This document shows, piece after piece, positions 1 to 64,000 of a DNA stretch of 64,000 nucleotides (position 1 is the first letter of the stretch; each line of letters starts with the position of its first letter). The stretch spans positions 2,844 to 66,843 of the forward strand of contig CAJVXN010000001.1 in the NCBI GenBank assembly GCA_913009335.1, in the 5' to 3' direction. Source of the DNA: an uncultured bacterium. Its GTDB lineage: Bacteria; Omnitrophota; Gorgyraeia; Ghiorseimicrobiales; Ghiorseimicrobiaceae. Below the pieces are notes generated by a model. The model saw nothing but the letters and a program-made list of their open reading frames with translations. It did not search any database and was not told the origin of the DNA. Made by a program: the position numbers and the translations under genes.

Positions 1-843
1 TACGGAGGATTATTTGAAATACTTGAGCCTGATGCCGGCTCAATACGCGGCACAGAAATTGTATGAGGCCCCACGCCAAATTTATCATCCAGATAACTAC
101 AATGCTTAAGCAAGGCTAAAGTCTCAAAACGATAATCATAAAGGCCAAAAAGTACGCCTATTCCGACATCATCAATGCCGGCTGCTTGCGCAACATCAAT
201 AGCGTACAACCTAGCGTCAAAATCACTCTTCGGACCGGAAGGATGCATAAATTTATACGTTCCCCCATGGTAGGTCTCCTGAAATATCTGATAAGTACCA
301 ATACCTGCTTTTTTTATCTTTTTAAACCCTGAATATTCTAGCGGCGCGACATTTATATTTACCCTGCGGATTTCACCTTTGGATTTATTAATACTATAGA
401 TTGTTTTAATTATATCTGCTAAATAATCAGCATTAATGTTATTATCCTGTCCTGCTACAACCAATAAACGCTTATGGCCTTCTGAAATTAAAAACTCGAC
501 ATCCTGTTTAATTTCGTCAGTGTCTATTAACTTACGCTTAAGCGTCTTGTTTTTATTTCTAAATCCGCAATAAAGACAGTTATTAGTACAAAAATTTGAG
601 ATATACAGGGGTGCAAAAAATACCAGGCGCCTTCCATAGATTAACTCTTTTATCTTACCTGCCGCACTAAAAAGCTCGGAGAGGTATTCATCCCGCGTAC
701 AGCTTAAAAGCATAGCTGCCTCACGGATATCTAACCCTTTTAGTGAGAAAGCCTTATTTATTATTTCTCTAAAAGAAACAGGAGAAAACTTCGTATTATG
801 AATTATTCCTAAGATCCCCTGCTCGTCAATAAATGATTTCATT
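1..843 (-). CDS. Radical SAM enzyme, ThiH/HydG (tyrosine lyase) family; N-terminal ~281 aa only, the C-terminus lies outside the window
   Basis: I translated the reverse complement myself. It gives ...RRLVFFAPLYISNFCTNNCLYCGFRNKNKTLKRK..., the CxxxCxYC radical-SAM motif in the FxPLYxSNxCxNxCxYCGF context typical of ThiH/HydG. The ATG is at 843-841 and is preceded by an AT-rich spacer. It sits immediately upstream of a HydE-like gene. Confidence 0.5.
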
Positions 844-850
844 ATAATTA

Positions 851-2149
851 TTATTGCGCTCCGATATCAGTAGGTGCCCGGCCCAGGCGATATAACAGCT
901 TAAGGCTACGGGCAATCTGGGTCTCTACTTTTATATTGCGACTCCTGCGATTAGGATAAATATCATAAAGCCTGCGAAAATCTATTGGGGTAACATTAAT
1001 CATCAATGAATTAGCCCCGGCACTTAGGGCTTTTTCTTTAGCGGGTTTAGCTAAAGTCTCGGTTGCTGTTGTAACCAATATACGCGACTTCTTATCTATT
1101 ATGCGGGCAAGAGAAATCACCCTTAGCATTTTAGCCAATCGTATTTTCTTTAAAGAAGCCAATGGAGTATCCAGATGGGGTATTAAAGGACCGAATGAAT
1201 ACATCTCAGGCTTAAGTTTTTTAGTTAACTTAATATTATTTAGAATATCGGTATCGGTCTCATTGGGAAGACCGACTAAAAATCCTGTTGCAACCAAATA
1301 GCCTATATTCTTTAATGATTTTATAAGTTTTAACCTGTCTTCTAATTTTTTTTCCGGCCGCAGCGCCGAGTATATTTTAGGATTTGCACTTTCAAATCTT
1401 AAAAGCGCGCCTCGCACTCCAGCGTCAAAAAATGCCTGATAATCAGATTCAGATCTCTCTCCTAAGCTTAAAAAAATCAATACCGCGTATTTCTGCCTTA
1501 TTTTTCTTATAATTTCTAATACGCGAGCTTTAGTATAATAGGCATCCTCTCCAGCCTGTAATACCAGCACCTTAAATCCGCGCGAATTTACCGCGTAATC
1601 TACTGCCTCTAAAATCTGGTTTAATTTTAAACGATAGCGCTTTAATTTTTTATTGCTCTTTCTAATACCGCAATAAAGACAATCCCTCACGCAATAATTA
1701 GATATTTCTATTATTCCATGAATACAGCATGAGTTATCTATATATTTATTCCGTATTCTATTGGCTAGTTGTTGCGAAAATTTTCCCTCATCGCTACTTA
1801 CTCCATTTAATAAATATAAATAATCAGTTACTGACAACCTGCGTTTTTCATCAATCTTCTTAATAATAGCATCATAAGGCTTAGAAAGCCTAAGCCCTGA
1901 ATAACTTTTATTAATAAGGCTTTCGTCTTGATTTTTTAATTTACTAAACAGAACCTTCCATGTTTTTAATATGCTCTGCGCTTGAAGATGCGGTATTTTG
2001 CGTATTGCCATGCCCGCCTGCACATAAACATAATCTCCGATATCAAAATCCAATAAATCCTTCAGGACTTTCCTTTTCTGGCCGAAATACTCAACAGTAG
2101 CAAATCTTTCTTCTATCTTTATAACCCTGGCGGGTATTGCGTAACACAC
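851..2149 (-). CDS. HydE-like radical SAM maturase with an N-terminal HypC/HupF-like domain (fusion protein, 432 aa)
   Basis: The N-terminus reads MCYAIPARVIKIE...VEYFGQKRKV...DIGDYVYVQAGMAI, the HypC signature (MCxAIP with Cys2; the position of the conserved His is a Gln). Residues ~90-432 match the HydE/BioB family: IIEISNYCVRDCLYCGIRKSNKKLKRYRL, VLVLQAGEDAYY, GPLIPHLDTPLA. This resembles Thermotoga HydE as I remember it. Confidence 0.6.
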   Translation of the reverse strand: MCYAIPARVIKIEERFATVEYFGQKRKVLKDLLDFDIGDYVYVQAGMAIRKIPHLQAQSILKTWKVLFSKLKNQDESLINKSYSGLRLSKPYDAIIKKIDEKRRLSVTDYLYLLNGVSSDEGKFSQQLANRIRNKYIDNSCCIHGIIEISNYCVRDCLYCGIRKSNKKLKRYRLKLNQILEAVDYAVNSRGFKVLVLQAGEDAYYTKARVLEIIRKIRQKYAVLIFLSLGERSESDYQAFFDAGVRGALLRFESANPKIYSALRPEKKLEDRLKLIKSLKNIGYLVATGFLVGLPNETDTDILNNIKLTKKLKPEMYSFGPLIPHLDTPLASLKKIRLAKMLRVISLARIIDKKSRILVTTATETLAKPAKEKALSAGANSLMINVTPIDFRRLYDIYPNRRSRNIKVETQIARSLKLLYRLGRAPTDIGAQ

Positions 2150-2338
2150 AAGAAAATTCCTCCTAATTTTCGCAGTCCCCAGCGATTAGATTTCGAAGAA
2201 ATCTGCAGGGGGATTAAATTATTCCAACAAGAAAATTCCTCCTAATTTTCGCAGTCCCCAGCGATTAGATTTCGAAGAAATCTGCAGGGGGATTAAATTA
2301 TTCCAACAAGAAAATTCCTCCTAATTTTCGCAGTCCCG
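2148..2338. repeat. 79-bp tandem direct repeat, ~2.4 copies, between the hydrogenase endopeptidase gene and the HypC-HydE gene
   Basis: The unit acaagaaaattcctcctaattttcgcagtccccagcgattagatttcgaagaaatctgcagggggattaaattattcca starts at 2148, 2227 and 2306. The first two copies are identical. The third diverges after ~32 nt. Confidence 0.9.
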
Positions 2339-2347
2339 ACGCGGGGT

Positions 2348-2800
2348 TTAATTTAGGATTTTTGTTATCTGATTAAGAACACCGGGAAAGCTTGCTTTAA
2401 CCTCGCTTGATAAATCATTGCAAAGAAGCAGATTATTCGGCTGGATACCAATAACATAAACTTTATTACGTATATCCAACATTTTATATAGTTTCAAAAA
2501 GTCCAACAATGAAAGACTGTGAGTCGATAATCTATTTTTAACAGTACCGGAATTTAAATCTTCTAAATAAAATCCTTTAACACTACCCGCGGGAGCACCA
2601 AAATCAGCTGCGTCAATTATAAATGTATAGAGATACTGCTTTATATAATTTAAAATATCTATACTCTGAGTGGAGAATTCAAAAAAATCAAAATCTTTAT
2701 TATTTAATTTATTTTTTAAATAAGCTAAGGCCTTAATCCCTACTCCGTCATCGCCCCGTAAAGTATTACCTACACCGGCAACCAAATACCGTTTAGACAA
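2348..2800 (-). CDS. [NiFe] hydrogenase maturation endopeptidase (HycI/HoxW/HybD family)
   Basis: LVAGVGNTLRGDDGVGIKA N-terminal motif. DAADFGAPAG and STHSLSL motifs. 150 aa. It overlaps the large-subunit gene by 8 nt. Confidence 0.8.
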   Translation of the reverse strand: MSKRYLVAGVGNTLRGDDGVGIKALAYLKNKLNNKDFDFFEFSTQSIDILNYIKQYLYTFIIDAADFGAPAGSVKGFYLEDLNSGTVKNRLSTHSLSLLDFLKLYKMLDIRNKVYVIGIQPNNLLLCNDLSSEVKASFPGVLNQITKILN

Positions 2801-4181
2801 ACTCTACCTCCAAGAGATGTGTCGAACAAGATATGCACGGGTCATATGCGCGGGCGAGCATCTCAAGATTTAGCTGTATTTCTTTTTTGGTTTTAGAAGG
2901 AAAAAGCTGAGGAACGAGTTCTTTCATGTCATTCTCTAAATTAAACAAGTTCTGTGCGGTAGGAATAATGCAGTTAGCGTGAGTAATTATACCGTTTTTA
3001 TCAACTGTATAATCATGATATAGGGTTCCGCGCGGTACCTCTACCGCACCCACCCCTCTGCCGGGCTTTACCTTAATTGGACGCTTCTTAACACTCGGCC
3101 AAGAAGTAACCAAACTTTCTTTTTCATTCAACCCCTTATCCAGTAATTCATCAATAATCTTAATCGACTCTTCCAGGCAATGCCTCCACTCAACAAGCTG
3201 TGCCACAGTATTTAAATAAGGATTATGAGATGGAGCAGAAAGACCTAAGCTTTTAGCTGCTTTTTTTGCCGCAGGATGAAGAAATTTATAGCTGTTATTA
3301 AAACGGGCAAGGGCTCCCACAGCATAAGACTCATCCTTAATAGAGGCAAATTTAGCCGTAGAGTAATCGCGAATAAATTCATTAACTACATTTAGATATT
3401 TCTGCGGATCAGTATTTTTCTTTGTTGAACTTACGTAAATATCACCGTCTAAATAAGCATAAGTTCCCAACTGTTTTAAAGAGACATACTGGGTGGGACG
3501 TATAAATTTCGGAAACTTTAATGTTTTGAATACCGCTACTGTCGCTTCGTAATCAACCCGAGAATCCGTCATCATTTTACGGAGTTTTAATAATGTCTTT
3601 TTAGCGGGCAGTTTGGTAAGCCCTCCGATGACAAAACTTATTGGGTGCACATGCCTACCGGCTAAAACATCACTGGTATAATCAGACATCTTCTTCATTC
3701 GTAAAGCAATTTCAATAACACTACGGTGAGTTTTAATCAAAGGGAATATACTATTTACGCCCAATAAATCAGGGGCAATTAAAATATAAAAATGTAATAC
3801 ATGACTGTCCATTGTCTCGGCATGCAATAACAATTGACGCAAGAGCTTAGTCTGCTTACTTACTTTAACACCCAGCGCAGCCTCTCCTGCCTTGATAGAA
3901 GCCAGGGTATGGCCGCAAGCGCAAATACCGCAAATACGACTGGTTATATGCTGCGCCTCATAAATAGAGCGGCCTACCAGCATAGACTCAAAAAATCGGG
4001 GCGATTCAATTACTTCAAAGCGACAATCAAGAAGCTTACCGTCCTTGACCTTAACCATAATATTGCCGTGTCCCTCTACGCGGGTTAAATATTTTACCTC
4101 TATATCCATATTACTCTTTGATTTCTTTAACATACTTTTTCTCCACAGCTGTATATAAAGTAAATTTATCAATAATCTCAT
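2793..4181 (-). CDS. [NiFe] hydrogenase large (alpha) subunit, group 3 (3b-like); the real start is probably the internal Met near 4109 (MDIEVKYLTRVEGHG)
   Basis: N-terminal RICGICACGHTLAS (RxCGxCxxxH) and C-terminal DPCISCSTHLLEVEFV (DPCxxCxxH plus a cleavable tail). Confidence 0.85.
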   Translation of the reverse strand: MRLLINLLYIQLWRKSMLKKSKSNMDIEVKYLTRVEGHGNIMVKVKDGKLLDCRFEVIESPRFFESMLVGRSIYEAQHITSRICGICACGHTLASIKAGEAALGVKVSKQTKLLRQLLLHAETMDSHVLHFYILIAPDLLGVNSIFPLIKTHRSVIEIALRMKKMSDYTSDVLAGRHVHPISFVIGGLTKLPAKKTLLKLRKMMTDSRVDYEATVAVFKTLKFPKFIRPTQYVSLKQLGTYAYLDGDIYVSSTKKNTDPQKYLNVVNEFIRDYSTAKFASIKDESYAVGALARFNNSYKFLHPAAKKAAKSLGLSAPSHNPYLNTVAQLVEWRHCLEESIKIIDELLDKGLNEKESLVTSWPSVKKRPIKVKPGRGVGAVEVPRGTLYHDYTVDKNGIITHANCIIPTAQNLFNLENDMKELVPQLFPSKTKKEIQLNLEMLARAYDPCISCSTHLLEVEFV

Positions 4182-4872
4182 TCACATCTAAACCGTAATT
4201 AGCAAGAATATCATTTTGCGCATCATTTGCGGGATTATCAATAAGCCCGCGGCAACCATAACATATATTGCCATTATTAACGCACCATGAGTTGCATCCG
4301 GCACGGGTAACAGGCCCCATGCAATTTTGTTCTTTTTGGTATAAACATACATTCTCGTTCATCTTGCATTCAACGCATACCGGATAATTCGGCACATCAT
4401 ACTTCTTTCCTAAAAGTAAACATTTAAATACCTCTGCCACTTCATTTGGATGCACAGGACATCCGTGTATATAATAATCAACTTTTATGACCTGATCAAT
4501 CGGCTTAACAGCTATGGTTTTAAACTTATCTGCCTTGTCTTTATATACACGCATTAAAGATATGTTTAAAGGCGTTCGGTTCTTTATCGCGTTTACCCCG
4601 CCGATAGTAGCGCAGGCACCAAGAGCTATAACAACCTTTGCCTGCTTTCGTATCCCGGTTATACGTTTAATATCATGCTCGGTTGAAATCGAACCCTCAA
4701 TAACAGCAATATCATAATCATCGCGAGGTTCACTCATTGCCTCGCGAAAATTTACTATCTCTATATGTTCAAGTATATCAAGAAGAACTGTATTAAGATT
4801 AACTATCTGCAGCTGACAACCTTCACAATCGGTAAAATCAAAAAAAGCGACTTTTGCCTTACTCTTTTTCAA
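4111..4872 (-). CDS. [NiFe] hydrogenase small (delta) subunit, group 3
   Basis: FDFTDCEGCQ N-terminal Cys pair. GACATIGG. C-terminal Cys cluster for a 4Fe-4S. 253 aa, typical of the short group-3 small subunit. Confidence 0.8.
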   Translation of the reverse strand: MKKSKAKVAFFDFTDCEGCQLQIVNLNTVLLDILEHIEIVNFREAMSEPRDDYDIAVIEGSISTEHDIKRITGIRKQAKVVIALGACATIGGVNAIKNRTPLNISLMRVYKDKADKFKTIAVKPIDQVIKVDYYIHGCPVHPNEVAEVFKCLLLGKKYDVPNYPVCVECKMNENVCLYQKEQNCMGPVTRAGCNSWCVNNGNICYGCRGLIDNPANDAQNDILANYGLDVNEIIDKFTLYTAVEKKYVKEIKE

Positions 4873-5720
4873 AATGCTTCCTCCATATTCCTGATATCAC
4901 TATATTTAAATACCGGTCCATTTTGACAAACATAGACACCGTTTATCTGACAATGACCGCATTTACCCAGGCCGCATTTCATTCTACGCTCAAGAGAAAC
5001 AATTATCTGTCTATCGGGAATTTCTTTCTTGAGTAATTCTTTGATTACGAACTTATACATCAAAGGAGGCCCAACTACTACCGCATACGTACGCATAGGA
5101 TTTAAATTAACGCCGGGAATAAGCTCAGTTATTAAACCAATATTCCCCTGCCAGTCAGGATCAGCTCTATCTACGGTACATCTAAACAAAATATCTAAGT
5201 GCCTGCCCCACTGGCCAATCTCATTATTAAATAACATATCCTTGGGACTCCTGCATCCTAATAATATATTTACAGCTCCGAAATCTTTACGATGATACAT
5301 GATATAGCGTATCAGACCTCGTAAAGGGACAATACCTAATCCTCCGGCAACAATCAAAATATCATTGCCAAAAAAATTCTCTACAGGAAAACCCTTGCCA
5401 AAAGGACCGCGCACACCAACTACATCCCCTTTTTTAAGATTATGCAAAGCGCTGGTTAACGTGCCTACATTTCTTACGGTTATCTCAAAATACCCCTTAT
5501 CAGTAGGTGAGGAGCATATTGAAATAGGCGCCTCCCCCCTACCGAACATCGAAATCTCGGCAAATTGTCCGGGCATATAATTAAAATCTTTATTATTCTT
5601 TTTCAATCTTAGGCGAAAAAGTTTTTCCAGATTTGTATACTGCTTAACCATGATAATCTCGGCCGGCATTGATCTATAAGGTGAATAGGGTAGTATTTTT
5701 TTAAATTCCGATTGAAACAT
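4869..5720 (-). CDS. Hydrogenase gamma subunit: FAD/NAD(P)-binding oxidoreductase with C-terminal 2Fe-2S (sulfhydrogenase HydG / PyrK-like)
   Basis: Ferredoxin-reductase-type fold motifs (GGLGIVPL) and C-terminal CGLGKCGHCQ. 283 aa. Confidence 0.7.
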   Translation of the reverse strand: MFQSEFKKILPYSPYRSMPAEIIMVKQYTNLEKLFRLRLKKNNKDFNYMPGQFAEISMFGRGEAPISICSSPTDKGYFEITVRNVGTLTSALHNLKKGDVVGVRGPFGKGFPVENFFGNDILIVAGGLGIVPLRGLIRYIMYHRKDFGAVNILLGCRSPKDMLFNNEIGQWGRHLDILFRCTVDRADPDWQGNIGLITELIPGVNLNPMRTYAVVVGPPLMYKFVIKELLKKEIPDRQIIVSLERRMKCGLGKCGHCQINGVYVCQNGPVFKYSDIRNMEEAF

Positions 5721-6753
5721 TTCTATGCTCTCTGATTAGGCTATTTACGGTCTCAGTCAAATTTATTTCTGCCATACAAGTACGACTGCACCTGCCGCAG
5801 CCAGTACAAAAATAACGGCTAAATTTATCTATAGGATACTTAAATTTACGATAATAGCGGTGTCTTTGACGGGCGGATCGACCCGGCCTAAAATCTTCCC
5901 CTCCGGCAACCTTGGCAAAATCATCCATCTGACATGAGTTCCAAAGCCGATAACGCAAACCATCATTAAGATTAAGGCTTACTTCATCCAAAACATCAAA
6001 ACAGTAACATGTCGGACATACAGCCGTACAATTCCCACACCCAACACACCTTTTACCTACATCTTTCCATATCTCACTATCATACAACTTAGAAAATACA
6101 GCATAAAGTTCAGTAAGACGCCCGATAAACTCTTCCTTAAATATTTTCTCTTTTTTCTTGCGTACTGCATCCAATAAATACCTATCGGCGGAAATGCATT
6201 TCTTTATATAGCTACGCTGCCGTAAGATGCTCTCGGCTTTTGCGGAATTAATATGGATTATATATTTATTCCCGACATCCGTAAGCATGATGTCGTATCC
6301 CCCCTTAGGCACGTGATTCCCCATAGATACACAATTTGCATATTTATCACAAGGAGTAAGACATTCAATGCCGACAGTAGTCATGCGGTCCTTACGATTG
6401 ATATAATTGGCATCTAAAGGCTCCTGGCGAAACACTACATCCATACACTGAATACCTGCTATATCACAAGTATGCACGCCAAATAATACGAATTCTTCAA
6501 ATTTACGTATTGCTTTTGCGGTCTTAAATGGTTTTATTTTAAACTTTAATAGTCGTTCCTTTTGTGGAAAATAATATTTTTTAGGCGGAAGTATTGTAGA
6601 AATATAATTTAGATCGAGCTCCTTAACGTCTTTAATCGGCCGAAATACATGCCTGCCATCTTTTTTCTTGGGCCCATAGAGCTTACCGTGATCTTCTAAA
6701 GATTCAAGCCACCGATTAAAATCTTTCTTACTTATCTTTGCGTATCTTTCCAT
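5701..6753 (-). CDS. Hydrogenase beta subunit, Fe-S protein (sulfhydrogenase HydB-like)
   Basis: CVGCGNCTAVCPTCYC and CTGCGRCSRTCM 4Fe-4S motifs. 350 aa. It is the first structural gene of a beta-gamma-delta-alpha operon. Confidence 0.7.
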   Translation of the reverse strand: MERYAKISKKDFNRWLESLEDHGKLYGPKKKDGRHVFRPIKDVKELDLNYISTILPPKKYYFPQKERLLKFKIKPFKTAKAIRKFEEFVLFGVHTCDIAGIQCMDVVFRQEPLDANYINRKDRMTTVGIECLTPCDKYANCVSMGNHVPKGGYDIMLTDVGNKYIIHINSAKAESILRQRSYIKKCISADRYLLDAVRKKKEKIFKEEFIGRLTELYAVFSKLYDSEIWKDVGKRCVGCGNCTAVCPTCYCFDVLDEVSLNLNDGLRYRLWNSCQMDDFAKVAGGEDFRPGRSARQRHRYYRKFKYPIDKFSRYFCTGCGRCSRTCMAEINLTETVNSLIREHRNVSIGI

Positions 6754-6762
6754 TTTTTTAAA

Positions 6763-7008
6763 TTAGCTTAGTTCATAGCTGTCAAAGCTAAGAGGTGCGC
6801 CGATTTCTGTTTCTTTTATTTCAAGCTTCACATCTTTCCAAGGCGTATTTTTTATAAACTGATAAAAATGCTCTTTAAAACGATCTCTCTTGATGCCGCC
6901 AAACAAAGAAAGTGCTACAACTATTTTTGAAACCCTGGATACATCATCTAAAGCTAGCTGCTTAGCAACTTTGTTCAACAAATCTTTTATTAAATTACTT
7001 TCATGCAT
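6763..7008 (-). CDS. HypA-like protein (N-terminal Ni-binding domain only; the Zn-finger domain is absent)
   Basis: It starts MHESNLIKDLLNKVAK..., matching the HypA/HybF MHE(L/M)S N-terminus. It is only 81 aa and has no Cys at all. Confidence 0.45.
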   Translation of the reverse strand: MHESNLIKDLLNKVAKQLALDDVSRVSKIVVALSLFGGIKRDRFKEHFYQFIKNTPWKDVKLEIKETEIGAPLSFDSYELS

Positions 7009-7070
7009 ATAATACCTATTTAATTTTAAGATTTAATTTTACCACAAATTAATTGTTTTGCAATAGTTAT

Positions 7071-7088
7071 TTGTGAAAATTATCACAA
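7071..7088. promoter_or_regulatory. Putative Rex operator upstream of the hydrogenase operon
   Basis: TTGTGAAAATTATCACAA against the Rex consensus TTGTGAAnnnnTTCACAA (one mismatch). It sits 63-80 nt upstream of the hypA-like start in an AT-rich promoter region. Rex is encoded at 34748-35383. Confidence 0.55.
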
Positions 7089-7135
7089 TCATTAATTTTA
7101 AAGCTTTTTTTCACTCACTCGCCAAGAAAACTCCC

Positions 7136-7720
7136 TTACTCTTCCCCCTTAAATTTTTCATAATCCTTTTCAGTATTTATGTTTGCAAATGACAGTCCCT
7201 GCGGGTCAAAATGCGATACCTCATCGTGCTTAATTTTTTTAATTTTTACCCCTGTGAGGAAATCCGTCAATTTAAAATTATTTTTTTCGAACTGACGCTT
7301 AATAGAACTAATGCAACTTTTTGAATAAAAGGCATAAAGAGGCTCAAGCTTCCGCCTAAATTCCGGCACAACCACATCATAATCTTTTATATAATTCCGC
7401 ATGTATTCTATTAATAAAGTATTTACATGCGGCATATCTGAGGCGATTAGAAAATTATACTGACCATCTGAATTTATTAATGCAGAATATATTCCCCCTA
7501 GGGGCCCTTTATCCAACGCAATATCTGAAAATAACCGCACGCCTAATGCTTTGTAGCGTTCTAAAGAATTAGTAATAATAATAAGATCATCGAATACAGA
7601 CTTTAATTCTCTTATCTGTCTTTCAATAATAGTCTCACCATTTAAATTTAGCAATCCTTTATGGGGAACAAACCTAGTCCCTTTCCCCCCGGCAAGTATA
7701 GCTGCGGTCACCTTCATCAC
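7136..7720 (-). CDS. mobA: Molybdenum cofactor guanylyltransferase
   Basis: AAILAGGKGTRF NTP-transferase motif. 194 aa. It lies inside a Moco cluster. Confidence 0.75.
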   Translation of the reverse strand: MMKVTAAILAGGKGTRFVPHKGLLNLNGETIIERQIRELKSVFDDLIIITNSLERYKALGVRLFSDIALDKGPLGGIYSALINSDGQYNFLIASDMPHVNTLLIEYMRNYIKDYDVVVPEFRRKLEPLYAFYSKSCISSIKRQFEKNNFKLTDFLTGVKIKKIKHDEVSHFDPQGLSFANINTEKDYEKFKGEE

Positions 7721-7870
7721 ACTAAATCCTTTATAATAATTAATAATTGTTACAGGTAATATTTAAGGTGTTACAGCTCCTGACAAAATTCATCTTATCC
7801 ATAGAGATAGGCCATCCTAATACCTTTACTCAGCAGGGTAGGCCTTACCCGTTCTGTTTAGGGAAGGGCC

Positions 7871-9148
7871 TTAAGGGATGGGCCTTATAAGCTGGACCTT
7901 AATCGTATCGCCTTTTTTAATCTTTGTAACATTCTCTGGTATAACTGCTATCCCATCTGCTAAAACAAGAGATTTCAATATTCCTGATCCTTGAGGACCG
8001 GTTAGTCGAGCTAAAATTTTACCATTATTAGTCTCTAATTTTACTCTTAAAAAATAGCATAAATCTTTTTTCTTCTTAATTGTCTCCTGCGAGACCGCAT
8101 AAACTTCACAATGCCGGAAGTTTTTTACTCCGCAGGACCACATTATTGCCGGACGCACAAATTCTTCAAAACAAATAAGGCTGGATACGGGATTCCCCGG
8201 CATACCAAATATTAAAACTTTCCCTAACACAGCAAATAATAAAGGTTTTCCAGGGCGCATCTTAATACACCAAAATTTAATATCGGCGCCTAATTCTATT
8301 AAGACATCTTTAACGAAATCGTAATCACCAACCGACACCCCTCCGGAAATAAGCAGCATATCGAGGTTTAAACTTATCGCCTTTTTAATCTTAGCTCGAA
8401 TTTTTAATCTTTTATCGCGAACAATACCTAAATTAACAGGCATGCTCCCACAATCTAGAACCGCGCTATAAAGACTATAGCCGTTAGAATTACGTATTTT
8501 ACCGATAGCCAAGGGCTTTCCCGGATCAACTAATTCATCGCCTGTTGAAAGAATACCTACTACTAATTTCCTATAAACGCATACCCTGGTCAAGCCTAAG
8601 GCAGCAAACATTCCTACATCCGATGGCCCAATTTTTTTACCTTTCCTTAAAACCGTATCTTTCTTTTTTATATCCTCTCCTGCATATCTTACGTTTTCCC
8701 CTTTTTTGGGCTGATGTAAAATTTTAACATGCTGCACGTCCATCTCCATAGTCTCTTCTACTTTCACTACAGAATCAGCTCCTAGAGGAAGTGGCGCTCC
8801 CGTCATTATCCGGATTGCCTGATTAAATTTTATTTTTTTCTTAGATACGACTCCTGCGGGAAGATCATCGATTATTTCAAATATCTTAGGATTGCTTTTT
8901 GATGCGCCTTTTGCGTTTCTTGAATTAATTGCAAAACCATCCATAGCTGAATTATTAAATGGAGGAATATTGATTTTTGACTTAATATCATTTGCAAGAA
9001 TTCTACCGAAAGAAGGTAAAATAGCTACCTTCTCTGATTTTACCGGGTTCATATTGGTACGTATAATACTCATTGCCTTTTTAACATCTATCATTTTATA
9101 TTTTATTCTCCATATCGTTTTGCAGTTTCTCAATTTTAACAATCCCAA
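7871..9148 (-). CDS. moeA: Molybdopterin molybdotransferase (start is probably the internal Met near 9094)
   Basis: GADSVVKVEE, ISGGVSVGDYDFVKD and GMPGNPVS MoeA motifs. Confidence 0.8.
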   Translation of the reverse strand: MGLLKLRNCKTIWRIKYKMIDVKKAMSIIRTNMNPVKSEKVAILPSFGRILANDIKSKINIPPFNNSAMDGFAINSRNAKGASKSNPKIFEIIDDLPAGVVSKKKIKFNQAIRIMTGAPLPLGADSVVKVEETMEMDVQHVKILHQPKKGENVRYAGEDIKKKDTVLRKGKKIGPSDVGMFAALGLTRVCVYRKLVVGILSTGDELVDPGKPLAIGKIRNSNGYSLYSAVLDCGSMPVNLGIVRDKRLKIRAKIKKAISLNLDMLLISGGVSVGDYDFVKDVLIELGADIKFWCIKMRPGKPLLFAVLGKVLIFGMPGNPVSSLICFEEFVRPAIMWSCGVKNFRHCEVYAVSQETIKKKKDLCYFLRVKLETNNGKILARLTGPQGSGILKSLVLADGIAVIPENVTKIKKGDTIKVQLIRPIP

Positions 9149-10280
9149 ATATAAATAAATAAGAAAAAATCAAACCTATCGCAAAACCGATTGCTATAGA
9201 TTTTAATGCAAGAGTTGTAGCTGCGGTTAAAAACATTACAAAAAAATCTGTTTTACTTACCATGTCTCGACTCACCACTGCTAATTCAAAACCTGCAAAC
9301 AATAAAAGTATCCCTAAGACACTTACTGGATATGCTGAGAATATTTTTAAACAGGCGGCCCCGAATAATAAACCTACAAATATCTTAACAATACCAAGCA
9401 AAAATACACTTCCCCCCGTTCTAGCCCCAAATCTATATTGTGCCGCTAACCCTCCTGCGCCATGGCACATGGGCATTGCTCCGAACCAACATCCGATTAA
9501 ATTCATAAGCCCAACACTAATAGCAATCCCCCTGGGATTAACCCCTTTCTTAGGAAAAAGATCCCATGATAAAGCACAAACAGCAATTACCGAGTTTAAC
9601 AAAGTTAAAGGAATCTGTGCAATCGATGCCCTCATTACCCCTACAATAAAGTCGCTTTTCCCGGGAATTATAAATCTTGGAACAGCAAACCCGATATTCA
9701 ATTCCTTAAAGATGTGGGGAGATTTTAAAAAAACCAGTATAATACCTAAACCACATACCACCAGCGCTCCCGGAAAACGCTTACTGAATAAAAACACAAG
9801 AACCAATAACATGGATATTATACCGATAGAGATACTATCATAACCAAAAAAGGTATTAGTATTAGCTACCATCTGTATCCCTGTAATAACTAATTTTAAT
9901 CCCAAACCTAACTGCAGACCCCTTACTACGCTCTTAGGTATCATCTTGTTAAGGTGTGAAATTATATTTGTTATTCCCAGTAAAAACACTACAAAACCGG
10001 TAACTAGCCCAGCAGCGAATATTTGATTAGGAGATAATCTTTCTGCGATGGCAATAATTGCAATTGCCTTCATCGGTTGTACAGCTATAGGTATGCCAAA
10101 TAACATAGCACTCAAAACACTAAACAATCCAGAAAATATTAAAATATTTGCCGGGCTAAGACCGCAGACTGTAACCAACCCCACAAATAGAGGAATAAAT
10201 ATACCCATATCACCCAAGGAACCTGCAATCTCGGATATATTAAATTTAAATGATTTTATATTATTATGAATGAAATTCAT
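9096..10280 (-). CDS. MOT1-family (SulP-related, no STAS domain) anion permease, putative molybdate transporter
   Basis: About 11 TM helices. SLGDMGIFIPLFVGL resembles the GDLGTxIP signature of MOT1 molybdate transporters. The gene is embedded between moeA and mogA. Confidence 0.5.
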   Translation of the reverse strand: MNFIHNNIKSFKFNISEIAGSLGDMGIFIPLFVGLVTVCGLSPANILIFSGLFSVLSAMLFGIPIAVQPMKAIAIIAIAERLSPNQIFAAGLVTGFVVFLLGITNIISHLNKMIPKSVVRGLQLGLGLKLVITGIQMVANTNTFFGYDSISIGIISMLLVLVFLFSKRFPGALVVCGLGIILVFLKSPHIFKELNIGFAVPRFIIPGKSDFIVGVMRASIAQIPLTLLNSVIAVCALSWDLFPKKGVNPRGIAISVGLMNLIGCWFGAMPMCHGAGGLAAQYRFGARTGGSVFLLGIVKIFVGLLFGAACLKIFSAYPVSVLGILLLFAGFELAVVSRDMVSKTDFFVMFLTAATTLALKSIAIGFAIGLIFSYLFIFGIVKIEKLQNDMENKI

Positions 10281-10298
10281 TCTTTGACTAAAAACTAT

Positions 10299-10811
10299 TT
10301 AATGTTCTCTTCCAAGAATCATATCTAAGCCATGGGGTAATTCTTCTATAATCGCCTCCAAAGACTCCTTCGCGCCCTTAGAACTACCGGGAAGATTAAT
10401 TATAAGAGTATTCTCTCGTAATCCAGCAACACCCCTTGAAAGCATTGCCCGTTTAGTAATATGCAGACAGCTAACTCTCATTGCTTCCGATATCCCCGGA
10501 ACCTGTTTATGAACAATTTCCAAAGTTGCCTCGGGAGTAGAATCCCTTGGCCCCAACCCCGTTCCCCCGGTGGTAAATACAACATCTAACTTAAGGTTAT
10601 CAGAATAATGAATAAGTTTTTCTTTAATCATGTCAGGCTCATCAGGCACTATTTCATATATTGCAAGTTCATAATTTTTTGACTTTAAAATTTCTAGAAT
10701 AATCTTACCGCTCTTATCCTCCCTCTCCCCTTTAGAGCATTTATCACTTATAGTTAAAACTCCCGCTTTATACATTTGATTCCCCTTTTTTCTGAGTAGC
10801 AACAATCTCAT
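10299..10811 (-). CDS. mogA: Molybdenum cofactor biosynthesis protein MogA/MoaB
   Basis: TTGGTGLGPRDSTPEA motif. 170 aa. Confidence 0.8.
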   Translation of the reverse strand: MRLLLLRKKGNQMYKAGVLTISDKCSKGEREDKSGKIILEILKSKNYELAIYEIVPDEPDMIKEKLIHYSDNLKLDVVFTTGGTGLGPRDSTPEATLEIVHKQVPGISEAMRVSCLHITKRAMLSRGVAGLRENTLIINLPGSSKGAKESLEAIIEELPHGLDMILGREH

Positions 10812-11229
10812 CTCCTGGCCTTATGACTCCTGCCTTTAAAACAGTCGCAAAAATACCTTCAGTAGGCATAACACAGTCTCCCGCCTGATAATAAATAGCA
10901 CATCTTGTGTGACACTCTTTACCTATCTGGCTTATTGCTAAAACAGCATCTTTACCTATCTTTACTCTATCTCCGATATTAAGCGTTAGAAGATCAATGT
11001 CTTTTGTTGTAATATTTTCAGCAAAATCACCAGGACCTACATCAAGCCCTTTTTTTCTTATCTTTTCTATAGACTCAATAGCTAAAAAACTTACCTCTCG
11101 GCCACTCCCGGCATGAGCGTCATTTAAAACCCCAAAGTTTTCGCGCAATTCTACCATTGGCACGTTTTTCTTTTTAACGCCTTTACTTTTTGAAATTGAT
11201 GTTGCGATTATTTTTCCTTTTATCATCAT
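10768..11229 (-). CDS. MOSC-domain protein
   Basis: About 150 aa with a beta-barrel-type sequence and a conserved Cys (GKECHTRC). Moco neighbourhood. Confidence 0.5.
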   Translation of the reverse strand: MMIKGKIIATSISKSKGVKKKNVPMVELRENFGVLNDAHAGSGREVSFLAIESIEKIRKKGLDVGPGDFAENITTKDIDLLTLNIGDRVKIGKDAVLAISQIGKECHTRCAIYYQAGDCVMPTEGIFATVLKAGVIRPGDEIVATQKKGESNV

Positions 11230-11282
11230 GTTATATTTGCTTATATCTTATCTTCTATCCATATGGATAAGTCTACTACAAT

Positions 11283-11645
11283 TTATTTATTAAGACCTCC
11301 CAGAATATCATCAACCCAAGATAGTGACGCCATGGCTCTGGGCCAGCCAATAGTAGTAATAGCTAAAATCGCAGCATGGTAGATTTCTTCATCGCCTATT
11401 CCCGCTTTTTTACATTTACGGACATGAGAATGCACCCCGCCCTCAAGACCTGCCCCAATAGCAATGCCCAGCTTAACCAACCTCTGCGCGCGCTCATCAA
11501 TAGCGCCGACTCCTCTGACAGACTCTCCTAACTTTGTATAACTTTCCCAAACTTGCGGATATTTCTTAATGACTTTTTGTAAAAATTCAGGTAATTCTTT
11601 ATTCATCTCTGCCTCCTCAATGAGTACACGATTTACGGAATGCAA
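11283..11645 (-). CDS. Carboxymuconolactone decarboxylase / AhpD-like family protein
   Basis: 120 aa. A helical AhpD-like core (GGVHSHVRKCKKAGIGDEEIYHAAIL). Confidence 0.5.
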   Translation of the reverse strand: MHSVNRVLIEEAEMNKELPEFLQKVIKKYPQVWESYTKLGESVRGVGAIDERAQRLVKLGIAIGAGLEGGVHSHVRKCKKAGIGDEEIYHAAILAITTIGWPRAMASLSWVDDILGGLNK

Positions 11646-11739
11646 ATCGTAAGTACGAATTGATCCCGCCGAATATTTAAAAATTATCGTAGAAAATTTT
11701 CAAATAGATTATGAGGCGGGGTAACATTCAATTGCCTTA

Positions 11740-12666
11740 CTATCCCCCAACACTAGACATATATACCCCTGATTCCTCCCAGCTAGTATAATCAATAGCA
11801 TCCTTTGTAGACATTAAATTTTTTATCTTGGCCTTAATAAAGCTATCTTCTACACCGCTTCTTAAGAAATCTCTCAAAGATACACCCTTAGGCTGATAAA
11901 GACATAATTTTAACTCCCCTATCGCAGTTAACCTTAAACGTGAGCACATTCGGCAATTTAAGCTATGTGTCTTTATAAACCCGATTATTCCATCACTATA
12001 TCGATAATATTCTGCTGGCCCTAAATTCCGGTATCCTATCCATTCAAGGCCAAATTTACTATGACAAATATTTCTAACTTTCTCAATCGGCACAAAAAAA
12101 CTTTCCTCCCATAAAGGGGTAACCTTCATAAATTCAATAAATCTTAAAATCAAATTATTCTCCTGGGCAAAATTAACAAAATCAACTATCTCATCATCAT
12201 TAACCTGCTTTCTTACTACTACATTTAGCTTTACAGTATTAAAAAGCTTTCGAGCGCGATTAATACCATCTAGAACCTGACCAAGAAGATCTTTTCCTGT
12301 TATTGACTTAAACCGCTCTTGTCTAAGAGTATCCAGGCTTATATTCATGCTTTTAAGTCCTGCATTTTTTAAATCTTTTACATAAGAAGAAAGAAGGATT
12401 CCGTTAGTGGTAAGGCAGATTTCTTCTAAACCATCTATTTGGCTAATATTTTTCACTAAATCCACTATACCTTTTCTTACTAAAGGCTCCCCTCCGGTAA
12501 GACGTATTTTTTTTATACCTAAATCAGCGAAGATTTTTAAAAACCGCAATATCTCTTCAAAACTAAGTATCGCCTCATGCGGCTGAGTAACAATTCCTTC
12601 CTTAGGTATGCAGTATCCGCATCTTAAATTGCAACGGTCAGTAATAGAAAGTCTTAAATATCCCAT
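11740..12666 (-). CDS. moaA: GTP 3',8-cyclase (radical SAM)
   Basis: LRLSITDRCNLRCGYCIP. C-terminal Cys motif for the second cluster. 308 aa. Confidence 0.85.
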   Translation of the reverse strand: MGYLRLSITDRCNLRCGYCIPKEGIVTQPHEAILSFEEILRFLKIFADLGIKKIRLTGGEPLVRKGIVDLVKNISQIDGLEEICLTTNGILLSSYVKDLKNAGLKSMNISLDTLRQERFKSITGKDLLGQVLDGINRARKLFNTVKLNVVVRKQVNDDEIVDFVNFAQENNLILRFIEFMKVTPLWEESFFVPIEKVRNICHSKFGLEWIGYRNLGPAEYYRYSDGIIGFIKTHSLNCRMCSRLRLTAIGELKLCLYQPKGVSLRDFLRSGVEDSFIKAKIKNLMSTKDAIDYTSWEESGVYMSSVGG

Positions 12667-13368
12667 TTATACTCGTTTTTTATAAGTAAATTTAGAAAAA
12701 ATTACTCCCATCTCATACAATAAAATCAGGGGCAGGGCCATTAATACTTGAGTAACAACATCCGGAGGAGTCATAAGTGCTGCAGCGATAAAAACCAACA
12801 CGATCGCTTCTCTCCTTCTTGCTGCTAAAGTAGCTGGGGTAACTATCCCAACTTTAGTTAAAAAAATAAGGGCTATAGGTAACTGAAACACGATAGCAAA
12901 CGCAAAAGATAGGCTTGCTACAAAAGAGATATAATTACTTATGGAAATCATGGGAGTCAAAAAATCAGTCTCAAAACCCAAAAGAAACTTTACCCCCAAA
13001 GGTGTAATAACAGAATATCCGAATATCAACCCTGATGCAAAAAGAAGAAAAGAAACTGGACCAAAAAAGTAAATAAGTCGTCGCTCATCAATCATCAACC
13101 CCGAAGAGATAAATTTCCAAACCTGATAAAGTATAAAAGGCGACGAAATAATTAATCCTACAAACAATGCGATCTTTATATTGGCAATGAATGCTTCTTG
13201 AGGAGCAATAAATACAAGCTTACCAGCGGGTTTTATCAAAGAAGGCAAAATTTTATCACTAAAGCTATAGATAGCTATCGAACAAATCACCAAAAAAATT
13301 AAGGACCTAATAATACAACTCCTTAATTCATCTAAATGCTCGACTAAAGATAGTTTTTCATCTTTCAT
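12667..13368 (-). CDS. tatC: Twin-arginine translocase subunit TatC
   Basis: Six-TM protein. HLDELRSCIIRSL N-terminus typical of TatC. Confidence 0.8.
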   Translation of the reverse strand: MKDEKLSLVEHLDELRSCIIRSLIFLVICSIAIYSFSDKILPSLIKPAGKLVFIAPQEAFIANIKIALFVGLIISSPFILYQVWKFISSGLMIDERRLIYFFGPVSFLLFASGLIFGYSVITPLGVKFLLGFETDFLTPMISISNYISFVASLSFAFAIVFQLPIALIFLTKVGIVTPATLAARRREAIVLVFIAAALMTPPDVVTQVLMALPLILLYEMGVIFSKFTYKKRV

Positions 13369-13403
13369 CTATAATAAAATTAAATACTTGCAACAAAATA
13401 TAA

Positions 13404-13586
13404 TTATTTCTTTTTTTCTTCGTTGGTTGCGTCTTTAATATCATCTTTAATTTCTTTAGCCCCCTTCTTAAACTCCTTAATCGAGCGACCCAAAGCACGG
13501 GCAATCTCAGGAAGACGCGTTGCTCCAAATAATACCAGGACTATCAACAAAATTACAATAAGCTCTCCCATCCCAAACCGAAACAT
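13404..13586 (-). CDS. tatA: Twin-arginine translocase subunit TatA/E
   Basis: MFRFGMGELIVILLIVLVLFGATRLPEIARALG: a TM helix, an FG hinge and an amphipathic helix. Confidence 0.8.
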   Translation of the reverse strand: MFRFGMGELIVILLIVLVLFGATRLPEIARALGRSIKEFKKGAKEIKDDIKDATNEEKKK

Positions 13587-13696
13587 AATACCCTCCTATG
13601 CTAAAATTACAGTGTTTTTATAATAATTAAACCATTACATAATAAAATTCAAAATAAATAGTTTGTATCAGGAATAAAAAAGAGAGGCAAAAACTA

Positions 13697-14314
13697 TTAA
13701 TAACCAGAATTACACCTACTTGTAAGATTTCTCTGGTCTTCTTCAATAAATGATCTTGTAAGTCGGGCTAATTTTCTATAAAAGGCCTGATGAGCACCTG
13801 CTTCTACGCTAGCAGTAAACTTATTCACCCATCTACCAAGGTGCATACCCAAAAAAGATGCCTGCTTCTGACAATAACCAAAAGCAGTATTAGAATCCTT
13901 ATTTTTCATCGATTCTGCCTCTCTAAAAATAAGCAAATACATGAATTCTAATTCTACGGCAATATGGTCAGGTGCCTCCCTTACAGTAATATCTAAGCCT
14001 TCTTTCCTGTACCACTTTTTTACATCCATAGTTGAGTCACCCATAATTCTTCTTGCGCCCTCAAGATAAACCGACCCATAAGGGGGTGCGAGTAACTTGT
14101 ATGGCCCGAGGAAAAGTTTTGAGTAATCAATTTTTAACGATACGATGTCATCTACCTCTGGAATATTCTTGATAACTTCCAGAGTCAAGCCATTTTGTGA
14201 TTCTTTAAATGCTTTTAATGCTCCGATCAACTTCTCATCCGGGGCGTAATAGCAATCTGACAATAACTTATATAAATCAGACCTCACATTGTCACAAACT
14301 AAATCATTCTTCAT
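13697..14314 (-). CDS. TorD/DmsD/NarJ-family redox-enzyme maturation chaperone
   Basis: KLFLGPYKLLAPPYGSVY and EAPDHIAVELEFMYLL motifs. It lies directly downstream of the Mo-enzyme catalytic subunit. Confidence 0.7.
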   Translation of the reverse strand: MKNDLVCDNVRSDLYKLLSDCYYAPDEKLIGALKAFKESQNGLTLEVIKNIPEVDDIVSLKIDYSKLFLGPYKLLAPPYGSVYLEGARRIMGDSTMDVKKWYRKEGLDITVREAPDHIAVELEFMYLLIFREAESMKNKDSNTAFGYCQKQASFLGMHLGRWVNKFTASVEAGAHQAFYRKLARLTRSFIEEDQRNLTSRCNSGY

Positions 14315-16896
14315 TAAAGTTTTACTATTTTAACCCTAGTCAAGGCATAAAATGCCGAAGACCCGCTCAAACGGTCATAATCGGCAGGAATAATAGTATT
14401 GTTATTCCCTCCTCTTGCAACCTTGCCAAACTTTTTAGCGGCTACTTTCCCATAAGCCCAATGTCCTTGCCCGTAACATTTTGCAACAGTTCCGGGACGC
14501 ACGCCTTCCCATAACTTTGCCGTACATTCAATCTCGCCAATTTTAGAAATCAGTTTAATTTTATCTCCGTTTTTTATTCCTACCTTACTAGCATCAACGG
14601 AATTTATCTTAGCTACATCATCCCAAGCCTCATCTCCCGGATCAATATCTTTCAACTCCTGATACCAAGTACAATTTGCGGACCTACCTTCTCTATTTAG
14701 GCGGGATTTGTAATCTACAAGCTGAAAAGGAAACTCACTCTTCCTCCCCCAGACAAACGGCTCTTCATAATGAGGCATAAATGCTTTATCTCCTCTAGCT
14801 TGATATTTACAAAGACTCATAATTTTATCAATACTTGTTTTATATTTCTCTGCGTGTTGAGTTAAAGCTGCCTTCAATGTTTCACTATAAAACTCGAACT
14901 TTTTTGTTTTAGTTTTCATCTTCCCCCATCTTGCCCTGTAATGATAAGGATCTGAATTCCAAACACCCCTAGCGGTAAAGTCTTTCCAGCCGCTTAATTT
15001 ATCACCGCCTTTATATTCCTTTGGATCCCAAAGGTTCCTGGTAACATACTTAAGAGCATAAAGAGCAAACTCTTTTTCGTTGGCTGGCGATTTACCAGTT
15101 TCAGGATCTTTGTATTCCATGTAATGCATGAGAAGATTATCAAATCCCCTATCGCTAAGTTTTTCAGCAAGTAACCAAGGAATCTCGGATTCATCTGTTC
15201 GAATATCCCATACCAAATCAGTAACAGGCTTAAGCAGAGTAACATGGCGATACGCGTTTCCGTGTGATTTAACATAACCCCATTTCTCAAACATATGATG
15301 CGTAGAAGGTAAAACTATGTCCGCAAACCAGGTAAATTCAGCGGCATGTGTGGTAATATGTACGGTAAAAGGGATTTTGCTTAAGGCTTTTTCCCAACGT
15401 TCAGTTCCAGGACAGGAAAAAGGAAAATTATTCATATAGGCAATGACTACCTTTATTTCGTTAGGATCCTTATCCAATATCGCATCTGCTACTCTATTAG
15501 TAACAACCCCACTACCAGGCTTACCTTTTTTCAAAGCAGGAAACTCTTTTGTACCTCTATGATCCATCTTCTTATGCTTTTTCCCTTTTTTGGCAATCTC
15601 GTCCATAAATGAATCGGGCTTGGGGAATTTCCCTGTATACTCCTTATTAGCCTTAAGAGTCCCCCCTAAATTATCTACTGATCCTACTAGCCCATTGAGC
15701 GCATGTGTCGCCATGGCCCCATAACATCCTCTAACCTGCATAGAAGGACCACCGCCAACCCAACAAATAGCATGCGGGGCAGCTTTGGCAAAGCCTATAG
15801 CTACTCTCTTTATCTGTTCGACACTTATCCCTGTTATTTTTGCTGCCCATTCCGGCGTCTTATCTTTTAATTCAACATTCCACCATTTAATCAGTCCATA
15901 CGTATATTTCTCCTGAAAAGTAAGTTTTTTATTAACTTCTCCCTTTAGAGTAAATTCTTCGAGGATTCTTTTTTTCGGTATAAATTCTTTCACAGGAGAA
16001 TCCTTATCAAAATCTCCAACGAAATCTTTATACCATAAGCCATTAGTAAGGATAACATGAGCGAAGGCCGATGCCAAAGCTCCATCTTCTCCGGGCTTAA
16101 TCGGCAACCACTCATCAGCCTTTGTAGCTGTAGCTGAAAATCGAGGATCTACAACAGCAACTTCTGCCCTATCAAGCATATCTCCCCATTCACTTAGATA
16201 ATAAGAAACCTGCCGATTAGCAGAAACAGGATCAGCGCCCCAAAGAAGCACATATCTAGCATTCTTAATATCATATTGCCGATAACCCCATAATCCTTCG
16301 GTATAATAAGATCCGAATTTTTCCGCCTCAGCACAAATTGCACTATGAGAAATATTATTGGGAGAGCCGATGATTTTAGTCATGCGGTCATAGATAATAT
16401 CGCGCATATAAGAGTATCTTCCCCTCATAAGCATATACTTGTGTGTTTCATTATTATTCCTGAGTTCCATTATTTTATCTGCTACAGTATTAAGAGCCTC
16501 ATCCCAAGATATAGGAACAAATCCAGGATCTTCATTTCTACCTTTCTTAGGATTAGTCCTTTTCATCGGTAATTTGATCCTATCCGGGTCATAAACTTGC
16601 TGAAGAGCCATATGGGATCTTGGACAGCTTGCTTTTCCGTTTACCTTTGAGTTTGCGTTTCCTCTAACTTTAACAGCTCTACCATCAACTACATAAACCT
16701 CCACAGAACACCAGGAAGTACATCCCTGACAAGTAGTTGCCTTCCACTCACCGGAAGCTGCAAATAAAGGCTTATCCGTTGCAGCAAAAGCCCGCAAAAC
16801 AGGTTTAAGATTATAAGCAACTGTTGCTACTACTCCGGTAGCTGCTGCAGTTTTCATAAAAGCTCGACGACTCAATTTTTTCTTCGCAATATCCAT
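14314..16896 (-). CDS. Tat-exported molybdopterin oxidoreductase catalytic (A) subunit, Psr/Phs/Ttr/Arr-like clade; substrate unknown
   Basis: Tat signal LSRRAFMKTAAATGVVA. N-terminal C-x2-C-x3-C-x~30-C 4Fe-4S motif (CQGCTSWCS...CPRSH). 860 aa. Confidence 0.75.
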   Translation of the reverse strand: MDIAKKKLSRRAFMKTAAATGVVATVAYNLKPVLRAFAATDKPLFAASGEWKATTCQGCTSWCSVEVYVVDGRAVKVRGNANSKVNGKASCPRSHMALQQVYDPDRIKLPMKRTNPKKGRNEDPGFVPISWDEALNTVADKIMELRNNNETHKYMLMRGRYSYMRDIIYDRMTKIIGSPNNISHSAICAEAEKFGSYYTEGLWGYRQYDIKNARYVLLWGADPVSANRQVSYYLSEWGDMLDRAEVAVVDPRFSATATKADEWLPIKPGEDGALASAFAHVILTNGLWYKDFVGDFDKDSPVKEFIPKKRILEEFTLKGEVNKKLTFQEKYTYGLIKWWNVELKDKTPEWAAKITGISVEQIKRVAIGFAKAAPHAICWVGGGPSMQVRGCYGAMATHALNGLVGSVDNLGGTLKANKEYTGKFPKPDSFMDEIAKKGKKHKKMDHRGTKEFPALKKGKPGSGVVTNRVADAILDKDPNEIKVVIAYMNNFPFSCPGTERWEKALSKIPFTVHITTHAAEFTWFADIVLPSTHHMFEKWGYVKSHGNAYRHVTLLKPVTDLVWDIRTDESEIPWLLAEKLSDRGFDNLLMHYMEYKDPETGKSPANEKEFALYALKYVTRNLWDPKEYKGGDKLSGWKDFTARGVWNSDPYHYRARWGKMKTKTKKFEFYSETLKAALTQHAEKYKTSIDKIMSLCKYQARGDKAFMPHYEEPFVWGRKSEFPFQLVDYKSRLNREGRSANCTWYQELKDIDPGDEAWDDVAKINSVDASKVGIKNGDKIKLISKIGEIECTAKLWEGVRPGTVAKCYGQGHWAYGKVAAKKFGKVARGGNNNTIIPADYDRLSGSSAFYALTRVKIVKL

Positions 16897-16983
16897 ATCT
16901 CTTCTCCCCTCCCCTTAAAAACTCTTTCGATATATTACATCTTAAGTGATACCAGAAAACTTAGAAAAAATACAATACTTTCT

Positions 16984-17877
16984 CTATAGACTCCCTACAG
17001 ATTTTTTATATACAGCAGGATTATAATTTCTTACGTAAAATACCTTGGGTTCTGTCCCCAGGTGTTCCTTAAGCCGCATTGGGCGATATTTTCCAATAAC
17101 CTGATTTACTTTGCTATTAGGATCATTTAAGTCTCCGAATATCCTTGCTTCGGCTGGACATCTCATTACACAATAGGGTAACTTTCCTTTCTTTACTCTA
17201 TGGTCGCAAAAAGTGCATTTCTCTACAATACCTTTACGCCTTAAACCAGAACCCTTCTTATTTTGTTCTCTATCCGGATTATAATAAGGAACCACCCTCC
17301 CCTTCACATCCTTACTAACATCCTCTGGCGAATCAGTACAACCTTTTATCAAAGCTTTTCTATCTCTCCAAAACCGATGAGTTTCTTCTTCGTTAAAATA
17401 AATTACCCCCTCATACGGACAAGCCTCCATACATGCTAAGCATCCTATGCAAAGCTCTGGCTCTTGGGCAACTATATCACCATCTGCTTTATGCCTAGCT
17501 GATGTTGGACACACTTCCACGCAGGGCGGCTTTTCACAATGATTGCATAATGTCGGTATATAATCATATCTAACATTGGGGAATTTACCTGCTGTAGTAC
17601 TTTTCTTGTAAGACCAAGTCGCGCCCTCCTGTAAATTGTTTTCATTTTTGCAAGAAATTATACAACCCCCGCATCCGGTGCATCTTTGAAGATCCAATAC
17701 CATTGCCAAGCGTTTCCCAGATAAGGGTTTTTTATCGGCAAAAACTTCTTTTGCGCTCATTGCTCCCGCTACCGATACAGCTACGGCCCCGCTCATCTTT
17801 AAAAAATCTCTTCGCGAAACTTTCTTTTTTTGCAGGATATTGCCTGCAGCATTCTTTTTATTTTTTATCTTAAGCAT
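16984..17877 (-). CDS. Tat-exported 4x[4Fe-4S] ferredoxin-type electron-transfer (B) subunit
   Basis: Tat motif VSRRDFLKMSGAVAVS. Four CxxCxxCxxxCP-type clusters. 297 aa. Confidence 0.75.
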   Translation of the reverse strand: MLKIKNKKNAAGNILQKKKVSRRDFLKMSGAVAVSVAGAMSAKEVFADKKPLSGKRLAMVLDLQRCTGCGGCIISCKNENNLQEGATWSYKKSTTAGKFPNVRYDYIPTLCNHCEKPPCVEVCPTSARHKADGDIVAQEPELCIGCLACMEACPYEGVIYFNEEETHRFWRDRKALIKGCTDSPEDVSKDVKGRVVPYYNPDREQNKKGSGLRRKGIVEKCTFCDHRVKKGKLPYCVMRCPAEARIFGDLNDPNSKVNQVIGKYRPMRLKEHLGTEPKVFYVRNYNPAVYKKSVGSL

Positions 17878-17969
17878 ACCTCCCCCTATCGTTATAAACC
17901 AATAAGCAGCCTATTGAAAACCAGGCTACTTATTGGCCATTAATTGATATCTTGCGATTATATTAAACA

Positions 17970-19244
17970 CTAAAACTTAAATATCAAATCTGTCTGTATT
18001 ATCTGATCGTCTGATTTATTTCCCGTAATAACTTCGGTATTGTAGTAATCAACGGAAAAAGTAAGATTATCAGCAAGACCGTAGTCAAAAATAAGTTCCC
18101 AACCCTTGGCATTGGTTTTGGCGTCGTTGAAATCGCCATCGGGAAAAACATCTACCATGGCATCAGCCGCCAAACGGGAATATTGGCCAAGCAGTCTCCA
18201 TTGGCCTTTCTTTTTGACTTTTGATTTACCAAGCCAAGCTCCAACTCTCCAGGCCTCATTGCTCCTGCTTACAGCAGTATTTTCAGCAAATTCTGCAAGC
18301 AGACCAGCGGGAATATCAATGATACCAAAGATGTTCGACGATGAAAATTTCAACGCAGGACTAATAATTCTATAATCGTATCGTAGATTTGTTCCTACGG
18401 TTGTATTTGTGCTGGGTAAAGTACTAAGAACAGTCCCCTCTACGGATTTAAAATTATAGAATGCCAGACCCGTTTTTAACTTAGCATCCCAATCTTTGAT
18501 TTTCGTCTCTGTCCCCGCCTGCGCGATAAAAAGATGGGGATCTCTTGCAGTAGAAGATAAGTTTTCCAGAGGAAAGTATCCTCCAGCAAGAAATACTTTA
18601 GTAGGATTGGCCTCAAATGAATTTAGCTTATGGGTTAATTTAACAACAGCTCCTTCAAACCTTATATCAGAATCCCAAAGCATATCGGTATGGAAAAACG
18701 GACTCTTGAATTTACCGCCGATAAGATATAGCCAATCCCTAGGTTCATATTTCACATATGCATAATCAAGATCGAAATTCTTAGTCGAGAATGAATCATC
18801 CAGCGTCTGGTTGGTAGATGTTATACTTGAACCTCCTGTAGCCAGGCCAAAACCCAACTTAACCTGATCATTGACTTTTGTCGTAGCGCCCACGCGAAAA
18901 CGTAGTCTCTGGCGGTTATTGTCCTTCCCCGGAGCATTAGATTCAGCCTCATTTCTTAATCTCAGGTCGCCTTTAAATTTAAAATCCTTAATCCAGCTCG
19001 GCACTTCTTTTTGCTTCTTCTCAAGATTTGTTACTCTTGCTTCTAAACCTTTTGGGGTAGGTTCTGCCTTTTTTTCAATCTCAGCCCTCAACCCATCTAC
19101 TTCTTTCTGGCTAATAAGTCCTTTTTTAATTAATAGTTTCAGCATAATTTCGCTTGTTTGATCAGCAGAGCAAACAGAAGCTAAGCTAAAAATAATCCCA
19201 AAAGATAACAATAATACCAAACATGCTTTTATTGTTTTCACCAA
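17970..19244 (-). CDS. Outer-membrane beta-barrel protein (putative porin) with an N-terminal coiled-coil
   Basis: Signal peptide ending ASVCSA. Alternating amphipathic beta-strands. C-terminal ...TDLIFKF (terminal Phe). Confidence 0.5.
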   Translation of the reverse strand: MVKTIKACLVLLLSFGIIFSLASVCSADQTSEIMLKLLIKKGLISQKEVDGLRAEIEKKAEPTPKGLEARVTNLEKKQKEVPSWIKDFKFKGDLRLRNEAESNAPGKDNNRQRLRFRVGATTKVNDQVKLGFGLATGGSSITSTNQTLDDSFSTKNFDLDYAYVKYEPRDWLYLIGGKFKSPFFHTDMLWDSDIRFEGAVVKLTHKLNSFEANPTKVFLAGGYFPLENLSSTARDPHLFIAQAGTETKIKDWDAKLKTGLAFYNFKSVEGTVLSTLPSTNTTVGTNLRYDYRIISPALKFSSSNIFGIIDIPAGLLAEFAENTAVSRSNEAWRVGAWLGKSKVKKKGQWRLLGQYSRLAADAMVDVFPDGDFNDAKTNAKGWELIFDYGLADNLTFSVDYYNTEVITGNKSDDQIIQTDLIFKF

Positions 19245-19289
19245 TCACCTCCCTTTTTTACGTTTCTAATTTTTCCGTTATGGATATAT

Positions 19290-19325
19290 AAAAAAAAGAC
19301 ACTTATGCATTGATAAGTGTCTTAA
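19290..19325 (-). terminator. Rho-independent terminator after the octaheme cytochrome gene
   Basis: An 11-bp perfect stem, aagacacttat/ataagtgtctt, with a 6-nt loop. On the minus strand it is followed by an 8-nt U-run. Confidence 0.7.
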
Positions 19326-19434
19326 TGCGCTTTATCCTAGAAAGATATTTTTCTGTCATATCAATTATTTGCTTCGTGAAAGATATCACTAAATTTCTAT
19401 GCGTTTATTTTACCACTCTACTCTATGCTGTCAA

Positions 19435-20853
19435 CTATTTTTTATCGTTTTCTGATTCCAATGCCTTTATTCTTCTGCGCATTTCTATATCATTTATCAT
19501 CGTACCGAGTTTATTCATGATTGCATCAACCGCGCCATTCCAATGTGTCCAATCCGGACCCATCATGCTTGCCCCCATCCGCCAACGCCTGCCATCGTGG
19601 TGCCAAACTAAATAATGCATTATCTCCGGAGTCTCATCAAGAGGATTACTCTTATCTATCAATCCCTCTTCGTATGCCTCAGCAAGCAAATTATCCGTAT
19701 ATTCCCAAACCATATTATAATCACTTACAACTTTATCAAATTCAATAAAATAGTTATCCGCCCATTGCCGAGAATGGCATTGATAACATATTTTTTTCAT
19801 TTGGGCCCTTCCCTTTTCTGCTTTCTTTCTATCCGGAATCCTTTCTGTTACAATATCAACCTCATCCGGCCCCTTCCATTGAGGCACTGATTTCTTAGGC
19901 TGAAGCTCCCAATATAATCTCTCGCTAACATTATGCGTTGAGGCAACTACCCCGCCGAATCCACTCATATGACAGACAGCACATGTGGGTGCCGCCGCAT
20001 CTTCAGGTCTCCATTCATCAACAGGAGCAGTCCAATTCCATTCCTCTCCAGATGCTGCGTAGATATTACCATGCTTAGATTCCTCATATATCTCATGCTG
20101 AGGGTGATCAGGTCCAAGATGACATTGTCCGCATACCTCAGGCTTGCGAGCCTCGGCAACACTAAATTTATGCCTGGGGTGACAAGCCGTGCACGAACCC
20201 ATGCTTCCATCGGGATTTATCCTGCCGACACCGGCATTAGGCCATCCCTTTAATTTACCGTCACCTTCCGCGACAATAAAACTCCCGTGGCATTGAATAC
20301 ATCCCAAATTTACATTGTTATGATGATACTGAGGATCATCCAAAAAACCGATTTTTTCCAGAATACCGCTATCCGGAAAAAGAGGCGATAGAGTAGTTTT
20401 AGCCATTCTTTCAGGATCTAATTTTTTCGCTGTTTCCTGCTTTAAAGGGTCAAGCTGCATTTCTTTTGCTTTTACATAATATGGTTTTAAAGGACCCATG
20501 AACGCAGCCCAGACATGTTTACTTTTGGCGTATTCCTCAACCTCCTTAGAATGACATTGCGCGCAAGTTAACGGAGAAGGCACAGCCGTTATCTTAAAAC
20601 CGTTATGCTCATACCCTGAAGGATCATTTTTTTTAGCCTCATGACAGGTAAAACATCCTACATCCATAGCGCTATGCTTACTCTCTTGCCATTGTTTGAT
20701 AATGCCGGGTGTAACATCAGCATGACACTTAACGCATGAATCTTTAACCTCCTCTGCAAAAACAATATTGAATGGTAAAAAGACAATAAACATAAATAAT
20801 AAACTAGAGATTTTTATTTTATAGACAAGCTCCAAAACCCCTCTCAATAACAT
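19435..20853 (-). CDS. Octaheme c-type cytochrome (HAO/OTR-like multiheme family)
   Basis: Eight CxxCH motifs (CVKCH, CFTCH, CAQCH, CIQCH, CTACH, CGQCH, CAVCH, CYQCH). N-terminal signal peptide. 472 aa. Confidence 0.7.
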   Translation of the reverse strand: MLLRGVLELVYKIKISSLLFMFIVFLPFNIVFAEEVKDSCVKCHADVTPGIIKQWQESKHSAMDVGCFTCHEAKKNDPSGYEHNGFKITAVPSPLTCAQCHSKEVEEYAKSKHVWAAFMGPLKPYYVKAKEMQLDPLKQETAKKLDPERMAKTTLSPLFPDSGILEKIGFLDDPQYHHNNVNLGCIQCHGSFIVAEGDGKLKGWPNAGVGRINPDGSMGSCTACHPRHKFSVAEARKPEVCGQCHLGPDHPQHEIYEESKHGNIYAASGEEWNWTAPVDEWRPEDAAAPTCAVCHMSGFGGVVASTHNVSERLYWELQPKKSVPQWKGPDEVDIVTERIPDRKKAEKGRAQMKKICYQCHSRQWADNYFIEFDKVVSDYNMVWEYTDNLLAEAYEEGLIDKSNPLDETPEIMHYLVWHHDGRRWRMGASMMGPDWTHWNGAVDAIMNKLGTMINDIEMRRRIKALESENDKK

Positions 20854-21835
20854 AATCGGCTAAATCGCCTAACGCATCACGATAACTGGAGCGAGAAAGC
20901 TTACCTAAGCTGTGTTTTGATTTATTAATAGAGGACAAGGCTTCTTCTTTTGTTTTTATAAATATTGCACTATCCTTTATCTTGTCTTTTATCTTATCCA
21001 TTATTTCTTTACTAATATTACGTTTGGCTAAATGCTCTTTAAGTTCTTTCCTGTCTTTAGCAGCCAGCGAATTAAATAAATCATAAAGCGGAAGAGTTAT
21101 TTCTCCTTGCGCGATATCCTGCCCTCCAGACTTACCTAATATAGACTTAGCAGCTATAATATCTAAATAGTCATCGACAACCTGAAAAGCAATACCAAAA
21201 TTTACTCCGTAATTATTTAAGGCAGTGTATTTCTCCTTATCGTGATTACCAGCAATAAGCGCGGCACCTTTACAACAGGCCGATATCAATGCTGCTGTTT
21301 TTTTATTAACTATTACCATATACTCTTTTTGCGGAAGGTCAAAATTATCTCGTTCGAAAATCTGAAAAAGCTGGCCCTCGCACATTGCCCTCGCGGCCAC
21401 TGCGACACAGCCTAAGACATCCGGATGCCCGCATTTCGCGACCAGTTCAAACGCCTTTGTGTAGATATAATCCCCAAATGCGATAGAGACATCTTCGCCC
21501 CACTTTGCGTGTATTGTTTGTTTATTGCGGCGCGTTAAAGAGTTATCAATAATATCATCATGTATAAGGCTCGCGGTATGTATAAGTTCGATTGCCGCTG
21601 CCATGCGAATCAATAAACTTAAATCTTTTGATTTTAATTTTCCGTTTGCTGCTGCGTGCGCTGAAAGCATTACCAGAGCCGGCCTAAGACGCTTGCCTCC
21701 CCAGCCCAATAAATAATCATTAATCCGGCATAATGAATTATATTTTGTGTTAAGATGACTCCTTAAGAGATCTTCTACTCTACAAAGATCTTCTGTAATC
21801 GGCTGGTAGATATTTTTCAGCTTTTTCATCTTCAT
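20819..21835 (-). CDS. Long-chain polyprenyl diphosphate synthase (IspB-like)
   Basis: LIHDDIIDNS (first DDxxD) and DDYLD (second) motifs. 338 aa. Confidence 0.75.
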   Translation of the reverse strand: MKMKKLKNIYQPITEDLCRVEDLLRSHLNTKYNSLCRINDYLLGWGGKRLRPALVMLSAHAAANGKLKSKDLSLLIRMAAAIELIHTASLIHDDIIDNSLTRRNKQTIHAKWGEDVSIAFGDYIYTKAFELVAKCGHPDVLGCVAVAARAMCEGQLFQIFERDNFDLPQKEYMVIVNKKTAALISACCKGAALIAGNHDKEKYTALNNYGVNFGIAFQVVDDYLDIIAAKSILGKSGGQDIAQGEITLPLYDLFNSLAAKDRKELKEHLAKRNISKEIMDKIKDKIKDSAIFIKTKEEALSSINKSKHSLGKLSRSSYRDALGDLADYVIERGFGACL

Positions 21836-21921
21836 GCTATTCAGAGGAATGTACCTTCCTTTCCCTTGAAGGAAGGGTGCTATTCAGAGGAATGTACCTT
21901 CCTCTCCATTAAAGGAAGGGT
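21836..21921. repeat. Two tandem 43-bp direct repeats, each forming a hairpin, filling the MenA-IspB intergenic gap
   Basis: gctattcagaggaatgtaccttcctttcccttgaaggaagggt and gctattcagaggaatgtaccttcctctccattaaaggaagggt. Each has an accttcc/ggaaggt stem. Confidence 0.8.
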
Positions 21922-22847
21922 GCTATCCGATCCAGAATAAAACCAAGGCTTAAAACAATACCTATAATAAGATGTAATTTTATTGTTGCGGCGTTTGAAA
22001 AGAGTAATCGTTGAGTATTATTAAAATTTTTTGATACATTTTTTGCAGCTTTATAGGCTAAAGGAATAGTAAAAAGTGAAAACAGGCAATATGCGGGAAT
22101 AATTTTATAAATTACAGTGAGAAGAATAAAGGAATAAGTTAAAATCAATAAAATTTGATACAGATAAACTGCTCTTGCCTTTCCCAGTAAAACAACTACA
22201 GTATTCTTGCCTACCGCCTTATCTGCCTGATAATCCGGAAACTCATTAATATAAAGGATTAGGAGCACTAGAATACCGATAGGGACCGCGCTTACAACCG
22301 GCACCATACCTAATGTTTTTGCCTGGACATAATAACTACCCAAAACAACAAGCGGGCCAAAACATAAACCCACAACTATCTCTCCCATTCCACGATAGCC
22401 TATCTTCAAAGGAGTCGCAGTATAGAAAATTGCCATGGCGACACCGGCTAAACCCAAGAATAGAACCACATTGGTTTTAAGCTGAAAATTAAGATACAAT
22501 CCAATAATACTTCCGAGGAAAAAAGATAAAAACGCAAACAAAGAAACATTACGGGGAGACATTTGGCCGTCCTGGATAACACGGCTTCCTCCGCTAAAAG
22601 GAGTAAAATTCAAATTCGCTTCATCATTGCCGCTTTTATGATCAAAATAGTCATTAATAAGATTTGTACCTATATTAATAGCAGCAATACCTAAAAGAAC
22701 AAGGCAGAAAAAATACCAGTTAAATAATCCGGTTTTATACCAGGCAATAACCGAACCAAGTAAAACTGGCACAAGCGTCGCAGTTAAAAAAGGAACCCTT
22801 GCTGCTTTTAGATAAATTGATATCCGACTAAAATTAAGCTTGCTCAA
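21909..22847 (-). CDS. UbiA-family prenyltransferase, MenA-like (1,4-dihydroxy-2-naphthoate polyprenyltransferase)
   Basis: NDYFDHKSGNDEA Asp-rich motif. About 9 TM helices. Adjacent to the polyprenyl synthase. Confidence 0.65.
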   Translation of the reverse strand: MSKLNFSRISIYLKAARVPFLTATLVPVLLGSVIAWYKTGLFNWYFFCLVLLGIAAINIGTNLINDYFDHKSGNDEANLNFTPFSGGSRVIQDGQMSPRNVSLFAFLSFFLGSIIGLYLNFQLKTNVVLFLGLAGVAMAIFYTATPLKIGYRGMGEIVVGLCFGPLVVLGSYYVQAKTLGMVPVVSAVPIGILVLLILYINEFPDYQADKAVGKNTVVVLLGKARAVYLYQILLILTYSFILLTVIYKIIPAYCLFSLFTIPLAYKAAKNVSKNFNNTQRLLFSNAATIKLHLIIGIVLSLGFILDRIAPFL

Positions 22848-23391
22848 TTTTTATTGTACCCGTTGGGCAAATATAAGCACAGGCGCCGCAGCCAATGCAA
22901 ACATCGTTAATCTTATCAAAAGGTGTGCCTACTTTTCTATGCAATCCACGCTGTTTAAAGCTTATAGCGCTGACCCCTACAATTTCACGGCAGGCACGAA
23001 CACATAAACCGCAAAGGATACAATTACCTTTATCTTTCGGTTTAATGCGTAACCTGGGTAATCCATATTCTTTAGCAAGCTCCTGAAGCCTTTCTGTCTC
23101 AGGGCTCATGGCTAATAAAAGCTCCATAACGATTTTTCGCGTACGCCTCACCCTCTCGCTATCAGTCTTAATAATCAATCCCTCTGTAACCTTGTATAAA
23201 CAAGAGGCCTGAAGACTAGGCCTTGCCCCTCCTACAATCTCAACAACGCAAAGACGACACGCGCCATAAGGAGATAATTCTTTATGATAACATAAAGTAG
23301 GAATCTTTATACCTGCCTCAAGTGCTGCCTCTAATATACTCTTTCCATCATCTACTTCTAAATTCTTATCATTAATTATAATGTTAACCAT
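22834..23391 (-). CDS. Ferredoxin with an N-terminal 2Fe-2S and two 4Fe-4S clusters, resembling the N-terminal domain of HydA/NuoG/HndD with no catalytic domain
   Basis: CYHKELSPYGACRLC...C (2Fe-2S), CILCGLCVRAC and CIGCGACAYICP. 185 aa. Confidence 0.65.
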   Translation of the reverse strand: MVNIIINDKNLEVDDGKSILEAALEAGIKIPTLCYHKELSPYGACRLCVVEIVGGARPSLQASCLYKVTEGLIIKTDSERVRRTRKIVMELLLAMSPETERLQELAKEYGLPRLRIKPKDKGNCILCGLCVRACREIVGVSAISFKQRGLHRKVGTPFDKINDVCIGCGACAYICPTGTIKIEQA

Positions 23392-23409
23392 GAATACACC
23401 TTTTAGTTT

Positions 23410-23868
23410 TTATTTCTTACAATCTACGCAAGAATCGAAATGATATTTATCATCCCCTTTTTTATAATCATAAACAAACCGTATTGCTGGATAAGCCGTA
23501 ATTAAACTAGCCAGAGTTTCTAAAATATCACCTACGGGCTTAAGATCCGGAGAATTAAGTTTAAAAATTGCTCTTATTATAGTACCCTGTCCCAGTTCTG
23601 AATTTATTTTTAAAGTACCCCCTGTATCCTGGGCTGCTTGAGCAAATAACGAAAGACCTAGTCCAATTCTTTTGCCGTCTTTCGTGGTGAAAAAAGGATC
23701 GAGGGCTTTTTTACGCATATCTTCATTCATCCCCCTCCCATCATCCTTAATAGAGATAATTAGCTCTTCCCTCAACGTATCTTCAAAAACCTCTATACTT
23801 ATATTCTTTGCATCTGCCCGAACCGCGTTTTCTGTTATATCAAGTATATGTAGAGATAAATCCTGCAT
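23410..23868 (-). CDS. Histidine-kinase-like ATPase domain protein (anti-sigma-factor/Ser-protein-kinase type), hydrogenase-cluster-associated family
   Basis: HATPase_c features: DDGRGM, GLGLSL, GTIIRAIF. 152 aa. Confidence 0.6.
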   Translation of the reverse strand: MQDLSLHILDITENAVRADAKNISIEVFEDTLREELIISIKDDGRGMNEDMRKKALDPFFTTKDGKRIGLGLSLFAQAAQDTGGTLKINSELGQGTIIRAIFKLNSPDLKPVGDILETLASLITAYPAIRFVYDYKKGDDKYHFDSCVDCKK

Positions 23869-23874
23869 AAGAGG

Positions 23875-24603
23875 CTAAAAAATAACTTTTCTTCCTTCTG
23901 TGACACTAAGCGCCATTTTAAATTCTGAAAAGCTTAAATCTTCCAATAAAAACTTCGTATGTGCCCTTCCAACATCAGCCAAGAAATGAGCATCCGAAGA
24001 TTTGATAAGCGGCAGATCGTAATTTTTATAATCCGCGACTTTTTCTGAGTTATAATTTACAGATAGCTCCAAAGCATCTAGCTGTAAGCCTTCAGGGATA
24101 AAACCTAATTGACTAATAACGCTGAATGTTTGTTTATCAATATGCGAAGCAATGGCTATACCGCCGAAATCATGAACCAGCTTAACTATCCTTCTTAATG
24201 TTAAATCGGTTGAACCAATCAACAACTTATTATTACTGCCGCCTGATTTATCGTACTCATCCACAATCAATTGTTTCCCGAAGAACTCTTCATTGTTTTC
24301 TCCGGATAAATTTTTATAAACAATATCCTGTATTTGCATTAAGGTTTTGTTCTTATCAAAAAAAGCTAAGATATGTACTTCTTCGGATGAGGTTATCTCT
24401 ATACCCACAAAGACTTTTAGCCCCTCTCTTTCGCCTGCCTTCCTTACAGCAGCTGCGTTCTCTGCTGAGTTATGATCGCAGATTCCAATTACATCCAGAC
24501 CGCGTTCTTTCGCCTGCTTAACAATTGACCTCGGCAACATTTCTAAATCACCACACGGAGACAAACAAGTATGGATATGCAAATCCATCTTAAACTCCTT
24601 CAT
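23875..24603 (-). CDS. PHP-domain metal-dependent phosphoesterase
   Basis: MDLHIHTCLSPCGD N-terminus (the HxH motif of the PHP family). 242 aa. Confidence 0.65.
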   Translation of the reverse strand: MKEFKMDLHIHTCLSPCGDLEMLPRSIVKQAKERGLDVIGICDHNSAENAAAVRKAGEREGLKVFVGIEITSSEEVHILAFFDKNKTLMQIQDIVYKNLSGENNEEFFGKQLIVDEYDKSGGSNNKLLIGSTDLTLRRIVKLVHDFGGIAIASHIDKQTFSVISQLGFIPEGLQLDALELSVNYNSEKVADYKNYDLPLIKSSDAHFLADVGRAHTKFLLEDLSFSEFKMALSVTEGRKVIF

Positions 24604-24650
24604 CCCGTCCGTCCTTCCTAAGCTTATTCCCTCCTTTGGGAAAGGCGGGG

Positions 24651-25004
24651 CTAAGCATTATCTTGGGACCCCTTAATACCCAGAGCATACAACTTACCGA
24701 CTAGTTCAAATGCCGGCATCTTACTTACTAGAATCGGCACATTCTCACTCTCTGCTTTTTTAACAGTATCTTCTTCAGGCTCTCTATTGTTTATCAATAC
24801 AATGCCGGATAGCCCTTTCATGCTAGCCACTGCCACAACATTACTATGAATCTGTAAGGTAATCCATAAATCACCTTCTCGCGCATTAGCTAGCACATCA
24901 CTTAAAAGATCGCTTGCATACCCCCCTGTTACTTCCCTATCTAAATCCGTAGCCGTACCTATTACCTCTAAGCTCATTTTTTCTACTATTTCTTTTAATT
25001 TCAT
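24651..25004 (-). CDS. DRTGG-domain protein
   Basis: 117 aa. DREVTGGYASDLLSDVL matches the DRTGG family. A paralog is at 26190-26543. Confidence 0.6.
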   Translation of the reverse strand: MKLKEIVEKMSLEVIGTATDLDREVTGGYASDLLSDVLANAREGDLWITLQIHSNVVAVASMKGLSGIVLINNREPEEDTVKKAESENVPILVSKMPAFELVGKLYALGIKGSQDNA

Positions 25005-25272
25005 TTTTCACCTCAATGAGTCCGCCATTGAATCAGTGGCGGGCGAATTGATCCCGCCTGTCCCGCGTTTTTTGGCGGGGTTGAGTGTATCAAAATTATC
25101 GCACCCTCTGGAATTTCACTCCGTGAAATTCCGAGGACTTTAGTCCCGGGAATTCTTCTAATTCCACGGGGAGAAAATTTTGATACTTCTTATCCTCTGC
25201 AATTCAGAGAATTGCGAGGACTTAATCCCTGAAATTTCTCCGAAATTTCTAGGGGCGAAACGGGATTTCATT
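25005..25272. repeat. Intergenic structured repeat element rich in GAATT-core hairpins. A related copy in opposite orientation is at 55335-55513.
   Basis: It shares the 22-nt string tccgccattgaatcagtggcgg (as its reverse complement) and a ccgagga(c)tt(t)agtcccgggaatt segment with 55335-55513. It contains gaatttcac-tcc-gtgaaattc (9-bp stem) and gcaattc-aga-gaattgc hairpins. Confidence 0.7.
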
Positions 25273-26193
25273 TTATCCGGCTTTCATATTAATACATATC
25301 TTAAGACGTGTACCTTTACCAACGGTCGACTCTATATCTAATTTATCAGCACATTTTTTAATATTACATAGGCCCATGCCAGCGCCAAAACCAAGATTCC
25401 TGATCCATTCAGGCGCGGTAGAATAACCCGGTTTTAATGCTTGGGCAACATCGGGGATACCCGGACCGGAATCCGTAACATGAATTTGTATCTTATCTGA
25501 CTGCACTCGAACAGATATCTCTCCGCCACTGGTATAAGAAACAACATTTATCTCCGCCTCATATGAAGCAATGGCTGCCCGACGGACAATCTGAGGGTGA
25601 ATACCTAGACGCGTCAACGTTTTTCTTATTCCGCTGGATACCTCACCTGCCCGATTAAAATCTTTACCTTTGACAAAATACTCAAACCTCAAAATGGTTT
25701 TATCAGCTATAATATCTTCAAATATATGACTCGCGCGATAACGATGAATTTCTTCTTCATGATAATCAATCTCTAGCTCACGAAGCAAACTTTCAATAAT
25801 ATCACCTTTAGTAATTACCCCCAGCAATTTACCGGTTGCCCGATCAATCACAGGAAAACGCCCAAACCCTAACTTGTCAAGCTTACCAATCGCATGAACC
25901 AGCGGCTCATCATCATACAGGGTTTTAATCGATCTGGTCATCCTGCTTTCTATGGGGCAATCTTTTCCTCCTTCCGCGAGCCACTTAATAAAATCTTCAA
26001 TACTTATTATTCCTACTAATTTATCATGCTCAACTATGGGTGTACCGGAGATACGATTAGACCTTAGTGTCTCTCCTAATTCGCTCATTAAGATATCCGG
26101 ACTAGAGCGAATTATATCCTTTCTCATAGCATCACGTACCTTTAACTCGTAAACTAATTCCTGAACTTTGGTAATCTTTTTTTCATTATTCAT
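25273..26193 (-). CDS. CBS-pair plus histidine-kinase-like ATPase domain protein
   Basis: Two CBS motifs (GTPIVEHDKLVGIIS, RFPVIDRATGKLLGVIT). C-terminal HATPase (GLCNIKKCADKLDIES). Confidence 0.6.
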   Translation of the reverse strand: MNNEKKITKVQELVYELKVRDAMRKDIIRSSPDILMSELGETLRSNRISGTPIVEHDKLVGIISIEDFIKWLAEGGKDCPIESRMTRSIKTLYDDEPLVHAIGKLDKLGFGRFPVIDRATGKLLGVITKGDIIESLLRELEIDYHEEEIHRYRASHIFEDIIADKTILRFEYFVKGKDFNRAGEVSSGIRKTLTRLGIHPQIVRRAAIASYEAEINVVSYTSGGEISVRVQSDKIQIHVTDSGPGIPDVAQALKPGYSTAPEWIRNLGFGAGMGLCNIKKCADKLDIESTVGKGTRLKICINMKAG

Positions 26194-26543
26194 TTTAACC
26201 CATCACAACTAAGCAAACCTTCTTTATATAACCTGCCGCAACAGGCATACATGGAAAACTCGCTCACTAAAACCGGGATCTCTTTCTCTTGAGCTAATTT
26301 CAAGGTTTTTTCTTGCGGCTTTTTGCCACGCACAAAACAAATCGCAATTACTTCCGCCATCTCCGCGGTACGCACAACCTGAGGATTAGTAAGGCCGGTC
26401 AAAAGTACGGCATCTGCCTTAATAAATGCCAACACATCGCTCATTAAATCAGACCCACAGGCCATTTTTACATCTTTGTCTAAAAATTTGTCTCCGTACA
26501 ATACTTTTGCGTTTAATACCTCTTTTAACTGTTTTAATTTCAC
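26190..26543 (-). CDS. DRTGG-domain protein (paralog)
   Basis: 117 aa, collinear with 24651-25004. Confidence 0.55.
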   Translation of the reverse strand: MKLKQLKEVLNAKVLYGDKFLDKDVKMACGSDLMSDVLAFIKADAVLLTGLTNPQVVRTAEMAEVIAICFVRGKKPQEKTLKLAQEKEIPVLVSEFSMYACCGRLYKEGLLSCDGLK

Positions 26544-26688
26544 CCCGTCCTTCCTTTCTAAATTTTATACTTCACTTAAAATTATATTTATACCCGCTCT
26601 ACCTTATTTATCGCTCTACTTTAAGAAGGGCGGAATGAACCCAGTCCTTCCTTCTCAAGCTTATCCCATCCTTTAGGAAGGGCTGGGT

Positions 26689-28500
26689 TCATTTTGAATA
26701 CGCAGCTCCTATCTTACAGACTTTTACACAGATACCGCATTTAGTACATTTATTTAAATCTATTTCGTGCGGTTTTTTTACCATACCGGAAATTGCATCA
26801 GCAGGACATTCACGCCCACAAAGCGTACACCCCGTGCATTTATCAGCATTAATATAATACCTTACTAACGGTTTACATACCCCCGCGGGACACTTTTTAT
26901 GTTTTATATGATCCAGAAATTCATCGCGGAAATGCCGCAGAGTGCTTAATACCGGATTTGGCAGAGTTTGGCCCAGACCACACATTGAAGCATCTTTTAT
27001 CGCAATACAAAGCTCCTCTAAATAATCTAAATCTGACTCCTCTCCCTCTCCGTTAGATATTTTATCAAGAATTTCAATAAGTGTTATTGAACCTTCCCGG
27101 CAAGTAGAACACTTCCCGCAAGATTCATCACTTGTAAATGTGAGAAAAAACTTTGCGATATCAACAATACAGGTATCCTCATCCATTACCACCATTCCAC
27201 CTGAACCCATTATAGCTCCCACTTCCTTAAGACGTTCATAATCTACGGGAAGATGGAGAAGACGCGCGGGAATAAACCCTCCGGATGGACCTCCGGTCTG
27301 AACCGCTTTAAGCTTTTTATTATTAGGTATACCAGCGCCAATATCATAAACTATCTCGCGTAAGGTTATCCCCATGGGGACCTCAACTAATCCGGCATTA
27401 TTTACATTGCCGGCAAGAGAGAAAACTTTTGTCCCACGGCTTGTCTCTGTGCCTATCTGAGAAAACCACTTAGCCCCCCAACTTATTATCATGGGAACAT
27501 TGGCCCAGGTCTCTACATTATTAATATTAGTAGGGGCTCCCCAGAGACCGGATTGCGCAGGAAATGGAGGTTTCTGTGTTGGTTCAGGAACTATACCTTC
27601 CAAAGAATGAATCAAGGAAGTTTCTTCTCCGCAAACAAAGGCACCCGCACCCTCAAAAATTTCAATATCAAAACTAAAATCACTACCAAATATATTTTCT
27701 CCTAAGAGGCCATATTCCTTTGCAAGCTTTATCGCAGTCTTCATCCTGGCGATAGCTAATGGATACTCAATTCTTAAATATATATATCCATCCGTTGCCC
27801 CCATGGCATATCCACCTATGCACATACCCTCAATGATAGAATGCGGATCAGCTTCAACTATGCTCCTATCCATAAAAGCGCCTGGATCTCCCTCATCAGC
27901 ATTACATATAACATAACAACGAAGATTTTTGCTTTGTTTTCTTTTCTCTAATACCTGACTGCGGCATATATCCCATTTTTTACCTGTTGGAAATCCAGCA
28001 CCGCCTCTACCGCGCAGGCCCGCATCGGTAATTTCCTTTATTACGTCTTCAGGGCTCATACCGGTTAAAACTTTTGCCAGCGCTTTATAACCATCATTAG
28101 CGATATATTCATCAATGCTTTCGGGGTCTATTATACCGCGATTCCTTAAAGCAATAAGTCTCTGATCCTTAAAAAACGGAATATCACTTATTTTAGGAAT
28201 AGGGATATCTTTTCCTTCGGGCACATACATAAGCTCCTTTACCGGCCTACCCTTTAAGAAATGTTCCTGGACTAAATTGGGAATATCTTTCTCTTGTATA
28301 TATTGGTAGAAGATACCGTCAGGCTGGACTATAAGTATCGGCCCTTTAACACAAAGACCGCTTGCTCCAGTTTGTACAACTAAAACATCATTTTCAAGGC
28401 TCTGTTTTACGATTTCAGCCTCAAGGGCATTCTTTATTTTTAATGCACCATTAGATATACAATTGGTACATGTGCAAATCATTGCATGTAAACGCTGCAT
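26689..28500 (-). CDS. NuoF/HydB/HndC-like NADH-binding flavoprotein with an N-terminal thioredoxin-like 2Fe-2S domain and C-terminal 2x[4Fe-4S]
   Basis: GRGGAGFPTGKKW (NADH/FMN site). SLBB. CGKCSTCREG (N3-type cluster). C-terminal CTGCTLCGRECP and CTKCGICVKVC. 603 aa. Confidence 0.8.
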   Translation of the reverse strand: MQRLHAMICTCTNCISNGALKIKNALEAEIVKQSLENDVLVVQTGASGLCVKGPILIVQPDGIFYQYIQEKDIPNLVQEHFLKGRPVKELMYVPEGKDIPIPKISDIPFFKDQRLIALRNRGIIDPESIDEYIANDGYKALAKVLTGMSPEDVIKEITDAGLRGRGGAGFPTGKKWDICRSQVLEKRKQSKNLRCYVICNADEGDPGAFMDRSIVEADPHSIIEGMCIGGYAMGATDGYIYLRIEYPLAIARMKTAIKLAKEYGLLGENIFGSDFSFDIEIFEGAGAFVCGEETSLIHSLEGIVPEPTQKPPFPAQSGLWGAPTNINNVETWANVPMIISWGAKWFSQIGTETSRGTKVFSLAGNVNNAGLVEVPMGITLREIVYDIGAGIPNNKKLKAVQTGGPSGGFIPARLLHLPVDYERLKEVGAIMGSGGMVVMDEDTCIVDIAKFFLTFTSDESCGKCSTCREGSITLIEILDKISNGEGEESDLDYLEELCIAIKDASMCGLGQTLPNPVLSTLRHFRDEFLDHIKHKKCPAGVCKPLVRYYINADKCTGCTLCGRECPADAISGMVKKPHEIDLNKCTKCGICVKVCKIGAAYSK

Positions 28501-28648
28501 AACTTATATCCTCTAATGACGACACAAGTTATAAAGCTATAAACTATATAACTTGTACGTCGGAATTAGACCCTTGACATCTTTGATGTCAAGGGTAAGT
28601 TCGGACAGACACCTTACGTCATTAACATTCCGTAAGCTGTGCCCTCAC
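28501..28648. repeat. Structured intergenic element (three hairpins), paralogous to 29057-29176
   Basis: Shared segment cgtcggaatt(a/g)(g/a)acccttgacatctttgatgtcaagggta with a perfect 11-bp palindrome cccttgacatc/gatgtcaaggg. Flanking hairpins acaagttata/tataacttgt and cttacg/cgtaag. Confidence 0.75.
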
Positions 28649-29056
28649 TTACAGCACTCTCTCGCTGCCGACTGCCAAGGCGTATTCTTTAACAATATTT
28701 CCGCCAATTACGTGTTTTTCTAAAATTTCTTTAGCCTTATCAGGCGTTAAATCTACGTATTTAACCGGCGGTTCATTCTTCATTTCAACTGTTACCATAG
28801 GTTCACGACTGCAAAACCCCGCACAGCTGGACAATGTTAAAATCACATCTTTTAAATCGCGCTTTTCAATTTCTTCCATAAGGGCGGTCATAACAGTTCT
28901 AGCACCTGCGGCAATTCCACATGTACCCATATGCACAATCACTCTTGCGCGAGACTCTCCCTCGCGCAGATTTATTGTTTTCTTCATCTTCGCAGCTATC
29001 CTATCTAAATCTTCCGGTTTTAATTTTGGCATAATTAACTCCTTCAATGACGACAA
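28649..29056 (-). CDS. HndB/NuoE-type thioredoxin-like [2Fe-2S] ferredoxin (small)
   Basis: 135 aa. HMGTCGIAAGA...SSCAGFCSREP Cys pattern. Confidence 0.6.
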   Translation of the reverse strand: MSSLKELIMPKLKPEDLDRIAAKMKKTINLREGESRARVIVHMGTCGIAAGARTVMTALMEEIEKRDLKDVILTLSSCAGFCSREPMVTVEMKNEPPVKYVDLTPDKAKEILEKHVIGGNIVKEYALAVGSERVL

Positions 29057-29176
29057 AGGTTATGGAGTTAAAAACGACATAACTTTTGCGTCGGAATTGA
29101 ACCCTTGACATCTTTGATGTCAAGGGTAGATTCAGCCAGCAAGCTTACGAAGCGAAATCGTTCGTAAGCTTGGGCT
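29057..29176. repeat. Structured intergenic element (three hairpins), paralogous to 28501-28648
   Basis: Same conserved palindrome. The third hairpin is caagcttacgaa/ttcgtaagcttg, a 12-bp stem that compensates for the cttacg/cgtaag stem of the other copy. Confidence 0.75.
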
Positions 29177-30130
29177 TCATTTATACTTCTTTAAAACGTC
29201 ATCTACCTTGCTTATTTTCACATATCCATAAATATCATCATTAACAGATACTGCCGGTGATTGACCACAACAACCAATACAGTTAACCGTATCAAGGCTA
29301 AAGTTCAAATCTTTTGTCGTCTCACCGACTTTTATACCTAATTTATTCTCTAAAGAATGTAATATTTTATTTCCGCCTTTAACATAACAAGATGTCCCCA
29401 TGCAAACCCTAATAATATTTTTGCCTCTTGGCTTAAGGCTAAAAGCATTATAAAAAGTAGAAACGCGAAATACATGCGTAAACGGAAGTTCCATAAGCTG
29501 CGATACATACCAAAGGACATTTTCAGGAAAATAACCATAGGTACGATCAATTTCCTGTAAAATAAAAATAAGAGCTCCCTTGGTATTCCTGTAAGCATCA
29601 ACCATCTCTTCAACTCTGGACTTTTCTGACTTATCAAGTTTGGTCACAAATCGCTCATCATCTTCTGCTTCTTTCTTTAAATCAGTTATATTAAATATCC
29701 ATCTTAGTTTAGGATCATAGCTACGGTTCTTTACTATATTTCTAATAGTAGTTAAATAATCCGGGATGTATATATTGATATCATTTTTTACCTTAACCTG
29801 ACAAGCAAGACGCATATTATCATGTTTTTCCTCGCGGCTCATAAATATTTCCTCGGTAGGAAGTATTTCACCGCCGCCGTTTAATACTTTTATCTTGCAA
29901 TACCCACAAGTTGCTTTACCACCGCAAGAAGATGAAACATTTATATCATTCGCGGTAAGATCGGCAATTAAATAATTCCCGCCTTCAACAACAAACTCCT
30001 TCTCCTGGTCTTCCTGCTTAACGGTTATCTTACATTCACCATAATTAATAAGCACGCGGTCGGCGATGGTAAGCAAAACCGTTACCACGAGAAGAATCCC
30101 ATTCATTACTATTACAGGTAAAAAATTCAT
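29177..30130 (-). CDS. Membrane-anchored fusion: NqrF-type plant-like 2Fe-2S ferredoxin domain plus NuoE-type thioredoxin-like 2Fe-2S domain. It occupies the RnfB/NqrF position of the operon.
   Basis: N-terminal TM helix. SSCGGKATCGYCKIKV...LACQV (NqrF/ferredoxin 2Fe-2S). C-terminal RVCMGTSCYVKG...CIGCCGQSPAV (NuoE motif). 317 aa. Confidence 0.6.
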   Translation of the reverse strand: MNFLPVIVMNGILLVVTVLLTIADRVLINYGECKITVKQEDQEKEFVVEGGNYLIADLTANDINVSSSCGGKATCGYCKIKVLNGGGEILPTEEIFMSREEKHDNMRLACQVKVKNDINIYIPDYLTTIRNIVKNRSYDPKLRWIFNITDLKKEAEDDERFVTKLDKSEKSRVEEMVDAYRNTKGALIFILQEIDRTYGYFPENVLWYVSQLMELPFTHVFRVSTFYNAFSLKPRGKNIIRVCMGTSCYVKGGNKILHSLENKLGIKVGETTKDLNFSLDTVNCIGCCGQSPAVSVNDDIYGYVKISKVDDVLKKYK

Positions 30131-30154
30131 AATAAATAAACTTTGATAAGGAAA

Positions 30155-30742
30155 CTATTGAATCCTGACCATCCCTCCAAAACCTAAAAACGCTAAAGCA
30201 ATAATTCCCGCGATAATCATGATAATGCCCGGGCCGCGAAGCCCCTTAGGAATATCTGAAACTAATCTTAATTTTTCATTTATCGCTGCAACTATCAAGA
30301 TTGCCAGCATCCAGCCTACGGCTGAACCAAAAGCAAAAACAATAGTGGCTAAGTATGAATAGCTTCTTAGCACCATAAAAAGGGAGACTGCCAATACTGT
30401 ACAATTTACGGTTATCAGCGGAAGAAAAATCCCGAAAGAAGCCTGCAAAACGACAAAAAATTTCTCCATAATCATCTCAACCAGCTGAACGCTTGCGGCA
30501 ATAACAATGATAAAAACGATATAGTAAATAAGCTCACATCCTGCCGGAACAAGAATTAAATGATAAATAGGCCAGTTAATAGCTGCCGTAAGCGTTACTA
30601 CAAAAATTACGGCAATACCCATACCAAAAGCAGTCTTAAAACTTTTAGATAAAGCTATAAAAGGACACATGCCTAATAAATAGGTAAGCGCAATATTATG
30701 CGTAAAAACAGCAGCAATAAAAATAGTTAATAAATTACCCAT
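30155..30742 (-). CDS. rnfA: Rnf/Nqr complex subunit A (RnfA/NqrE family)
   Basis: 195 aa, six-TM, polar Cys in TM (GCELIYY). Operon position. Confidence 0.7.
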   Translation of the reverse strand: MGNLLTIFIAAVFTHNIALTYLLGMCPFIALSKSFKTAFGMGIAVIFVVTLTAAINWPIYHLILVPAGCELIYYIVFIIVIAASVQLVEMIMEKFFVVLQASFGIFLPLITVNCTVLAVSLFMVLRSYSYLATIVFAFGSAVGWMLAILIVAAINEKLRLVSDIPKGLRGPGIIMIIAGIIALAFLGFGGMVRIQ

Positions 30743-30744
30743 AA

Positions 30745-31374
30745 TTATTCCTTGGACTCAACTCCTGCGATAGTTCTTGTTATCCACAAATAAATACTCA
30801 ATACAAAAAATGCCCCCGGAGCCATAGCCATCATTACCCAATTTGTCCAACCATCAGGCATGACCCTAAAACCTAAAATAGTACCAAAGCCTAGCGACTC
30901 GCGCACAATAGCAATAATCACCAGTGTATACGAATAGCCCAATCCAACACCCAATCCATCCATCATAGAATGCGTTATTTTATTCTTACTGGCAAAAGCC
31001 TCGGCTCTTCCCATGATAATACAGTTGGTAATAATAAGCCCGACATAAGGACCGATAGCTTCACGTATTACAGGATAAAAAGCCTGCAGGAAACGGTCTA
31101 CAATAATTACAAAAGAAGCAATGGCTATCATGTAAGTTATAATACGCACACGAGCAGGTATAAAATTCCTTAAAGCGGAGATAGTAAGAGCCGTAAAGAT
31201 TAAAACAAAGGTAACGCCGGCACCCATAGCAATGGCATTTTCTACTTTATTTGTTACGGCTAAACCGGAACAAATACCTAAAAGCATACAAAAAACAGGA
31301 TTATCGCGCCAAAGGCCAATCATCATAACCTTAAACCCTTTCGCGCGTAGAAGTTTTTTTATGTTCTTTGCCAT
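30745..31374 (-). CDS. rnfE: Rnf/Nqr complex subunit E (RnfE/NqrD family)
   Basis: 209 aa integral membrane protein, paralogous fold to subunit A. Operon position. Confidence 0.7.
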   Translation of the reverse strand: MAKNIKKLLRAKGFKVMMIGLWRDNPVFCMLLGICSGLAVTNKVENAIAMGAGVTFVLIFTALTISALRNFIPARVRIITYMIAIASFVIIVDRFLQAFYPVIREAIGPYVGLIITNCIIMGRAEAFASKNKITHSMMDGLGVGLGYSYTLVIIAIVRESLGFGTILGFRVMPDGWTNWVMMAMAPGAFFVLSIYLWITRTIAGVESKE

Positions 31375-31377
31375 ATT

Positions 31378-31950
31378 CTAGTTTTCCTTAATAAGTGCTA
31401 AATACTCTCCCACCTGATTATTTATTAATTCTTCAAATGCCTTACTCGTCATTGTAGCTCCTGTAATCGCATCCACTTCATTTTCTGCCTTTGCCTTACC
31501 ATGAGGCACAATTTTTAAAGCTGGGAATACTTTTTTACCCTGAAACTTAGCTAAGTATTCTTCTTCGCTAATCCTGCCCCCTAAACCGGGAGTCTCCTCC
31601 TGATGTATAATAGTTATCCCTTTAATACTTTCAAAATCCGGATTAAAAGCAATAATTCCTTTAATCGGACCCCATACACCCGAACCCTTAATTCCAAATG
31701 CAACCTCCCTTGAGAGAGATAGATAGAATTCCTTATTTTCTTTTTGTACTACTTCAATATTATCAGAGAATATATCCTCTAAGTTTTCCTTGGTGTAAGA
31801 AATATCAAAAACATCAAGTACGCTTCTCTTCTTCTTAAGCTCCTCATTCTTTTGGATGATGGGAGTCGTATAATGATTAATCGCAACAAGCAACGTAGTA
31901 AAGAAGCTTCCCAGAAGTACAACGAAAATGATAATTTTTAATACTTTCAT
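31378..31950 (-). CDS. rnfG: Rnf/Nqr complex subunit G (RnfG/NqrC), FMN-binding
   Basis: N-terminal TM anchor. DAITGATMTSKAF (covalent-FMN Thr motif). 190 aa. Confidence 0.75.
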   Translation of the reverse strand: MKVLKIIIFVVLLGSFFTTLLVAINHYTTPIIQKNEELKKKRSVLDVFDISYTKENLEDIFSDNIEVVQKENKEFYLSLSREVAFGIKGSGVWGPIKGIIAFNPDFESIKGITIIHQEETPGLGGRISEEEYLAKFQGKKVFPALKIVPHGKAKAENEVDAITGATMTSKAFEELINNQVGEYLALIKEN

Positions 31951-31955
31951 TTATA

Positions 31956-33053
31956 TTAGGTGGTTGGTTTTAATTTACCAGTTACCTTCTTAGGTTCTTT
32001 ATATTTTACTGCAAGCACAACATGATCAATTAAAGGCGCAAAAGCATTCATTAAAAGTATGCTGAACATAACCCCTTCAACATAACCGGAAAGCGCACGA
32101 ATTAAAACTGTTAATAATCCTAGCAATATCCCCCCTACCCATTTCCCTTCCTTGGTAAAAGGTGAAGTTACCGGATCAGTAGCCATAAACATCGCGCCAA
32201 AAAGAAGCCCGCCGGTTAAAAGCTGAAAACTTGGCGGTGCAAATTTTAGGGGTGCTAAATTATTGCCGATAAGTGAGAATATAGCTACCGAAGCTAAATA
32301 GGAAAAAGGTATGCGCCAATTAACTATACGTGTTATAATCAAAAATATTCCGCCGAGAATTATTCCCAACCTAAAGACTTCACCGATACATCCCCCGCTA
32401 AACCCAAACAGTAAATCACTAAATGATGCTAAGACATTCTCACTACGAAAAGCATTTAAAGGTGTCGCAGCTGTTATGGCATCCACGCCAAATTTACTAA
32501 ACCCCCCTAAACCCCCGATATAAGGCTTGGGCCAACCTACGGTCATTATCAAAGGAAAGCATATAGTTAAAAAAATCCTGCCGACAATCGCCGGGTTAAA
32601 TATGTTTTTACCTGTTCCGCCAAATACTTCTTTTCCAAAAAATACACCAAACATAACCCCAAGGGCTACAACCCATAAAGGAATAGACGGCGGAAGCAGT
32701 AACGGAAAAATTAATCCCGTAACCAAAAATCCTTCATGTATTTCTTTCTTTCGCGCAACCGCAAAAGCAACTTCTACCACACCGCCGGCTATATAAGAAA
32801 CAAGTATGACTAAGATCACACGCAGTCCCCAAAAATAAACCGCTGCAGCTACAGCAGGAAGAAGAGCAATAATCACAAAACTCATATAACGTTTTATATC
32901 AAGATAATCGGTTATGTGAGGAACCGTATTTAGCTCATCCGTGCCAAAAAGAGCTCCATCCAGAGCAGTTAATACCGGTTTAAATTTACTTAGAAATTTA
33001 TTCTTCTCTACTAGCTTAAAACTTATATCCAACGCCTTACGGACTATCTTCAT
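31956..33053 (-). CDS. rnfD: Rnf/Nqr complex subunit D (RnfD/NqrB)
   Basis: 365 aa polytopic membrane protein. GGLLFGAMFMATDPVTSP conserved region. Confidence 0.7.
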   Translation of the reverse strand: MKIVRKALDISFKLVEKNKFLSKFKPVLTALDGALFGTDELNTVPHITDYLDIKRYMSFVIIALLPAVAAAVYFWGLRVILVILVSYIAGGVVEVAFAVARKKEIHEGFLVTGLIFPLLLPPSIPLWVVALGVMFGVFFGKEVFGGTGKNIFNPAIVGRIFLTICFPLIMTVGWPKPYIGGLGGFSKFGVDAITAATPLNAFRSENVLASFSDLLFGFSGGCIGEVFRLGIILGGIFLIITRIVNWRIPFSYLASVAIFSLIGNNLAPLKFAPPSFQLLTGGLLFGAMFMATDPVTSPFTKEGKWVGGILLGLLTVLIRALSGYVEGVMFSILLMNAFAPLIDHVVLAVKYKEPKKVTGKLKPTT

Positions 33054-34555
33054 AATTTAGTAGTTATTCCTTTGTATTCTTTAAGCCCTTTTAACTTAAA
33101 ATGCGGTAAAATGCTGCTCGACCGTTCGATTCCCTCCATGGCCAATTTTTTCTCGCCTTCTTTTATAAGTTCAAGAAGGGGAATTTTCGAAGGACACACA
33201 TAGCTGCATAAACCACATCCAATACAATTAAAAATCTTAAATCTTACTAAAGAATCATCGATTATATTATTTTTTACATACTTACCCAATAAATGCGGAA
33301 TTATCTGCACAGGGCAAACTTCTTCGCAATAATTACAGCTTATGCATGGCCTCAGTTCTCCGTGAATATTCGTATCCAGGGTCTTATCACAAAACGGAAA
33401 AACACTTGATGCAAACGTATTAGAATAAGCATCGCGCTTAACGCCCAAGCGAAGGAATGAGAAAAACTCTCTCTTATTATTCTCCGGCAAAGCAATAATC
33501 TTAGAAGTTGCCTTAGTTACAGGTAAAGATAAATCTGTAAGTTTATCACCCACAAGTGTATTTTCTAAAACAATTCGCGAACTTACATCAGTTCTTAAAT
33601 AAGATTTAAGAATATCCGCTATAGGCGTACCTATCCTCACCTTCAAATGCGGCGTATCATTAAACCCCGGTCCGCAGATGGCAATAGTACGCTCAATTAA
33701 AGGCTTCCCTTTTACTACTGCCTCATATACGGAAAGTATTGTCTGAGCGTTTAAAACAATTACCCCGAGATTAGCGGCATAATAGCCAAATGGAAACTTC
33801 TCACCCAAAACAGTCGCAACAAGCATCTCATCATACCCCTGAGGATACTTTGGCTCTAAAGAAATAATATTGATAAAGCCATATTGAGAAACAGCCTCAG
33901 ATAACTTTTCATTAATCTGCATATCAGTCTTACTTAAGGCAAGGTAAATATTAGCCTGAGGCATAAAAGCATGCAAAATCCGTAATCCTTCTATGTAATC
34001 TAAAACCCTTTTTTCGCCCAATAATAATTCTTGAGAAAGATTATAAACGTCAAATCCGATTGCAGGAACAATAATACTTCTAACATCTTTAGGGGTAATG
34101 ATTGAGCTTTTAAATTTTGTGGGAATTCCTGATTTATCTAAAGAAGTTACGCCAGCTAAATACAATATGCTTTCAATTTCCTCATTTTTTAGTTTCGCCC
34201 AATCAGAAGTAAACCCTTTAACTTTTTTACAATCATCTGCTTTATCTTTCCGGGTAGATATTCTTACTATTTGAGTTTCATGCCCCAAATAGTTTGAAAG
34301 CTTTATTTCTTTAACTACCCCAGATACAGATGCATGCACAGGGCTTGAGACATTTGAATCATCCCTTCCGATAATCTGTCCTGCGACTACAATATCACCT
34401 TCCTTTACCAAAGAAACAACACCCATCCCAAAACCTTGCTTTAAAGGAATAAGCACTTCATTAGGAATATCTTGCGTAGTCAGCATATCACGCGGACAAC
34501 CCTCAATTCGCCTGAAACGATACCCGCCCTTGAATGTATATTGTTTTTTCTTCAT
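33050..34555 (-). CDS. rnfC: Rnf complex subunit C-like (RnfC/NqrA family) with C-terminal 2x[4Fe-4S]
   Basis: N-terminal barrel-sandwich domain (SSPVHASVSGVVKEI). C-terminal CISCNYCEEVCP and CIGCGLCSYVCP. The expected GGAGFP NADH/FMN glycine motif appears as CGPGFNDTP. 501 aa. Confidence 0.6.
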   Translation of the reverse strand: MKKKQYTFKGGYRFRRIEGCPRDMLTTQDIPNEVLIPLKQGFGMGVVSLVKEGDIVVAGQIIGRDDSNVSSPVHASVSGVVKEIKLSNYLGHETQIVRISTRKDKADDCKKVKGFTSDWAKLKNEEIESILYLAGVTSLDKSGIPTKFKSSIITPKDVRSIIVPAIGFDVYNLSQELLLGEKRVLDYIEGLRILHAFMPQANIYLALSKTDMQINEKLSEAVSQYGFINIISLEPKYPQGYDEMLVATVLGEKFPFGYYAANLGVIVLNAQTILSVYEAVVKGKPLIERTIAICGPGFNDTPHLKVRIGTPIADILKSYLRTDVSSRIVLENTLVGDKLTDLSLPVTKATSKIIALPENNKREFFSFLRLGVKRDAYSNTFASSVFPFCDKTLDTNIHGELRPCISCNYCEEVCPVQIIPHLLGKYVKNNIIDDSLVRFKIFNCIGCGLCSYVCPSKIPLLELIKEGEKKLAMEGIERSSSILPHFKLKGLKEYKGITTKL

Positions 34556-34613
34556 ATTATATGTTTAGCCCCGATAAACTTTAGCTACACAAACTACAAA
34601 ACCTAACAAGCGA

Positions 34614-34703
34614 TTGTACTGCGTTTCGCACAGCACCCCACTGTATTTACCCAATGGTTGCACTGCGCTTTACGCAGCACCCCACTGTATTTATCTAATG
34701 GTT
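34614..34703. repeat. Two tandem ~44-bp direct repeats with internal palindromes, between rex and rnfC
   Basis: tgtactgcgtttcgcacagcaccccactgtatttacccaatggt and tgcactgcgctttacgcagcaccccactgtatttatctaatggt. The second contains ctgcg-cttta-cgcag. A Rex-box-like TTGTTAAATAGCTCACAG (3 mismatches) follows at 34701-34718. Confidence 0.7.
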
Positions 34704-34747
34704 GTTAAATAGCTCACAGTGAAATCAATCACGACCTTAGGAAAAAA

Positions 34748-35383
34748 TTAACTTTTTGATTTAGTTAAAAAATAGGCTAATCTCTCAAGCTCGATTGAAA
34801 GATCTATATTAAGCAGACCTACCGAAGGCGGAACCTGTGGTCTGATAGGAGCAAAATTAAGTATAGCTTTGACTCCGGATTTTATTAAAATATTTATTAC
34901 CTCCTGCGCGCCTTCACCGGGTGTGGCAACAATACCAATGGAAATATTACGTTCCTTTACAGTATTTCCTAATTCACTAATATCCTGTATCTTAATTCCT
35001 TCCAACGTCTTACCAACTCTACGCAAATCATTATCAAAGGCACAAATAATCTTAAATCCTTGTTTCTCAAATCCTTTATAAGAAAGCAAAGCTGTGCCTA
35101 AATTACCAACACCGGCTAAAACAACATCCCAATTTTTATCCGTACCAAGAATTGATAAAATAGCTTTTTTTAATGCCTCAACCTCATACCCCTTACCGGG
35201 TGTACCAAATTGGCCAAAATAGGTTAAATCACGTCTAACTTGAGCAGCCGTAAAGTTAGTTAATTTCGAAAGCTCATCAGAAGAAACATAATCTTTACCG
35301 CGCGATTCTACTAAAACCCGATAATACAACGAAAGTCTCGGAACTGCTGCTTGAGGAATTTTATTAATCATATAGAGACCCAT
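34748..35383 (-). CDS. rex: Redox-sensing transcriptional repressor Rex
   Basis: N-terminal winged helix (IPQAAVPRLSLYYRVL). Rossmann NADH-binding GVGNLG. 211 aa. Confidence 0.85.
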   Translation of the reverse strand: MGLYMINKIPQAAVPRLSLYYRVLVESRGKDYVSSDELSKLTNFTAAQVRRDLTYFGQFGTPGKGYEVEALKKAILSILGTDKNWDVVLAGVGNLGTALLSYKGFEKQGFKIICAFDNDLRRVGKTLEGIKIQDISELGNTVKERNISIGIVATPGEGAQEVINILIKSGVKAILNFAPIRPQVPPSVGLLNIDLSIELERLAYFLTKSKS

Positions 35384-35429
35384 CCTTTAAAGGTATTAGG
35401 ACGGTCTATCCCTGTGGATAAGGAAATGT

Positions 35430-35447
35430 TAGTTAAATGTTTCACAA
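35430..35447. promoter_or_regulatory. Possible Rex operator upstream of rex (autoregulation)
   Basis: TAGTTAAATGTTTCACAA. The right half-site TTCACAA is perfect and the left half has 2 mismatches. It sits 47-64 nt upstream of the rex start. Confidence 0.35.
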
Positions 35448-35581
35448 ATACTAATATGTTACTACTATACTAAAATAATTTTGATTGTCAAGAAAAATCT
35501 GCTGGCTGGCGATTAAATTTTTACTTGATGCCGCAAATACTTTTGGGGCGCAAGAAAAAAATACCTTAATCGAAGCTGAAT

Positions 35582-36214
35582 TCAAGAATGTGACTGAATC
35601 AAACTTTTTAAATCCAATGGTAAAGCAGAATAAAAACTTAACTTTTTTTTAGTTACCGGATGAAAAAATTCCAGGCGGCTTGCATGAAGAGCCGTGCGCT
35701 TAAATTTAATCTTAAAATCACGCCTATAGGCAAAACGCCGCTCCCCTAATAAAGGATGCCCAATCTGCTTAAAATGAATCCTTATCTGATTAGTCCTGCC
35801 CGTCTTAGGCAAAACATGCACTTGAGCAAAATCCTTAAACTGATTTATCACGCAATAGTGAGTTTCGGCAAGCCTTAAAGGATCTCGCAGATCACGCCTA
35901 ATATAGCTTTTAATCTCTCCGGTTTTCTTAGGTACCCCGCGCACAAATGCAATATACTCTTTTTTTACTTTTCTCTTACGGAAATCATCCATCACTGCCT
36001 GCTGGATTTTTTTACTCTTCGCATAGATAATAAGGCCCGAAGTATCCCTATCCAGGCGATGACACGGATAAAGCCTTATATTTTTTTTGTTTAAATTCTT
36101 ATTTAGAATAGAGGTGAGTGTATTTTTTTCTTTCCTAGGAGTAGGTACGGTAAGAAGTCCGGAAGGTTTATCTATAACTAAAATGTAATCGTCTTCGTAG
36201 ATAGTTTGAATCAT
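35582..36214 (-). CDS. RluA-family pseudouridine synthase
   Basis: HRLDRDTSGLIIYAK catalytic-Asp motif. 210 aa. Confidence 0.8.
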   Translation of the reverse strand: MIQTIYEDDYILVIDKPSGLLTVPTPRKEKNTLTSILNKNLNKKNIRLYPCHRLDRDTSGLIIYAKSKKIQQAVMDDFRKRKVKKEYIAFVRGVPKKTGEIKSYIRRDLRDPLRLAETHYCVINQFKDFAQVHVLPKTGRTNQIRIHFKQIGHPLLGERRFAYRRDFKIKFKRTALHASRLEFFHPVTKKKLSFYSALPLDLKSLIQSHS

Positions 36215-36504
36215 TATTTAACTAATAAAAAATAATACAGGCTTTATACATAAACACCTTAGGAATTTTTTGCCCATTTTAGATAAGTAAAAACAGTCTT
36301 ATGTTTTTAAACGAACTTGCAATTTAGTCAGGAGTCGCAGGTCTTTTAAGGAATACTTCTTGGATGAAAAAGACAAGAAAGACGCCAGCCGCATGTTTGA
36401 CCCCGACGGTACCGTCGGGGGAGTTCGGTGGCGCTTAAAATACCGAGAAACTGACGTGAAAAATTGCAACTTGAGCGAAAAAATATAAGACTGTTTTATC
36501 GAAA

Positions 36505-38616
36505 TTACTTAACTAAGCTATTAGCTACAACAAACGAAGCAAAAACGATAGAAACCATAGACATTAATTTTATTAGAATATTTAATGACGGACCGGATGT
36601 ATCCTTAAAAGGGTCTCCTACTGTATCTCCCACCACAGTTGCCTTATGCTCAAAGGATCCCTTACCTCCGCATTCTTTACATTCTCCGCCTTCAATATAT
36701 TTTTTGGCGTTATCCCATGCTCCTCCGGAATTCGCCATCATAATTGCCAAAACAAAACCGCAGACTAAGGATCCGACAAGAAGTCCTACCTCTGCTTCAA
36801 TACCGATAAAAATACCGACAATAATCGGAGCAGATATCGCAAGAAGTGCAGGCAAGATCATTTCTTTCTGAGCGGCTGCCGTTACGATATCAACGCATCT
36901 TGCGTAATCAGGTTTGGCCTTACCTTCCATCAAACCCTTAATTTCCTTAAACTGACGCCTAACCTCCATGACAACTTTACTGGCTGCCCGACCAACTGCT
37001 CCCATAGTAAGCGCTGAAAATAAAAACGGCAGCATTCCTCCTATAAATAACCCACAGATAATCCGCGGATTCATAAGCGATAAATCCATTTCTTTGCCCA
37101 ATATGCCAATTTGTTCTTTATAAGCTGCGATTAGCGCAAGAGCAGTTAAAGCAGCTGAGCCAATAGCAAAACCTTTACCGGTTGCAGCCGTTGTATTACC
37201 TAATGAATCCAAAGCATCCGTTCTTTTTCGTACTTCTTTACCTAATCCGGACATCTCAGCATTTCCTCCGGCATTATCAGCCACGGGTCCATAAGCATCT
37301 GTGGCAAGAGTTATACCTAACGTAGAAAGCATGCCTACTGCCGCGATACCCACACCATAAATGCCCATATTAAAATTAGATGCCCCTCCTGATAAATAAA
37401 AACTAAGAAGAATTGCTATAACTACAACAATAATAGGAATAGCCGTCGAAAGCATACCCACACCGAGCCCGCTTATAATAACAGTTGCCGGGCCGGTTTT
37501 CGCGCTAAGGCAAATTGAACGGGTTGGAGAATACTTAGCGGATGTAAAAAATTCCGTAGATAACCCAATTAAAAGACCGGTAACAAGACCGGATAAAACA
37601 GCCCAATAGACACCCATATATTCAACACCTAAGGTAAATTTAATAATAAAATAGGATACAACTGCCATAATAAATGCCGCAGAAAATACACCCCTTCTCA
37701 GCGCCCAAAGAAGAGTCCCCTGGTCTGCTTTCTCTCCGGAGCGCACAAAGAAAGTACCGATAATTGAAGCGACTACACCGACTGAGGCCATAACCAAGGG
37801 AATTGTAACACCCTTTATGCCTAAGCCCGCAGCCACTGCTAAAGCCATTGTCGCAACTATTGAACCTACATAAGACTCATATAAATCCGCACCCATACCT
37901 GCGACATCTCCAACATTGTCTCCTACATTATCCGCAATAACCGCGGGATTCCTAGGGTCATCTTCAGGTATACCGGCTTCGATTTTTCCTACTAAATCCG
38001 CTCCCACATCCGCAGCCTTAGTAAATATACCCCCACCTACTCTGGCAAAGAGAGCTTGCGCGCTCGCGCCCATACCAAAACATAGCATAGTCGAAGTAAT
38101 TACCCCTATTTTATCTACCCCTATTGGTAAAGGATTTTTAGTATAATACCAATCAAGTAAAAAATACCATATACTCAAATCCAAGAGCCCTAACCCAACA
38201 ACTACCAAACCCATAACAGCCCCGGATGAAAATGCAACTGTCAATCCGCTATTTAAACTTTTCTCTGCTGCGCATGCGGTGCGGGCACTGGAATTTGTAG
38301 ATACCATCATGCCGATATATCCAGCAAGCGCGGAAAAAAATCCTCCGGTTAAAAAAGCAAAAGGAACAAAAACCGGAAGATAATCATTTAAGGAAAGTGC
38401 CAGTAAAATTAAAAATACGACACCGAAAAACAAAGACACGCCTAAATATTGACGCTTAATGTATGCTTTTGCGCCTACTTTTACGGCATTGGCAATCTCC
38501 CGCATTTTTTCAGTGCCTTCACTAAATCTAAAAATTCTAAACGAAAGGTATGCGGCAAATAATAATGCTAATGCCGAACCTATTGGCGCAAGATACAAAA
38601 TATTAAGCTTAAACAT
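36505..38616 (-). CDS. hppA: Membrane-bound proton/sodium-translocating pyrophosphatase
   Basis: [22 protein letters not shown] and other PPase signatures. About 16 TM helices. 703 aa. Confidence 0.9.
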
Positions 38617-38640
38617 CTATTTTTCCTCGTAAGCTTTCTA

Positions 38641-38678
38641 TAAAAATCCCGTCCGCCAGCGATCCTTGACGGACGGGG
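38641..38678 (-). terminator. Rho-independent terminator downstream of the 38705-39421 gene
   Basis: Stem cccgtccg/cggacggg (8 bp), followed on the minus strand by AUUUUUA. Confidence 0.6.
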
Positions 38679-38704
38679 TGAATATTAAACCAATTAATTT
38701 TTAC

Positions 38705-39421
38705 TTATTTTTTCTTTAATTTCTCAACTGCTTCTGTTACCATTTCACCTACTAAATCCTTACAACCTAAACCAAACGCCAAAGCAAGCCCCAAACCTAA
38801 AGCTGCAAGAATAATAGTTATCAAGGTGTTAATAACCGCAGCTCCAATATTAAGCTGCTCCAAAGCAATAACTGATGCAAGAACAATAATAATAACTTCA
38901 ACTATTTTAGCCAGTAGTTTTGCTTGGTCAATTCCAGCGTTAGCTGCGGCTGTTTGAACTGTCGCAGATAAAAAAGTTGCCACAAACATACCTAACGCTA
39001 ATACGATTATAGCAATAATAACATTCGGTATATAAAGTATAATTTGATTCAGTAGATCTGCTGCCATAGTTAGGCCCACGGAATTTACAGCCACTACTAC
39101 CACAATAAGTAAAACCAGCCAATAACATATTGCGCCTATTAATTCGGCCAGTGTAAACTTAATTCCGCCTCTAGCTAAAAAAGAGTTTGCCCCGATTTGA
39201 TCGGCAATTGAATCAATCTTAATAAGCTTAAGCAGCCTAGTAATTAGACGCTGGATAAACTTTGCGATAAGCCAGCCGATAACAAGAATAATAATTACCA
39301 GGACAAGATTACCTAACAATACACCAATGCGGCTAAGTAAATTACTTATGGGTTCGAACAAAACCGTTCTCCACATAATACTCCTCCTTTCAATGAACGC
39401 ATAACTTACGAACATAAACAT
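38705..39421 (-). CDS. Integral membrane protein with conserved TM-helix repeats (mechanosensitive-channel-associated type). The start is probably the internal Met (MWRTVL).
   Basis: A highly hydrophobic multi-helix protein with a short charged C-terminus. No catalytic motifs. Confidence 0.35.
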   Translation of the reverse strand: MFMFVSYAFIERRSIMWRTVLFEPISNLLSRIGVLLGNLVLVIIILVIGWLIAKFIQRLITRLLKLIKIDSIADQIGANSFLARGGIKFTLAELIGAICYWLVLLIVVVVAVNSVGLTMAADLLNQIILYIPNVIIAIIVLALGMFVATFLSATVQTAAANAGIDQAKLLAKIVEVIIIVLASVIALEQLNIGAAVINTLITIILAALGLGLALAFGLGCKDLVGEMVTEAVEKLKKK

Positions 39422-39498
39422 GTGAGTAAGTTATATGCGTGAATTGATCCCGCCAACGGCGGGATACATTCCATTCAGTAACAGCACATAATAACGAA

Positions 39499-41115
<1,617 letters not shown>

Positions 41116-41181
41116 TTAAAATATCATACATGCAAACAAGTGTCAACACATTTTGCATATATTAGAGCAAATTTTATTTTT

Positions 41182-42879
41182 TTAAGTCTTTTTCTTCTCA
41201 ATCCGTATAAGAGTATCCACGATTTTTTTATCAAAATGCGCGCCCGCTTCTTCTTTTAATATTTGAAATGCTTTTTTCTTCGAAAATGCTTTTCGATAGG
41301 GCCTATCAGATGTAAGAGCCTGATATGCATCGGCGATTGCAATAATGCGGGCACACAACGGGATCTCTCCGTTTTTAAGATGTGACGGGTAACCCATCCC
41401 ATCCAATCTCTCGTGGTGATGAAGAACTATAGGCACAACGTCTTTTAAAAAATGTACGGCACGAATAATCTCGGCCCCTATCTGAGGATGTGTCTTAATT
41501 ATTTTGTATTCTTCGGGAGTAAGCTTACCTTTTTTTCGCAGTATCTCATCACTTATGCCGATTTTACCTATATCATGCAAAACAGCGGCCTTCTCCAGAT
41601 TATCTAAGATATTTTTATTTAATCCTATTTTTTTACCTATATCTGAAGCAATGGCGATCATTCTATCTGCATGCTCGGCCGTATAATAATCTCTCGCCTC
41701 AAGAGACTTAGAAAAAGCATACATCGACTCAAGTACCGCCTGATCAACCCGTTGCCCTAATTTTGTTATTTTCCTCTTAAGAATCTCTACTTCTTCCTTG
41801 TAATTTATCTTCCCGGATCTTTTCTTCTTATCTTTATATAGAGCACTAAAAACTGCTGTACGATTTCCTCCAGTCTCTTTAGCACGTTGCAGCGCCTTAT
41901 CTGCGGCATCAAATATTTCCTTTGTCTCGGTCAATTTACTCTCTCGGGAAAATTCTGATATACCAATACTGACTCTAATCTTAATAGATACATTACCTAT
42001 TTTAAAAATATGTTTATTTACTTGCTCTATTATTCTATTGGCGGTATTTAAAGCATTTCTTTTAGTAGCCTGCGGCATAACAACAACAAACTCTTCTCCG
42101 CCGTATCTTGTTAAAGTATCGCTCTTACGCAGGAGATTCTTAATGAAACCGGAAAGCTCCAATAGAACCCTATCTCCGATCTGATGCCCATATACATCAT
42201 TTATAGATTTAAAATAATCAATATCAATAATCAAAAGCGAAAGGGAAAAATAATGCCTTTTGCAAAGTTCAATTTCGGCTGATAATCTATCCATAAGATA
42301 GCGATAATTATAAAGTCCCGTGTGAGGATCCCGCAGCGTTAGCTCTTTTAATCTCTGCATATACCGCCTGCTCTCATCCTCTATTTTTCTACTCTCTGTA
42401 ATATCCCTTGAAATATGAACAATGGCTTTTATTTTTTTCCTGCTATCAAATACGGGATAGGTAATTACTTCTGAAAAATAAGGCTTACCCTTTCCATCAT
42501 AATGTGTATGCTCAGCCCTGGCAACTTCACCGGTTTTAATAGTTTCCTGCATCGGGCATGTATCCTTCGGAGGCATACATGGTGAGCTTCTTTTATGGGT
42601 GATTTCATAGCACTTTTTACCCCTGATATCTTTTAATGAAAACCCTTCCTTTTGTAGGTATTTCTTGTTTGCGGTAAGTATTGAATAATCACAAGGATCT
42701 ATAACTATTAATATATCAGATATGACATCGATGATATCGCGGAAAAGCGCCCTATCAAGCTCCATATCGAGCTCATTAGACTTACCAGCATTAATCGCAA
42801 ATCCATAACCGTTTGCGGCCAATGAAGTCTTTTTCTTGCATTGTTTAACTTTTTTATTTTTGGTTTGCTTTTTTTTCAT
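41182..42879 (-). CDS. PAS-GGDEF-HD-GYP signalling protein (c-di-GMP cyclase/phosphodiesterase)
   Basis: RYGGEEF (GGDEF). HD...HHHERLDGMGYP (HD-GYP). The N-terminal PAS-like region carries several Cys (CYEITHKRSSPCMPPKDTCPMQ). Confidence 0.8.
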   Translation of the reverse strand: MKKKQTKNKKVKQCKKKTSLAANGYGFAINAGKSNELDMELDRALFRDIIDVISDILIVIDPCDYSILTANKKYLQKEGFSLKDIRGKKCYEITHKRSSPCMPPKDTCPMQETIKTGEVARAEHTHYDGKGKPYFSEVITYPVFDSRKKIKAIVHISRDITESRKIEDESRRYMQRLKELTLRDPHTGLYNYRYLMDRLSAEIELCKRHYFSLSLLIIDIDYFKSINDVYGHQIGDRVLLELSGFIKNLLRKSDTLTRYGGEEFVVVMPQATKRNALNTANRIIEQVNKHIFKIGNVSIKIRVSIGISEFSRESKLTETKEIFDAADKALQRAKETGGNRTAVFSALYKDKKKRSGKINYKEEVEILKRKITKLGQRVDQAVLESMYAFSKSLEARDYYTAEHADRMIAIASDIGKKIGLNKNILDNLEKAAVLHDIGKIGISDEILRKKGKLTPEEYKIIKTHPQIGAEIIRAVHFLKDVVPIVLHHHERLDGMGYPSHLKNGEIPLCARIIAIADAYQALTSDRPYRKAFSKKKAFQILKEEAGAHFDKKIVDTLIRIEKKKT

Positions 42880-42897
42880 AATAAAATAGATTGCGCC

Positions 42898-43086
42898 TTA
42901 CGGATGATTAAGCCTGAACCATTCACACGTAAAACACTTCTTAATACCTTGTTTATTCACTCTCCCGCAGTATCCAGAAGCAACATGCCAGCAAGGCTGT
43001 CCGGACTTAAAAGCAGGACAGCTATTCCTCGTCTCCAGACTACACTGCCAATACTCCCAGCATTTCTTTGCATCTTTATTAGGCAC
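42898..43086 (-). CDS. Small Cys-rich protein (62 aa), paralog of 53203-53463
   Basis: CWEYWQC...CPAFK...PCW...C...C..C. Cys spacing and the CWE, CPA(F/Y)K and PCW motifs are conserved with the second copy despite divergent DNA. Confidence 0.5.
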   Translation of the reverse strand: MPNKDAKKCWEYWQCSLETRNSCPAFKSGQPCWHVASGYCGRVNKQGIKKCFTCEWFRLNHP

Positions 43087-44672
43087 TATTTCTTAACTAT
43101 CCTCTTGGGAATCTTAAAAACAAACTTGCTGCCCTTACCAATCTCCGACTCTACCCAAACTTCACCTTTATGTGCCTGGACGATAGCCTTAACAACAGAC
43201 AAGCCTAAACCTGTTCCACCTTTCTGACGTGCCTGCTTATCGTATATCTGTTTAAACTTATCAAATATATCCGCTTTTGCATCATCGGAAATTCCCGGAC
43301 CAGTGTCGCTTACTGAACACTCCAGAAAATCTTTTTTTTCTTCAACTTCAATCTTAATCTCTCCGCCCTCAGGTGTAAATTTAACAGCATTAGAGACAAG
43401 GTTTATCATAACCTGTTCTACTTTATTAAAATCAGCGGAAATCTTCAATAAACCTTTAGGCAGTAAAGAACTTACCTTTATCTTTTTCTGTTTAATTAAA
43501 ACTTCAAAATCACTCAGGCAGCGCTGTATAATACTCCCCACATCAACATCTTCAATAGTTAATTCATATAGACCGGATTCAAATTTAGATAAATCCAAAA
43601 GATCGCTTGTTAAATCCAATAAACGATCAGAAGTATTTTTGATTATTTCAAGACATTCTCTCTGGGGCTTATTTATTTCTCCTACTACACCATCTAAAAC
43701 ATTTCCCGCGCTTGCTTTAATTATACTTAAAGGGGTCTTTAATTCATGCGTTGCCATAGAAATAAAATCTGCTTTTATCTGTTCAGCTTCTTTGATTTTA
43801 GTAATATCTTTTAGTACGCAGACAGCACCAACTAATTTTCGCTCATCATCTCTCAATAAAGATACGCTAAGTAAAGCGGACATTATTCCATTACGCCTAC
43901 GTTGAGCAAACTTAAACTCAACTTCCACATCAATAGCATCTTTACCCGATGTAAATACGTCATAAAAATAACATGCATCCTTACATAATGACCCCGAAAA
44001 AACATCGCAGCATTTCTTTCCCAATGCGTTTTTTACCGGTATAGTTGTCATCTGCGCCATAATCGGATTATAAGAAGTAATCGTCCTTTCTTCATCAACA
44101 ACCACTAAACCTTCAGCAAGACTAGATAGTATAGTTTCAACTTTTAATCTTTCTAGTGTCGAGCTGTAAAGATGCTTGTCGAGTAATGCTGAAAGTTTGG
44201 ATAAAATCTCAATAGGATCAGAAAGAGAAACCCCCGGAATATCAACATCACTTTTGATTTTACTGTATCTTGCGACAAACTTCTTAACTGTCTTAAGAAT
44301 AGTCTTGGGAGTATTGAAATCTTTAACCATAAACTCATCCGCACCCGTCTCAAGACTCCAAAATTTTTCAGTTTTTCCTTCCGCGCTCGTTAAAATTATT
44401 ACGGGTATATCACAAACACTTACATCATCCTTAAGCAAGCGGCAGACCTGATAACCGTTAACTTTCGGCATAAATATATCCAGGAGTATAGTATCCGGAC
44501 GCTCTAAATACGCCGCCTCTATTGCTTCAATACCGTTTGAAGCGGTCAGCGTAACATATCCGGCGCCCTGCAAAATAGAACTCAACATGTTTCTTACTGT
44601 AGGACTATCATCGGCGATTAAAATTTTACTTTGACTCATTTCGGTCTCACCGTCTCGATATTTTTCTTGCAT
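43086..44672 (-). CDS. Hybrid sensor kinase: N-terminal receiver + PAS-like + HisKA + HATPase
   Basis: REC (ILIADDSPTVRN...ILLDIFMP). HisKA (ATHELKTPLS). HATPase (GGTGLGLSVVK). Confidence 0.8.
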   Translation of the reverse strand: MQEKYRDGETEMSQSKILIADDSPTVRNMLSSILQGAGYVTLTASNGIEAIEAAYLERPDTILLDIFMPKVNGYQVCRLLKDDVSVCDIPVIILTSAEGKTEKFWSLETGADEFMVKDFNTPKTILKTVKKFVARYSKIKSDVDIPGVSLSDPIEILSKLSALLDKHLYSSTLERLKVETILSSLAEGLVVVDEERTITSYNPIMAQMTTIPVKNALGKKCCDVFSGSLCKDACYFYDVFTSGKDAIDVEVEFKFAQRRRNGIMSALLSVSLLRDDERKLVGAVCVLKDITKIKEAEQIKADFISMATHELKTPLSIIKASAGNVLDGVVGEINKPQRECLEIIKNTSDRLLDLTSDLLDLSKFESGLYELTIEDVDVGSIIQRCLSDFEVLIKQKKIKVSSLLPKGLLKISADFNKVEQVMINLVSNAVKFTPEGGEIKIEVEEKKDFLECSVSDTGPGISDDAKADIFDKFKQIYDKQARQKGGTGLGLSVVKAIVQAHKGEVWVESEIGKGSKFVFKIPKRIVKK

Positions 44673-46180
44673 GCGGCAAGCAAAACTTCGGTTGTTACAT
44701 CCTCTGAAAATGTAATTATTTCATTTTTCGGTTTACTCTCAAGTATATTTATCGCGTTTTTAAATTCTCTTTTTGCTTCCGCATATTTACCCTGACAATA
44801 AAAAATGTTCGCAAGATTAAAATGCGCTAAAACTATTTTCCCATCAATATAGATTACCTTCTTAAACTCTTCTATTGCCATACTAAAATCCTCAAGTTTG
44901 TTGCTAAGAACCCCCATTAGATAATAGGCCTCTATAAAAAGATTATCTGCTTTAATAATTTTTTTTAATTCTATTACTGCCTCTTTATATTTTCCCTGAT
45001 TAGAAAGTATCGTTGCCTTAGCAAAATAAGCCTTAAGAAAATTAGGGTCAGAATTAATAACTCCATTAAATACCTCTAAAGCCTTATCGTGCTCTTTCTG
45101 ATTAAACAACTCAATCCCCTCTTGATAACGGGCCTTCATTGCTTCATGGGATAACTTTTCTTTTTTTGCCACTATTTCTTCTATATCAATAAGAAGATCT
45201 TCGTCTTCATCCGTAGAAATAGAGCCCAGGTCAAGTTCCGGTATGTTGATAAAAGGTTTTTCTGTTTCATATACAGGAACATCTGTAAGTTGTTTTTTAT
45301 ATACGAAAACATGGGGGAATTCTATTGATTTAAATTTAGTTGATATCTGCCATAAGCTTTCAGCCGGACCAATAAACAACGAACCCTGATCGTTTACAGA
45401 TTCATAAAATTTATCGATAATCCGCTTTGTAGTCTCGAGGTCAAAATAAATAAGTACATTTCGGCAAAATATAACATCCACACCCTTCATATATTCTATA
45501 TTAATCGCGTCTTTTGCTAAATTGTGTTCCGTGAATCGAACTAATCTTTTAATCTCATCAGAAACTTCGTATTTATCGTCCCTTTGAATAAAATATTTAT
45601 CTAAAATAGCCGGGCCTAGATTTCGCAATGAACGCCCCTTGTAGAATCCCAGCTTAGCGCGAGAGATGCGTTCGCGATTAACATCTGTTGCCAGTATAGA
45701 TACTGTATGATAATTAGCCTCGGGCATAATCTCTAGGATTTTAATGGCTAAAGAATATGGCTCCTCACCGGTAGAGCATCCCGCGGACCAAATTTTTATA
45801 ACCGGATTATCCAAACCAAGAAAGTTATTCGCAGATACTCTTTTTAAAATATCATACTTACGGCGAATTATCTCCGGCAGGATAAATTCACTAAACACAT
45901 CAAGTTGCGCCGGAGTCCTAAAGAATTCTGTCTCCCCGATAGTTATCGATTCCAAGAGAAGGTGTAATTCAACACGCCCTTCAGAAGAAGAAACTATAAA
46001 ATTATAATATTCATCAAAAGAGGAAAAACTATTTTTAAGGAGCCTTTCCAGTAAAGACATGGCCAGGGAATCTTTTTGATCGTCGCTAAAATATATACCG
46101 CTTTCATCAAGGATAAGTTGACGAAAGAACTTAAAACTATCATTGCTTAAATTGTGACCATCTAAAGAAGATCTGCGCAT
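44636..46180 (-). CDS. cheR: Chemotaxis methyltransferase CheR with C-terminal TPR repeats
   Basis: CheR N-terminal and SAM-binding domains (IWSAGCSTGEEPYS). TPR region. 514 aa. The annotated start overlaps the upstream kinase, so a later Met is likely. Confidence 0.8.
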   Translation of the reverse strand: MRRSSLDGHNLSNDSFKFFRQLILDESGIYFSDDQKDSLAMSLLERLLKNSFSSFDEYYNFIVSSSEGRVELHLLLESITIGETEFFRTPAQLDVFSEFILPEIIRRKYDILKRVSANNFLGLDNPVIKIWSAGCSTGEEPYSLAIKILEIMPEANYHTVSILATDVNRERISRAKLGFYKGRSLRNLGPAILDKYFIQRDDKYEVSDEIKRLVRFTEHNLAKDAINIEYMKGVDVIFCRNVLIYFDLETTKRIIDKFYESVNDQGSLFIGPAESLWQISTKFKSIEFPHVFVYKKQLTDVPVYETEKPFINIPELDLGSISTDEDEDLLIDIEEIVAKKEKLSHEAMKARYQEGIELFNQKEHDKALEVFNGVINSDPNFLKAYFAKATILSNQGKYKEAVIELKKIIKADNLFIEAYYLMGVLSNKLEDFSMAIEEFKKVIYIDGKIVLAHFNLANIFYCQGKYAEAKREFKNAINILESKPKNEIITFSEDVTTEVLLAACKKNIETVRPK

Positions 46181-46251
46181 AACTTAAGGCCTAAAAATGT
46201 TATCGGATTAATCTTTTCTAACTATATAGAAAATAAAACAGAGAGCATCAC

Positions 46252-46614
46252 CTAAGGAAGCATACTATTAGCTGCTTCAATTATTTTTAAAGGGTCCGTA
46301 TCTTTAGTAATAAATTTATCTGCGCCGCACTCAAGCCCAAGATTTTTTGAATCACTATCTTGACGTCCGGTAAGCATTATGACTTTTATTTGCTTTAACT
46401 TTTCGTCCTTTTTAATCATTGTGCACACATGAAAACCGTCCATCTTCGGAAGCATTAAATCCAGAAGCATTAAATCCGGCATTTCTTTTCGCGCAAGAGT
46501 TAATGCATCTATACCGTTATCAGAAGTTATAATCTTACATTTATCCGACTCAAGCCCTTTCTTAAGAAGCGCAACTATGGTAGGACTGTCATCTACGATT
46601 AAAACCTTAGCCAT
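46252..46614 (-). CDS. cheY: Chemotaxis response regulator CheY
   Basis: 120 aa receiver. DDSPT...LMLLDLMLPKMDG...K. Confidence 0.8.
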   Translation of the reverse strand: MAKVLIVDDSPTIVALLKKGLESDKCKIITSDNGIDALTLARKEMPDLMLLDLMLPKMDGFHVCTMIKKDEKLKQIKVIMLTGRQDSDSKNLGLECGADKFITKDTDPLKIIEAANSMLP

Positions 46615-47101
46615 TTATCTTCCTCCTTCTTACCTGTAGTAAGTGTTTTATTTCTTTATCGCTTAATACAGATGCTAAATCAAGAACAATGGTCATTTTT
46701 TCATTAATTTTTGCAACACCTGCAATAACATCATTATTTATTTGAGAACTTACAACCTCCGGCGCATTTTCTAATTTTTGCTCATCTAAATCCACCACTT
46801 TAAGCACGCTGTCTACAATAATCCCCAATAACGCATCTTTAATACGTGTAATTATAATACGTGTATCTTTATTTATTTGGCGGCTATTTAAATCAAAATA
46901 TTTACGCAGATCAACAATCCCTATAATGTGACCCCGTAAATCTATAACCCCTTCGATAAATTCCGGTGTTTTAGGCACCGGAGAAATCTCGCGAAACATC
47001 AAAACTTCCCTTACGCACTTTACATCTACAGCAAAATGCTGCCCACTCAAAGTAAAAACAACTATGTTAATTTTCTTTTCATCTCTTATCAAATCACTCA
47101 T
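46607..47101 (-). CDS. cheW: Chemotaxis coupling protein CheW
   Basis: 164 aa CheW-like domain (FTLSGQHFAVDV). Confidence 0.8.
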   Translation of the reverse strand: MSDLIRDEKKINIVVFTLSGQHFAVDVKCVREVLMFREISPVPKTPEFIEGVIDLRGHIIGIVDLRKYFDLNSRQINKDTRIIITRIKDALLGIIVDSVLKVVDLDEQKLENAPEVVSSQINNDVIAGVAKINEKMTIVLDLASVLSDKEIKHLLQVRRRKING

Positions 47102-47112
47102 TACCTTTTGCC

Positions 47113-48174
47113 TTATGTTGAGCGCGATACCATATCAATAATTGCTTCAGCTATTAATTCAGGAGGCAGCACTTTATCTATATTCCCTGCCTCGATTGCT
47201 TCTTTGGGCATACCATAAATAACACAGGATTCTTCATTCTGGGCTATGGTTCTTCCGCCTAATTGTTTAATCGTTTTGATACCCGAAACTCCATCTTTAC
47301 CCATCCCGGTTAATATTACGCCTATTGTTTTACTACCATAATTCTTAGCCGCAGACTCAAATAAAACATCGGCAGAAGGTTTAAAATGTCCGCACGGAGC
47401 ATCATCGGTAAGCCCGATTATTCCTTCTCTATATATTACCATGTGGGTATCCGTAGGAGCTACATAAGCCGTACCCATTTCAAGTTTTTGGTTATCCCGG
47501 GGTATTTTTACTTCCAACGGGCAATTTTTAGATAACCACTCCACAAAACCTTCATCAAAACCCCTGGCAATATGCTGAACCACTAAAATAGCAGCAGGAA
47601 TGCTAGGAGGAATTTTCGCTAAAATTGAAGCGACTACCTGTGGGCCGCCGGTTGAGGCTGCGATTACTACAATATTGTTAAAAGTCGTACTTTCAGATAC
47701 CCCTTCTATTATTTTTTTCAGACTAGATGGTTTCGGCTTAATCTGTAATTTTGCCAGAGGATGCCTAATTACTTTTATTTTCGATAAAAGTTTTATCTTT
47801 TCGATAAGATCATCGACTCCATCATTCCCTGTAGAATCTTGCTCAAAATTTGTCTTCTCTAAAACATCCAAGGCGCCAAACGATATTGCCTGGAAAACTT
47901 TATTTTTCTTTCGCGAATGTGAAGCAGTTAAAATAAGAATGGGCGTGGGGCGATATGCCATGATTTGTTTTGTAGCCTCAACTCCATCCATATCAGGCAT
48001 CATAATATCCATGGTTATGATATCCGGCTTAAGGTCCATAGACATCTTAATACCTTCTCTACCTGTTACGGCTACACCAACTACTTTTAATTCTGGATCA
48101 GAATCAAAAATCCTGGTTAAAATTTTTGATACCAAAAGAGAATCTTCAACTATAAGAAGTTTAATCAATTTCAT
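47113..48174 (-). CDS. cheB: Chemotaxis methylesterase CheB (receiver + methylesterase)
   Basis: REC domain plus esterase with AASTGGPQ and GMGKDG motifs. 353 aa. Confidence 0.85.
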   Translation of the reverse strand: MKLIKLLIVEDSLLVSKILTRIFDSDPELKVVGVAVTGREGIKMSMDLKPDIITMDIMMPDMDGVEATKQIMAYRPTPILILTASHSRKKNKVFQAISFGALDVLEKTNFEQDSTGNDGVDDLIEKIKLLSKIKVIRHPLAKLQIKPKPSSLKKIIEGVSESTTFNNIVVIAASTGGPQVVASILAKIPPSIPAAILVVQHIARGFDEGFVEWLSKNCPLEVKIPRDNQKLEMGTAYVAPTDTHMVIYREGIIGLTDDAPCGHFKPSADVLFESAAKNYGSKTIGVILTGMGKDGVSGIKTIKQLGGRTIAQNEESCVIYGMPKEAIEAGNIDKVLPPELIAEAIIDMVSRST

Positions 48175-48219
48175 CTATCCTTCCCATTACTTAACAATAC
48201 AGAAAATAATACTTAAATA

Positions 48220-49512
48220 TCAAGTGTTACTAATTTCCTCATCGAGGTTAAATTTACTTATCGTTTCTTTAAACGTCTCTGACATTTTTTTCAATTGAAG
48301 ACAACTACCCGCTATCTGTTTAGCTGCTACAACAAACTGCTTAGTGACCGTATCCATATTTCTCATTGCCTCAGCTACCTGGCTTGAAGCGCTTTTTTGC
48401 TGCTGGGTAGCCAGAGAGATTTCTTTAGACATCTTGGCCGTATCATCTACCATGGTCAACCCCTCAGATACACCTCGCGTGGAATCTTCTATACCCATAA
48501 CAACGCTATTAGTCTCTGCTTGAATTTCACCGATTAACTGCCTTATCTCTTCAGTCGACTCAATAGAACGCTCAGCTAGTTTTCTCACCTCATTGGCAAC
48601 AACTGCAAAACCCCTACCGGCTTCGCCTGCGCGGGCAGCTTCAATAGCAGCGTTTAGAGCGAGAAGATTTGTCTGGCCCGACAAATCATCAATCATTGTT
48701 GTGATTTTTCCTATAGCGTATGATTTCTCACCTAGAGAAAGGATTTTCTTTGCCGCCTCGGAAACCTTAGTATTTGCCTCTTTCATTTCAAGAAGTGTTC
48801 TTTCCGCAGCTCGGGTTACATTATAAGCATTTTCCGCAATACTTGATGCGGTACGAGAAAGCTCTTCCATAGTACTACTGGTCTCTGTCACAGCAGACGA
48901 TTGCTCAGCTAACCCTACACTCTGCTGCTCTGTGGATGATCTAATCTGTGAAGCTTCTTTGTTTAACTCTAACCCTGCATCGCGAACCTGTTTAATTAAT
49001 TGACGTAAATTTCTAATCATTCGGTTAAAAGATTCTGCGAGAGGCTGCAAAACAGGAACAACTTGCGTATCTACCTGACGCGTTAAATCATTATTACTAG
49101 AGGCTGCTACCGCGGTCTCTATAAGTTTACTGATACCGCCTTCTAACTCTTTTTTTTCCTTAACCGCAGCGCCTTCTTCCATTCTCTTATCAATTATCAT
49201 TTCATGCATAACATTAACTGTATCATTAAAGCTAACCGCGAATTTTCCGAATTCATCATTAGTTTTAATATCTAGAACAAGATCATAATTCCCCATACTT
49301 AATCCTCGGGATGTCGTCAATATAACACTTAGCGGCAACACCACCTTTTTAATCATGCGCCAAGCTATGAAAATAAATAAACACACTATGAGTAATTGCG
49401 CGATCAGTTTTATGCTTATATGGATAGCTAAGAATCCTATACCTAAAACTCCCATAACACTCATAATAACACTACCAGCAGTTATTAGGATTAATTTATA
49501 TTTTAGCGACAT
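48220..49512 (-). CDS. Methyl-accepting chemotaxis protein with a TM hairpin and HAMP but no periplasmic sensor domain
   Basis: Two N-terminal TM helices, HAMP, MCP signalling domain ([24 protein letters not shown]). 430 aa. Confidence 0.85.
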
Positions 49513-49564
49513 CTTTAAACCCCCGTTTAATATAAACCTTTTTTTTATTTAAATACTATATTTT

Positions 49565-51868
49565 TTATCCTATCAACCCTTGGATGGTATCAATAAGGTT
49601 TGACTGGTCAAACGCAGTCTTAACAATATAAGCCTGAGCCCCCACCTCTATTCCGCGCCTTTTATCTTCTTCTTTTGCCAACGCGGTAACAAATATTATA
49701 GGGATTCCCTCATAGCGTTCATTTTGCTTAAATGTCTTACAAAATTCAAAACCATCCATTCGAGGCATCTGAACATCACAAACTATTAAATCGTATTTTG
49801 CCTGCGCTAATTTATCCAAACCTTCTAATCCGTCTATAGCCGTATCTACTAAATACCCCTGAACCTCCAAAATACTGCGCTCAAGCTCCCGAGTTGTTAA
49901 AGAATCCTCAACAACCAATATTCTCTTCTTGGTTTTTCCTTTTACGCTCGGTACTCTTTCCTGCGCAGGCGCGGCAGTAGATAAACGACTGGATATTATT
50001 AAATCCGCAACATCTAAAATAACCACTACCTCCCCCGTGCCCAACACTGTTGCTCCGGAAACATTTCTCACCTTCCCTAAATGAACACCTAGATTCTTGA
50101 TAAAAACTTCCTGCTCCCCTATCACACCATCTACGATAAACCCAACTCTTTTATCTAAAGATTTAACTATAATCACGGATAATGTTTTACTTTGTTTAGC
50201 GTTTTTTTCCTCAACAATAGGCGCAATTCCCAAGATATCCCCTAGACGCGATAATGAAACTGCATGATCTCTTACTTGAGTTACCAATTTATTCTCTACC
50301 GTTGAAATACTATCTGCCTTAATCTCTAGGGCCTCTTCTATTGAAAGCATAGGTACTGCGCATATTTGATTGCTCACGTTAATCAGAAGCACATCAATTA
50401 TCGCGATAGTAAGCGGAAGTTCTAAGATCATTAAAACTCCCTTGCCTTTTTCTGACTCAATATGAACCTTCCCTTTTAACTTATCTATCTGATTTTTAAC
50501 TACATCTAATCCTATGCCTCTTCCGGAAATATCCGTAATAATAGGAGAAGTAGAAAACCCGCTCTTAAAAATAAAAGCGTATATTTGCTCATCATTCATG
50601 GCGCTGAGTTCTATCTCTGAACACAAATTCTTTTTAATAATTATCTGCTTAATTTTATCCAAATCCAACCCTTTACCGTCATCGTATATACGAATAACTA
50701 CCTGCCCTCCCTCCTGCGAAGCAGAAAGTTCTATAGTTCCTTCTTCATTTTTACCAAGCTTACGCCTTGCAAGAGATGTCTCAATACCATGGTCAACACA
50801 ATTACGTAAGATATGAACAAGCGGAGATTTTATACCTTCAAGCACTTTTTTATCTAATTCAGTTTCTTCACCCTTAATCACCAAATTAACCTTTTTCGCC
50901 TGCTCATACGCGATATCACGGACTAGACGCGGGAATTCATCAAAGATACTAGAACAGGGAAGCATCCGCATTTCTTTCATCCGTTCCTGCAATTCATCAA
51001 CTACCGGATCAGTGTGTATGGCTTCATTGGAAATATTTTCAAAAATATCCAGCATTTCCTCTTTTATCTTCTCAGCATCAACGTTACACTGATGCAGCGC
51101 CTCCAAAGCATAATCAAAGCTTGCGCTTTCACAAAAATCATCGTTATTTTTAAACTCTTCGGAAAATGCAGCCAATCTTCTCTGGAAATTTTTTGTCAGC
51201 TTATTAATTTTTTTCAGGGTAATTATTTTTTGAGATGCTTTAATTTTATTTATCACCATCTCCCCTAATAAATTAAGCAACTTATTTATACGAGACAAAG
51301 GCACACGTATATATTCCTCTGAAGGAGATGTAAAAAATTCTGAATCGCTAGCTGTTATAGCAACTGCGGATTCTACCTGAGGAGGGGGGATAGATTCAGC
51401 AGGAGAAGCAGCATTCTCTTCTTTTTTCTTAGCTTTTCGGGAAGATTTTTTAGATTTTTTTTCCGGAATACTTACATCTTGCGGCAAGCACAATTCTAAA
51501 TTACTACATATAGAGGAAACGTCAATAGTTACTTTTTTATTTCCGGCAATACTACTTACAGTACTCTTTATAGAATCTAAAGCCTCAAAGATGATACTTG
51601 CTATTTTGGGAACAAATTTTAAACGCTTATCCGTTACCGCGCTAAAGATATCTTCTATGCGATGAGATATTTCCTGTATCTCAAAAAAACCCATCATTCG
51701 AGCGACACCCTTTAACGTATGGGCCGTACGGAATAAATCCTTAATCAAATCAAAATCATCAGGTTTCTTCTCCAGGCGGACTAAGCCCTTGCTTAATTTA
51801 TTCAGGTGCTCATCAACCTCTGCTTTAAATGTAGCAAAAAATTCTGAACGATTAAAATTACCGGCCAT
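49565..51868 (-). CDS. cheA: Chemotaxis histidine kinase CheA with C-terminal receiver
   Basis: Hpt (HTLKG), HATPase, CheW-like domain and C-terminal REC (ILVVEDS...DVQMPRMDG). 767 aa. Confidence 0.85.
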   Translation of the reverse strand: MAGNFNRSEFFATFKAEVDEHLNKLSKGLVRLEKKPDDFDLIKDLFRTAHTLKGVARMMGFFEIQEISHRIEDIFSAVTDKRLKFVPKIASIIFEALDSIKSTVSSIAGNKKVTIDVSSICSNLELCLPQDVSIPEKKSKKSSRKAKKKEENAASPAESIPPPQVESAVAITASDSEFFTSPSEEYIRVPLSRINKLLNLLGEMVINKIKASQKIITLKKINKLTKNFQRRLAAFSEEFKNNDDFCESASFDYALEALHQCNVDAEKIKEEMLDIFENISNEAIHTDPVVDELQERMKEMRMLPCSSIFDEFPRLVRDIAYEQAKKVNLVIKGEETELDKKVLEGIKSPLVHILRNCVDHGIETSLARRKLGKNEEGTIELSASQEGGQVVIRIYDDGKGLDLDKIKQIIIKKNLCSEIELSAMNDEQIYAFIFKSGFSTSPIITDISGRGIGLDVVKNQIDKLKGKVHIESEKGKGVLMILELPLTIAIIDVLLINVSNQICAVPMLSIEEALEIKADSISTVENKLVTQVRDHAVSLSRLGDILGIAPIVEEKNAKQSKTLSVIIVKSLDKRVGFIVDGVIGEQEVFIKNLGVHLGKVRNVSGATVLGTGEVVVILDVADLIISSRLSTAAPAQERVPSVKGKTKKRILVVEDSLTTRELERSILEVQGYLVDTAIDGLEGLDKLAQAKYDLIVCDVQMPRMDGFEFCKTFKQNERYEGIPIIFVTALAKEEDKRRGIEVGAQAYIVKTAFDQSNLIDTIQGLIG

Positions 51869-51877
51869 CTTTTTAGA

Positions 51878-53029
51878 TTACTCCCTATCGCCCATATCTT
51901 CTTTAAATTTATTTACAGATTTTTTAAGATCAACAGCTAATTCATTTAACTTTTGCGCACTGGAAACAGACTGCTTGGCTGACACAGCAAATTGCTTTGT
52001 TACTGTATCGACATTTCTCATTGCCTCCGCTACCTGACTTGAAGCGCTTTTTTGCTGCTGGGTAGCTAAGGAGATTTCTTTAGACATTTTAGCTGTATCC
52101 CCTACCATACTTAACCCCTCGGATACACCTCTGGTAGACTCCTCTATCCCCATAACAACACTATTTGTACCTGCCTGGATTTCATTGATTACCTGTCTAA
52201 TCTCCTCAGTCGATTCGACGGAACGTTCTGCCAACTTACGTATCTCACTTGCTACTACGGCAAAACCCCTGCCGGCTTCACCCGCGCGGGCAGCTTCAAT
52301 AGCAGCGTTTAAGGCAAGAAGATTTGTCTGGCTGGATAAATCATCAATCATTGCGCTAATTTTTCCTACAGTCTGCGATTTCTCCCCCAAAGCAAGAATC
52401 TTTTTAGCAGCATCAGTAACTTTATTATTTGCCTCTTTCATCTCAAGAAGTGTTCTTTCCGCGGACCTGGTTACATTATAAGCATTTTCCGCAATACTTG
52501 ATGCCGTGCGGGAAAGTTCTTCCATAGTAGTTGAGGTCTCCGTAACGGCTGAAGACTGCTCCGCAGCTCCGGAAGCCTGATCTTCTGTTGTAGCCATTAT
52601 CTGAGCAGCGCAAGAAGTAATCTCCAGGCTTGCCTGACGAATCTGATGCATTAGCTCCTTAACAATAGACATACGCTTAACTGCTGCTCCTTCTTCCATC
52701 CTCTTTTCAATAAGCATTTCATGGATAACCTCAATTGCCTGATTAAAACTTTTAGCAAATTTACCAAACTCATCATTGCCCTTTATATCCAAAACAAGAT
52801 CATAATTACCGTAACTAATACCCTTAGCCACAATTATCAAGGTATCCAAAGGAGCAAGCAATTTAGCAATAACGAATCCACTGATAATCAGCGAGACAGC
52901 CACAAATAATACCACATAAAGCAATTTTTGCAGAGGGCCCAACCCTAAAGAGCTAAGCCAGGATATGCCAAATACCAGTAAGATTACAAAAACCCCTACC
53001 AGTAAAAGCAATTTATACTTTACCTTCAT
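51878..53029 (-). CDS. Methyl-accepting chemotaxis protein, paralog of 48220-49512 (signalling domains ~88% identical)
   Basis: Same architecture. A near-identical MA domain means an ~800-bp dispersed DNA repeat. Confidence 0.85.
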
Positions 53030-53202
53030 TTATCCCTCCCTTTATCAGTATATAGCTTATATAAACACACACAAAATAAATAAGCAGATACGCACACTTC
53101 ACCTCTCTAAGATAAACTATTTTTTATCTACTTATTTTATTAGAGCACTTTATGATGTAATAAAATTAGGCTGTCCCGTTATTATTTTACAACAAATATA
53201 TT

Positions 53203-53463
53203 TTACTGAGTAATTTTTATATCTTCGCCCTTGCCGTGATCTTTGTAAACTTTACAAATCTTACAAACACTGACGTCTACTCCGCTTTCACCCTTACAAA
53301 TCGTACCTTTAATAACCCAGCAAGGATACTCTTGTTTTTTATACGCGGGACAACTCGGCGCACCTCCGGGTTTAACCTCACAGCCTCTTACTTCCCAACA
53401 AGCAGTTTTATCAGTCCAAAAACCCTTTCCTTTTGATAAAGCCATTTTCATTCCTCCTTTCAA
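53203..53463 (-). CDS. Small Cys-rich protein (86 aa), paralog of 42898-43086
   Basis: CWEVRGC...SCPAYK...PCW...C...C..C. It is the first gene upstream of the MCP. Confidence 0.5.
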   Translation of the reverse strand: MKGGMKMALSKGKGFWTDKTACWEVRGCEVKPGGAPSCPAYKKQEYPCWVIKGTICKGESGVDVSVCKICKVYKDHGKGEDIKITQ

Positions 53464-53522
53464 TAGTCTCCTGTATTTTAATCACACCTAAAAGATACAT
53501 ACCAGGAGAATTACACGTTTCA

Positions 53523-54107
53523 TCATTTAAACGCAAGTATTTTTTCCACATTCAGAATCGCAAAGAAAATATTTTTCAACTTACAAACCCCTACGATATA
53601 TTCCGCCCTCGAGGGATCCAAAGTCTCCAGCGGCGGGTCAATCTTACTTAGCTCAATCTCCATGGCCTTAGGAGTTCTATCTACTACAATAGTTGTTTCA
53701 AATTCTCCTGCCTGAATAACTAAAATATGGCTTTCCTTTGTCGTTGGAACGGGGCTAAGCCCAAGTAATTTTCTTAAATCTGTAACCGAAACAATATTTC
53801 CCCGTAAATTTACTATTCCGGCAATATGCAGTGGCGCGCACGGTAAATAAGTAATAGTCGAAAGTGCAGACACATCCTTTATTTTTGAAATTTCAACCCC
53901 GTACCACTCATTACCTAAAACAAAACTAATAAATTGCAGTTTGGACTTCTTAGGCTTGCCCCCTTCTTCGTAAAGATCAGGGATTAATTCTACGCCGGCC
54001 TCAAGTACCTGCTTTTTTTTTATTTGCTTCTTTGACTGTTTAGACATAATAACGTAATATAAAATTATTACTACTGTTAAAATACCACAAAAAATATATA
54101 AAGGCAA
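53523..54107 (-). CDS. CheW-like protein with an N-terminal transmembrane anchor
   Basis: N-terminal TM helix (LYIFCGILTVVIILYYVIM) followed by a CheW domain (EWYGVEISKIKDV...VNLRGNIV). Confidence 0.65.
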   Translation of the reverse strand: MPLYIFCGILTVVIILYYVIMSKQSKKQIKKKQVLEAGVELIPDLYEEGGKPKKSKLQFISFVLGNEWYGVEISKIKDVSALSTITYLPCAPLHIAGIVNLRGNIVSVTDLRKLLGLSPVPTTKESHILVIQAGEFETTIVVDRTPKAMEIELSKIDPPLETLDPSRAEYIVGVCKLKNIFFAILNVEKILAFK

Positions 54108-54112
54108 TATTT

Positions 54113-54988
54113 TTATAACCTTTCCGGCTCCATATGGATAATTACATCCGTTACACCGAAAATATTCTTTTTTATTTGTCCTTCTATTTCGTAGCTTATT
54201 TTATGAGCATATTTCATATGCATATCAGGCCTTACCTCAACATGCAGATCCACATGCACATCATCGCATCTGCCGCGTGTTCTAATTTTATGAACACTTG
54301 ATACTCCCTCAATGCCTAAAACCAATTTTTCAATCCGCTCAGCATCTACAGGAGCAGTATCACAAAGAACAGATGAGCTTTCTTTTAAGATTTCAAATCC
54401 GGTATAAATAATAAATATAGCAATAATAATAGCAGCTATTGGGTCAAGTAAAGGCCAACCGAATTTGACAGCAACCAAAGCAAAAATTACTGAAATTGAA
54501 GTAAATATATCTGCCCGCGTATGCATAGAATCCGCTATCAAAATATCACTGTTTAGCTTTTTCCCTGCGCGATATTCGTATAACATAACAGCAAGATTAA
54601 TTATCAAAGTAGACAGCATTACAACAAAACTTAAAATAGTCACATTAGGCGACGCATCCTGGCTAAAACGCATAACACTGGAATAAACTATTCGAATAGA
54701 AACAAGAAATAATAAAAACGCAATACCTAAAGAGGCAAATGTTTCATATTTTTTGCGGCCATAAGGATGAGTCTCATCCCTTGGACGGGAGGCGAGCCAT
54801 ATGCCGAACAAACCGATAATGTTTGATGCCCCGTCGGCAAATGAATGATAGCCGTCGGCAACCATAGCATTGCTCATTATGATATATCCGCAGACAAGCT
54901 TAGCAAAAGATACCAACCAGTTTAAGCCTAATATATAAACAAGTATAGCTCTTATACGCTGCGTTCTATGTTGTTCTTTTGGATCCAT
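54113..54988 (-). CDS. Cation diffusion facilitator family metal efflux transporter
   Basis: Six TM helices. HSFADGASN and HTRAD motifs. C-terminal cytoplasmic domain. 291 aa. Confidence 0.75.
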   Translation of the reverse strand: MDPKEQHRTQRIRAILVYILGLNWLVSFAKLVCGYIIMSNAMVADGYHSFADGASNIIGLFGIWLASRPRDETHPYGRKKYETFASLGIAFLLFLVSIRIVYSSVMRFSQDASPNVTILSFVVMLSTLIINLAVMLYEYRAGKKLNSDILIADSMHTRADIFTSISVIFALVAVKFGWPLLDPIAAIIIAIFIIYTGFEILKESSSVLCDTAPVDAERIEKLVLGIEGVSSVHKIRTRGRCDDVHVDLHVEVRPDMHMKYAHKISYEIEGQIKKNIFGVTDVIIHMEPERL

Positions 54989-55334
54989 ATTTACTTATTA
55001 GATTATCTATTTCCTTAAGAGGGAAAGGTTTCCTTAAAAATACATCTATGCCGGCTATCTTAGCAAAATCTTCTTTAATACCACTATAACCGGAGACCAT
55101 AATCAATACGGCCTGCGGATTTTCTTTTTTAATAATCCGAATTAAATCGACCCCGGAAAGACGCGGCATATCACAATCAAAAAAAATAATACCGTAATTA
55201 GCTTTTTCAAGATAATATTTAGCCTCCTCTCCGTCAAAAGCAACAGTTACCTGATATTTATTCTTTTTTTCTAAATACTTTTTTATATCAAGACAATACT
55301 GCCTATCATCATCAACAAATAAAATTTGCATCAT
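54966..55334 (-). CDS. Single-domain response regulator (receiver)
   Basis: MMQILFVDDD...IFFDCDMPRLSG...K. 122 aa. Confidence 0.7.
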   Translation of the reverse strand: MMQILFVDDDRQYCLDIKKYLEKKNKYQVTVAFDGEEAKYYLEKANYGIIFFDCDMPRLSGVDLIRIIKKENPQAVLIMVSGYSGIKEDFAKIAGIDVFLRKPFPLKEIDNLISKYGSKRTT

Positions 55335-55513
55335 CTTTATTAACTCCCTTGCTTAAGCATCCGCCACTGATTCAATGGCGGATAAGCTTTAGGATCCCCG
55401 AGGAAATTTTAAAATTCCCGGGACTAAGTCCTGGAAATTCAAAAGAATTTCTCAGGGAAATTCGGACAGATAAGTTATTCCTGACTATCGGTAGACATAA
55501 CTTATGTCCTCAT
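55335..55513. repeat. Intergenic structured repeat element, a copy of the 25005-25272 family in opposite orientation
   Basis: Contains ccgccactgattcaatggcgg, the reverse complement of ccgccattgaatcagtggcgg at 25020. Also cccgggactaagtcctgg-type palindromes. Confidence 0.7.
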
Positions 55514-56296
55514 TTATTTTTTTTCGCTTTTGTATAAATCAAAGGCTGCCTTTACCGAAAGCTTATTGTGAACAATTTCCCTTACTGCCTTTATCATTCC
55601 TTGCGGACAATCAGACTGAAATATATTACGGCCCATATCCACGCCTATGGCCCCTTCATTAACCGCATTATAAGCTAACTCCAACGCTTTCTTCTCTTCA
55701 ATCTTCTTACCTCCGGCAATAACAATAGGGACGGGGCAATTTTTAACTATTCTGTTGAAATTATCGCAATAATATGTCTTAACAATATGTGCCCCTAATT
55801 CTGCGGCAATACGACAACACAACCCCAGATAACGTACGTCGCGAGCCATCTCTTTTCCTACAGCCGTAACCGCTAAAACAGGAATGCCATACTTTTCTCC
55901 CGCATCGACAAGCCTGGACAGGCTTGTTAAAGTTTCTTTTTCATAATCTGAGCCTACAAATATAGAAAGTGCTACAGCTGAAACATTCAGCTTGATAGCA
56001 TCTTCCATAGAAACCGTTATATTCTCATTGGCCAGGGATTTTCCCACTATACTTGTACCTCCGGAAACGCGTAGTACAATAGGAATATCGCTCTTCGGCG
56101 CGACAGAAGTCCTTAAGACACCCCTAGTAAGCATTAATGAATCAGCGTAAGGAAGAATAGGCTCAATGGTCTTTGCCGGATCCTCCAAACCAGAAGTAGG
56201 ACCTAAAAAATAACCATGATCCACTGCCAGCATTACCGTACGATTTGTATCCGGTTTAATTATTCTACTGATTCGATTTTCCATTCCCCAATCCAT
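55514..56296 (-). CDS. DhnA/archaeal-type class I aldolase family (FBP aldolase / ADH synthase / LsrF-like)
   Basis: 260 aa. VMLAVDHGYFLGP N-terminal motif. TIM-barrel aldolase features. Confidence 0.55.
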   Translation of the reverse strand: MDWGMENRISRIIKPDTNRTVMLAVDHGYFLGPTSGLEDPAKTIEPILPYADSLMLTRGVLRTSVAPKSDIPIVLRVSGGTSIVGKSLANENITVSMEDAIKLNVSAVALSIFVGSDYEKETLTSLSRLVDAGEKYGIPVLAVTAVGKEMARDVRYLGLCCRIAAELGAHIVKTYYCDNFNRIVKNCPVPIVIAGGKKIEEKKALELAYNAVNEGAIGVDMGRNIFQSDCPQGMIKAVREIVHNKLSVKAAFDLYKSEKK

Positions 56297-56352
56297 GTCT
56301 TTCTCCCTTCGGTCGAAAAGTTTACTGTTGACTGTTTACAGTAAACTATTTT

Positions 56353-57381
56353 TTACTCTTGTGGTTTAATTATTATTTTTACTGATTCTTTCGCCTGACT
56401 CACTAATTCAAACCCCAAACCCGTATCTTTAAGAGGCAGGCGGTGTGTAATCATCTTATCCAAATTAAGCTTTCCCTGTTTTATTAAATCTAGCGCATCA
56501 ATATGATCCTGCGGGCTGCCCGCATAAGAAGATACCAGCTTTCTTTCATGCCGCCAAAAAAGCTTGTTTACAGAAAAAGGTATAATTTTATCTTTATCCG
56601 TAGGAGCAAAAAAGATAATAGTTCCTGCCCTATCTACAGAATCAAACGCCTGGCTAATCGCAGATGGATTACCAGTACATAATATCACAACATCAGCAAG
56701 CCTGCCATGATTAACCTGACATAATGCATCAGGCGCATAGTCAGAAGCATTAATTACAAAATCAGCCCCCAGCTCTTTTGCTTTCGCAAGACGCCAATTC
56801 GATAAATCCGTGGCAAAAACGCAACCTGCGCTGTTTATTTTTGCCAAATGAATATGCAGCAGTCCCGCAATACCACTACCGATGACTAAAATGGTTTGCC
56901 TAGATTTTATACCGGCTACTTTATGCGCCCGTAATACACAAGCAAGCGGCTCAACAAAAGTCGCATCATCAAAAGAAACCTCATCCGGCAAAATAAAAGT
57001 GCCGTTTCTTACATTTACCCCTGGCAGCCTTACGTACTCAGAAAATCCTCCGGGATCAAAATTAGTCTTACGCAATGTATCGCATACCGTATGATATCCA
57101 TTCTTACAATAATAACAGTTATTACACGGTACGTGATGCGCGGCAACCACCCTATCCCCGAGACTAAACCCTCTAACTTCACTCCCCTTCTCAACAACGC
57201 TAGCAGAAATTTCATGCCCCAGGACTAAAGGAACACGATTTAATCTATACCACTGCATTACATCACTACCGCATATACCGGATGACTCAACACGCAAAAG
57301 AAGCTCATCCTTGCCTATTTTAGGCAAAGGCTGCTCTTTGAGACGTAAATCAGAATTACTATAATACATTATAATACGCAT
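56353..57381 (-). CDS. Zinc-dependent medium-chain alcohol/polyol dehydrogenase
   Basis: GICGSDV catalytic-Zn motif. Structural-Zn Cys cluster (CNNCYYCKNGYHTVC). Rossmann GSGIAG. 342 aa. Confidence 0.75.
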   Translation of the reverse strand: MRIIMYYSNSDLRLKEQPLPKIGKDELLLRVESSGICGSDVMQWYRLNRVPLVLGHEISASVVEKGSEVRGFSLGDRVVAAHHVPCNNCYYCKNGYHTVCDTLRKTNFDPGGFSEYVRLPGVNVRNGTFILPDEVSFDDATFVEPLACVLRAHKVAGIKSRQTILVIGSGIAGLLHIHLAKINSAGCVFATDLSNWRLAKAKELGADFVINASDYAPDALCQVNHGRLADVVILCTGNPSAISQAFDSVDRAGTIIFFAPTDKDKIIPFSVNKLFWRHERKLVSSYAGSPQDHIDALDLIKQGKLNLDKMITHRLPLKDTGLGFELVSQAKESVKIIIKPQE

Positions 57382-57396
57382 AACTAACTTTAAATT

Positions 57397-57954
57397 TTAA
57401 TAATTTTTTGAAGAAAGCTTATTATTTAAAACCTTGATTAACAAATCTCTTTCTTCCCTATCCAGCTTGACGGTTGCCTGATTAAAATGGTCAACGCGCT
57501 CCTTCTGTTCAAGGAAAAATATTATATCGGGAATCAATCTAAGGCCATCCTGAAGAATCGCCCGTAACTTCGAACAAGTCGGCAAATCCGGCTGGGGATC
57601 ATTAATTCTAATAATTTCATTCCTCAACCGCTCCAATTCCTTAACCCAATCTCCAAAATTATTCTCTAACTTTGTATAATAATCGGCATCACCGACTACC
57701 CACAGTTTAATATATTCAACATCTTCACTGCTCATAGGATCATCTGTTCTGAGCTTATTTATAATCTCACTAATTCTATCTTCTGTAGTTTCTTGAATAT
57801 GCTCCCGCAAAGTCCTTTCAAACTCATCAAATACTCCGGCAATTCTTTCATAAGAACCTATATCGGGCCTCTCCTCTAATTTGCCAAAACCCTGATCAAG
57901 TTTCAGATATAAATCTTTAATCTCACTCATGAGACCTCCTGGTATAATCCTCAC
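57397..57954 (-). CDS. Hypothetical acidic protein
   Basis: 185 aa ORF with coding-like composition. No recognisable motifs. Confidence 0.35.
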   Translation of the reverse strand: MRIIPGGLMSEIKDLYLKLDQGFGKLEERPDIGSYERIAGVFDEFERTLREHIQETTEDRISEIINKLRTDDPMSSEDVEYIKLWVVGDADYYTKLENNFGDWVKELERLRNEIIRINDPQPDLPTCSKLRAILQDGLRLIPDIIFFLEQKERVDHFNQATVKLDREERDLLIKVLNNKLSSKNY

Positions 57955-58257
57955 ACTATACTTTAGTATGAGTTCTTTGTTAATAATGTTAAAATAAAAG
58001 GGTAATCCTTTTTCAGTTGGGAGACAGCTTGCATTCCTCCTTAAGACTTCTTTTTAGAAGATCTTTGAATAAAGAGTGCTGCTTCCCGCGGTTGTGCCTG
58101 CGAATATTTATTTAGGATCCTAAGGGGCTCTGTTGATACAAAGCTACCTTTTATATCCCAGGCTATATTTAGGCAAAGCCTGCCGGAAAACACTCCCATA
58201 ATCTGAAAAAGAACTACTCTTAACAACTTTTTATTTATCAAAAGGAGGGCTGATCTT

Positions 58258-59478
58258 ATGAACTATCTTGGTATCGATATCTCAAAATCAACCGCCCGTT
58301 GTGTCATTATCAATAATGACGGCGAAAAAAGCGTAAAACCGTTTACGCTTAAAAACAACAAACACGAATTCAATGAACTTATTGAACGTTTAAAAAAACA
58401 TGATCTAAACTATGAAAATCTGCTTATCGGCATTGAAGCCACCGGTATTTGGTGGGAAAACATTTATTGTTTTCTAACTGAACAAAAATTTAAAATAGTT
58501 GTTCTTAACCCCCACCAGACAAACAAGTTTAGAGAAGCTTTGCGTAAAAAAGCAAAAACCGATGATATTGACGCTTATGTTATTGCCGGGCTTATGCGTT
58601 CAAACGAATACGCTCAAAGCTTTGTGCCTGAAGAAGCTGTTCAAATCCTAAAGGATTTTACTAAACTCAGATACAGGCTTATCAAAGATCAAAAAGACTA
58701 TCAAAGACAGGCATTAAGCTTGCTGGCTTTGGTTTTTCCTGAATATGAACAAACAAAACTAAAAAAACCTTTTGGTATTGCCGCGGCCGCGATTCTTAAA
58801 AAGTTCTCTACCGCAAAACATTTGGCTGAAGCAAAACCTAAACATATTGAGAAAATCGTTCGCTCAATCAAAGGCAATAATTTTAATATCAAGGAAATAA
58901 TACATCTTATACAAACAGCTAAAGACTCTATATATTCCGGCAGAGCTGCTTACGCTCGAGCCTTAAATCTTAATATTATGATAGAACAGGTTCAAAACAT
59001 AAATAAATCTATTGATGAACTTGATAAGGAAATCGAAAATATTCTCTCACCTAAAGATGATAATGAACCCTTTGATTTCCCAGGCGGCAATTTACTCTCT
59101 ATCCCTGGTATAGGGCTAAAAACTATTGCCTCTATTATCTCTGCTGTAGGTATTGATGGCCAATCTTTTAAAGATTCTAAAAAAATTATCGGATATATAG
59201 GATTTTATCCTAAAATCTATCAATCCGGTGAAACTTTAAAAGCAAACAAGATAGCTAAACGCGGCCCTTCATATTTACGTTCCGCTTTATACATAGCTGC
59301 TGTTGCCTGCGTTAAGCATAATGCTGAATTTAAAGCGCTATATCATAAAAAACGATCTCAAGGTAAAGCCGGTAAACAAGCTTTAATCTATGTCGCTAAA
59401 AAACTCGCGCACTTATGTTTAAGCATGCTTAAAAGCGGTGAATTGTATCAACCCCAAAGAGTTTTTATGCCTGTTTAA
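58258..59478 (+). mobile_element. IS110-family transposase gene (insertion sequence; element boundaries not resolved)
   Basis: MNYLGIDISKSTARCVII (DEDD-type N-terminus of IS110/IS116/IS902 transposases). The C-terminal domain carries GIGLKTIASIISAVG. It is the only substantial plus-strand gene in the window. Confidence 0.8.
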
Positions 59479-59588
59479 TTGTCAATGAACGTTCTTTGAA
59501 AATTTGTTATTTTTTACTTTATTCTTTATAGGATCTCTTTTTAAAAACCCGTTAAAACAATAAATATTAATTTTACAGGACCTTTAAA

Positions 59589-60530
59589 TTAATAAGCAAA
59601 TTTAAAAATGTAGAAAATATATCCCGCATATATACTAAAAAACAATAATCCTTCTAATCTTGTTAATTTTAATCTTATTTTAAAAAATAAAAGCAGAAGT
59701 AACGTAACGCCAATCACAACAGGCATTGTTATCATTTTAATCTGGTTATCTATATCTAATGGTCGAATCGAAGCAGAAACTCCAACAACTAATAAAATAT
59801 TTAATATATTGGCTCCGATTACATTACCTACTGCCAACTCACCCATATTCTTAATACTGGCAACTATAGCAGTGGATAATTCAGGGAGCGAAGTCCCCAC
59901 AGCAACAAGAGATAAACCAATAACAACTTCAGGAACCTGTAAAAATCTGGCAATACTTACTCCGCTCGGTATTATCGCGTACTTAGCAGCAATTATAACA
60001 CCGATTGCGCCTATTGCAAACTTTAGAATATCCTTCCCCGCGGTATGAACTGGAGAATTATCCTTCTGATATTGTTTTTTATTTTTAAATTCTCTTAAAA
60101 TAATATAAACAAAAAATACCACCAGGAGTGAACATAAAAGTAACCCATCCAGACGGCTAATTCTATTATCGGAAATAAATATACAGAGAATAAAAAGTAT
60201 GAAGATTAAGAAAGGAAGTTCTTGCCTTATTATTCTAGAACCAATATTAACAGGCCTAATTACAACGGCTATTGCTAATATTAAACCAATATTGGCCAGG
60301 CACGACCCTAAGGCATTACCAATAGCCATGCCCTCTATACCGGCATAAGAAGATATCGCGGATACTGTAAGCTCCGGAGCGGTTGTTGCCAAACTTACAA
60401 TTGTAAGTCCAATTACAATCCTGGGGATTTTAAAAATATAAGCTATTCCCTCAGCGCCGCTGGTAAATAAATCAGCGCTCTTTATAATTATGAGTACCCC
60501 AATTACAAAAATTAGTATATCTTTATACAA
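59589..60530 (-). CDS. Sodium/calcium exchanger (CaCA, YrbG-like) family membrane protein
   Basis: Two internally repeated alpha-repeat regions (GNALGSCLANIGLILA / GNVIGANILNILLVVG). 313 aa. Confidence 0.7.
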   Translation of the reverse strand: MYKDILIFVIGVLIIIKSADLFTSGAEGIAYIFKIPRIVIGLTIVSLATTAPELTVSAISSYAGIEGMAIGNALGSCLANIGLILAIAVVIRPVNIGSRIIRQELPFLIFILFILCIFISDNRISRLDGLLLCSLLVVFFVYIILREFKNKKQYQKDNSPVHTAGKDILKFAIGAIGVIIAAKYAIIPSGVSIARFLQVPEVVIGLSLVAVGTSLPELSTAIVASIKNMGELAVGNVIGANILNILLVVGVSASIRPLDIDNQIKMITMPVVIGVTLLLLLFFKIRLKLTRLEGLLFFSIYAGYIFYIFKFAY

Positions 60531-60899
60531 AACAGCTTAAATCTTCCCTTTATGGCAGGATTGAATAATAAAAGCGATTAGCCACATACTAACCGCAACT
60601 ATTCATACTGCAACATCTTACAATATAACCATTTTTGTGTCAAGAAATTAAGGAATAACTGCTTTTTTTAATCAATATTTTGCAAGACAGCATCTCTCAG
60701 CTTAAACCCGAATTATACAATAGATCGCAGAATTCGACGTAACCTCTTAAGCCATCTTGCCTTTCAAAAAGCCTCGCCGTACCATAAAGGTATGCCTGCG
60801 TTTTCTTCAAGGCAATCTAACCCAATATGTTACGTCTCGGTTCTCACATCTATTGCACGATTCGGGTTAAAAAAAGGAAGCCGGAAGCACTGAGCTCTC

Positions 60900-63059
60900 T
60901 CATCTGACTTTAAAGGTAATAATTATTTTCGTTCCTTTACCTTCCTTACTTTTTACTTCTATTGAAGCGTTATGCATATCAATTATATTCTTAACAATTG
61001 AGAGCCCCAAACCCGTACCTTCCCCCGCTTTCTTTGTGGTAAAAAACGGATCGAAGATTATCTTTAGCTTATCTTTAGAAATGCCTAAACCCGTATCTAC
61101 GATTTCTACAGTCACAACCGTCTCGTTGGACTTAAAAATATTCTGCCCTTCACTACCCAGTTTAGTCTTGGAATCTTTAAGCTTTGTTTGGTAAGTCCTC
61201 AAGGAAAGCTCTCCCCCTTCGGGCATAGCATGACAGGCATTTATTAAAACATTAACGAATACCTGTTCCATCTTACTTCTATCCGCGAGCACCTTTGGTA
61301 AATCACTCGCGAATTCCTTAGTAAGCTTTATTTTTTTCAACTTGACTCTATGCTGCACCAATACCAACGAATTCGCTACAATACGATTTATATCTTCGCC
61401 TTTAATCTTCAACTCCTGAGACCTGGAAAAATTAAGAAGCGTACATATAATAGTATCGGCTCTTTCAACGCTATCTTTTATCATTCTAAGAGTCTCAAGC
61501 GCTTCTTTATTTTTCATCGGAGATAAAACTCTATCCAGGTAATCCACCCCCTGTAATATTATGCCCAAAGGATTTTTTACTTCGTGAGCTATCCCACTAG
61601 CCATTGTGCCAATTGCTTTCATTTTCTCGGACTGAATAAGCTGAAAATGGGTTTTTTTAAGTTGAGCGTATGCCTCCTGTAGATGTCTCATTACCTCTAA
61701 GGTTTCTTCCTGGGATTTAGTTACCTCCTCTGTACGCTGCTCTACCCTTTTCTCCAAAGTCTTTGACCATGACTCAATCTCGTTATTAGCTCTAATAAGT
61801 TGTTTTTGTTTATTTTTTATGTTCAGCACCATGGCGTTAAAAGAAGCAGCTAGCTCACCGACTTCATCTTTTGATGCAACATCAATATTAGTATCCAACT
61901 CCCCCTCACTTATTCTCACCGTAGCATCTTTTAATTTCATAATAGGGGCAGAAATTGAACGGGCTATAAAAAAACCTATAAAAATAGCCAATACTGTCAC
62001 AAGAAACGCTGTAATTAATAAAATATTCCTTAATCGCAGACTGGCTGCAAATACCTTCTCCGTATCATGCTGAATTACTAAAATCCAGCCCAGGCCTTTA
62101 AAATTACGATAACCCCCTGAACGCGCATAGACAAAAAGCCCTTCTTTATCGTGTCTTGCGTCAATTCCTATATCATAATACAGATGATTGTATCCTGATC
62201 GCTTAAAATTATCAATAAATAATACCCCTGATAAATCTTTAAAAAAAACATTGCCCATTGTTGAATAAATCGACCGTCCGTCTTTGGTTAATAAATCAAA
62301 GCGCATATCCAGCAAATCGCCATAATCTTTATAAATACTCTGTTCATTGCGGTATTTTTTAATCTCACCTTTCTCTAATTCTACCAGAATATCAATGACT
62401 CCCCGAACATCTAAAGAAGCCTTGATTATACCTAAAAAATTTCCCGCATCATCATCTACTCTTACGCAAATATCTATGGAATAAACTTTCGCGTTTTCAT
62501 CATATGCTACATCTGCGATATAAAATCCGTCTTTTCTTGCCATACGCCACCATTCTTCATCAGCCTGCATGTAATCAGTAGTTTTTTGTGTCTGCGCGCA
62601 ATTTGCCCCATATTTATTTGTCGCAAAAACCTCACTAAAAAGATGATATCCGTATTCTTCCTGACGAAATCCCACAAAATTCCTTCTTAGTTTCTGCGAT
62701 AATGGATTATTTATCAAATTCTGTATAAACGGCGCAAGTTCTTTGCTGTCTCTATCTATCCATTGGGTATCTATTCTATCTATATAGCTCGCAATATCAT
62801 CCAGCTTTTCAAACTCCCTATTGGAATTAATAATAGTTTTACGCAAATCTAAATTTTGCCCATAGCGCTGTACTAAAATAAGCTTATCGTAAATATACCT
62901 ATCAATTATATCCAACAATCCGTCCGCCAGCTCCGCGGAATGTACCCCGATAGTTTTCTCTAGGGCCTTTTGGCTTGCTCCGCTAGAAAAATAACCCATT
63001 ACAAGAACTAATAGTGATATCACTAAAAATGACAATGTTAATTTAACGATTATTCTCAT
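60900..63059 (-). CDS. Sensor histidine kinase with a large periplasmic (Cache-like) domain, HAMP, HisKA and HATPase
   Basis: TM1 at residues 7-25. ~320-aa extracytoplasmic region. TM2. HAMP. HisKA (HEVKNPL). HATPase (GTGLGLSIVK). Confidence 0.8.
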   Translation of the reverse strand: MRIIVKLTLSFLVISLLVLVMGYFSSGASQKALEKTIGVHSAELADGLLDIIDRYIYDKLILVQRYGQNLDLRKTIINSNREFEKLDDIASYIDRIDTQWIDRDSKELAPFIQNLINNPLSQKLRRNFVGFRQEEYGYHLFSEVFATNKYGANCAQTQKTTDYMQADEEWWRMARKDGFYIADVAYDENAKVYSIDICVRVDDDAGNFLGIIKASLDVRGVIDILVELEKGEIKKYRNEQSIYKDYGDLLDMRFDLLTKDGRSIYSTMGNVFFKDLSGVLFIDNFKRSGYNHLYYDIGIDARHDKEGLFVYARSGGYRNFKGLGWILVIQHDTEKVFAASLRLRNILLITAFLVTVLAIFIGFFIARSISAPIMKLKDATVRISEGELDTNIDVASKDEVGELAASFNAMVLNIKNKQKQLIRANNEIESWSKTLEKRVEQRTEEVTKSQEETLEVMRHLQEAYAQLKKTHFQLIQSEKMKAIGTMASGIAHEVKNPLGIILQGVDYLDRVLSPMKNKEALETLRMIKDSVERADTIICTLLNFSRSQELKIKGEDINRIVANSLVLVQHRVKLKKIKLTKEFASDLPKVLADRSKMEQVFVNVLINACHAMPEGGELSLRTYQTKLKDSKTKLGSEGQNIFKSNETVVTVEIVDTGLGISKDKLKIIFDPFFTTKKAGEGTGLGLSIVKNIIDMHNASIEVKSKEGKGTKIIITFKVR

Positions 63060-63113
63060 TATGCGTATTTAGACCTTTCTGTAAAAGGTATTACGAAAGT
63101 CTATCCATCTAGA

Positions 63114-63977
63114 TTAAATAATTTTTATTCCGCCAATAAAAACACTAACGGCAATTACAAAAGAAATAAAGCTCACCATAAATGCTCTTAATCCATTACG
63201 CGTAAATAAAAGCCGTGAATCAGCATTAAAACCAATTGCTGCCATGGCTATGCTCCACATTATGGTTAACGCTATTTTAAATACAGGACCCAATGTGCTG
63301 GCGATATTGGGAACAAAATTAAATATTAATCCTGCTCCTAAAAAAGCCCATAAATACCAGGGGACATGAAACTTCCCCTTTACAAAGCTAGCAAATAACG
63401 GTATTAAAAACAATAAACCGACATATCTTAACGCTTTTACGGAAATCGCAATACTTTGAACTTCCCCGGGTAAATTCGCAACAGATGCCTTTACAAACCC
63501 GGTAAACTGCAATACGGATCCGGAAAAAAATCCGTAGTTTGCGCCTTCTATTTTAAAATAAAATCCTACTAAAGGCATCAAGATAAATAATCCGATTAAC
63601 GCGGATATAAAAACACTTATCAAGCTTATTGAAACATCATCCGCAGACGCATCTATAGCCTTAGAAGTTATGGCAATTGCCGAAGCCCCGCATATAGTAG
63701 AACCGGCAGCAATTAAATAACCTGTTTTCTCATTAAGTCCGAAAAGATTTGCCAACAGGAGTGATGAAATTAGATATATTAAAAACACAATAAACAGCAT
63801 AAAAATAAAATTCGTATCAACTGTCATGAATCTGGAAAAGTTCAAGTTTACCGCACCGTAGAATATCACACCTACAGGGATAAATAATGAAGGAGCAATG
63901 TTAAATCCAGCTATTGTTTCATCTTTGAATTTTATGAATGACCTGCAAATTACACCTATGATAAGCGCTATAAACAA
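63114..63977 (-). CDS. Polytopic membrane protein, possibly YeiH/UPF0324-type transporter family (N-terminus may extend beyond the annotated start)
   Basis: About 9 TM helices. AGSTICGASAIA motif. Confidence 0.35.
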   Translation of the reverse strand: MFIALIIGVICRSFIKFKDETIAGFNIAPSLFIPVGVIFYGAVNLNFSRFMTVDTNFIFMLFIVFLIYLISSLLLANLFGLNEKTGYLIAAGSTICGASAIAITSKAIDASADDVSISLISVFISALIGLFILMPLVGFYFKIEGANYGFFSGSVLQFTGFVKASVANLPGEVQSIAISVKALRYVGLLFLIPLFASFVKGKFHVPWYLWAFLGAGLIFNFVPNIASTLGPVFKIALTIMWSIAMAAIGFNADSRLLFTRNGLRAFMVSFISFVIAVSVFIGGIKII

Positions 63978-64000
63978 GGGATCTAAAATAGGTAATTTTA

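Follow-up and report, generated by a model that had tools for sequence, protein, structure and literature searches.

Gene content and organization of the locus

The analysed window is a 64,000-nucleotide stretch of DNA from an uncultured Omnitrophota bacterium, in which all of the genes from rex to bfuA lie on the minus strand. Pfam and NCBIfam scans of each ORF bore out the gene-by-gene observations of the original prediction. The features are listed from 5' to 3' on the coding strand.

35430-35491, minus strand: promoter-like site (TTGACA, 16 nt, TATAGT; 11/12 promoter matches, the region's best), then a Rex-box-like site (35430-35447), 5' of rex
34748-35383, minus strand: Rex, redox-sensing transcriptional repressor (NF003993, 245.6; cutoff 217)
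34556-34747, minus strand: rex-C leader with a second Rex-box-like site (34702-34719) and a 44-nt tandem repeat (34614-34701); fold z-score -5.1
33050-34555, minus strand: subunit C, RnfC/NqrA fold with two [4Fe-4S] motifs (RnfC_N, weak Complex1_51K, 4Fe-4S dicluster)
31956-33053, minus strand: subunit D, NqrB/RnfD family (NQR2_RnfD_RnfE), with a TAAT194 flavinylation motif and an NqrB-type N-terminal extension of ~41 residues
31378-31950, minus strand: subunit G, NqrC/RnfG, FMN-binding (FMN_bind), TGAT163 motif
30745-31374, minus strand: subunit E, NqrD/RnfE (Rnf-Nqr); Cys29 and Cys118 are predicted ligands of a membrane [2Fe-2S] cluster
30155-30742, minus strand: subunit A, NqrE/RnfA (Rnf-Nqr), with Cys26 and Cys114
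29177-30130, minus strand: fusion subunit with a TM helix, an NqrF-type [2Fe-2S] ferredoxin domain (Fer2, 39-115), a linker of ~40 residues and a BfuC/NuoE/HydC-type [2Fe-2S] domain (2Fe-2S_thioredx, 174-317, E 1.4e-46)
28649-29056, minus strand: HndB/BfuD-like small thioredoxin-like ferredoxin (probable start ATG at 29032, 127 aa)
26689-28500, minus strand: BfuB/HydB-type flavoprotein, 603 aa, with an N-terminal [2Fe-2S], an FMN/NADH site, an N3-type [4Fe-4S], a CPAGVC motif and a C-terminal 2x[4Fe-4S]
26190-26543, minus strand: accessory DRTGG protein (Pfam/NCBIfam)
25273-26193, minus strand: accessory CBS + HATPase protein (Pfam/NCBIfam)
24651-25004, minus strand: accessory DRTGG protein (Pfam/NCBIfam)
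23875-24603, minus strand: accessory PHP protein (Pfam/NCBIfam)
23410-23868, minus strand: accessory HATPase protein (Pfam/NCBIfam)
22834-23391, minus strand: minimal BfuA, 185 aa, with one [2Fe-2S] and two [4Fe-4S] motifs (best solved match 9mqx_A (WorA), 145.7 bits)
21909-22847, minus strand: MenA, 1,4-dihydroxy-2-naphthoate polyprenyltransferase (TIGR00751, 135.9; cutoff 102.15)
20819-21835, minus strand: polyprenyl diphosphate synthase, which recurs beside the operon in relatives

The C and D genes overlap, the D, G, E and A genes are separated by gaps of 2-5 nt, and 24 nt lie between the A gene and the fusion gene. Gaps of 120-148 nt with strong hairpins are present between the fusion gene, hndB and bfuB; a scan of the coding strand revealed no terminator-like site in any intergenic gap. 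When the same gene order was searched for elsewhere, the order C-D-G-E-A-fusion-(HndB)-NuoF-(regulators)-BfuA was found to recur at ~33 loci in ~9 phyla, the eight core genes occurring together in ~24-33 loci of these phyla.

As originally predicted, rex lies immediately upstream, where two Rex-box-like sites are also present. The site at 35430-35447 has one mismatch to TTGTKAANNNNTTMACAA, and the window contains six Rex-box-like sites (2.0 expected), another of which lies 5' of a group 3b NiFe hydrogenase operon. A rex gene is located directly 5' of the C gene also in loci L016, L023, L026, L085 and L090; no Rex box was found 5' of the C gene in 25 other loci.

Beyond the genes covered by the original prediction, the operon continues into menaquinone genes, which are followed by respiratory genes. 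The menA gene overlaps bfuA by 14 nt, a UbiA-family gene occupies the same place in relatives, and the polyprenyl synthase gene, with or without menA, flanks the operon in ~11 relatives from several phyla (L012, L013, L017, L019, L084-L088, L090 and L091). Further downstream are genes for a multihaem cytochrome, an ArrAB-like reductase and molybdenum cofactor synthesis. Taken together, these features point to a link with quinones, although the MenA neighbourhood could represent inherited synteny rather than a functional link. A Na+-pyrophosphatase gene two genes upstream provides a Na+ context.

The membrane core and its relatives

The original prediction described the core as Rnf-like with an added sixth subunit. 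Our comparisons place it instead with NQR in the RNF/NQR split, while the wording "intermediate between RNF and NQR" remains a fair description. In trees built by neighbour joining with one canonical NQR reference, the A subunits of the hybrid grouped with Vibrio cholerae NqrE (95.5% bootstrap) and the E subunits with NqrD (94%) after rooting by the paralogue, and a concatenated A+E tree separated the RNF references from all others with 100% bootstrap. Subunit A also scored higher against NqrE (177.9 bits) than against RnfA (133-150 bits). NqrB models match residues 4-77 of subunit D, the alignment starting at model position 2-3 (E 3e-13 to 8e-9), whereas RnfD models begin only at residue 42-45. 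This N-terminal segment, conserved in all family members, is described in a 2025 review as the quinone site of NqrB that is missing from RnfD; subunit D thus appears to carry the NqrB-only quinone-site segment and is predicted to bind quinone.

The family models of NCBIfam reflect the distance of the core from both groups. Scores remained below the NQR equivalog cutoffs for nqrB (282.2 versus 349.9), nqrC (103.2 versus 144), nqrD (208.6 versus 244.85) and nqrE (196.1 versus 247.55), and the subunits were also under the cutoffs of the rnfG, rnfE and rnfA models. Subunit C passed the rnfC subfamily cutoff (255.1 versus 245.95) and scored 113.7 against the nqrA model (cutoff 321). However, the FMN/NADH motifs of RnfC are replaced in this subunit: relative to Clostridium tetanomorphum RnfC, GMGGATFPTH has become SLDKSGIPTKFK and NAAECEPY has become PAIGFDVY, and the motifs are replaced likewise in 25 homologues from the other loci and in 121/121 database homologues. 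The cysteines of its two cluster motifs (Cys404/407/410/414 and Cys444/447/450/454) are invariant in 33/33 sequences; in subunit C of L012, one of the eight is His.

Sister operons (L084-L088) encode C, D, G, E and A subunits of the same type, with 52-55% identity in C, and have rex upstream and UbiA and polyprenyl synthase genes downstream. An NqrF-type gene (Fer2, FAD_binding_6, NAD_binding_1) was found in five of the seven sampled operons with a C homologue, including that of the close relative L090, and both of those scanned (L085 and L090) passed the NCBI nqrF cutoff. L090 has NqrF, whose N-terminus shares ~50% identity with the fusion protein, in one operon with the Bfu head, suggesting that neither head is a functional duplicate of the other. 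The A/E trees, residues 4-77 of subunit D, the flavin-motif-free subunit C and the NqrF-type gene of the sister operons together assign the core, as judged from sequence, to the NQR lineage.

The fusion subunit and the Bfu head

The sixth subunit was predicted to be neither RnfB nor NqrF, and domain scans confirmed this: only Fer2 and 2Fe-2S_thioredx were detected, with no rnfB match in Pfam or NCBIfam, no RnfB-type polyferredoxin and no FAD/NAD domain (FAD_binding_6, NAD_binding_1), which rules out an ordinary RnfB at 29177-30130. No RnfB-like ORF is present elsewhere in the operon. Positions 5-128 of the nqrF model match the N-terminus of the fusion protein with 112.7 bits, the whole protein remaining below the cutoff of 295, and residues 8-130 of NqrF align with 78 bits. 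An N-terminal helix spans residues 4-26 in an AlphaFold model of low confidence. The BfuC part matches Thermoanaerobacter kivui HydC with 161.6 bits, and Cys69/75/78/110 and Cys243/248/284/288 are invariant in 23/23 sequences. The fusion ORF thereby bears out the proposal that an NqrF-type ferredoxin domain tethers a NuoE/HydC-type domain to the membrane complex. The fusion is uninterrupted in the window and in 29 loci; in Spirochaetales, the ferredoxin part and the NuoE part are encoded by two genes that retain operon linkage.

The flavoprotein, predicted to be NuoF/HydB-like, proved to be a full bifurcating-type HydB/BfuB that matches Acetobacterium woodii HydB with 794 bits across residues 3-599; the match to complex I NuoF is limited to the central part (~290-394 bits, ~residues 80-540). 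Its cysteine pattern and the KKCPAGVCK motif of the Zn/B2 site are conserved. In L004 and L091, BfuB carries a fused GltD-like domain, and the homologues in L006 and L009 have the same length or sequence pattern. The HndB-like protein is encoded by a separate gene in 15 of the ~33 loci and is fused to the N-terminus of BfuB in L014 and L021; longer BfuB ORFs in other Desulfobulbaceae loci suggest the same fusion. The DRTGG, CBS-HATPase, PHP and HATPase genes that were expected to complete the module are indeed present here (23410-26543). They are not a required part, since they occur in 11-12 of the ~33 loci, as well as in soluble Bfu-HdrA operons, and minimal Desulfobulbaceae operons lack DRTGG, CBS and PHP.

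The proposed loss of a hydrogenase catalytic domain gained no support. The 185-aa protein, which contains 12 cysteines and neither a His-ligated cluster nor a catalytic domain (including the H-cluster), finds its best solved match in WorA, the minimal BfuA of WorABCSL; like WorA, it lacks the A3 cluster. Homologous ORFs of 185-229 aa are present in all linked loci. In the nearest soluble relatives, which have the same accessory genes, the BfuA ORFs that were read or scanned (L035, L037 and L075) are HdrA fusions with no H-cluster domain, and ~30 further BfuA ORFs have the same ~1085-aa length as these fusions. Descent from a hydrogenase is therefore unsupported.

Predicted function and comparison with known systems

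The locus is thus predicted to encode an NQR-family ion pump in which the usual NADH-oxidising domain is swapped for the NuoE/NuoF-type module of electron-bifurcating enzymes. With moderate confidence, we read it as a single membrane-bound respiratory enzyme, an undescribed branch of the NQR/RNF pump family, that would act as a Na+-translocating NADH:menaquinone oxidoreductase, possibly with ferredoxin as a further electron donor; the reduction of quinone, the choice of ion and the association of the subunits are all predicted. A single complex is suggested by the continuous fusion protein, the tight spacing from C to the fusion gene, the co-occurrence of the eight core genes across ~9 phyla and the linkage kept in Spirochaetales despite the split genes.

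In this enzyme, the NQR-lineage core (C, D, G, E and A) would be combined with a BfuC/NuoE domain that replaces the FAD/NADH reductase domain of NqrF and recruits a complete BfuB and a minimal BfuA. By homology, NADH would be oxidised at the FMN of BfuB, and electrons would pass from the [2Fe-2S] cluster of BfuC to the NqrF-type [2Fe-2S] domain, to which the gene fusion tethers it. The canonical path, for which the cofactor ligand motifs are present, would then lead through the membrane [2Fe-2S] cluster of A/E and the FMN of G to the FMN and riboflavin of D, where menaquinone would be reduced at the NqrB-like site and Na+ (or H+) exported. The presence of rex and of Rex-like boxes, both here and before the group 3b hydrogenase operon, favours the NADH-oxidising direction. 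Reduced ferredoxin may also donate electrons to the Bfu head, because BfuB keeps its ferredoxin-facing C-terminal clusters and L090 encodes NqrF beside the Bfu head; simple NADH oxidation may indeed be too simple, since the characterised relatives of BfuB and BfuC are all bifurcating, ferredoxin-using enzymes. Several points count against this reading: it gives no role to BfuA, which is conserved in every complete operon, nor to the eight cysteines of subunit C, which are invariant although canonical NQR needs no cofactor in NqrA; NqrF and the Bfu head occur together in L090; and no Rex boxes were found 5' of the C gene in 25 other loci.

A ferredoxin:NAD+ oxidoreductase that is equivalent to RNF but assembled from parts of the NQR lineage, and that uses no quinone, would employ every conserved part, but we regard it as unlikely. 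Electrons from ferredoxin would enter at the C-terminal clusters of BfuB, the ferredoxin-side domain that is kept here, and pass through BfuC, the tethered ferredoxin and A/E to G and D with ion export, returning through the two [4Fe-4S] clusters of C, both of which are kept, and BfuA to the BfuB FMN, where NAD+ would be reduced. WorA, the closest solved BfuA, plugs into a [4Fe-4S] subunit via its A4 cluster, the BfuA branch and the C1/B3/B4 branch of Bfu enzymes form separate paths to NAD and ferredoxin, and the additional NqrF in L090 leaves room for a second function. However, the clusters of C are equally conserved in NqrF-containing sister operons without BfuA and are thus independent of BfuA, all members have the NqrB-type quinone-site segment in D, menA and polyprenyl synthase genes recur beside the operon, and control by Rex suits NADH consumption more than NADH production. 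The proximity of the FMN to the BfuC cluster in Bfu cores would, moreover, create a short circuit unless gated.

Similarly doubtful is a bifurcating or confurcating pump whose Bfu core would link the redox reactions of NADH, ferredoxin and menaquinone through two branches, one leading from the tethered ferredoxin into the pumping path and the other through BfuA and the clusters of C to the riboflavin of D; NADPH would become a further substrate in variants with a GltD-like domain fused to BfuB (L004 and L091, possibly L006 and L009). In favour of this model, no part of the Bfu core is missing, membrane-bound Nuo-Bfu and Mbh-Bfu enzymes have been predicted in print (PMC9304861), and the NqrF and Bfu heads stand side by side in L090. 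Against this, the bypass from BfuA to C would short-circuit the pump unless gated, the clusters of C also occur without BfuA, and electron transfer from NADH to menaquinone provides little energy for reducing ferredoxin and pumping ions at the same time. If true, this would be the first case of flavin-based bifurcation or confurcation coupled to a pump of the NQR/RNF family, the feed by NADH and ferredoxin would let the energetic gearing of Na+ export vary, menaquinone being the acceptor, and the FeS-bearing, flavin-less RnfC/NqrA clade would represent a still-living intermediate in the transition from RNF to NQR.

It is very improbable that two unrelated enzymes, an Rnf/Nqr core that is incomplete and a soluble Bfu enzyme of its own, happen to lie side by side at this locus. 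In favour are the hairpin gaps between the fusion gene, hndB and bfuB and the soluble operons that the same Bfu gene set forms elsewhere. Against it, BfuC is part of one polypeptide with the NQR-type anchor and ferredoxin domain, the core lacks any other subunit for electron input, the gene order is kept across ~9 phyla, and the gaps contain no terminator-like site.

Compared with NQR, the locus has an identical gene order, the same grouping of A with NqrE and of E with NqrD, the NqrB-type segment in D, adjacent menaquinone biosynthesis genes, and the NqrF anchor and [2Fe-2S] domain with cysteines at nearly the same positions. It differs in having BfuC, BfuB and BfuA instead of the FAD/NADH (FNR-like) domain, in lacking the NqrB loop at residues 84-131, and in scoring below all of the NCBI NQR equivalog cutoffs. 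Subunit C is nearer to RnfC than to NqrA (176 versus 43 bits; TM 0.76 versus 0.69) and keeps two [4Fe-4S] motifs, whereas NqrA is cofactor-free; like NqrA, it has no flavin motifs. The sister operons L084-L088 represent an NQR with an FeS-bearing, RnfC-like A subunit, a canonical NqrF and no Bfu genes, and L090 has both heads. RNF (RnfCDGEAB; 7ZC6, 9ERI and 8AHX) shares the membrane architecture, the cofactor motifs and the two clusters of the C-terminal 2x[4Fe-4S] domain of RnfC, but subunits A and E branch apart from the RNF references (100% bootstrap), RnfD lacks the N-terminal extension of D, and the GxGGAxFP and ExEPY motifs of RnfC and the RnfB polyferredoxin are missing from the locus.

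In the BfuABC family (HydABC, NiFe-HydABCSL, NfnABC and WorABCSL), BfuB is equally full length, with the N-terminal [2Fe-2S], the CPAGVC site and the C-terminal dicluster, a BfuC-type domain is likewise present, and BfuA of WorABCSL is similarly minimal. Here, however, BfuC is fused to a membrane-anchored NqrF-type ferredoxin, BfuA has no H-cluster (that of HydA in the HydABC [FeFe]-hydrogenase), tungsten, FAD or HdrA domain, and an NQR-type ion pump takes the place of a soluble catalytic subunit as the partner. Homology to characterised Bfu members predicts bifurcation involving NAD(H), ferredoxin and a third substrate. We found no published description of an NQR pump with a Bfu head. Membrane-bound Nuo-Bfu and Mbh-Bfu complexes, the former with menaquinone as proposed acceptor, were predicted by Schut et al. 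2022 (PMC9304861), who list no NQR/RNF-type class. The concept of a Bfu core on an ion-translocating membrane complex is common to these enzymes and to the present one, but here the membrane module belongs to the NQR/RNF type instead of being complex I or Mbh, and this pump design of an NQR core with a Bfu head extends over ~9 phyla.

Gene layout and the sixth subunit

Every gene between 20.8 and 38.6 kb of the window lies on the minus strand. Pfam and NCBIfam scans bore out each of the per-gene domain calls of the original prediction, and the features concerned are as follows.

34748-35383, minus strand, Rex
33050-34555, minus strand, subunit C (RnfC/NqrA family): RnfC_N, a weak Complex1_51K match and a 4Fe-4S dicluster
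31956-33053, minus strand, subunit D (NqrB/RnfD family)
31378-31950, minus strand, subunit G (NqrC/RnfG family)
30745-31374, minus strand, subunit E (NqrD/RnfE family)
30155-30742, minus strand, subunit A (NqrE/RnfA family)
29177-30130, minus strand, sixth gene (fusion protein): Fer2 at residues 39-115 and a NuoE-type thioredoxin-like [2Fe-2S] domain at residues 174-317
3' of the fusion gene, in order: HndB-like gene; 603-aa NuoF/HydB-like protein; five accessory genes (DRTGG, CBS-HATPase, DRTGG, PHP and HATPase); 185-aa FeS protein
13697-20853, downstream respiratory set: multihaem cytochrome c, Porin_5, TAT-signal ArrB-like FeS protein, ArrA-like molybdoenzyme and TorD-like chaperone

The C and D genes overlap by 4 nt, the gaps between D, G, E and A are 2-5 nt, and A is separated from the fusion gene by 24 nt. 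A terminator scan detected no terminator-like site in any of the coding-strand intergenic gaps, and the site count was not above that of shuffled sequences.

The domain scans rule out an ordinary RnfB as the product of the sixth gene and agree with the prediction that it is neither RnfB nor NqrF, as it combines Fer2 and NuoE-type domains. Its first 130 residues correspond to positions 5-128 of the nqrF model (112.7 bits), and its eight cluster cysteines are invariant across 23 homologues. The AlphaFold model of this protein is poor (pLDDT 63), and only the N-terminal helix was taken from it.

Two copies of a 115-nt element, which are 80% identical, form the leaders of the bfuB-like (28501-28648) and hndB-like (29033-29176) genes, and their alignment placed the hndB start at ATG 29032. 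Three strong hairpins form in each copy (-60.5 and -59.7 kcal/mol; z -8.3 and -9.0), no T-run follows them, and Rfam has no match; the element may be an RNA for processing or regulation within the operon. Within the rex-C leader, a 44-nt tandem repeat with a hairpin in each unit (34614-34701; fold z -5.1) adjoins a Rex-box-like site (34702-34719). Between menA and the polyprenyl synthase gene is another, of 43 nt with 93% identity (21835-21920), where the fold is unremarkable (z -1.5). The Rfam scan of the whole window returned no matches, and no tRNA genes were found in it.

Affiliation of the membrane core and of subunit C

In comparisons with solved structures, subunit A scored 177.9 bits against V. 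cholerae NqrE (RnfA, 133-150), E scored 157 bits against NqrD (RnfE, 99-151), and D scored 193 bits against NqrB (RnfD, 152-186). When the A and E paralogues were used to root one another in a neighbour-joining tree, A grouped with NqrE (95.5%) and E with NqrD (94%). A tree of concatenated A and E split the RNF references from all others (100%) and V. cholerae NQR from the new clade (90%); V. cholerae is the one canonical NQR reference in these trees, and the clade is placed relative to it. According to the 2025 RNF/NQR review, two N-terminal helices of NqrB, absent from RnfD, make up the quinone site of NQR. Subunit D has ~41 residues ahead of its 'VPHI' motif; residues 4-77 align with the first positions of three NqrB models (E 3e-13 to 8e-9), and RnfD models start at residue 42-45. 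This N-terminal segment is kept in every family member examined. Every core subunit scores below the NCBI NQR equivalog cutoffs, which sets the clade apart from canonical NQR. Judged by sequence, the membrane core belongs to the NQR lineage. Thus, the sixth subunit of the original prediction, with its NqrF-like domain, stands, but the Rnf-like core does not, because the A/E trees and the N terminus of D fall on the NQR side.

The best solved match of subunit C is RnfC (176 bits, versus 43 bits for NqrA), and its confident AlphaFold model (pLDDT 82) gives a TM score of 0.76 on RnfC versus 0.69 on NqrA. The glycine-rich FMN loop of RnfC, 'GMGGATFPTH', is replaced by 'SLDKSGIPTKFK' in the window protein and the 'NAAECEPY' motif by 'PAIGFDVY'; over 121 sequences, the family consensus at these two sites reads 'SLDREGIPTRFKS' and 'HGVGSEPYN'. 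In a second subgroup (Desulfobulbaceae, Fibrobacterota and Lentisphaerales), the region of these motifs resembles NqrA, and both CxxCxxCxxxC motifs are kept by all C family members. Subunit C stands between RnfC and NqrA as an intermediate form. The function of NqrA, a long-standing question, becomes experimentally approachable. An FeS-bearing, flavin-less RnfC/NqrA subunit in a large branch is the transitional condition to be expected if the loss-of-function scenario for NqrA in the 2014 study of NQR evolution holds. In a Latescibacterota MAG (locus L008), a second C-D-G-E cluster (17218-20951), whose C subunit belongs to the subgroup that is NqrA-like and FeS-bearing, directly follows the first operon, and the locus stops before a sixth gene.

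The Bfu head, its relatives and its distribution

BfuA, BfuB and BfuC are core subunits of electron-bifurcating enzymes (HydABC, NfnABC and WorABCSL). From end to end, the 603-aa protein aligns with A. woodii HydB (794 bits), and it is also matched by the B subunits of NiFe-HydABCSL, NfnABC and WorABCSL; with complex I NuoF, the match is confined to the central part of the protein. The NuoE domain of the fusion protein is closest to T. kivui HydC, and the nearest solved match of the 185-aa protein is WorA (145.7 bits), the minimal BfuA of WorABCSL, which has no A3 cluster and plugs via its A4 cluster into a [4Fe-4S] subunit. By homology, no subunit of a Bfu core is missing from the soluble module.

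Loss of a hydrogenase catalytic domain, as originally proposed, was not borne out. In soluble relatives that share this gene order and the accessory genes, the BfuA domain lies inside a far longer ORF (~1085 aa in ~30 loci); those read or scanned (L035, L037 and L075) are HdrA fusions, and no H-cluster domain was seen in them. Because of these fusions and of WorA as the closest solved BfuA, a hydrogenase-derived origin was rejected as unsupported. The soluble loci (L034-L082), ordered NuoE-HndB-BfuB-DRTGG-CBS/HK-DRTGG-PHP-HATPase, may represent an uncharacterised Bfu-Hdr enzyme class; the HdrA-fusion ORF of L035 (6798-10049) matches the HdrA2 model with 841 bits. BfuB is 1027-1052 aa long in some Planctomycetota operons (L004, L006, L009 and L091). 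It has a C-terminal GltD-like domain (glutamate synthase small subunit, NADPH-binding) in L004 (10982-14140) and L091; the L009 protein has a sequence pattern like that of the GltD-fused form, and L006 resembles it by length only.

Database relatives of the fusion protein number 880, and its two-domain architecture is common to the best 120 of the 880. A scan with one genome per species yielded 80 loci, onto which the window proteins were mapped by tblastn and whose ORFs were clustered. The search for the same gene order elsewhere, suggested in the original prediction, recovered C-D-G-E-A-fusion-BfuB-BfuA in ~33 of them, labelled Desulfobacterales, Desulfobulbaceae/Desulfocapsaceae, several Planctomycetota orders, Latescibacterota, Lentisphaerae, Fibrobacterota/Chitinivibrionales, Spirochaetota and Desantisbacteria. 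Poribacteria and Omnitrophota occur as additional labels among the database hits; the source genome, a Candidatus Omnitrophota, derives from a marine metagenome assembly. A stand-alone HndB gene is present in 15 of the ~33 loci and regulator-like genes in 11-12, and the Desulfobulbaceae operons consist of only the eight genes of the shared order. In Spirochaetales (L032, L033, L044 and L046), the NqrF-type ferredoxin is encoded by its own 149-aa gene, followed by a separate NuoE gene, indicating that the association is independent of fusion. The regulator genes of these four operons lie 5' of HndB and BfuB.

The contigs of seven C homologues (48-57% identity) were also inspected. Five carry sister operons in which C-D-G-E-A is followed by an NqrF-type gene (Fer2, FAD_binding_6 and NAD_binding_1) and then by UbiA and polyprenyl synthase genes; the other two, L089 and L090, are of the Bfu form. 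The C subunit of L085, a sister operon, passes the rnfC cutoff and not that of nqrA, and the NqrF genes of L085 and L090, the two scanned, pass the nqrF equivalog cutoff. NqrF-type and Bfu-type operons are interleaved in the A+E tree. The closest relative is L090, from an Omnitrophica CG11 MAG, with 73% identity in the fusion protein and a PPase-RluA-Rex flank as in the window. Its single operon carries a canonical NqrF beside the Fer2-NuoE fusion (8894-10945), then the full Bfu set, UbiA and polyprenyl synthase, and the N-terminal domains of this NqrF and of the fusion protein are 51% identical. On the evidence of the sister operons, the two heads of L090 and this identity, the sixth subunit in the window is a paralogue of NqrF in which NuoE has taken the place of the reductase domain. 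The electron-input head is thus exchangeable, FNR-like or Bfu-like, with both inside one operon in L090. A group of FMN_bind, NusG_II and Hpre_diP_synt_I-CbiQ genes lies just 3' of both an NqrF-type (L084, 19737-21464) and a Bfu-type (L091, 19775-20951) operon.

Genomic context, proposed function and comparison with known systems

MenA passes its equivalog cutoff; its gene overlaps the BfuA gene by 14 nt and is followed by the polyprenyl synthase gene. Genes of these types flank the operon in ~11 relatives from several phyla. In the downstream respiratory set, the ArrA-like molybdoenzyme scores 1251.8 bits against a cutoff of 1600, and the ArrB-like protein is likewise below its own cutoff; TatC and molybdenum cofactor genes follow. 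Upstream of the operon are Na+-pyrophosphatase and Rex. Rex-box-like sites occur after the best promoter-like site and between rex and C; a search of the region 5' of C at 25 other loci gave none, which means that Rex control is not a general feature. Elsewhere in the window, a four-gene cluster like a group 3b NiFe sulfhydrogenase with a HycI protease (2348-7088) has a Rex-box-like site upstream (7071-7088, 1 mismatch), and an ORF at 851-2149 joins a HypC-like N terminus to the [FeFe]-hydrogenase maturase HydE. An IS110-family transposase (58258-59478) is the sole sizeable plus-strand ORF with a family match, and GC skew is negative throughout.

The sequence establishes the tether between head and membrane complex, as well as cofactor motifs, lineage and context. 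The best-supported view, held with middling confidence, is that the operon would encode an NQR-type ion-translocating NADH:menaquinone oxidoreductase carrying a Bfu head in place of the FAD/NADH domain of NqrF; its substrates, direction of electron flow and transported ion are those that we infer, and the head may accept reduced ferredoxin too. An RNF-like ferredoxin:NAD+ circuit is a less likely but live alternative. So is a bifurcating pump with two wires, in favour of which the Bfu core is complete; the idea that the clusters of C exist to receive BfuA is weakened because the NqrF-type sisters retain these conserved clusters without any BfuA.

RNF and NQR are, in the textbook picture, two fixed six-subunit designs. 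No intermediates between them are described in the 2025 RNF/NQR review or the 2014 NQR evolution study, Mbh-Bfu and Nuo-Bfu are the only membrane types in the Bfu family paper (Schut et al. 2022, PMC9304861), and genome papers speak simply of 'Nqr' or 'Rnf'. We found no description of an NQR core with a Bfu head in the papers searched, which included these three sources and a flavinylation survey. Current annotations of these genes are NuoE, RnfC, NqrA or '4Fe-4S protein', and Rnf/Nqr may consequently be mis-scored in metabolic reconstructions of Omnitrophota, Planctomycetota, Desulfobulbaceae, Latescibacterota and others. Through the putative NQR-type pump with a Bfu head, a third predicted kind of membrane-bound enzyme would be added to the Bfu family.

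Follow-up and report, generated by a model that had tools for sequence, protein, structure and literature searches.

Paired hairpin elements around an hndB-like gene as probable copies of a modular dispersed repeat family of Omnitrophota

Within a 64-kb stretch of Omnitrophota DNA (the window), the two intergenic spacers that flank an hndB-like gene are probably sister copies, A and B, of a family of dispersed repeats in Omnitrophota. The family is modular and quasi-palindromic, and similar in kind to REP, BIME, MITE and MIRU elements. It appears to be undescribed, with neither an Rfam match nor a literature precedent. Its members sat almost always in sense orientation between the stop codon of one gene and the start codon of the next.

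The two spacers share one hairpin architecture

The genes at this locus, and hence the transcript, ran in minus orientation; what the original prediction quoted were antisense sequences. Its description of two similar hairpin-rich spacers around the hndB-like gene was accurate in every feature that it listed. The spacers (29176-29033 and 28648-28501) were ~80% identical across 115 nt and had three hairpins apiece. A repeat search returned them as a 115-nt direct repeat (28504-28618 versus 29035-29149) with 80% identity, and the mean column identity in a pairwise alignment of the full spacers was 84%. The perfect palindrome that they were predicted to share was present in both, with arms of 12 bp rather than 11 bp (ACCCTTGACATC / GATGTCAAGGGT, 100% complementary around a 3-nt loop; Table 1). 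The palindrome 25-mer occurred at just two sites in the window, against an expected 0.00 from 100 shuffles.

Each central palindrome stood between two further hairpins. In copy A, 29054-29069 paired with 29073-29088 (16 nt, 81% complementary) and 29140-29151 with 29161-29172 (12 nt, 100%), while the corresponding arms in copy B were 28524-28536 and 28544-28556 (13 nt, 92%), and 28609-28618 and 28631-28640 (10 nt, 90%). A fourth helix, overlooked originally, was found in both copies (TTCAATTCCGAC / GTCGTCATTGAA in A, TCTAATTCCGAC / GTCGTCATTAGA in B). It surrounded the last hairpin, reached the Shine-Dalgarno sequence and differed between A and B by a compensatory swap from CT/AG to TC/GA.

Folded as minus-strand RNA, the two spacers reached -60.1 and -64.8 kcal/mol (z = -8.6 and -8.1), and none of 200 shuffles folded as well. 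Thus, the expectation of structured elements inside a polycistron was borne out, on the sense strand. In the predicted ensemble of copy B, the Shine-Dalgarno sequence and the AUG of hndC were occluded (unpaired probability 0.24 and 0.05, respectively), and in that of copy A the Shine-Dalgarno sequence of hndB was partly occluded (unpaired 0.44). The start codon of the hndB-like gene was the ATG at 29032 and not the TTG at 29056.

A scan for terminators found no such site within either spacer, the sole one being at 28945-28969 on the plus strand, inside hndB; an intrinsic terminator of the SPRITE-like repeat type, which would be a GC-rich hairpin with a U tract behind it, was therefore rejected. 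Similarly, a promoter scan found no sense-strand promoter-like site within A or B. Since sites of both kinds were lacking on the sense strand, co-transcription of A and B was likely. The only promoter match in the two copies was antisense (TTGACA-16-TAGATT, 29105-29132, plus strand).

Further copies in the window

An HMM built from the two copies matched only A and B in the window. A family HMM and the covariance model R1 recovered A and B together with four partial copies, C-F, which emerged only by this route (Table 1). A covariance-model search had been among the checks proposed for the spacers. All four partial copies were on the gene strand.

Table 1. Copies of the element and their modules in the window, with matches to the family models and adjoining gene signals
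Copy and module	Coordinates	Strand	Sequence	Model match	Adjoining signals
A, D1	29128..29182	-	5' motif AAATGAAGCC	R1 reversed at 29125-29193; family HMM positions 6-172	motif includes TGA stop (29179-29177) of Fer2/NuoE-like gene
A, D1 hairpin H1	within 29128..29182	-	CAAGCTTACGAA / TTCGTAAGCTTG; 3' strand GCTGGCTGAATCTA
A, H2	29101..29127	-	ACCCTTGACATC AAA GATGTCAAGGGT
A, D3	29034..29102	-	closing stem UUCAAU-UC-CGAC / GUCG-UC-AUUGAA around H3 (AAAAGUUAUG / CAUAACCUUU)	R1, 74.5 bits, E = 6e-14 (cmsearch)	then Shine-Dalgarno GGAG (29042-29039), then hndB-like ATG (29032-29030)
B, D1	28597..28651	-	motif TAAGTGAGGGCAC	R1 reversed at 28594-28661	motif includes hndB-like TAA stop (28651-28649), offset 11 in family register
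B, D1 hairpin H1	within 28597..28651	-	CTTACG / CGTAAG; 3' strand GTCTGTCCGAACTTA
B, H2	28570..28596	-	same sequence as copy A H2
B, D3	28503..28571	-	closing stem UCUAAU-UC-CGAC / GUCG-UC-AUUAGA around H3 (ACAAGUUAUA / UAUAACUUGU)	R1, 75 bits, E = 5e-14 (cmsearch)	then GAGG (28513-28510), then NuoF/HndC-like ATG (28500-28498)
C, D3 only	39380..39449	-	GC hairpin TCCCGCCGTTGGCGGGA replaces H2	R1, 67 bits	past pyrG, upstream of mechanosensitive-channel-like gene; true start ATG at 39376, 223-aa call agrees
D, D3 only	11607..11665	-		R1, 57.1 bits	past moaA, upstream of CMD-family gene; true start ATG at 11606, 107-aa call agrees
E, D1 only	55458..55515	-	TAAATGAGGACAT...CTGTCCGAATTT	R1 reversed, 40.8 bits	first bases are TAA stop of DeoC-like gene
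F, weak D3 variant	25003..25053	-	frame TCAATTCGCC...ACTCATTGAGGTG around GC hairpin	R1, 24.7 bits, E = 0.006	immediately 5' of ATG of second DRTGG gene, same operon

Modular architecture and polarity of the family

In mRNA sense, the family consensus ran from a stop codon in TAAGTGAGG through D1, H2 and D3 to GGAGG and ATG, and a full unit was ~140 nt long. The 5' motif of D1 was TAAGTGAGG or AAATGAAG; it carried the stop codon of the upstream gene and contained stop codons in two frames. H2 had the consensus CCTTGACATC-N3-GATGTCAAGG and could be swapped or omitted. D3 was closed by UUCAAU-UC.../...UC-AUUGAA and was directly followed by GGAGG, 5-8 nt and ATG. D3 was approximately the reverse complement of D1, the two being inverted around H2, and the modules were also found singly or swapped. 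Among the nhmmer matches listed, there were 187 places in 120 loci, which by HMM coverage comprised 46 full elements, 29 H2+D3, 25 D3-only, 18 D1(+H2), 52 H2-only and 17 other arrangements. The module order was constant in an alignment of 21 full copies. Tandem arrays of the 140-nt unit were not found, and copies were single.

The polarity with respect to genes was strict. An ORF of at least 60 aa began no more than 28 nt from the 3' TCATT end in 69 of 85 copies; ORFs started on the opposite side in 7 of 85, and the figure for random positions was 18%. At the other end, 37 of 63 copies had the stop codon of the upstream ORF within or beside the 5' motif, and 34 of these 37 stops were at offsets 11, 12 or 15 (mostly 11 and 15), inside TAAGTGA. 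The Shine-Dalgarno sequence was predicted to be unpaired in 81% of family copies.

The element ends, AAATGAG(C).../...(G)CTCATTT, were inverted for only ~7-9 nt and imperfectly. Because the whole element was quasi-palindromic, terminal inverted repeats could not be separated from its body. Direct repeats flanked copy A (TGAAG) and copy B (GAGG), and the same repeats flanked the inserts in L217, a related locus. A perfect flanking repeat was seen in about half of 12 copies inspected by eye, where the motifs also belonged to the conserved termini. These 4-5 nt repeats may be target duplications or a mere consequence of the near-palindromic termini. Integron attC sites carry the core sites R''/R' (RYYYAAC ... 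GTTRRRY) at their ends and are accompanied by cassette genes and an integrase. The present elements ended in TAAGTGAGG and CTCATTGAAGGAGG with no core sites and were flanked by syntenic core operon genes, and an attC identity was rejected.

Covariation and constraint on the stems

The proposal that pairing had been kept by compensatory changes was correct between A and B and extended to 124 family members. Across these copies, 95.2% of cells were paired, and 19 of 20 pairs had changed on both sides. Double-change cells numbered 519. None of 500 shuffles did as well, and slid controls gave 27-46%. The internal loop UC/UC was invariant in 43-44 of 45 sense D3 copies; by inference, the GA/GA loop in D1 would be likewise invariant. 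Outside the variable hairpin loops nearly all positions were in Watson-Crick pairs, and there was no conserved unpaired pocket. In sense copies, G-U and A-C mismatches numbered 10 and 15, respectively. This lack of a wobble excess was suggestive and not decisive, because the same module was used in both orientations.

Distribution across loci and organisms

The spacers had been expected to hold conserved regulatory elements of the hnd operon. In 80 related hndB loci, whose spacers were mostly 0-30 nt, neither blastn-short nor the two-copy HMM nor nhmmer returned a match to the element. The closest relatives (L006, L206 and L207, with 83-87% HndB identity) had spacers of 10-27 nt and lacked it. 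Absence from related genomes had been named in the original prediction as an observation that would count against it, and absence from the hnd loci of close relatives was largely what we saw. The exception was L217, where a partial element, a D1 module, was at the same hndB stop codon, suggesting that insertion there may predate the lineage of the window and be partly conserved. Thus, the element entered the hndA|hndB and hndB|hndC stop/Shine-Dalgarno junctions in the lineage of the window, with the reservation that L217 may make one of these events older.

On the other hand, the same architecture was found in more than 120 metagenome contigs (a lower bound) between unrelated genes, such as groES-groEL, recA, rpoA, secY and gvp; the downstream genes encoded GroEL, RecA, RpoA, SecY, GlnA, AroC and Hcp. 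The H2 23-mer likewise occurred in more than 120 metagenome stretches (a lower bound). Identical copies had been assembled from DRR093003 and DRR093005 of PRJDB5792. In a gas-vesicle cluster, six consecutive gvp spacers were occupied within 9.6 kb. The density was uneven among Omnitrophota loci, from zero in 12-19 kb (L211, L212) to about six full elements in 9.6 kb (L178). The window and all three named carrier loci belonged to Omnitrophota/Omnitrophica, and a scan of viral contigs gave a single match. The operon-specific reading was therefore not supported, and A and B appear to be local copies of a widespread dispersed element rather than an hnd-specific regulator.

The H2 hairpin also formed P3 of RNase P RNA and the helix tips of c-di-GMP-I riboswitches. 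Separately, it was seen at tips in group I introns. The possibility that H2 served as an operator of Rex or another dimeric regulator was dropped because H2 occurred in more than 120 unrelated contexts, RNA genes included.

Rfam searches returned only noise for the region at E values up to 10 (ToxI, mir-787 and OppA thermometer) and no matching family for the whole window at the gathering threshold. A tRNA-like T-arm (GGTTCAATTCC) and a hammerhead-type ribozyme were rejected: both lacked Rfam support, and GGTTCAATTCC paired with TCATTGAA instead. Literature searches on the motif and on Omnitrophota repeats gave nothing relevant, and the motif was not reported in this context. No transposase was present in the Pfam lists covering much of the 64-kb window, and no integrase in the neighbourhood gene lists.

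Comparison with known repeat families

Like the REP and BIME elements of Enterobacteria and Pseudomonas, the present family consisted of many extragenic palindromic hairpins arranged as mosaics of inverted units. REP and BIME elements are also often placed between genes of one operon, where they are co-transcribed, and are known to alter mRNA stability; the intercistronic placement was common to both groups. In contrast to them, the present units were 55-70 nt with internal loops instead of 20-40 nt, and their orientation towards genes was strict, a stop codon and a Shine-Dalgarno sequence being part of their ends; the Pfam lists covering much of the window contained no RAYT transposase. REP super-families are defined by a 20-40 nt imperfect palindrome headed by a conserved GTAG or CGTC tetranucleotide (PMC3733652). 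Neither head was present in the family alignment, in which units started with TAAGTGAGG or TTCAATTCGC and H2 with CCTTGAC.

Mycobacterial MIRUs are intercistronic and sense-oriented, and their position at start codons leaves the neighbouring gene expressed (PMC12548453). The present element was similar as a mobile-looking, sense-oriented intercistronic repeat that ended at the neighbouring stop and start codons. However, MIRUs form tandem arrays and act through a small coupled ORF, whereas the present elements were single, hairpin-rich palindromes that carried stop codons and a Shine-Dalgarno sequence and had no coupled ORF.

Bacterial MITEs resembled the family in size (100-160 bp), long foldable hairpins, gene-adjacent position, co-transcription (likely in the present case) and presence or absence at the same site (the window had the element, L217 part of it, and L006, L206 and L207 none), and BOX elements in modularity. 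Within the Correia/CREE, ERIC, RUP, BOX and Neisseria REP2 groups, some elements provide a promoter or a ribosome-binding site or change how fast mRNA decays (PMC3184786). Unlike MITEs, the present family had no long perfect terminal inverted repeats or TA duplication and no IHF site or consistent promoter, its orientation bias was much stronger, and its central palindrome also occurred alone inside structured RNA genes.

Rickettsia palindromic elements (RPEs) and organellar mobile hairpins are short palindromes that persist at sites able to accommodate one more hairpin, RNA genes included. The occurrence of H2 at P3 of RNase P RNA and at riboswitch helix tips was similar. RPEs insert in frame into protein-coding genes. 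This was not seen for the present family, which also differed in sequence and host.

Origin of the element and alternative explanations

Under the dispersed-repeat explanation that we favour, copies would have spread as DNA via a transposition or recombination-type mechanism, and the surviving insertions would be only those that restored a stop codon and a ribosome-binding site. Such a filter would explain the tolerance of the element inside tightly coupled operons. Once inserted, it would be co-transcribed and fold into three hairpins, and tight translational coupling would be replaced by independent initiation at a Shine-Dalgarno sequence beside a stable helix. The flanking cistrons may gain 3' and 5' protective hairpins, and mRNA stability, processing and subunit ratios could shift as a side effect. 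The element may plausibly act on how stable the mRNA is and on how it is processed or translated. It is reasonable to see the processing, stability or translation-tuning role that had been proposed as a plausible generic consequence of carrying a dispersed repeat and not as a device for Hnd stoichiometry.

The strict orientation and the invariant loops exceeded what purely selfish DNA would predict and may point instead to an RNA function under selection or to a site bound by a protein. A rather unlikely alternative is that the modules form a selected system of operon punctuation at the RNA level, which would cut polycistronic mRNAs into stable, independently translated units. D1 would be a 3' protective hairpin at the stop codon, D3 a 5' protective hairpin presenting the Shine-Dalgarno sequence, and H2 the target of an endonuclease or RNA-binding protein. 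Such cutting would set the stoichiometry of HndA, HndB and HndC. The strict sense polarity, the exact stop-to-start placement, the invariant loops, the stems conserved in sequence and the Shine-Dalgarno sequence predicted to be accessible in most copies were all in line with it. So were the positions in front of housekeeping genes with high expression and in the consecutive gvp spacers, and the recurrence of H2 as the tip of helices in RNase P RNA and c-di-GMP-I riboswitches would fit a hairpin-binding protein. Precedents include the effects of ERIC and REP on mRNA decay (PMC3184786) and the plastid IEE, a short intercistronic RNA element giving stable, translatable monocistronic units (PMC2230500), whose mechanism would be the one invoked here by analogy. 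Unlike the present repeat, the IEE is a single plastid sequence that is bound by a PPR-type protein and is not dispersed. However, typical selected RNA helices show an excess of G-U over A-C, which was not observed; D3 as a DNA reverse complement of D1 and H2 as a palindromic DNA sequence whose 3-nt centre is free fit an origin at the DNA level; closely related operons function without the element; and its density varies greatly among Omnitrophota loci.

A bolder version, which we consider improbable, is a genome-wide hairpin system of Omnitrophota where D1 and D3 punctuate operons and H2 (CCUUGACAUC-N3-GAUGUCAAGG) is the handle for a dedicated protein. Such a protein would account for the recurrence of H2 at tips in RNase P P3, in helices of c-di-GMP-I riboswitches and in group I introns. 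If true, this would be a bacterial 'mRNA punctuation' with a logic like that of mitochondrial tRNA punctuation or plastid PPR/IEE processing.

It is very unlikely that the elements are portable promoters, with TTGACA in H2 as the -35 hexamer and a -10 hexamer downstream, so that hndB and hndC would be transcribed from internal start sites. A perfect TTGACA was indeed within H2, TAAATT was 17 nt downstream in some family copies, and Correia and REP2 elements bear promoters and ribosome-binding sites (PMC3184786). On the sense side, a -10-like hexamer (at least 4 of 6 matches, with A2 and T6) was found in only 8 of 46 copies, the sole match in A and B was antisense as described above, and D3-only copies lacked H2 entirely.

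The operon-specific reading given originally, taken here as a cis-regulatory RNA in the form of a riboswitch- or leader-like sensor duplicated before hndB and hndC, was largely refuted and retains hardly any probability. Two copies were located in one operon, each immediately 5' of a Shine-Dalgarno sequence and a start codon; their folding z-scores were strong, the predicted alternative pairings occluded the signals of hndC and partly the Shine-Dalgarno sequence of hndB, and the operon adjoined rex. Nevertheless, orthologous operons of the nearest relatives were without the element, the same element before unrelated genes left no link to a gene class, Rfam gave no match even at E = 10, and the loops varied with no conserved unpaired pocket. 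Finally, a local duplication or gene conversion within the operon with no wider family was refuted: A and B were mutually nearest (75% identity, versus no more than 69% to any other family copy) and shared the derived features AATTCCGAC/GTCGTC and AGCTTACG in the family alignment, but more than 120 independent metagenome loci (a lower bound) and four other sites in the window carried the same modules.

Implications

Under the dispersed-repeat explanation, what looked like a regulatory RNA of one operon belongs to a dispersed repeat family, which guards against over-reading it as a regulator of Hnd. The element also has practical effects on annotation and assembly. It misleads the calling of ORF starts, and the ORF list placed two gene starts of the window inside elements; it breaks metagenome assemblies, and the contigs L003 and L004 terminated inside copy B. 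The H2 hairpin could tag structured RNAs in Omnitrophota.

Among bacterial small repeats, the family is unusual in its strict stop-to-start polarity and in its built-in stop codons and Shine-Dalgarno sequence. Since its members are present in the spacers of core operons (hnd, groESL, rpoA, secY and gvp) in an uncultured phylum, the family probably reshapes translational coupling there and possibly mRNA processing.

Hairpin-rich repeats between the hnd cistrons

All ORFs surrounding the two spacers that flank hndB were on the minus strand, and this gene order placed both spacers between cistrons (see the table). The spacers, copies A and B, shared a 115-nt repeat at 80% identity, with a mean column identity of 84% over their full-length alignment. 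The original prediction of a common repeat with a palindrome was borne out: the palindrome (H2) was found to have 12-nt arms and a 3-nt loop, was the same in A and B, and had no further occurrence in the window (0 expected). The remaining predicted hairpins were recovered as inverted repeats I8, I9, I11 and I24, but the sequences quoted for them were antisense, the transcript being their reverse complement. Each copy had an added long-range helix, UUCAAUUCCGAC / GUCGUCAUUGAA in A (I22) and UCUAAUUCCGAC / GUCGUCAUUAGA in B (I18), which surrounded the final hairpin and adjoined the Shine-Dalgarno sequence. Sense-strand RNA folding energies were -60.1 and -64.8 kcal/mol (z = -8.6 and -8.1), and neither spacer had an Rfam match up to E = 10.

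Genes and repeat copies in the window, and nested H2 sites in other loci
Feature	Position	Strand	Basis or remark
rex	35383-34748	minus	Pfam
rnfC	34555-33050	minus	Pfam
ORFs of RnfD/G/E-like size	between rnfC and rnfA	minus	NQR2_RnfD_RnfE, FMN_bind and Rnf-Nqr calls on identical contig
rnfA	30742-30155	minus	Pfam
Fer2 + NuoE-like gene	30130-29177	minus	Pfam
Copy A	29176-29033	minus	hndA|hndB spacer
HndB-like thioredoxin-like [2Fe-2S] protein, 127 aa	29032-28649	minus	true start is ATG at 29032
Copy B	28648-28501	minus	hndB|hndC spacer
NuoF/HndC-like gene	28500-26689	minus	Pfam
DRTGG, CBS-HATPase, DRTGG and PHP genes	after NuoF/HndC-like gene	minus	Pfam
Copy C	39449-39380	gene strand	family HMM / R1
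Copy D	11665-11607	gene strand	family HMM / R1
Copy E	55515-55458	gene strand	D1 only, begins at TAA stop codon
Copy F	25053-25003	gene strand	weak variant, same operon as A and B
Nested or tandem H2 sites	L160 ~690-760; L152 ~830-900; L094 10470-10530; L100/L186

HndB sequences identical to that of the window were present in a Candidatus Omnitrophica bacterium MAG (GCA_011051015.1) and in marine metagenome assemblies. Between 34555 and 29177, rnfC to rnfA (with RnfD/G/E-like ORFs between them) was followed by the Fer2 + NuoE-like fusion, HndB-like and NuoF-like genes in place of rnfB, and this order recurred in relatives L207-L209 and L217. In the rex-rnfC spacer (34600-34735, minus), a stretch of about 45 nt (CCATTrGrTAAATACAGTGGGGTGCTG..GCAGTrCAA) occurred as two imperfect direct copies with one hairpin each, a pair not reported by Tandem Repeats Finder. 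Directly upstream of it was a GTGA-N6-TCAC inverted repeat (GTGATTGATTTCAC) resembling a Rex operator core.

Comparison with related hnd operons

A protein-guided scan collected 80 hndB loci from named genomes (HndB identity 45-86%). Neither blastn-short nor the family HMM found a homolog of the element in them, and their hndA-hndB and hndB-hndC gaps were mostly 0-30 nt. Close relatives likewise had short spacers: 13 and 27 nt in L006 (HndB identity 86%), 10 and 15 nt in L206 (87%), and 11 and 17 nt in L207 (83%). The 27-nt spacer of L006 (TAAATGAGGATATAAGTTATAGAGGAG) resembled a leftover of the 5' end of D1, the first hairpin domain of the element.

At one junction, the ancestral TAA-ATGAGG-(A/G)TATA(A/G)G(T/C)T-ATG corresponded to TAA-GTGAGG-[133 nt]-ATATAAGTT-ATG in the window; at the other, AAATGA-GGATAAGGCG-ATG corresponded to AAATGA-AG[...]CATTGAAGGAGTTAATT-ATG. 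The alignment with relatives showed insertions at both hnd spacers. Conservation was partial in one relative only, L217 (HndB identity 86%), in which the hndB stop codon carried a D1-type module and the hndA|hndB spacer a 37-nt hairpin insert unlike that of the window. Both L217 inserts (1445-1500 and 1885-2042) occupied the sites used in the window and were bordered, as there, by GAGG and TGAAG direct repeats. Therefore, either these sites were hot spots, or the insertions were old and had later been remodelled or lost.

A dispersed and modular family

The exact pattern CCTTGACATCNNNGATGTCAAGG was found in at least 120 stretches of metagenome contigs, many with flanks as in the window copies, and an HMM of the two window copies A and B matched dozens of metagenome loci over its full length. 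According to an alignment of 21 full copies read in mRNA sense, the 5' domain with the stop codon (D1) consisted of TAAGTGAGGCCAC or AAATGAAGCCAC, hairpin H1 (AACTTAyGGAAC...GTGAACrTAAGTT) and GTTTGGCCGAACTTAC. H2 followed, and then GTTAAATTCGCAC, hairpin H3 (ATAACTTAyGTCG...CTCCrTAAGTTAT) of the 3' domain (D3), GTGCTCATTnAAGGAGG, 5-8 nt and ATG. As DNA, the element was a quasi-palindrome centred on H2, D3 being approximately the reverse complement of D1, with GA/GA internal loops in D1 and UC/UC in D3.

Modules were also found singly or swapped. H2 could have long loops, be nested within another H2, or give way to a hairpin of the CCCCACACCAATT type or to CCCGCC-GTT-GGCGGG, and some copies enclosed H2 itself in a D3 frame. 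In nested cases a truncated H2 held another, CCCTTGAC [ CCTTGACATC...GATGTCAAGG ] GTCAAGGG, and tandems with variant H2 hairpins occurred as well. L119 and L143 had a different palindrome (CCCCCACACCAATT...) at the centre of the element, which resembles a hot spot where palindromes insert.

Within the window, searches with the family HMM and with R1, a covariance model for D3, found four partial copies beyond A and B, all on the gene strand. The long minus-strand spacers at 25060-25270 and 55340-55450 contained further related hairpins of the GGAATTTC..GAAATTCC and CCCGGGACTAAAGTCCTCGG / CCAGGACTTAGTCCCGGG types, suggesting that this genome has one more small repeat family. All carriers with a name were Omnitrophota: the window, L177 (via its GlnA cluster), L167 (from its GroEL relatives) and L210 (from GCA_028715415.1, whose GroEL is named Candidatus Omnitrophica bacterium by NCBI). 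Copy density was uneven. L211 and L212 had none in 12-19 kb, and the densest case, a gas-vesicle (gvp) cluster (L178, 1-9598), had a full or near-full element in each of six consecutive intercistronic spacers. H2 occurred in a single viral contig.

Polarity of the element

Sufficient flank was available for 85 copies. In 69 of them an ORF of 60 aa or more began no further than 28 nt from the 3' TCATT, compared with 7 at the other end of the element and 18% for randomly chosen positions; the commonest 3' end was TCATTnAAGGAGG-N5-8-ATG. The stop codon of an upstream same-strand ORF was inside or adjoining the 5' motif in 37 of the 63 copies with a D1 end, as TAA at offset 11 (n=24), as TGA at offset 15 (n=8) or at offset 12 (n=2), and copies A and B obeyed this rule. 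The downstream genes (GroEL three times, RecA, RpoA, SecY, GlnA, AroC, Hcp, ThrC and others) were unrelated, which excluded a gene-class-specific regulator.

For two genes, a mechanical ORF list set the start at an ATG within the repeat (39421 and 11645). Their real starts, 39376 and 11606, followed the GGAGG of the element and matched 223-aa and 107-aa gene calls on identical contigs. Two independent assemblies of the hnd locus were interrupted in copy B. L003, ending at 3466, broke within H2; in L004 (1429 nt), the last copy B match ended at 1313 and the contig stopped about 20-110 nt beyond H2. Two more contigs of this locus were just 1.3-1.4 kb. The repeats thus cause metagenome assemblies to fragment.

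The central hairpin in structured RNA genes

H2 (CCUUGACAUC-N3-GAUGUCAAGG) also occurred inside structured RNAs. It formed the entire P3 helix of a bacterial RNase P RNA (L118, 1760-1785) and overlapped Rfam-called RNase P RNA genes in L201 and L153; L096 had an RNase P-type flank at a contig end without an Rfam call. It was the tip of the second hairpin of a c-di-GMP-I riboswitch (L124, 4789-4811), with six further Rfam-called aptamers overlapping it (L170, L183, L182, L102, L149 and L197). It also lay within a group I intron (L129, 609-631) and within a 23S rRNA match, with a group I intron call shortly downstream (L131, 850-872). Sites with H2 only, mutually conserved flanks and no Rfam match (e.g., L117/L146/L184 and L123/L190) may be unknown structured RNAs. 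H2 was either an independently mobile palindrome surviving where a longer hairpin was tolerated or a recognised handle; the handle reading underlies a more novel scenario, operon punctuation by RNA hairpins, which we regard as improbable.

Nature of the repeat

The helices were real and maintained, because in 18 seed sequences the D3/D1 helix was 94.7% paired and both partners had changed in 11 of its 20 pairs, and in 124 model matches it was 95.2% paired with double changes at 19 of 20 pairs (519 double-change cells). Unlike the seed alignment, the larger one had been fitted to the model and is thereby biased towards pairing. None of 500 shuffles paired as well as the 124 matches, and slid controls reached 27-46%. 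The UC/UC internal loop was invariant. In sense D3 copies wobble pairs were rare and not above A-C mismatches (10 vs 15). Pairing was strictly Watson-Crick on both strands, one and the same module occurred in either orientation, and the centres of the palindromes were free, a pattern no less compatible with a DNA-borne repeat than with a classic selected RNA.

As a small dispersed repeat, the element behaved like REP/BIME, MITEs (Correia, ERIC, BOX) and MIRU. However, it lacked the GTAG or CGTC head of REP/BIME, clear terminal inverted repeats and the TA duplication of MITEs, the tandem ORF-bearing units of MIRU, and the core sites of attC. It was set apart by its strict stop-to-start polar architecture and by a central hairpin that was also found inside structured RNA genes. 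We found no earlier description in the literature and no Rfam family. The best explanation, which we consider likely, was that Omnitrophota have a dispersed intercistronic repeat, modular and polar, with two insertions in the hnd operon. The observation behind the original prediction stood, but its operon-specific regulatory reading was unsupported, given the 80 related loci without the element and the unrelated downstream genes across the family.

Possible effects on hnd expression

A sequence scan found no terminator-like site or sense promoter within A or B, and a -10-like box was inconsistent in the family (8 of 46 copies); the elements were therefore probably co-transcribed. The only promoter-like match of the region was antisense (29105-29132, plus; TTGACA-16-TAGATT, 10/12 matches), made from H2 of copy A and directed into the 3' end of the Fer2/NuoE-like gene.

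Cistron gaps of 10-27 nt in relatives permit translational coupling. In the window the gaps were 144 and 148 nt with three stable hairpins between, from which we infer that hndB and hndC must initiate independently at the Shine-Dalgarno sequence beside D3. Across the family, the predicted unpaired probability of this sequence was 0.63 (above 0.5 in 81% of copies), compared with 0.31 for the element body. In copy B, the 3' strand of H3 was predicted to pair alternatively with the native ATATAAGTTATG flank, which would make the hndC Shine-Dalgarno sequence (unpaired probability 0.24) and AUG (0.05) inaccessible. For copy A, the predictions allowed UUCC to pair with GGAG.

If the transcript were cut between the two domains, D1 behind the stop codon could act as a 3' stabiliser and D3 ahead of the Shine-Dalgarno sequence as a 5' stabiliser. 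Precedents were provided by the effects of ERIC and REP on mRNA decay (PMC3184786), by the plastid IEE (PMC2230500), and by MIRUs, mobile repeats that do minimal damage when they insert at start codons (PMC12548453). Effects of the element on expression in the hnd operon are probable.

Follow-up and report, generated by a model that had tools for sequence, protein, structure and literature searches.

The CZB domain of TlpD and DgcZ is a cytoplasmic metal-thiolate sensory module that is found at the C-termini of MCPs and on diguanylate cyclases, and it folds as a four-helix bundle whose zinc is bound by three His and one Cys. H-NOX and NosP are stand-alone haem sensors encoded beside histidine kinases or c-di-GMP enzymes, and the interaction through which they regulate their partner in trans has been demonstrated experimentally. 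Cys-ligated metal centres also serve as redox or O2 sensors, as in SoxR, a MerR-family protein with a [2Fe-2S] centre, and in FNR and NreB, both with a [4Fe-4S] centre.

The two small proteins described here, ORF1 and ORF2, carry a two-CW domain, that is, a domain about 55-70 residues long that follows the pattern CW-x4-C ... CPA[YF] ... CW ... (C) ... CxxC. In protein architecture this domain is placed much as CZB is (at the MCP C-terminus and on diguanylate cyclases), but it has no sequence relation to CZB, and a CZB identity for ORF1 and ORF2 was rejected, with no Pfam CZB match even at E <= 10 and no conserved His in an alignment of 62 two-CW sequences. With H-NOX and NosP, ORF1 and ORF2 share a proposed logic, in which a small cofactor-bearing sensor would regulate an adjacent enzyme that has no sensor of its own; H-NOX and NosP, however, use haem and differ in fold, and the corresponding interaction of ORF1 and ORF2 is one that we infer. 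Proteins in which a MerR HTH is joined to a two-CW domain are laid out like SoxR, a Cys-rich effector part coming after the HTH, whereas the Cys motifs differ from those of SoxR, FNR and NreB and no sequence similarity to these was detected. ORF1 and ORF2 gave no Pfam or NCBIfam match to the FNR, NreB, SoxR or WhiB types, from which they also differ in Cys spacing.

The two genes belong to a single long Che-like cluster on the minus strand of the window, by which we mean the whole 64,000-nucleotide stretch of DNA analysed here, part of a Candidatus Omnitrophota MAG. The genes of the cluster, in order, are as follows.

54966-55334, minus strand: REC protein, head of the cluster
54113-54988, minus strand: CDF cation-efflux transporter (Cation_efflux and ZT_dimer), head of the cluster
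53523-54107, minus strand: CheW, directly upstream of ORF2; mechanical ORF with a TTG start
53203-53445, minus strand: ORF2, stand-alone two-CW protein, 80 aa from its likelier start at ATG 53445
51878-53029, minus strand: MCP 1, with a two-TM hairpin, HAMP and MCPsignal and without a periplasmic domain; candidate partner of ORF2
49565-51868, minus strand: CheA-CheW-REC protein
48220-49512, minus strand: MCP 2, sensor-less
47113-48174, minus strand: CheB
46607-47101, minus strand: second CheW
46252-46614, minus strand: CheY
44636-46180, minus strand: CheR-TPR protein
43086-44672, minus strand: REC-PAS-HisKA-HATPase hybrid kinase, whose translation appears to be coupled to that of ORF1
42898-43086, minus strand: ORF1, stand-alone two-CW protein of the short subtype, 62 aa, GTG start
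41182-42879, minus strand: PAS-GGDEF-HD-GYP protein, starting 18 nt past the end of ORF1

A CTP synthase gene comes next. Both small reading frames are present, on the minus strand, at the positions given by the first-pass annotation, and its account of their immediate neighbours holds: domain annotation and coordinates place ORF1 between the hybrid kinase and the PAS-GGDEF-HD-GYP gene, and ORF2 follows CheW at a distance of 77 nt and precedes by 173 nt an MCP gene whose product is indeed sensor-less, being composed only of a two-TM hairpin, HAMP and a signalling domain. MCP 2 is a paralogue of MCP 1 with the same composition and likewise no periplasmic domain. The earlier picture of two separate genomic contexts, by contrast, gives way to that of a single cluster. 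The GTG of ORF1 overlaps the TAG of the kinase gene by 1 nt, and the ORF1 orthologue at locus L135 overlaps its kinase gene by 8 nt, which suggests that ORF1 and the kinase are translationally coupled.

Several other features of the cluster are worth recording. The CDF gene shares 23 nt with the REC gene before it, and the order REC-CDF-CheW-2CW-MCP is kept in loci L003 and L136; the presence of a conserved metal exporter at this place could mean that metal status plays a part. Each of the two proteins encoded beside ORF1 has a PAS domain with a group of Cys kept in all three orthologues, namely C221, C222, C230 and C234 of the kinase (CC-x7-C-x3-C) and C90, C101 and C108 of the GGDEF-HD-GYP protein (C-x10-C-x6-C; 'KKCYEITH..SPC..PP.D.CPM'), which could provide the cluster with additional metal or redox sites. 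The mechanical ORF of the CheW gene next to ORF2 begins with a TM-like segment; this is probably an artefact of ORF extension, the real start being an internal Met ('MSKQSKK'), because the orthologues have 173-177 aa as against 194 aa here. A promoter and terminator scan gave signals no better than those of shuffles, and Rfam gave no match in the window. Farther out, an IS110-family transposase gene (DEDD_Tnp_IS110 and Transposase_20; 58258-59478, plus strand) is the only sizeable plus-strand gene thereabouts and lies between the upstream neighbours of the cluster and a Na/Ca exchanger gene.

The sequence of ORF1 follows the string 'KxCWEYWxC...CPAF...PCWxVA...C..CxWF..NHP' and that of ORF2 the string 'GFWxxKxxCWE...CPAY...PCWxIKGTxCKG...C..CKVY..HGKG', so that CWE, CPA[FY]K, PCW, a fifth Cys and CxxC, the motifs on which the two had originally been paired, are all found in both. 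Each protein has seven Cys in a shared order. Their spacing, which the first-pass annotation had called identical, is equal at four of the six intervals and differs at the other two (5-7-8-7-10-2 in ORF1 and 5-9-9-7-10-2 in ORF2), and the original wording was thus a slight overstatement. The mechanical ORF of ORF2 comprises 86 aa from TTG 53463 (53203-53463); the true start is more likely to be the ATG at 53445, which would give 80 aa and not 86, because an AGGAGG lies 7 nt upstream of it and orthologues of 79-80 aa begin with MALPKG. A six-frame regular-expression search and a degenerate DNA pattern each found exactly two copies in the window, ORF1 and ORF2, and the DNA pattern had 0 matches over 100 shuffles. 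Both genes are annotated 'hypothetical protein' in the deposited assemblies, and an identical copy of the ORF1 protein is encoded on GCA_011051015.1.

GCA_030681595.1 (loci L003 and L135) has the same cluster with both paralogues at matching positions, while the ORF1 half of the cluster is kept in GCA_002796125.1 and the ORF2 half in a metagenome contig (87% identity). This Che-cluster context was seen in a narrow clade only, in which ORF2 orthologues have 85-87% identity and ORF1 orthologues about 61-65%. Comparison of ORF2 with its L003 orthologue gave a dN/dS of 0.034 (dN 0.081, dS 2.4), and two ORF1 orthologues compared with each other gave 0.16; pairs that include the ORF1 of the window have dN values of 0.23-0.30 with saturated dS. 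With dN/dS values of 0.03-0.16, purifying selection on both genes is strong, which, together with an alignment of the two proteins at 28% identity (BLASTP, E 9e-7), bears out the earlier view of them as real, selected paralogues. It is scarcely credible that they are spurious ORFs or Cys-rich RiPP precursors. Small size, richness in Cys, the bare 'hypothetical protein' label and the GTG start of ORF1 would fit such readings, but purifying selection, hundreds of homologues and the occurrence of the domain inside large cytoplasmic signalling proteins are contrary to them, and we exclude both on the grounds of selection, family size and fusions. For a RiPP precursor in particular, no radical-SAM or other maturase gene is adjacent, the neighbours all being Che, two-component and c-di-GMP genes plus the CDF transporter gene.

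The domain itself is catalogued as NCBIfam NF045718 ('two-CW domain'). ORF1 matches this model with 19.8 bits (E 7.5e-4) over positions 1-76 of 80 and ORF2 with 28.8 bits (E 1.2e-6) over positions 2-76, and neither reaches its curated cut-off of 35 bits. Also below the cut-off, at 20-32 bits, are the relatives P0152, P0156 and P0006 and the MCP-fused protein P0017. Both ORF1 and ORF2 have the two CW motifs and the ordered Cys set across the whole domain; these features recur in canonical members of NF045718, whereas ORF1 and ORF2 are without the canonical inserts 'GREPGG...GVCPA...DGxNxGxNxGR' and form shorter subtypes of their own. In profile-profile comparisons with hhalign, for which the canonical set was formed by the members scoring 100-112 bits on NF045718, the ORF1 type was linked to canonical members at 98.6% (E 1.4e-15), and the ORF2 type at 97.4% (E 8.9e-12); the link between the ORF1 type and the ORF2 type was at 93.6%. 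On the strength of the links to the canonical type, we assign ORF1 and ORF2 by sequence to the catalogued, functionally uncharacterised two-CW superfamily as divergent free-standing members; they are no new fold family.

The superfamily is large. Single-sequence word-indexed searches retrieved only 2 proteins per ORF, so an exhaustive profile search was required; this yielded at least 522 representative clusters at 50% identity (E <= 1e-3). NF045718 is matched by 100 of the best 150 homologues (E <= 1e-3). Three subtypes can be distinguished: the canonical NF045718 type, of about 100 aa, with long inserts and scores of 100-112 bits; the short ORF1 type, '...CPWFKKxNP'; and the ORF2 type, 'FWxxKxPCWE...GTxCK...CxVYxxYGxGxPI'. 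Across 62 diverse domains C16, W17, C22, C32, C42, C61 and C64 (ORF2 numbering) are invariant, and A34, W43 and C50 are nearly so. Literature searches found no paper on the two-CW domain or NF045718.

At E <= 10 the Pfam matches of both proteins amounted to noise below threshold (SWIM, RING and His-Me finger). The SWIM match of ORF1 reached 17.6 bits against a cut-off of 19.6 over 15 residues only, its RING-type match had E = 1, and ORF2 had no match to either in Pfam. The known zinc-finger and ribbon families considered (SWIM, RING, zf-CW) were rejected, with no Pfam match above the gathering score, and no Pfam family covers the two-CW domain among the best 150 homologues. The outcome of checking the proteins against profiles of known domains was thus mixed: NF045718 is matched along its full length, below threshold, and there is no Pfam model for the domain. 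A sequence search of the PDB with two profiles found no match at E <= 10. The AlphaFold2 models had pLDDT values of 52.5 for ORF2 and 62.5 for ORF1, which are too low for fold or metal-site geometry, and fold searches returned noise only.

The proteins into which the domain is built are more informative as to its role. By length, 81 of the best 150 homologues have at most 130 aa and 34 have more than 260 aa, and tandem copies occur in 14. The Pfam partners in this set are HAMP (13), MCPsignal (10), HisKA (8), HATPase_c (6), sCache (6), PAS (4), GAF (4), HD_5 (3), GGDEF (2) and REC (2). One member, P0017, has the architecture TM-HAMP-MCPsignal-2CW, with an ORF2-type domain at the C-terminus, and individual confirmation was likewise obtained for MCPsignal-2CWx2, 2CWx2-GGDEF, 2CWx2-HisKA-HATPase, TM-2CW-HD-GYP, REC-2CW, LysR-2CW and 2CW-ThiF. 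We also ran the degenerate DNA pattern over species-representative genomes, which gave at least 120 loci; among the 120 matches listed, 79 loci were confirmed by HMM, with 82 two-CW proteins, and 41 chance matches were removed. Fusion to HK, MCP, GGDEF, HD-GYP, PAS or REC was seen in 38 of these 82 proteins, while nine, judged by sequence, combine the domain with a MerR HTH and eight with an XRE HTH; when 6 of the MerR and 4 of the XRE fusions were tested against Pfam, all were confirmed. Altogether, among the matches listed, 55/82 two-CW proteins are attached to signal-transduction output modules. This combinatorial fusion to many signalling outputs makes a cytoplasmic sensory input module the most likely role of the domain.

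The one-component regulators with a MerR_1 HTH (L029, L030, L061, L076, L078, L099, L117, L126 and L024) and with an XRE HTH (HTH_3; L022, L027, L032, L043, L050, L062, L079 and L096) belong mostly to Desulfobacterota and Nitrospirota, and several of the MerR-2CW genes adjoin a gene of about 490-670 aa. In Dehalococcoidia (L046, L047, L065 and L094), ORF2-like domains are preceded by a conserved 'VTTVEEIAEIE.VI.EAKGK'; the genes often occur as two adjacent paralogues, and some of the domains are fused to repeats of about 80 aa, 'MRIGD.V.IKEC...PELVGE.A.IV..Q'.

A domain so rich in Cys could also be a purely structural zinc module, serving for adaptation, dimerisation or linkage, in which case ORF1 and ORF2 would be scaffolding subunits of the array or of the kinase complex. 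Six or seven Cys per about 60 residues are typical of zinc modules, the domain is often in tandem and often sits between HAMP and the kinase or other output, which is a linker position, and the weak, sub-threshold SWIM zinc-finger match points the same way. We nevertheless consider this unlikely. In the MerR fusions the two-CW domain follows the HTH directly, in the place of the MerR-family effector domain; it is joined to many unrelated outputs and occurs alone as well; and its restriction to anaerobe lineages would not be expected of a generic zinc module. Regarding this last point, the 79 confirmed loci among the matches listed comprise 37 from Desulfobacterota, 12 from Nitrospirota/Thermodesulfovibrionia, 14 from Chloroflexota, 3 from Omnitrophota and 13 from assorted other groups, so that the first four account for 66/79, whereas the 41 chance matches to the pattern come largely from aerobes (actinomycetes, Acidobacteriota, Alpha- and Gammaproteobacteria). 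Judged by lineage, then, the superfamily is found almost only in anaerobes in this genome sample, among the matches listed.

The six invariant Cys and the one near-invariant Cys within a cytoplasmic domain of 60 residues indicate that the domain most likely holds a metal centre, Fe-S or Zn, by six or seven Cys. The anaerobe distribution makes an Fe-S or redox function that is sensitive to oxygen somewhat more likely, and we count the anaerobic gene content of the host and the conserved CDF exporter in the same direction. The host itself is taken to be an anaerobe because the rest of the window encodes Rnf, a NuoF-like protein, a multihaem cytochrome, a molybdopterin oxidoreductase and radical-SAM proteins. 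A separate observation in the window is a 432-aa ORF (851-2149, minus strand) with N-terminal HupF/HypC followed by Radical_SAM and BATS; this looks like either a fusion of a hydrogenase-maturation chaperone with a HydE/BioB-like radical-SAM protein, which would be unusual, or two genes run together by a wrongly called start.

The idea of the first-pass annotation that ORF1 and ORF2 are sensing accessory subunits draws strength from the recurrent fusion of the domain to chemoreceptors, kinases, c-di-GMP enzymes and MerR or XRE regulators; the small stand-alone relatives do not strengthen it, as they rarely adjoin signalling genes. Among the matches listed, a signalling gene was found at +-1 in 2/35 of their loci, and signalling genes made up 2/65 of the adjacent genes as against 9/124 of distant ones, for which reason we rejected the proposition that small stand-alone two-CW genes are signalling-gene neighbours in general. 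The closest non-syntenic relative of ORF1, P0152 (L128:4404-4628; 66% identity), stands in the row FTHFS, FTCD_C, FolD, 2CW, 5 nt after FolD and 13 nt before a possibly MetF-like gene, a Wood-Ljungdahl methyl-branch context and not a signalling one; the gene that follows it was also tested as an orthologue of the PAS-GGDEF-HD-GYP gene and is not one. Other stand-alone relatives lie beside unrelated genes (Cu-oxidase, PolA, GyrI-like, LRR). In Chloroflexota, on the other hand, an independent subtype of about 110-125 aa, anchored in the membrane by one TM, is found beside an HK-RR pair at 4/4 loci (L019, L066, L111 and L138), with an HK of about 500 aa and a response regulator of about 216 aa within two genes, and one canonical member follows a dCache-PAS kinase gene on the same strand.

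These contexts raise the question of whether ORF1 and ORF2 are small metalloproteins of general use, for instance metal buffers or rubredoxin- or ferredoxin-like electron carriers, whose position in the Che cluster is a lineage-specific accident. The diversity of the stand-alone contexts, folate enzymes included, the lack of enrichment of signalling neighbours and the limitation of the Che-cluster context to close relatives all speak for this possibility. Yet two paralogues that are only 28% identical have both been held at fixed positions of the cluster despite saturated synonymous sites, ORF1 appears to be translationally coupled to the kinase, and two-CW domains, the ORF2 subtype included, are fused to MCPs; we therefore rate an accidental position as quite improbable. 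Both this explanation and the structural zinc module are nonetheless kept live by the stand-alone contexts, the narrow clade and the gap between ORF2 and the MCP gene.

Based on the above data, we propose that ORF1 and ORF2 are free-standing two-CW proteins that would act as metal-centred input modules for redox, oxygen or metal status, working in trans within the Che-like cluster, a reading to which we give a probability of roughly 55%. In this lineage of Omnitrophota, a module that is covalently attached to its outputs in other anaerobes would be provided as two separate small proteins, which are probably detachable metal or redox sensors. ORF2 would dock on the sensor-less MCP or on the CheW-CheA array; for ORF1 the docking partner would be the REC-PAS kinase, the PAS-GGDEF-HD-GYP enzyme or both. 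Depending on whether it is loaded or empty, reduced or oxidised, each metal centre would then bias kinase activity and c-di-GMP turnover. Action in trans is the best-supported model because the MCPs are sensor-less and the ORF2 subtype is fused to an MCP elsewhere, because ORF1 appears coupled to the kinase gene and abuts the GGDEF-HD-GYP gene, and because the Chloroflexota subtype and the canonical member mentioned above are placed next to kinase genes. Counting against it, ORF2 is separated from the MCP gene by the 173-nt gap, upstream of the MCP, whereas in the MCP fusions the domain is C-terminal. We infer the metal binding, the signal and the physical partners of ORF1 and ORF2 from these sequence relationships.

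A wider and more tentative proposal, possible but in our estimation rather less than an even bet, is that the two-CW domain represents an uncharacterised class of Cys-ligated Fe-S or metal sensor for redox or oxygen, which would be widespread in anaerobes and serve all major outputs. In Omnitrophota it would be used as a detachable subunit for sensor-less MCPs and for the pair formed by the kinase and the GGDEF-HD-GYP protein, possibly coupled to metal export by the CDF transporter.

The two-CW domain as such was already catalogued; what is new is the existence of sub-threshold stand-alone variants within a Che-like cluster that is conserved and has ties to c-di-GMP enzymes. Our results show that the curated threshold of NF045718 misses most of the superfamily, and genes like ORF1 and ORF2 consequently stay 'hypothetical protein' in deposited genomes. 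With 62-80 residues, these are the smallest natural two-CW units, and they are encoded beside defined candidate partners, which makes them well suited to studies of the cofactor, of the structure and of the action of a sensor subunit. The cytoplasmic input domains of anaerobe chemoreceptors and kinases are poorly understood, and many MCPs seem to be sensor-less. Given its attachment to outputs as varied as MCPs, kinases, cyclases, phosphodiesterases and three kinds of transcription factor, we regard the two-CW domain as a strong candidate for a general sensor of redox or metal status that would be new, and if it is true that it is a general Fe-S or metal redox sensor of anaerobes that can be used as a detachable subunit, its interest would be high.
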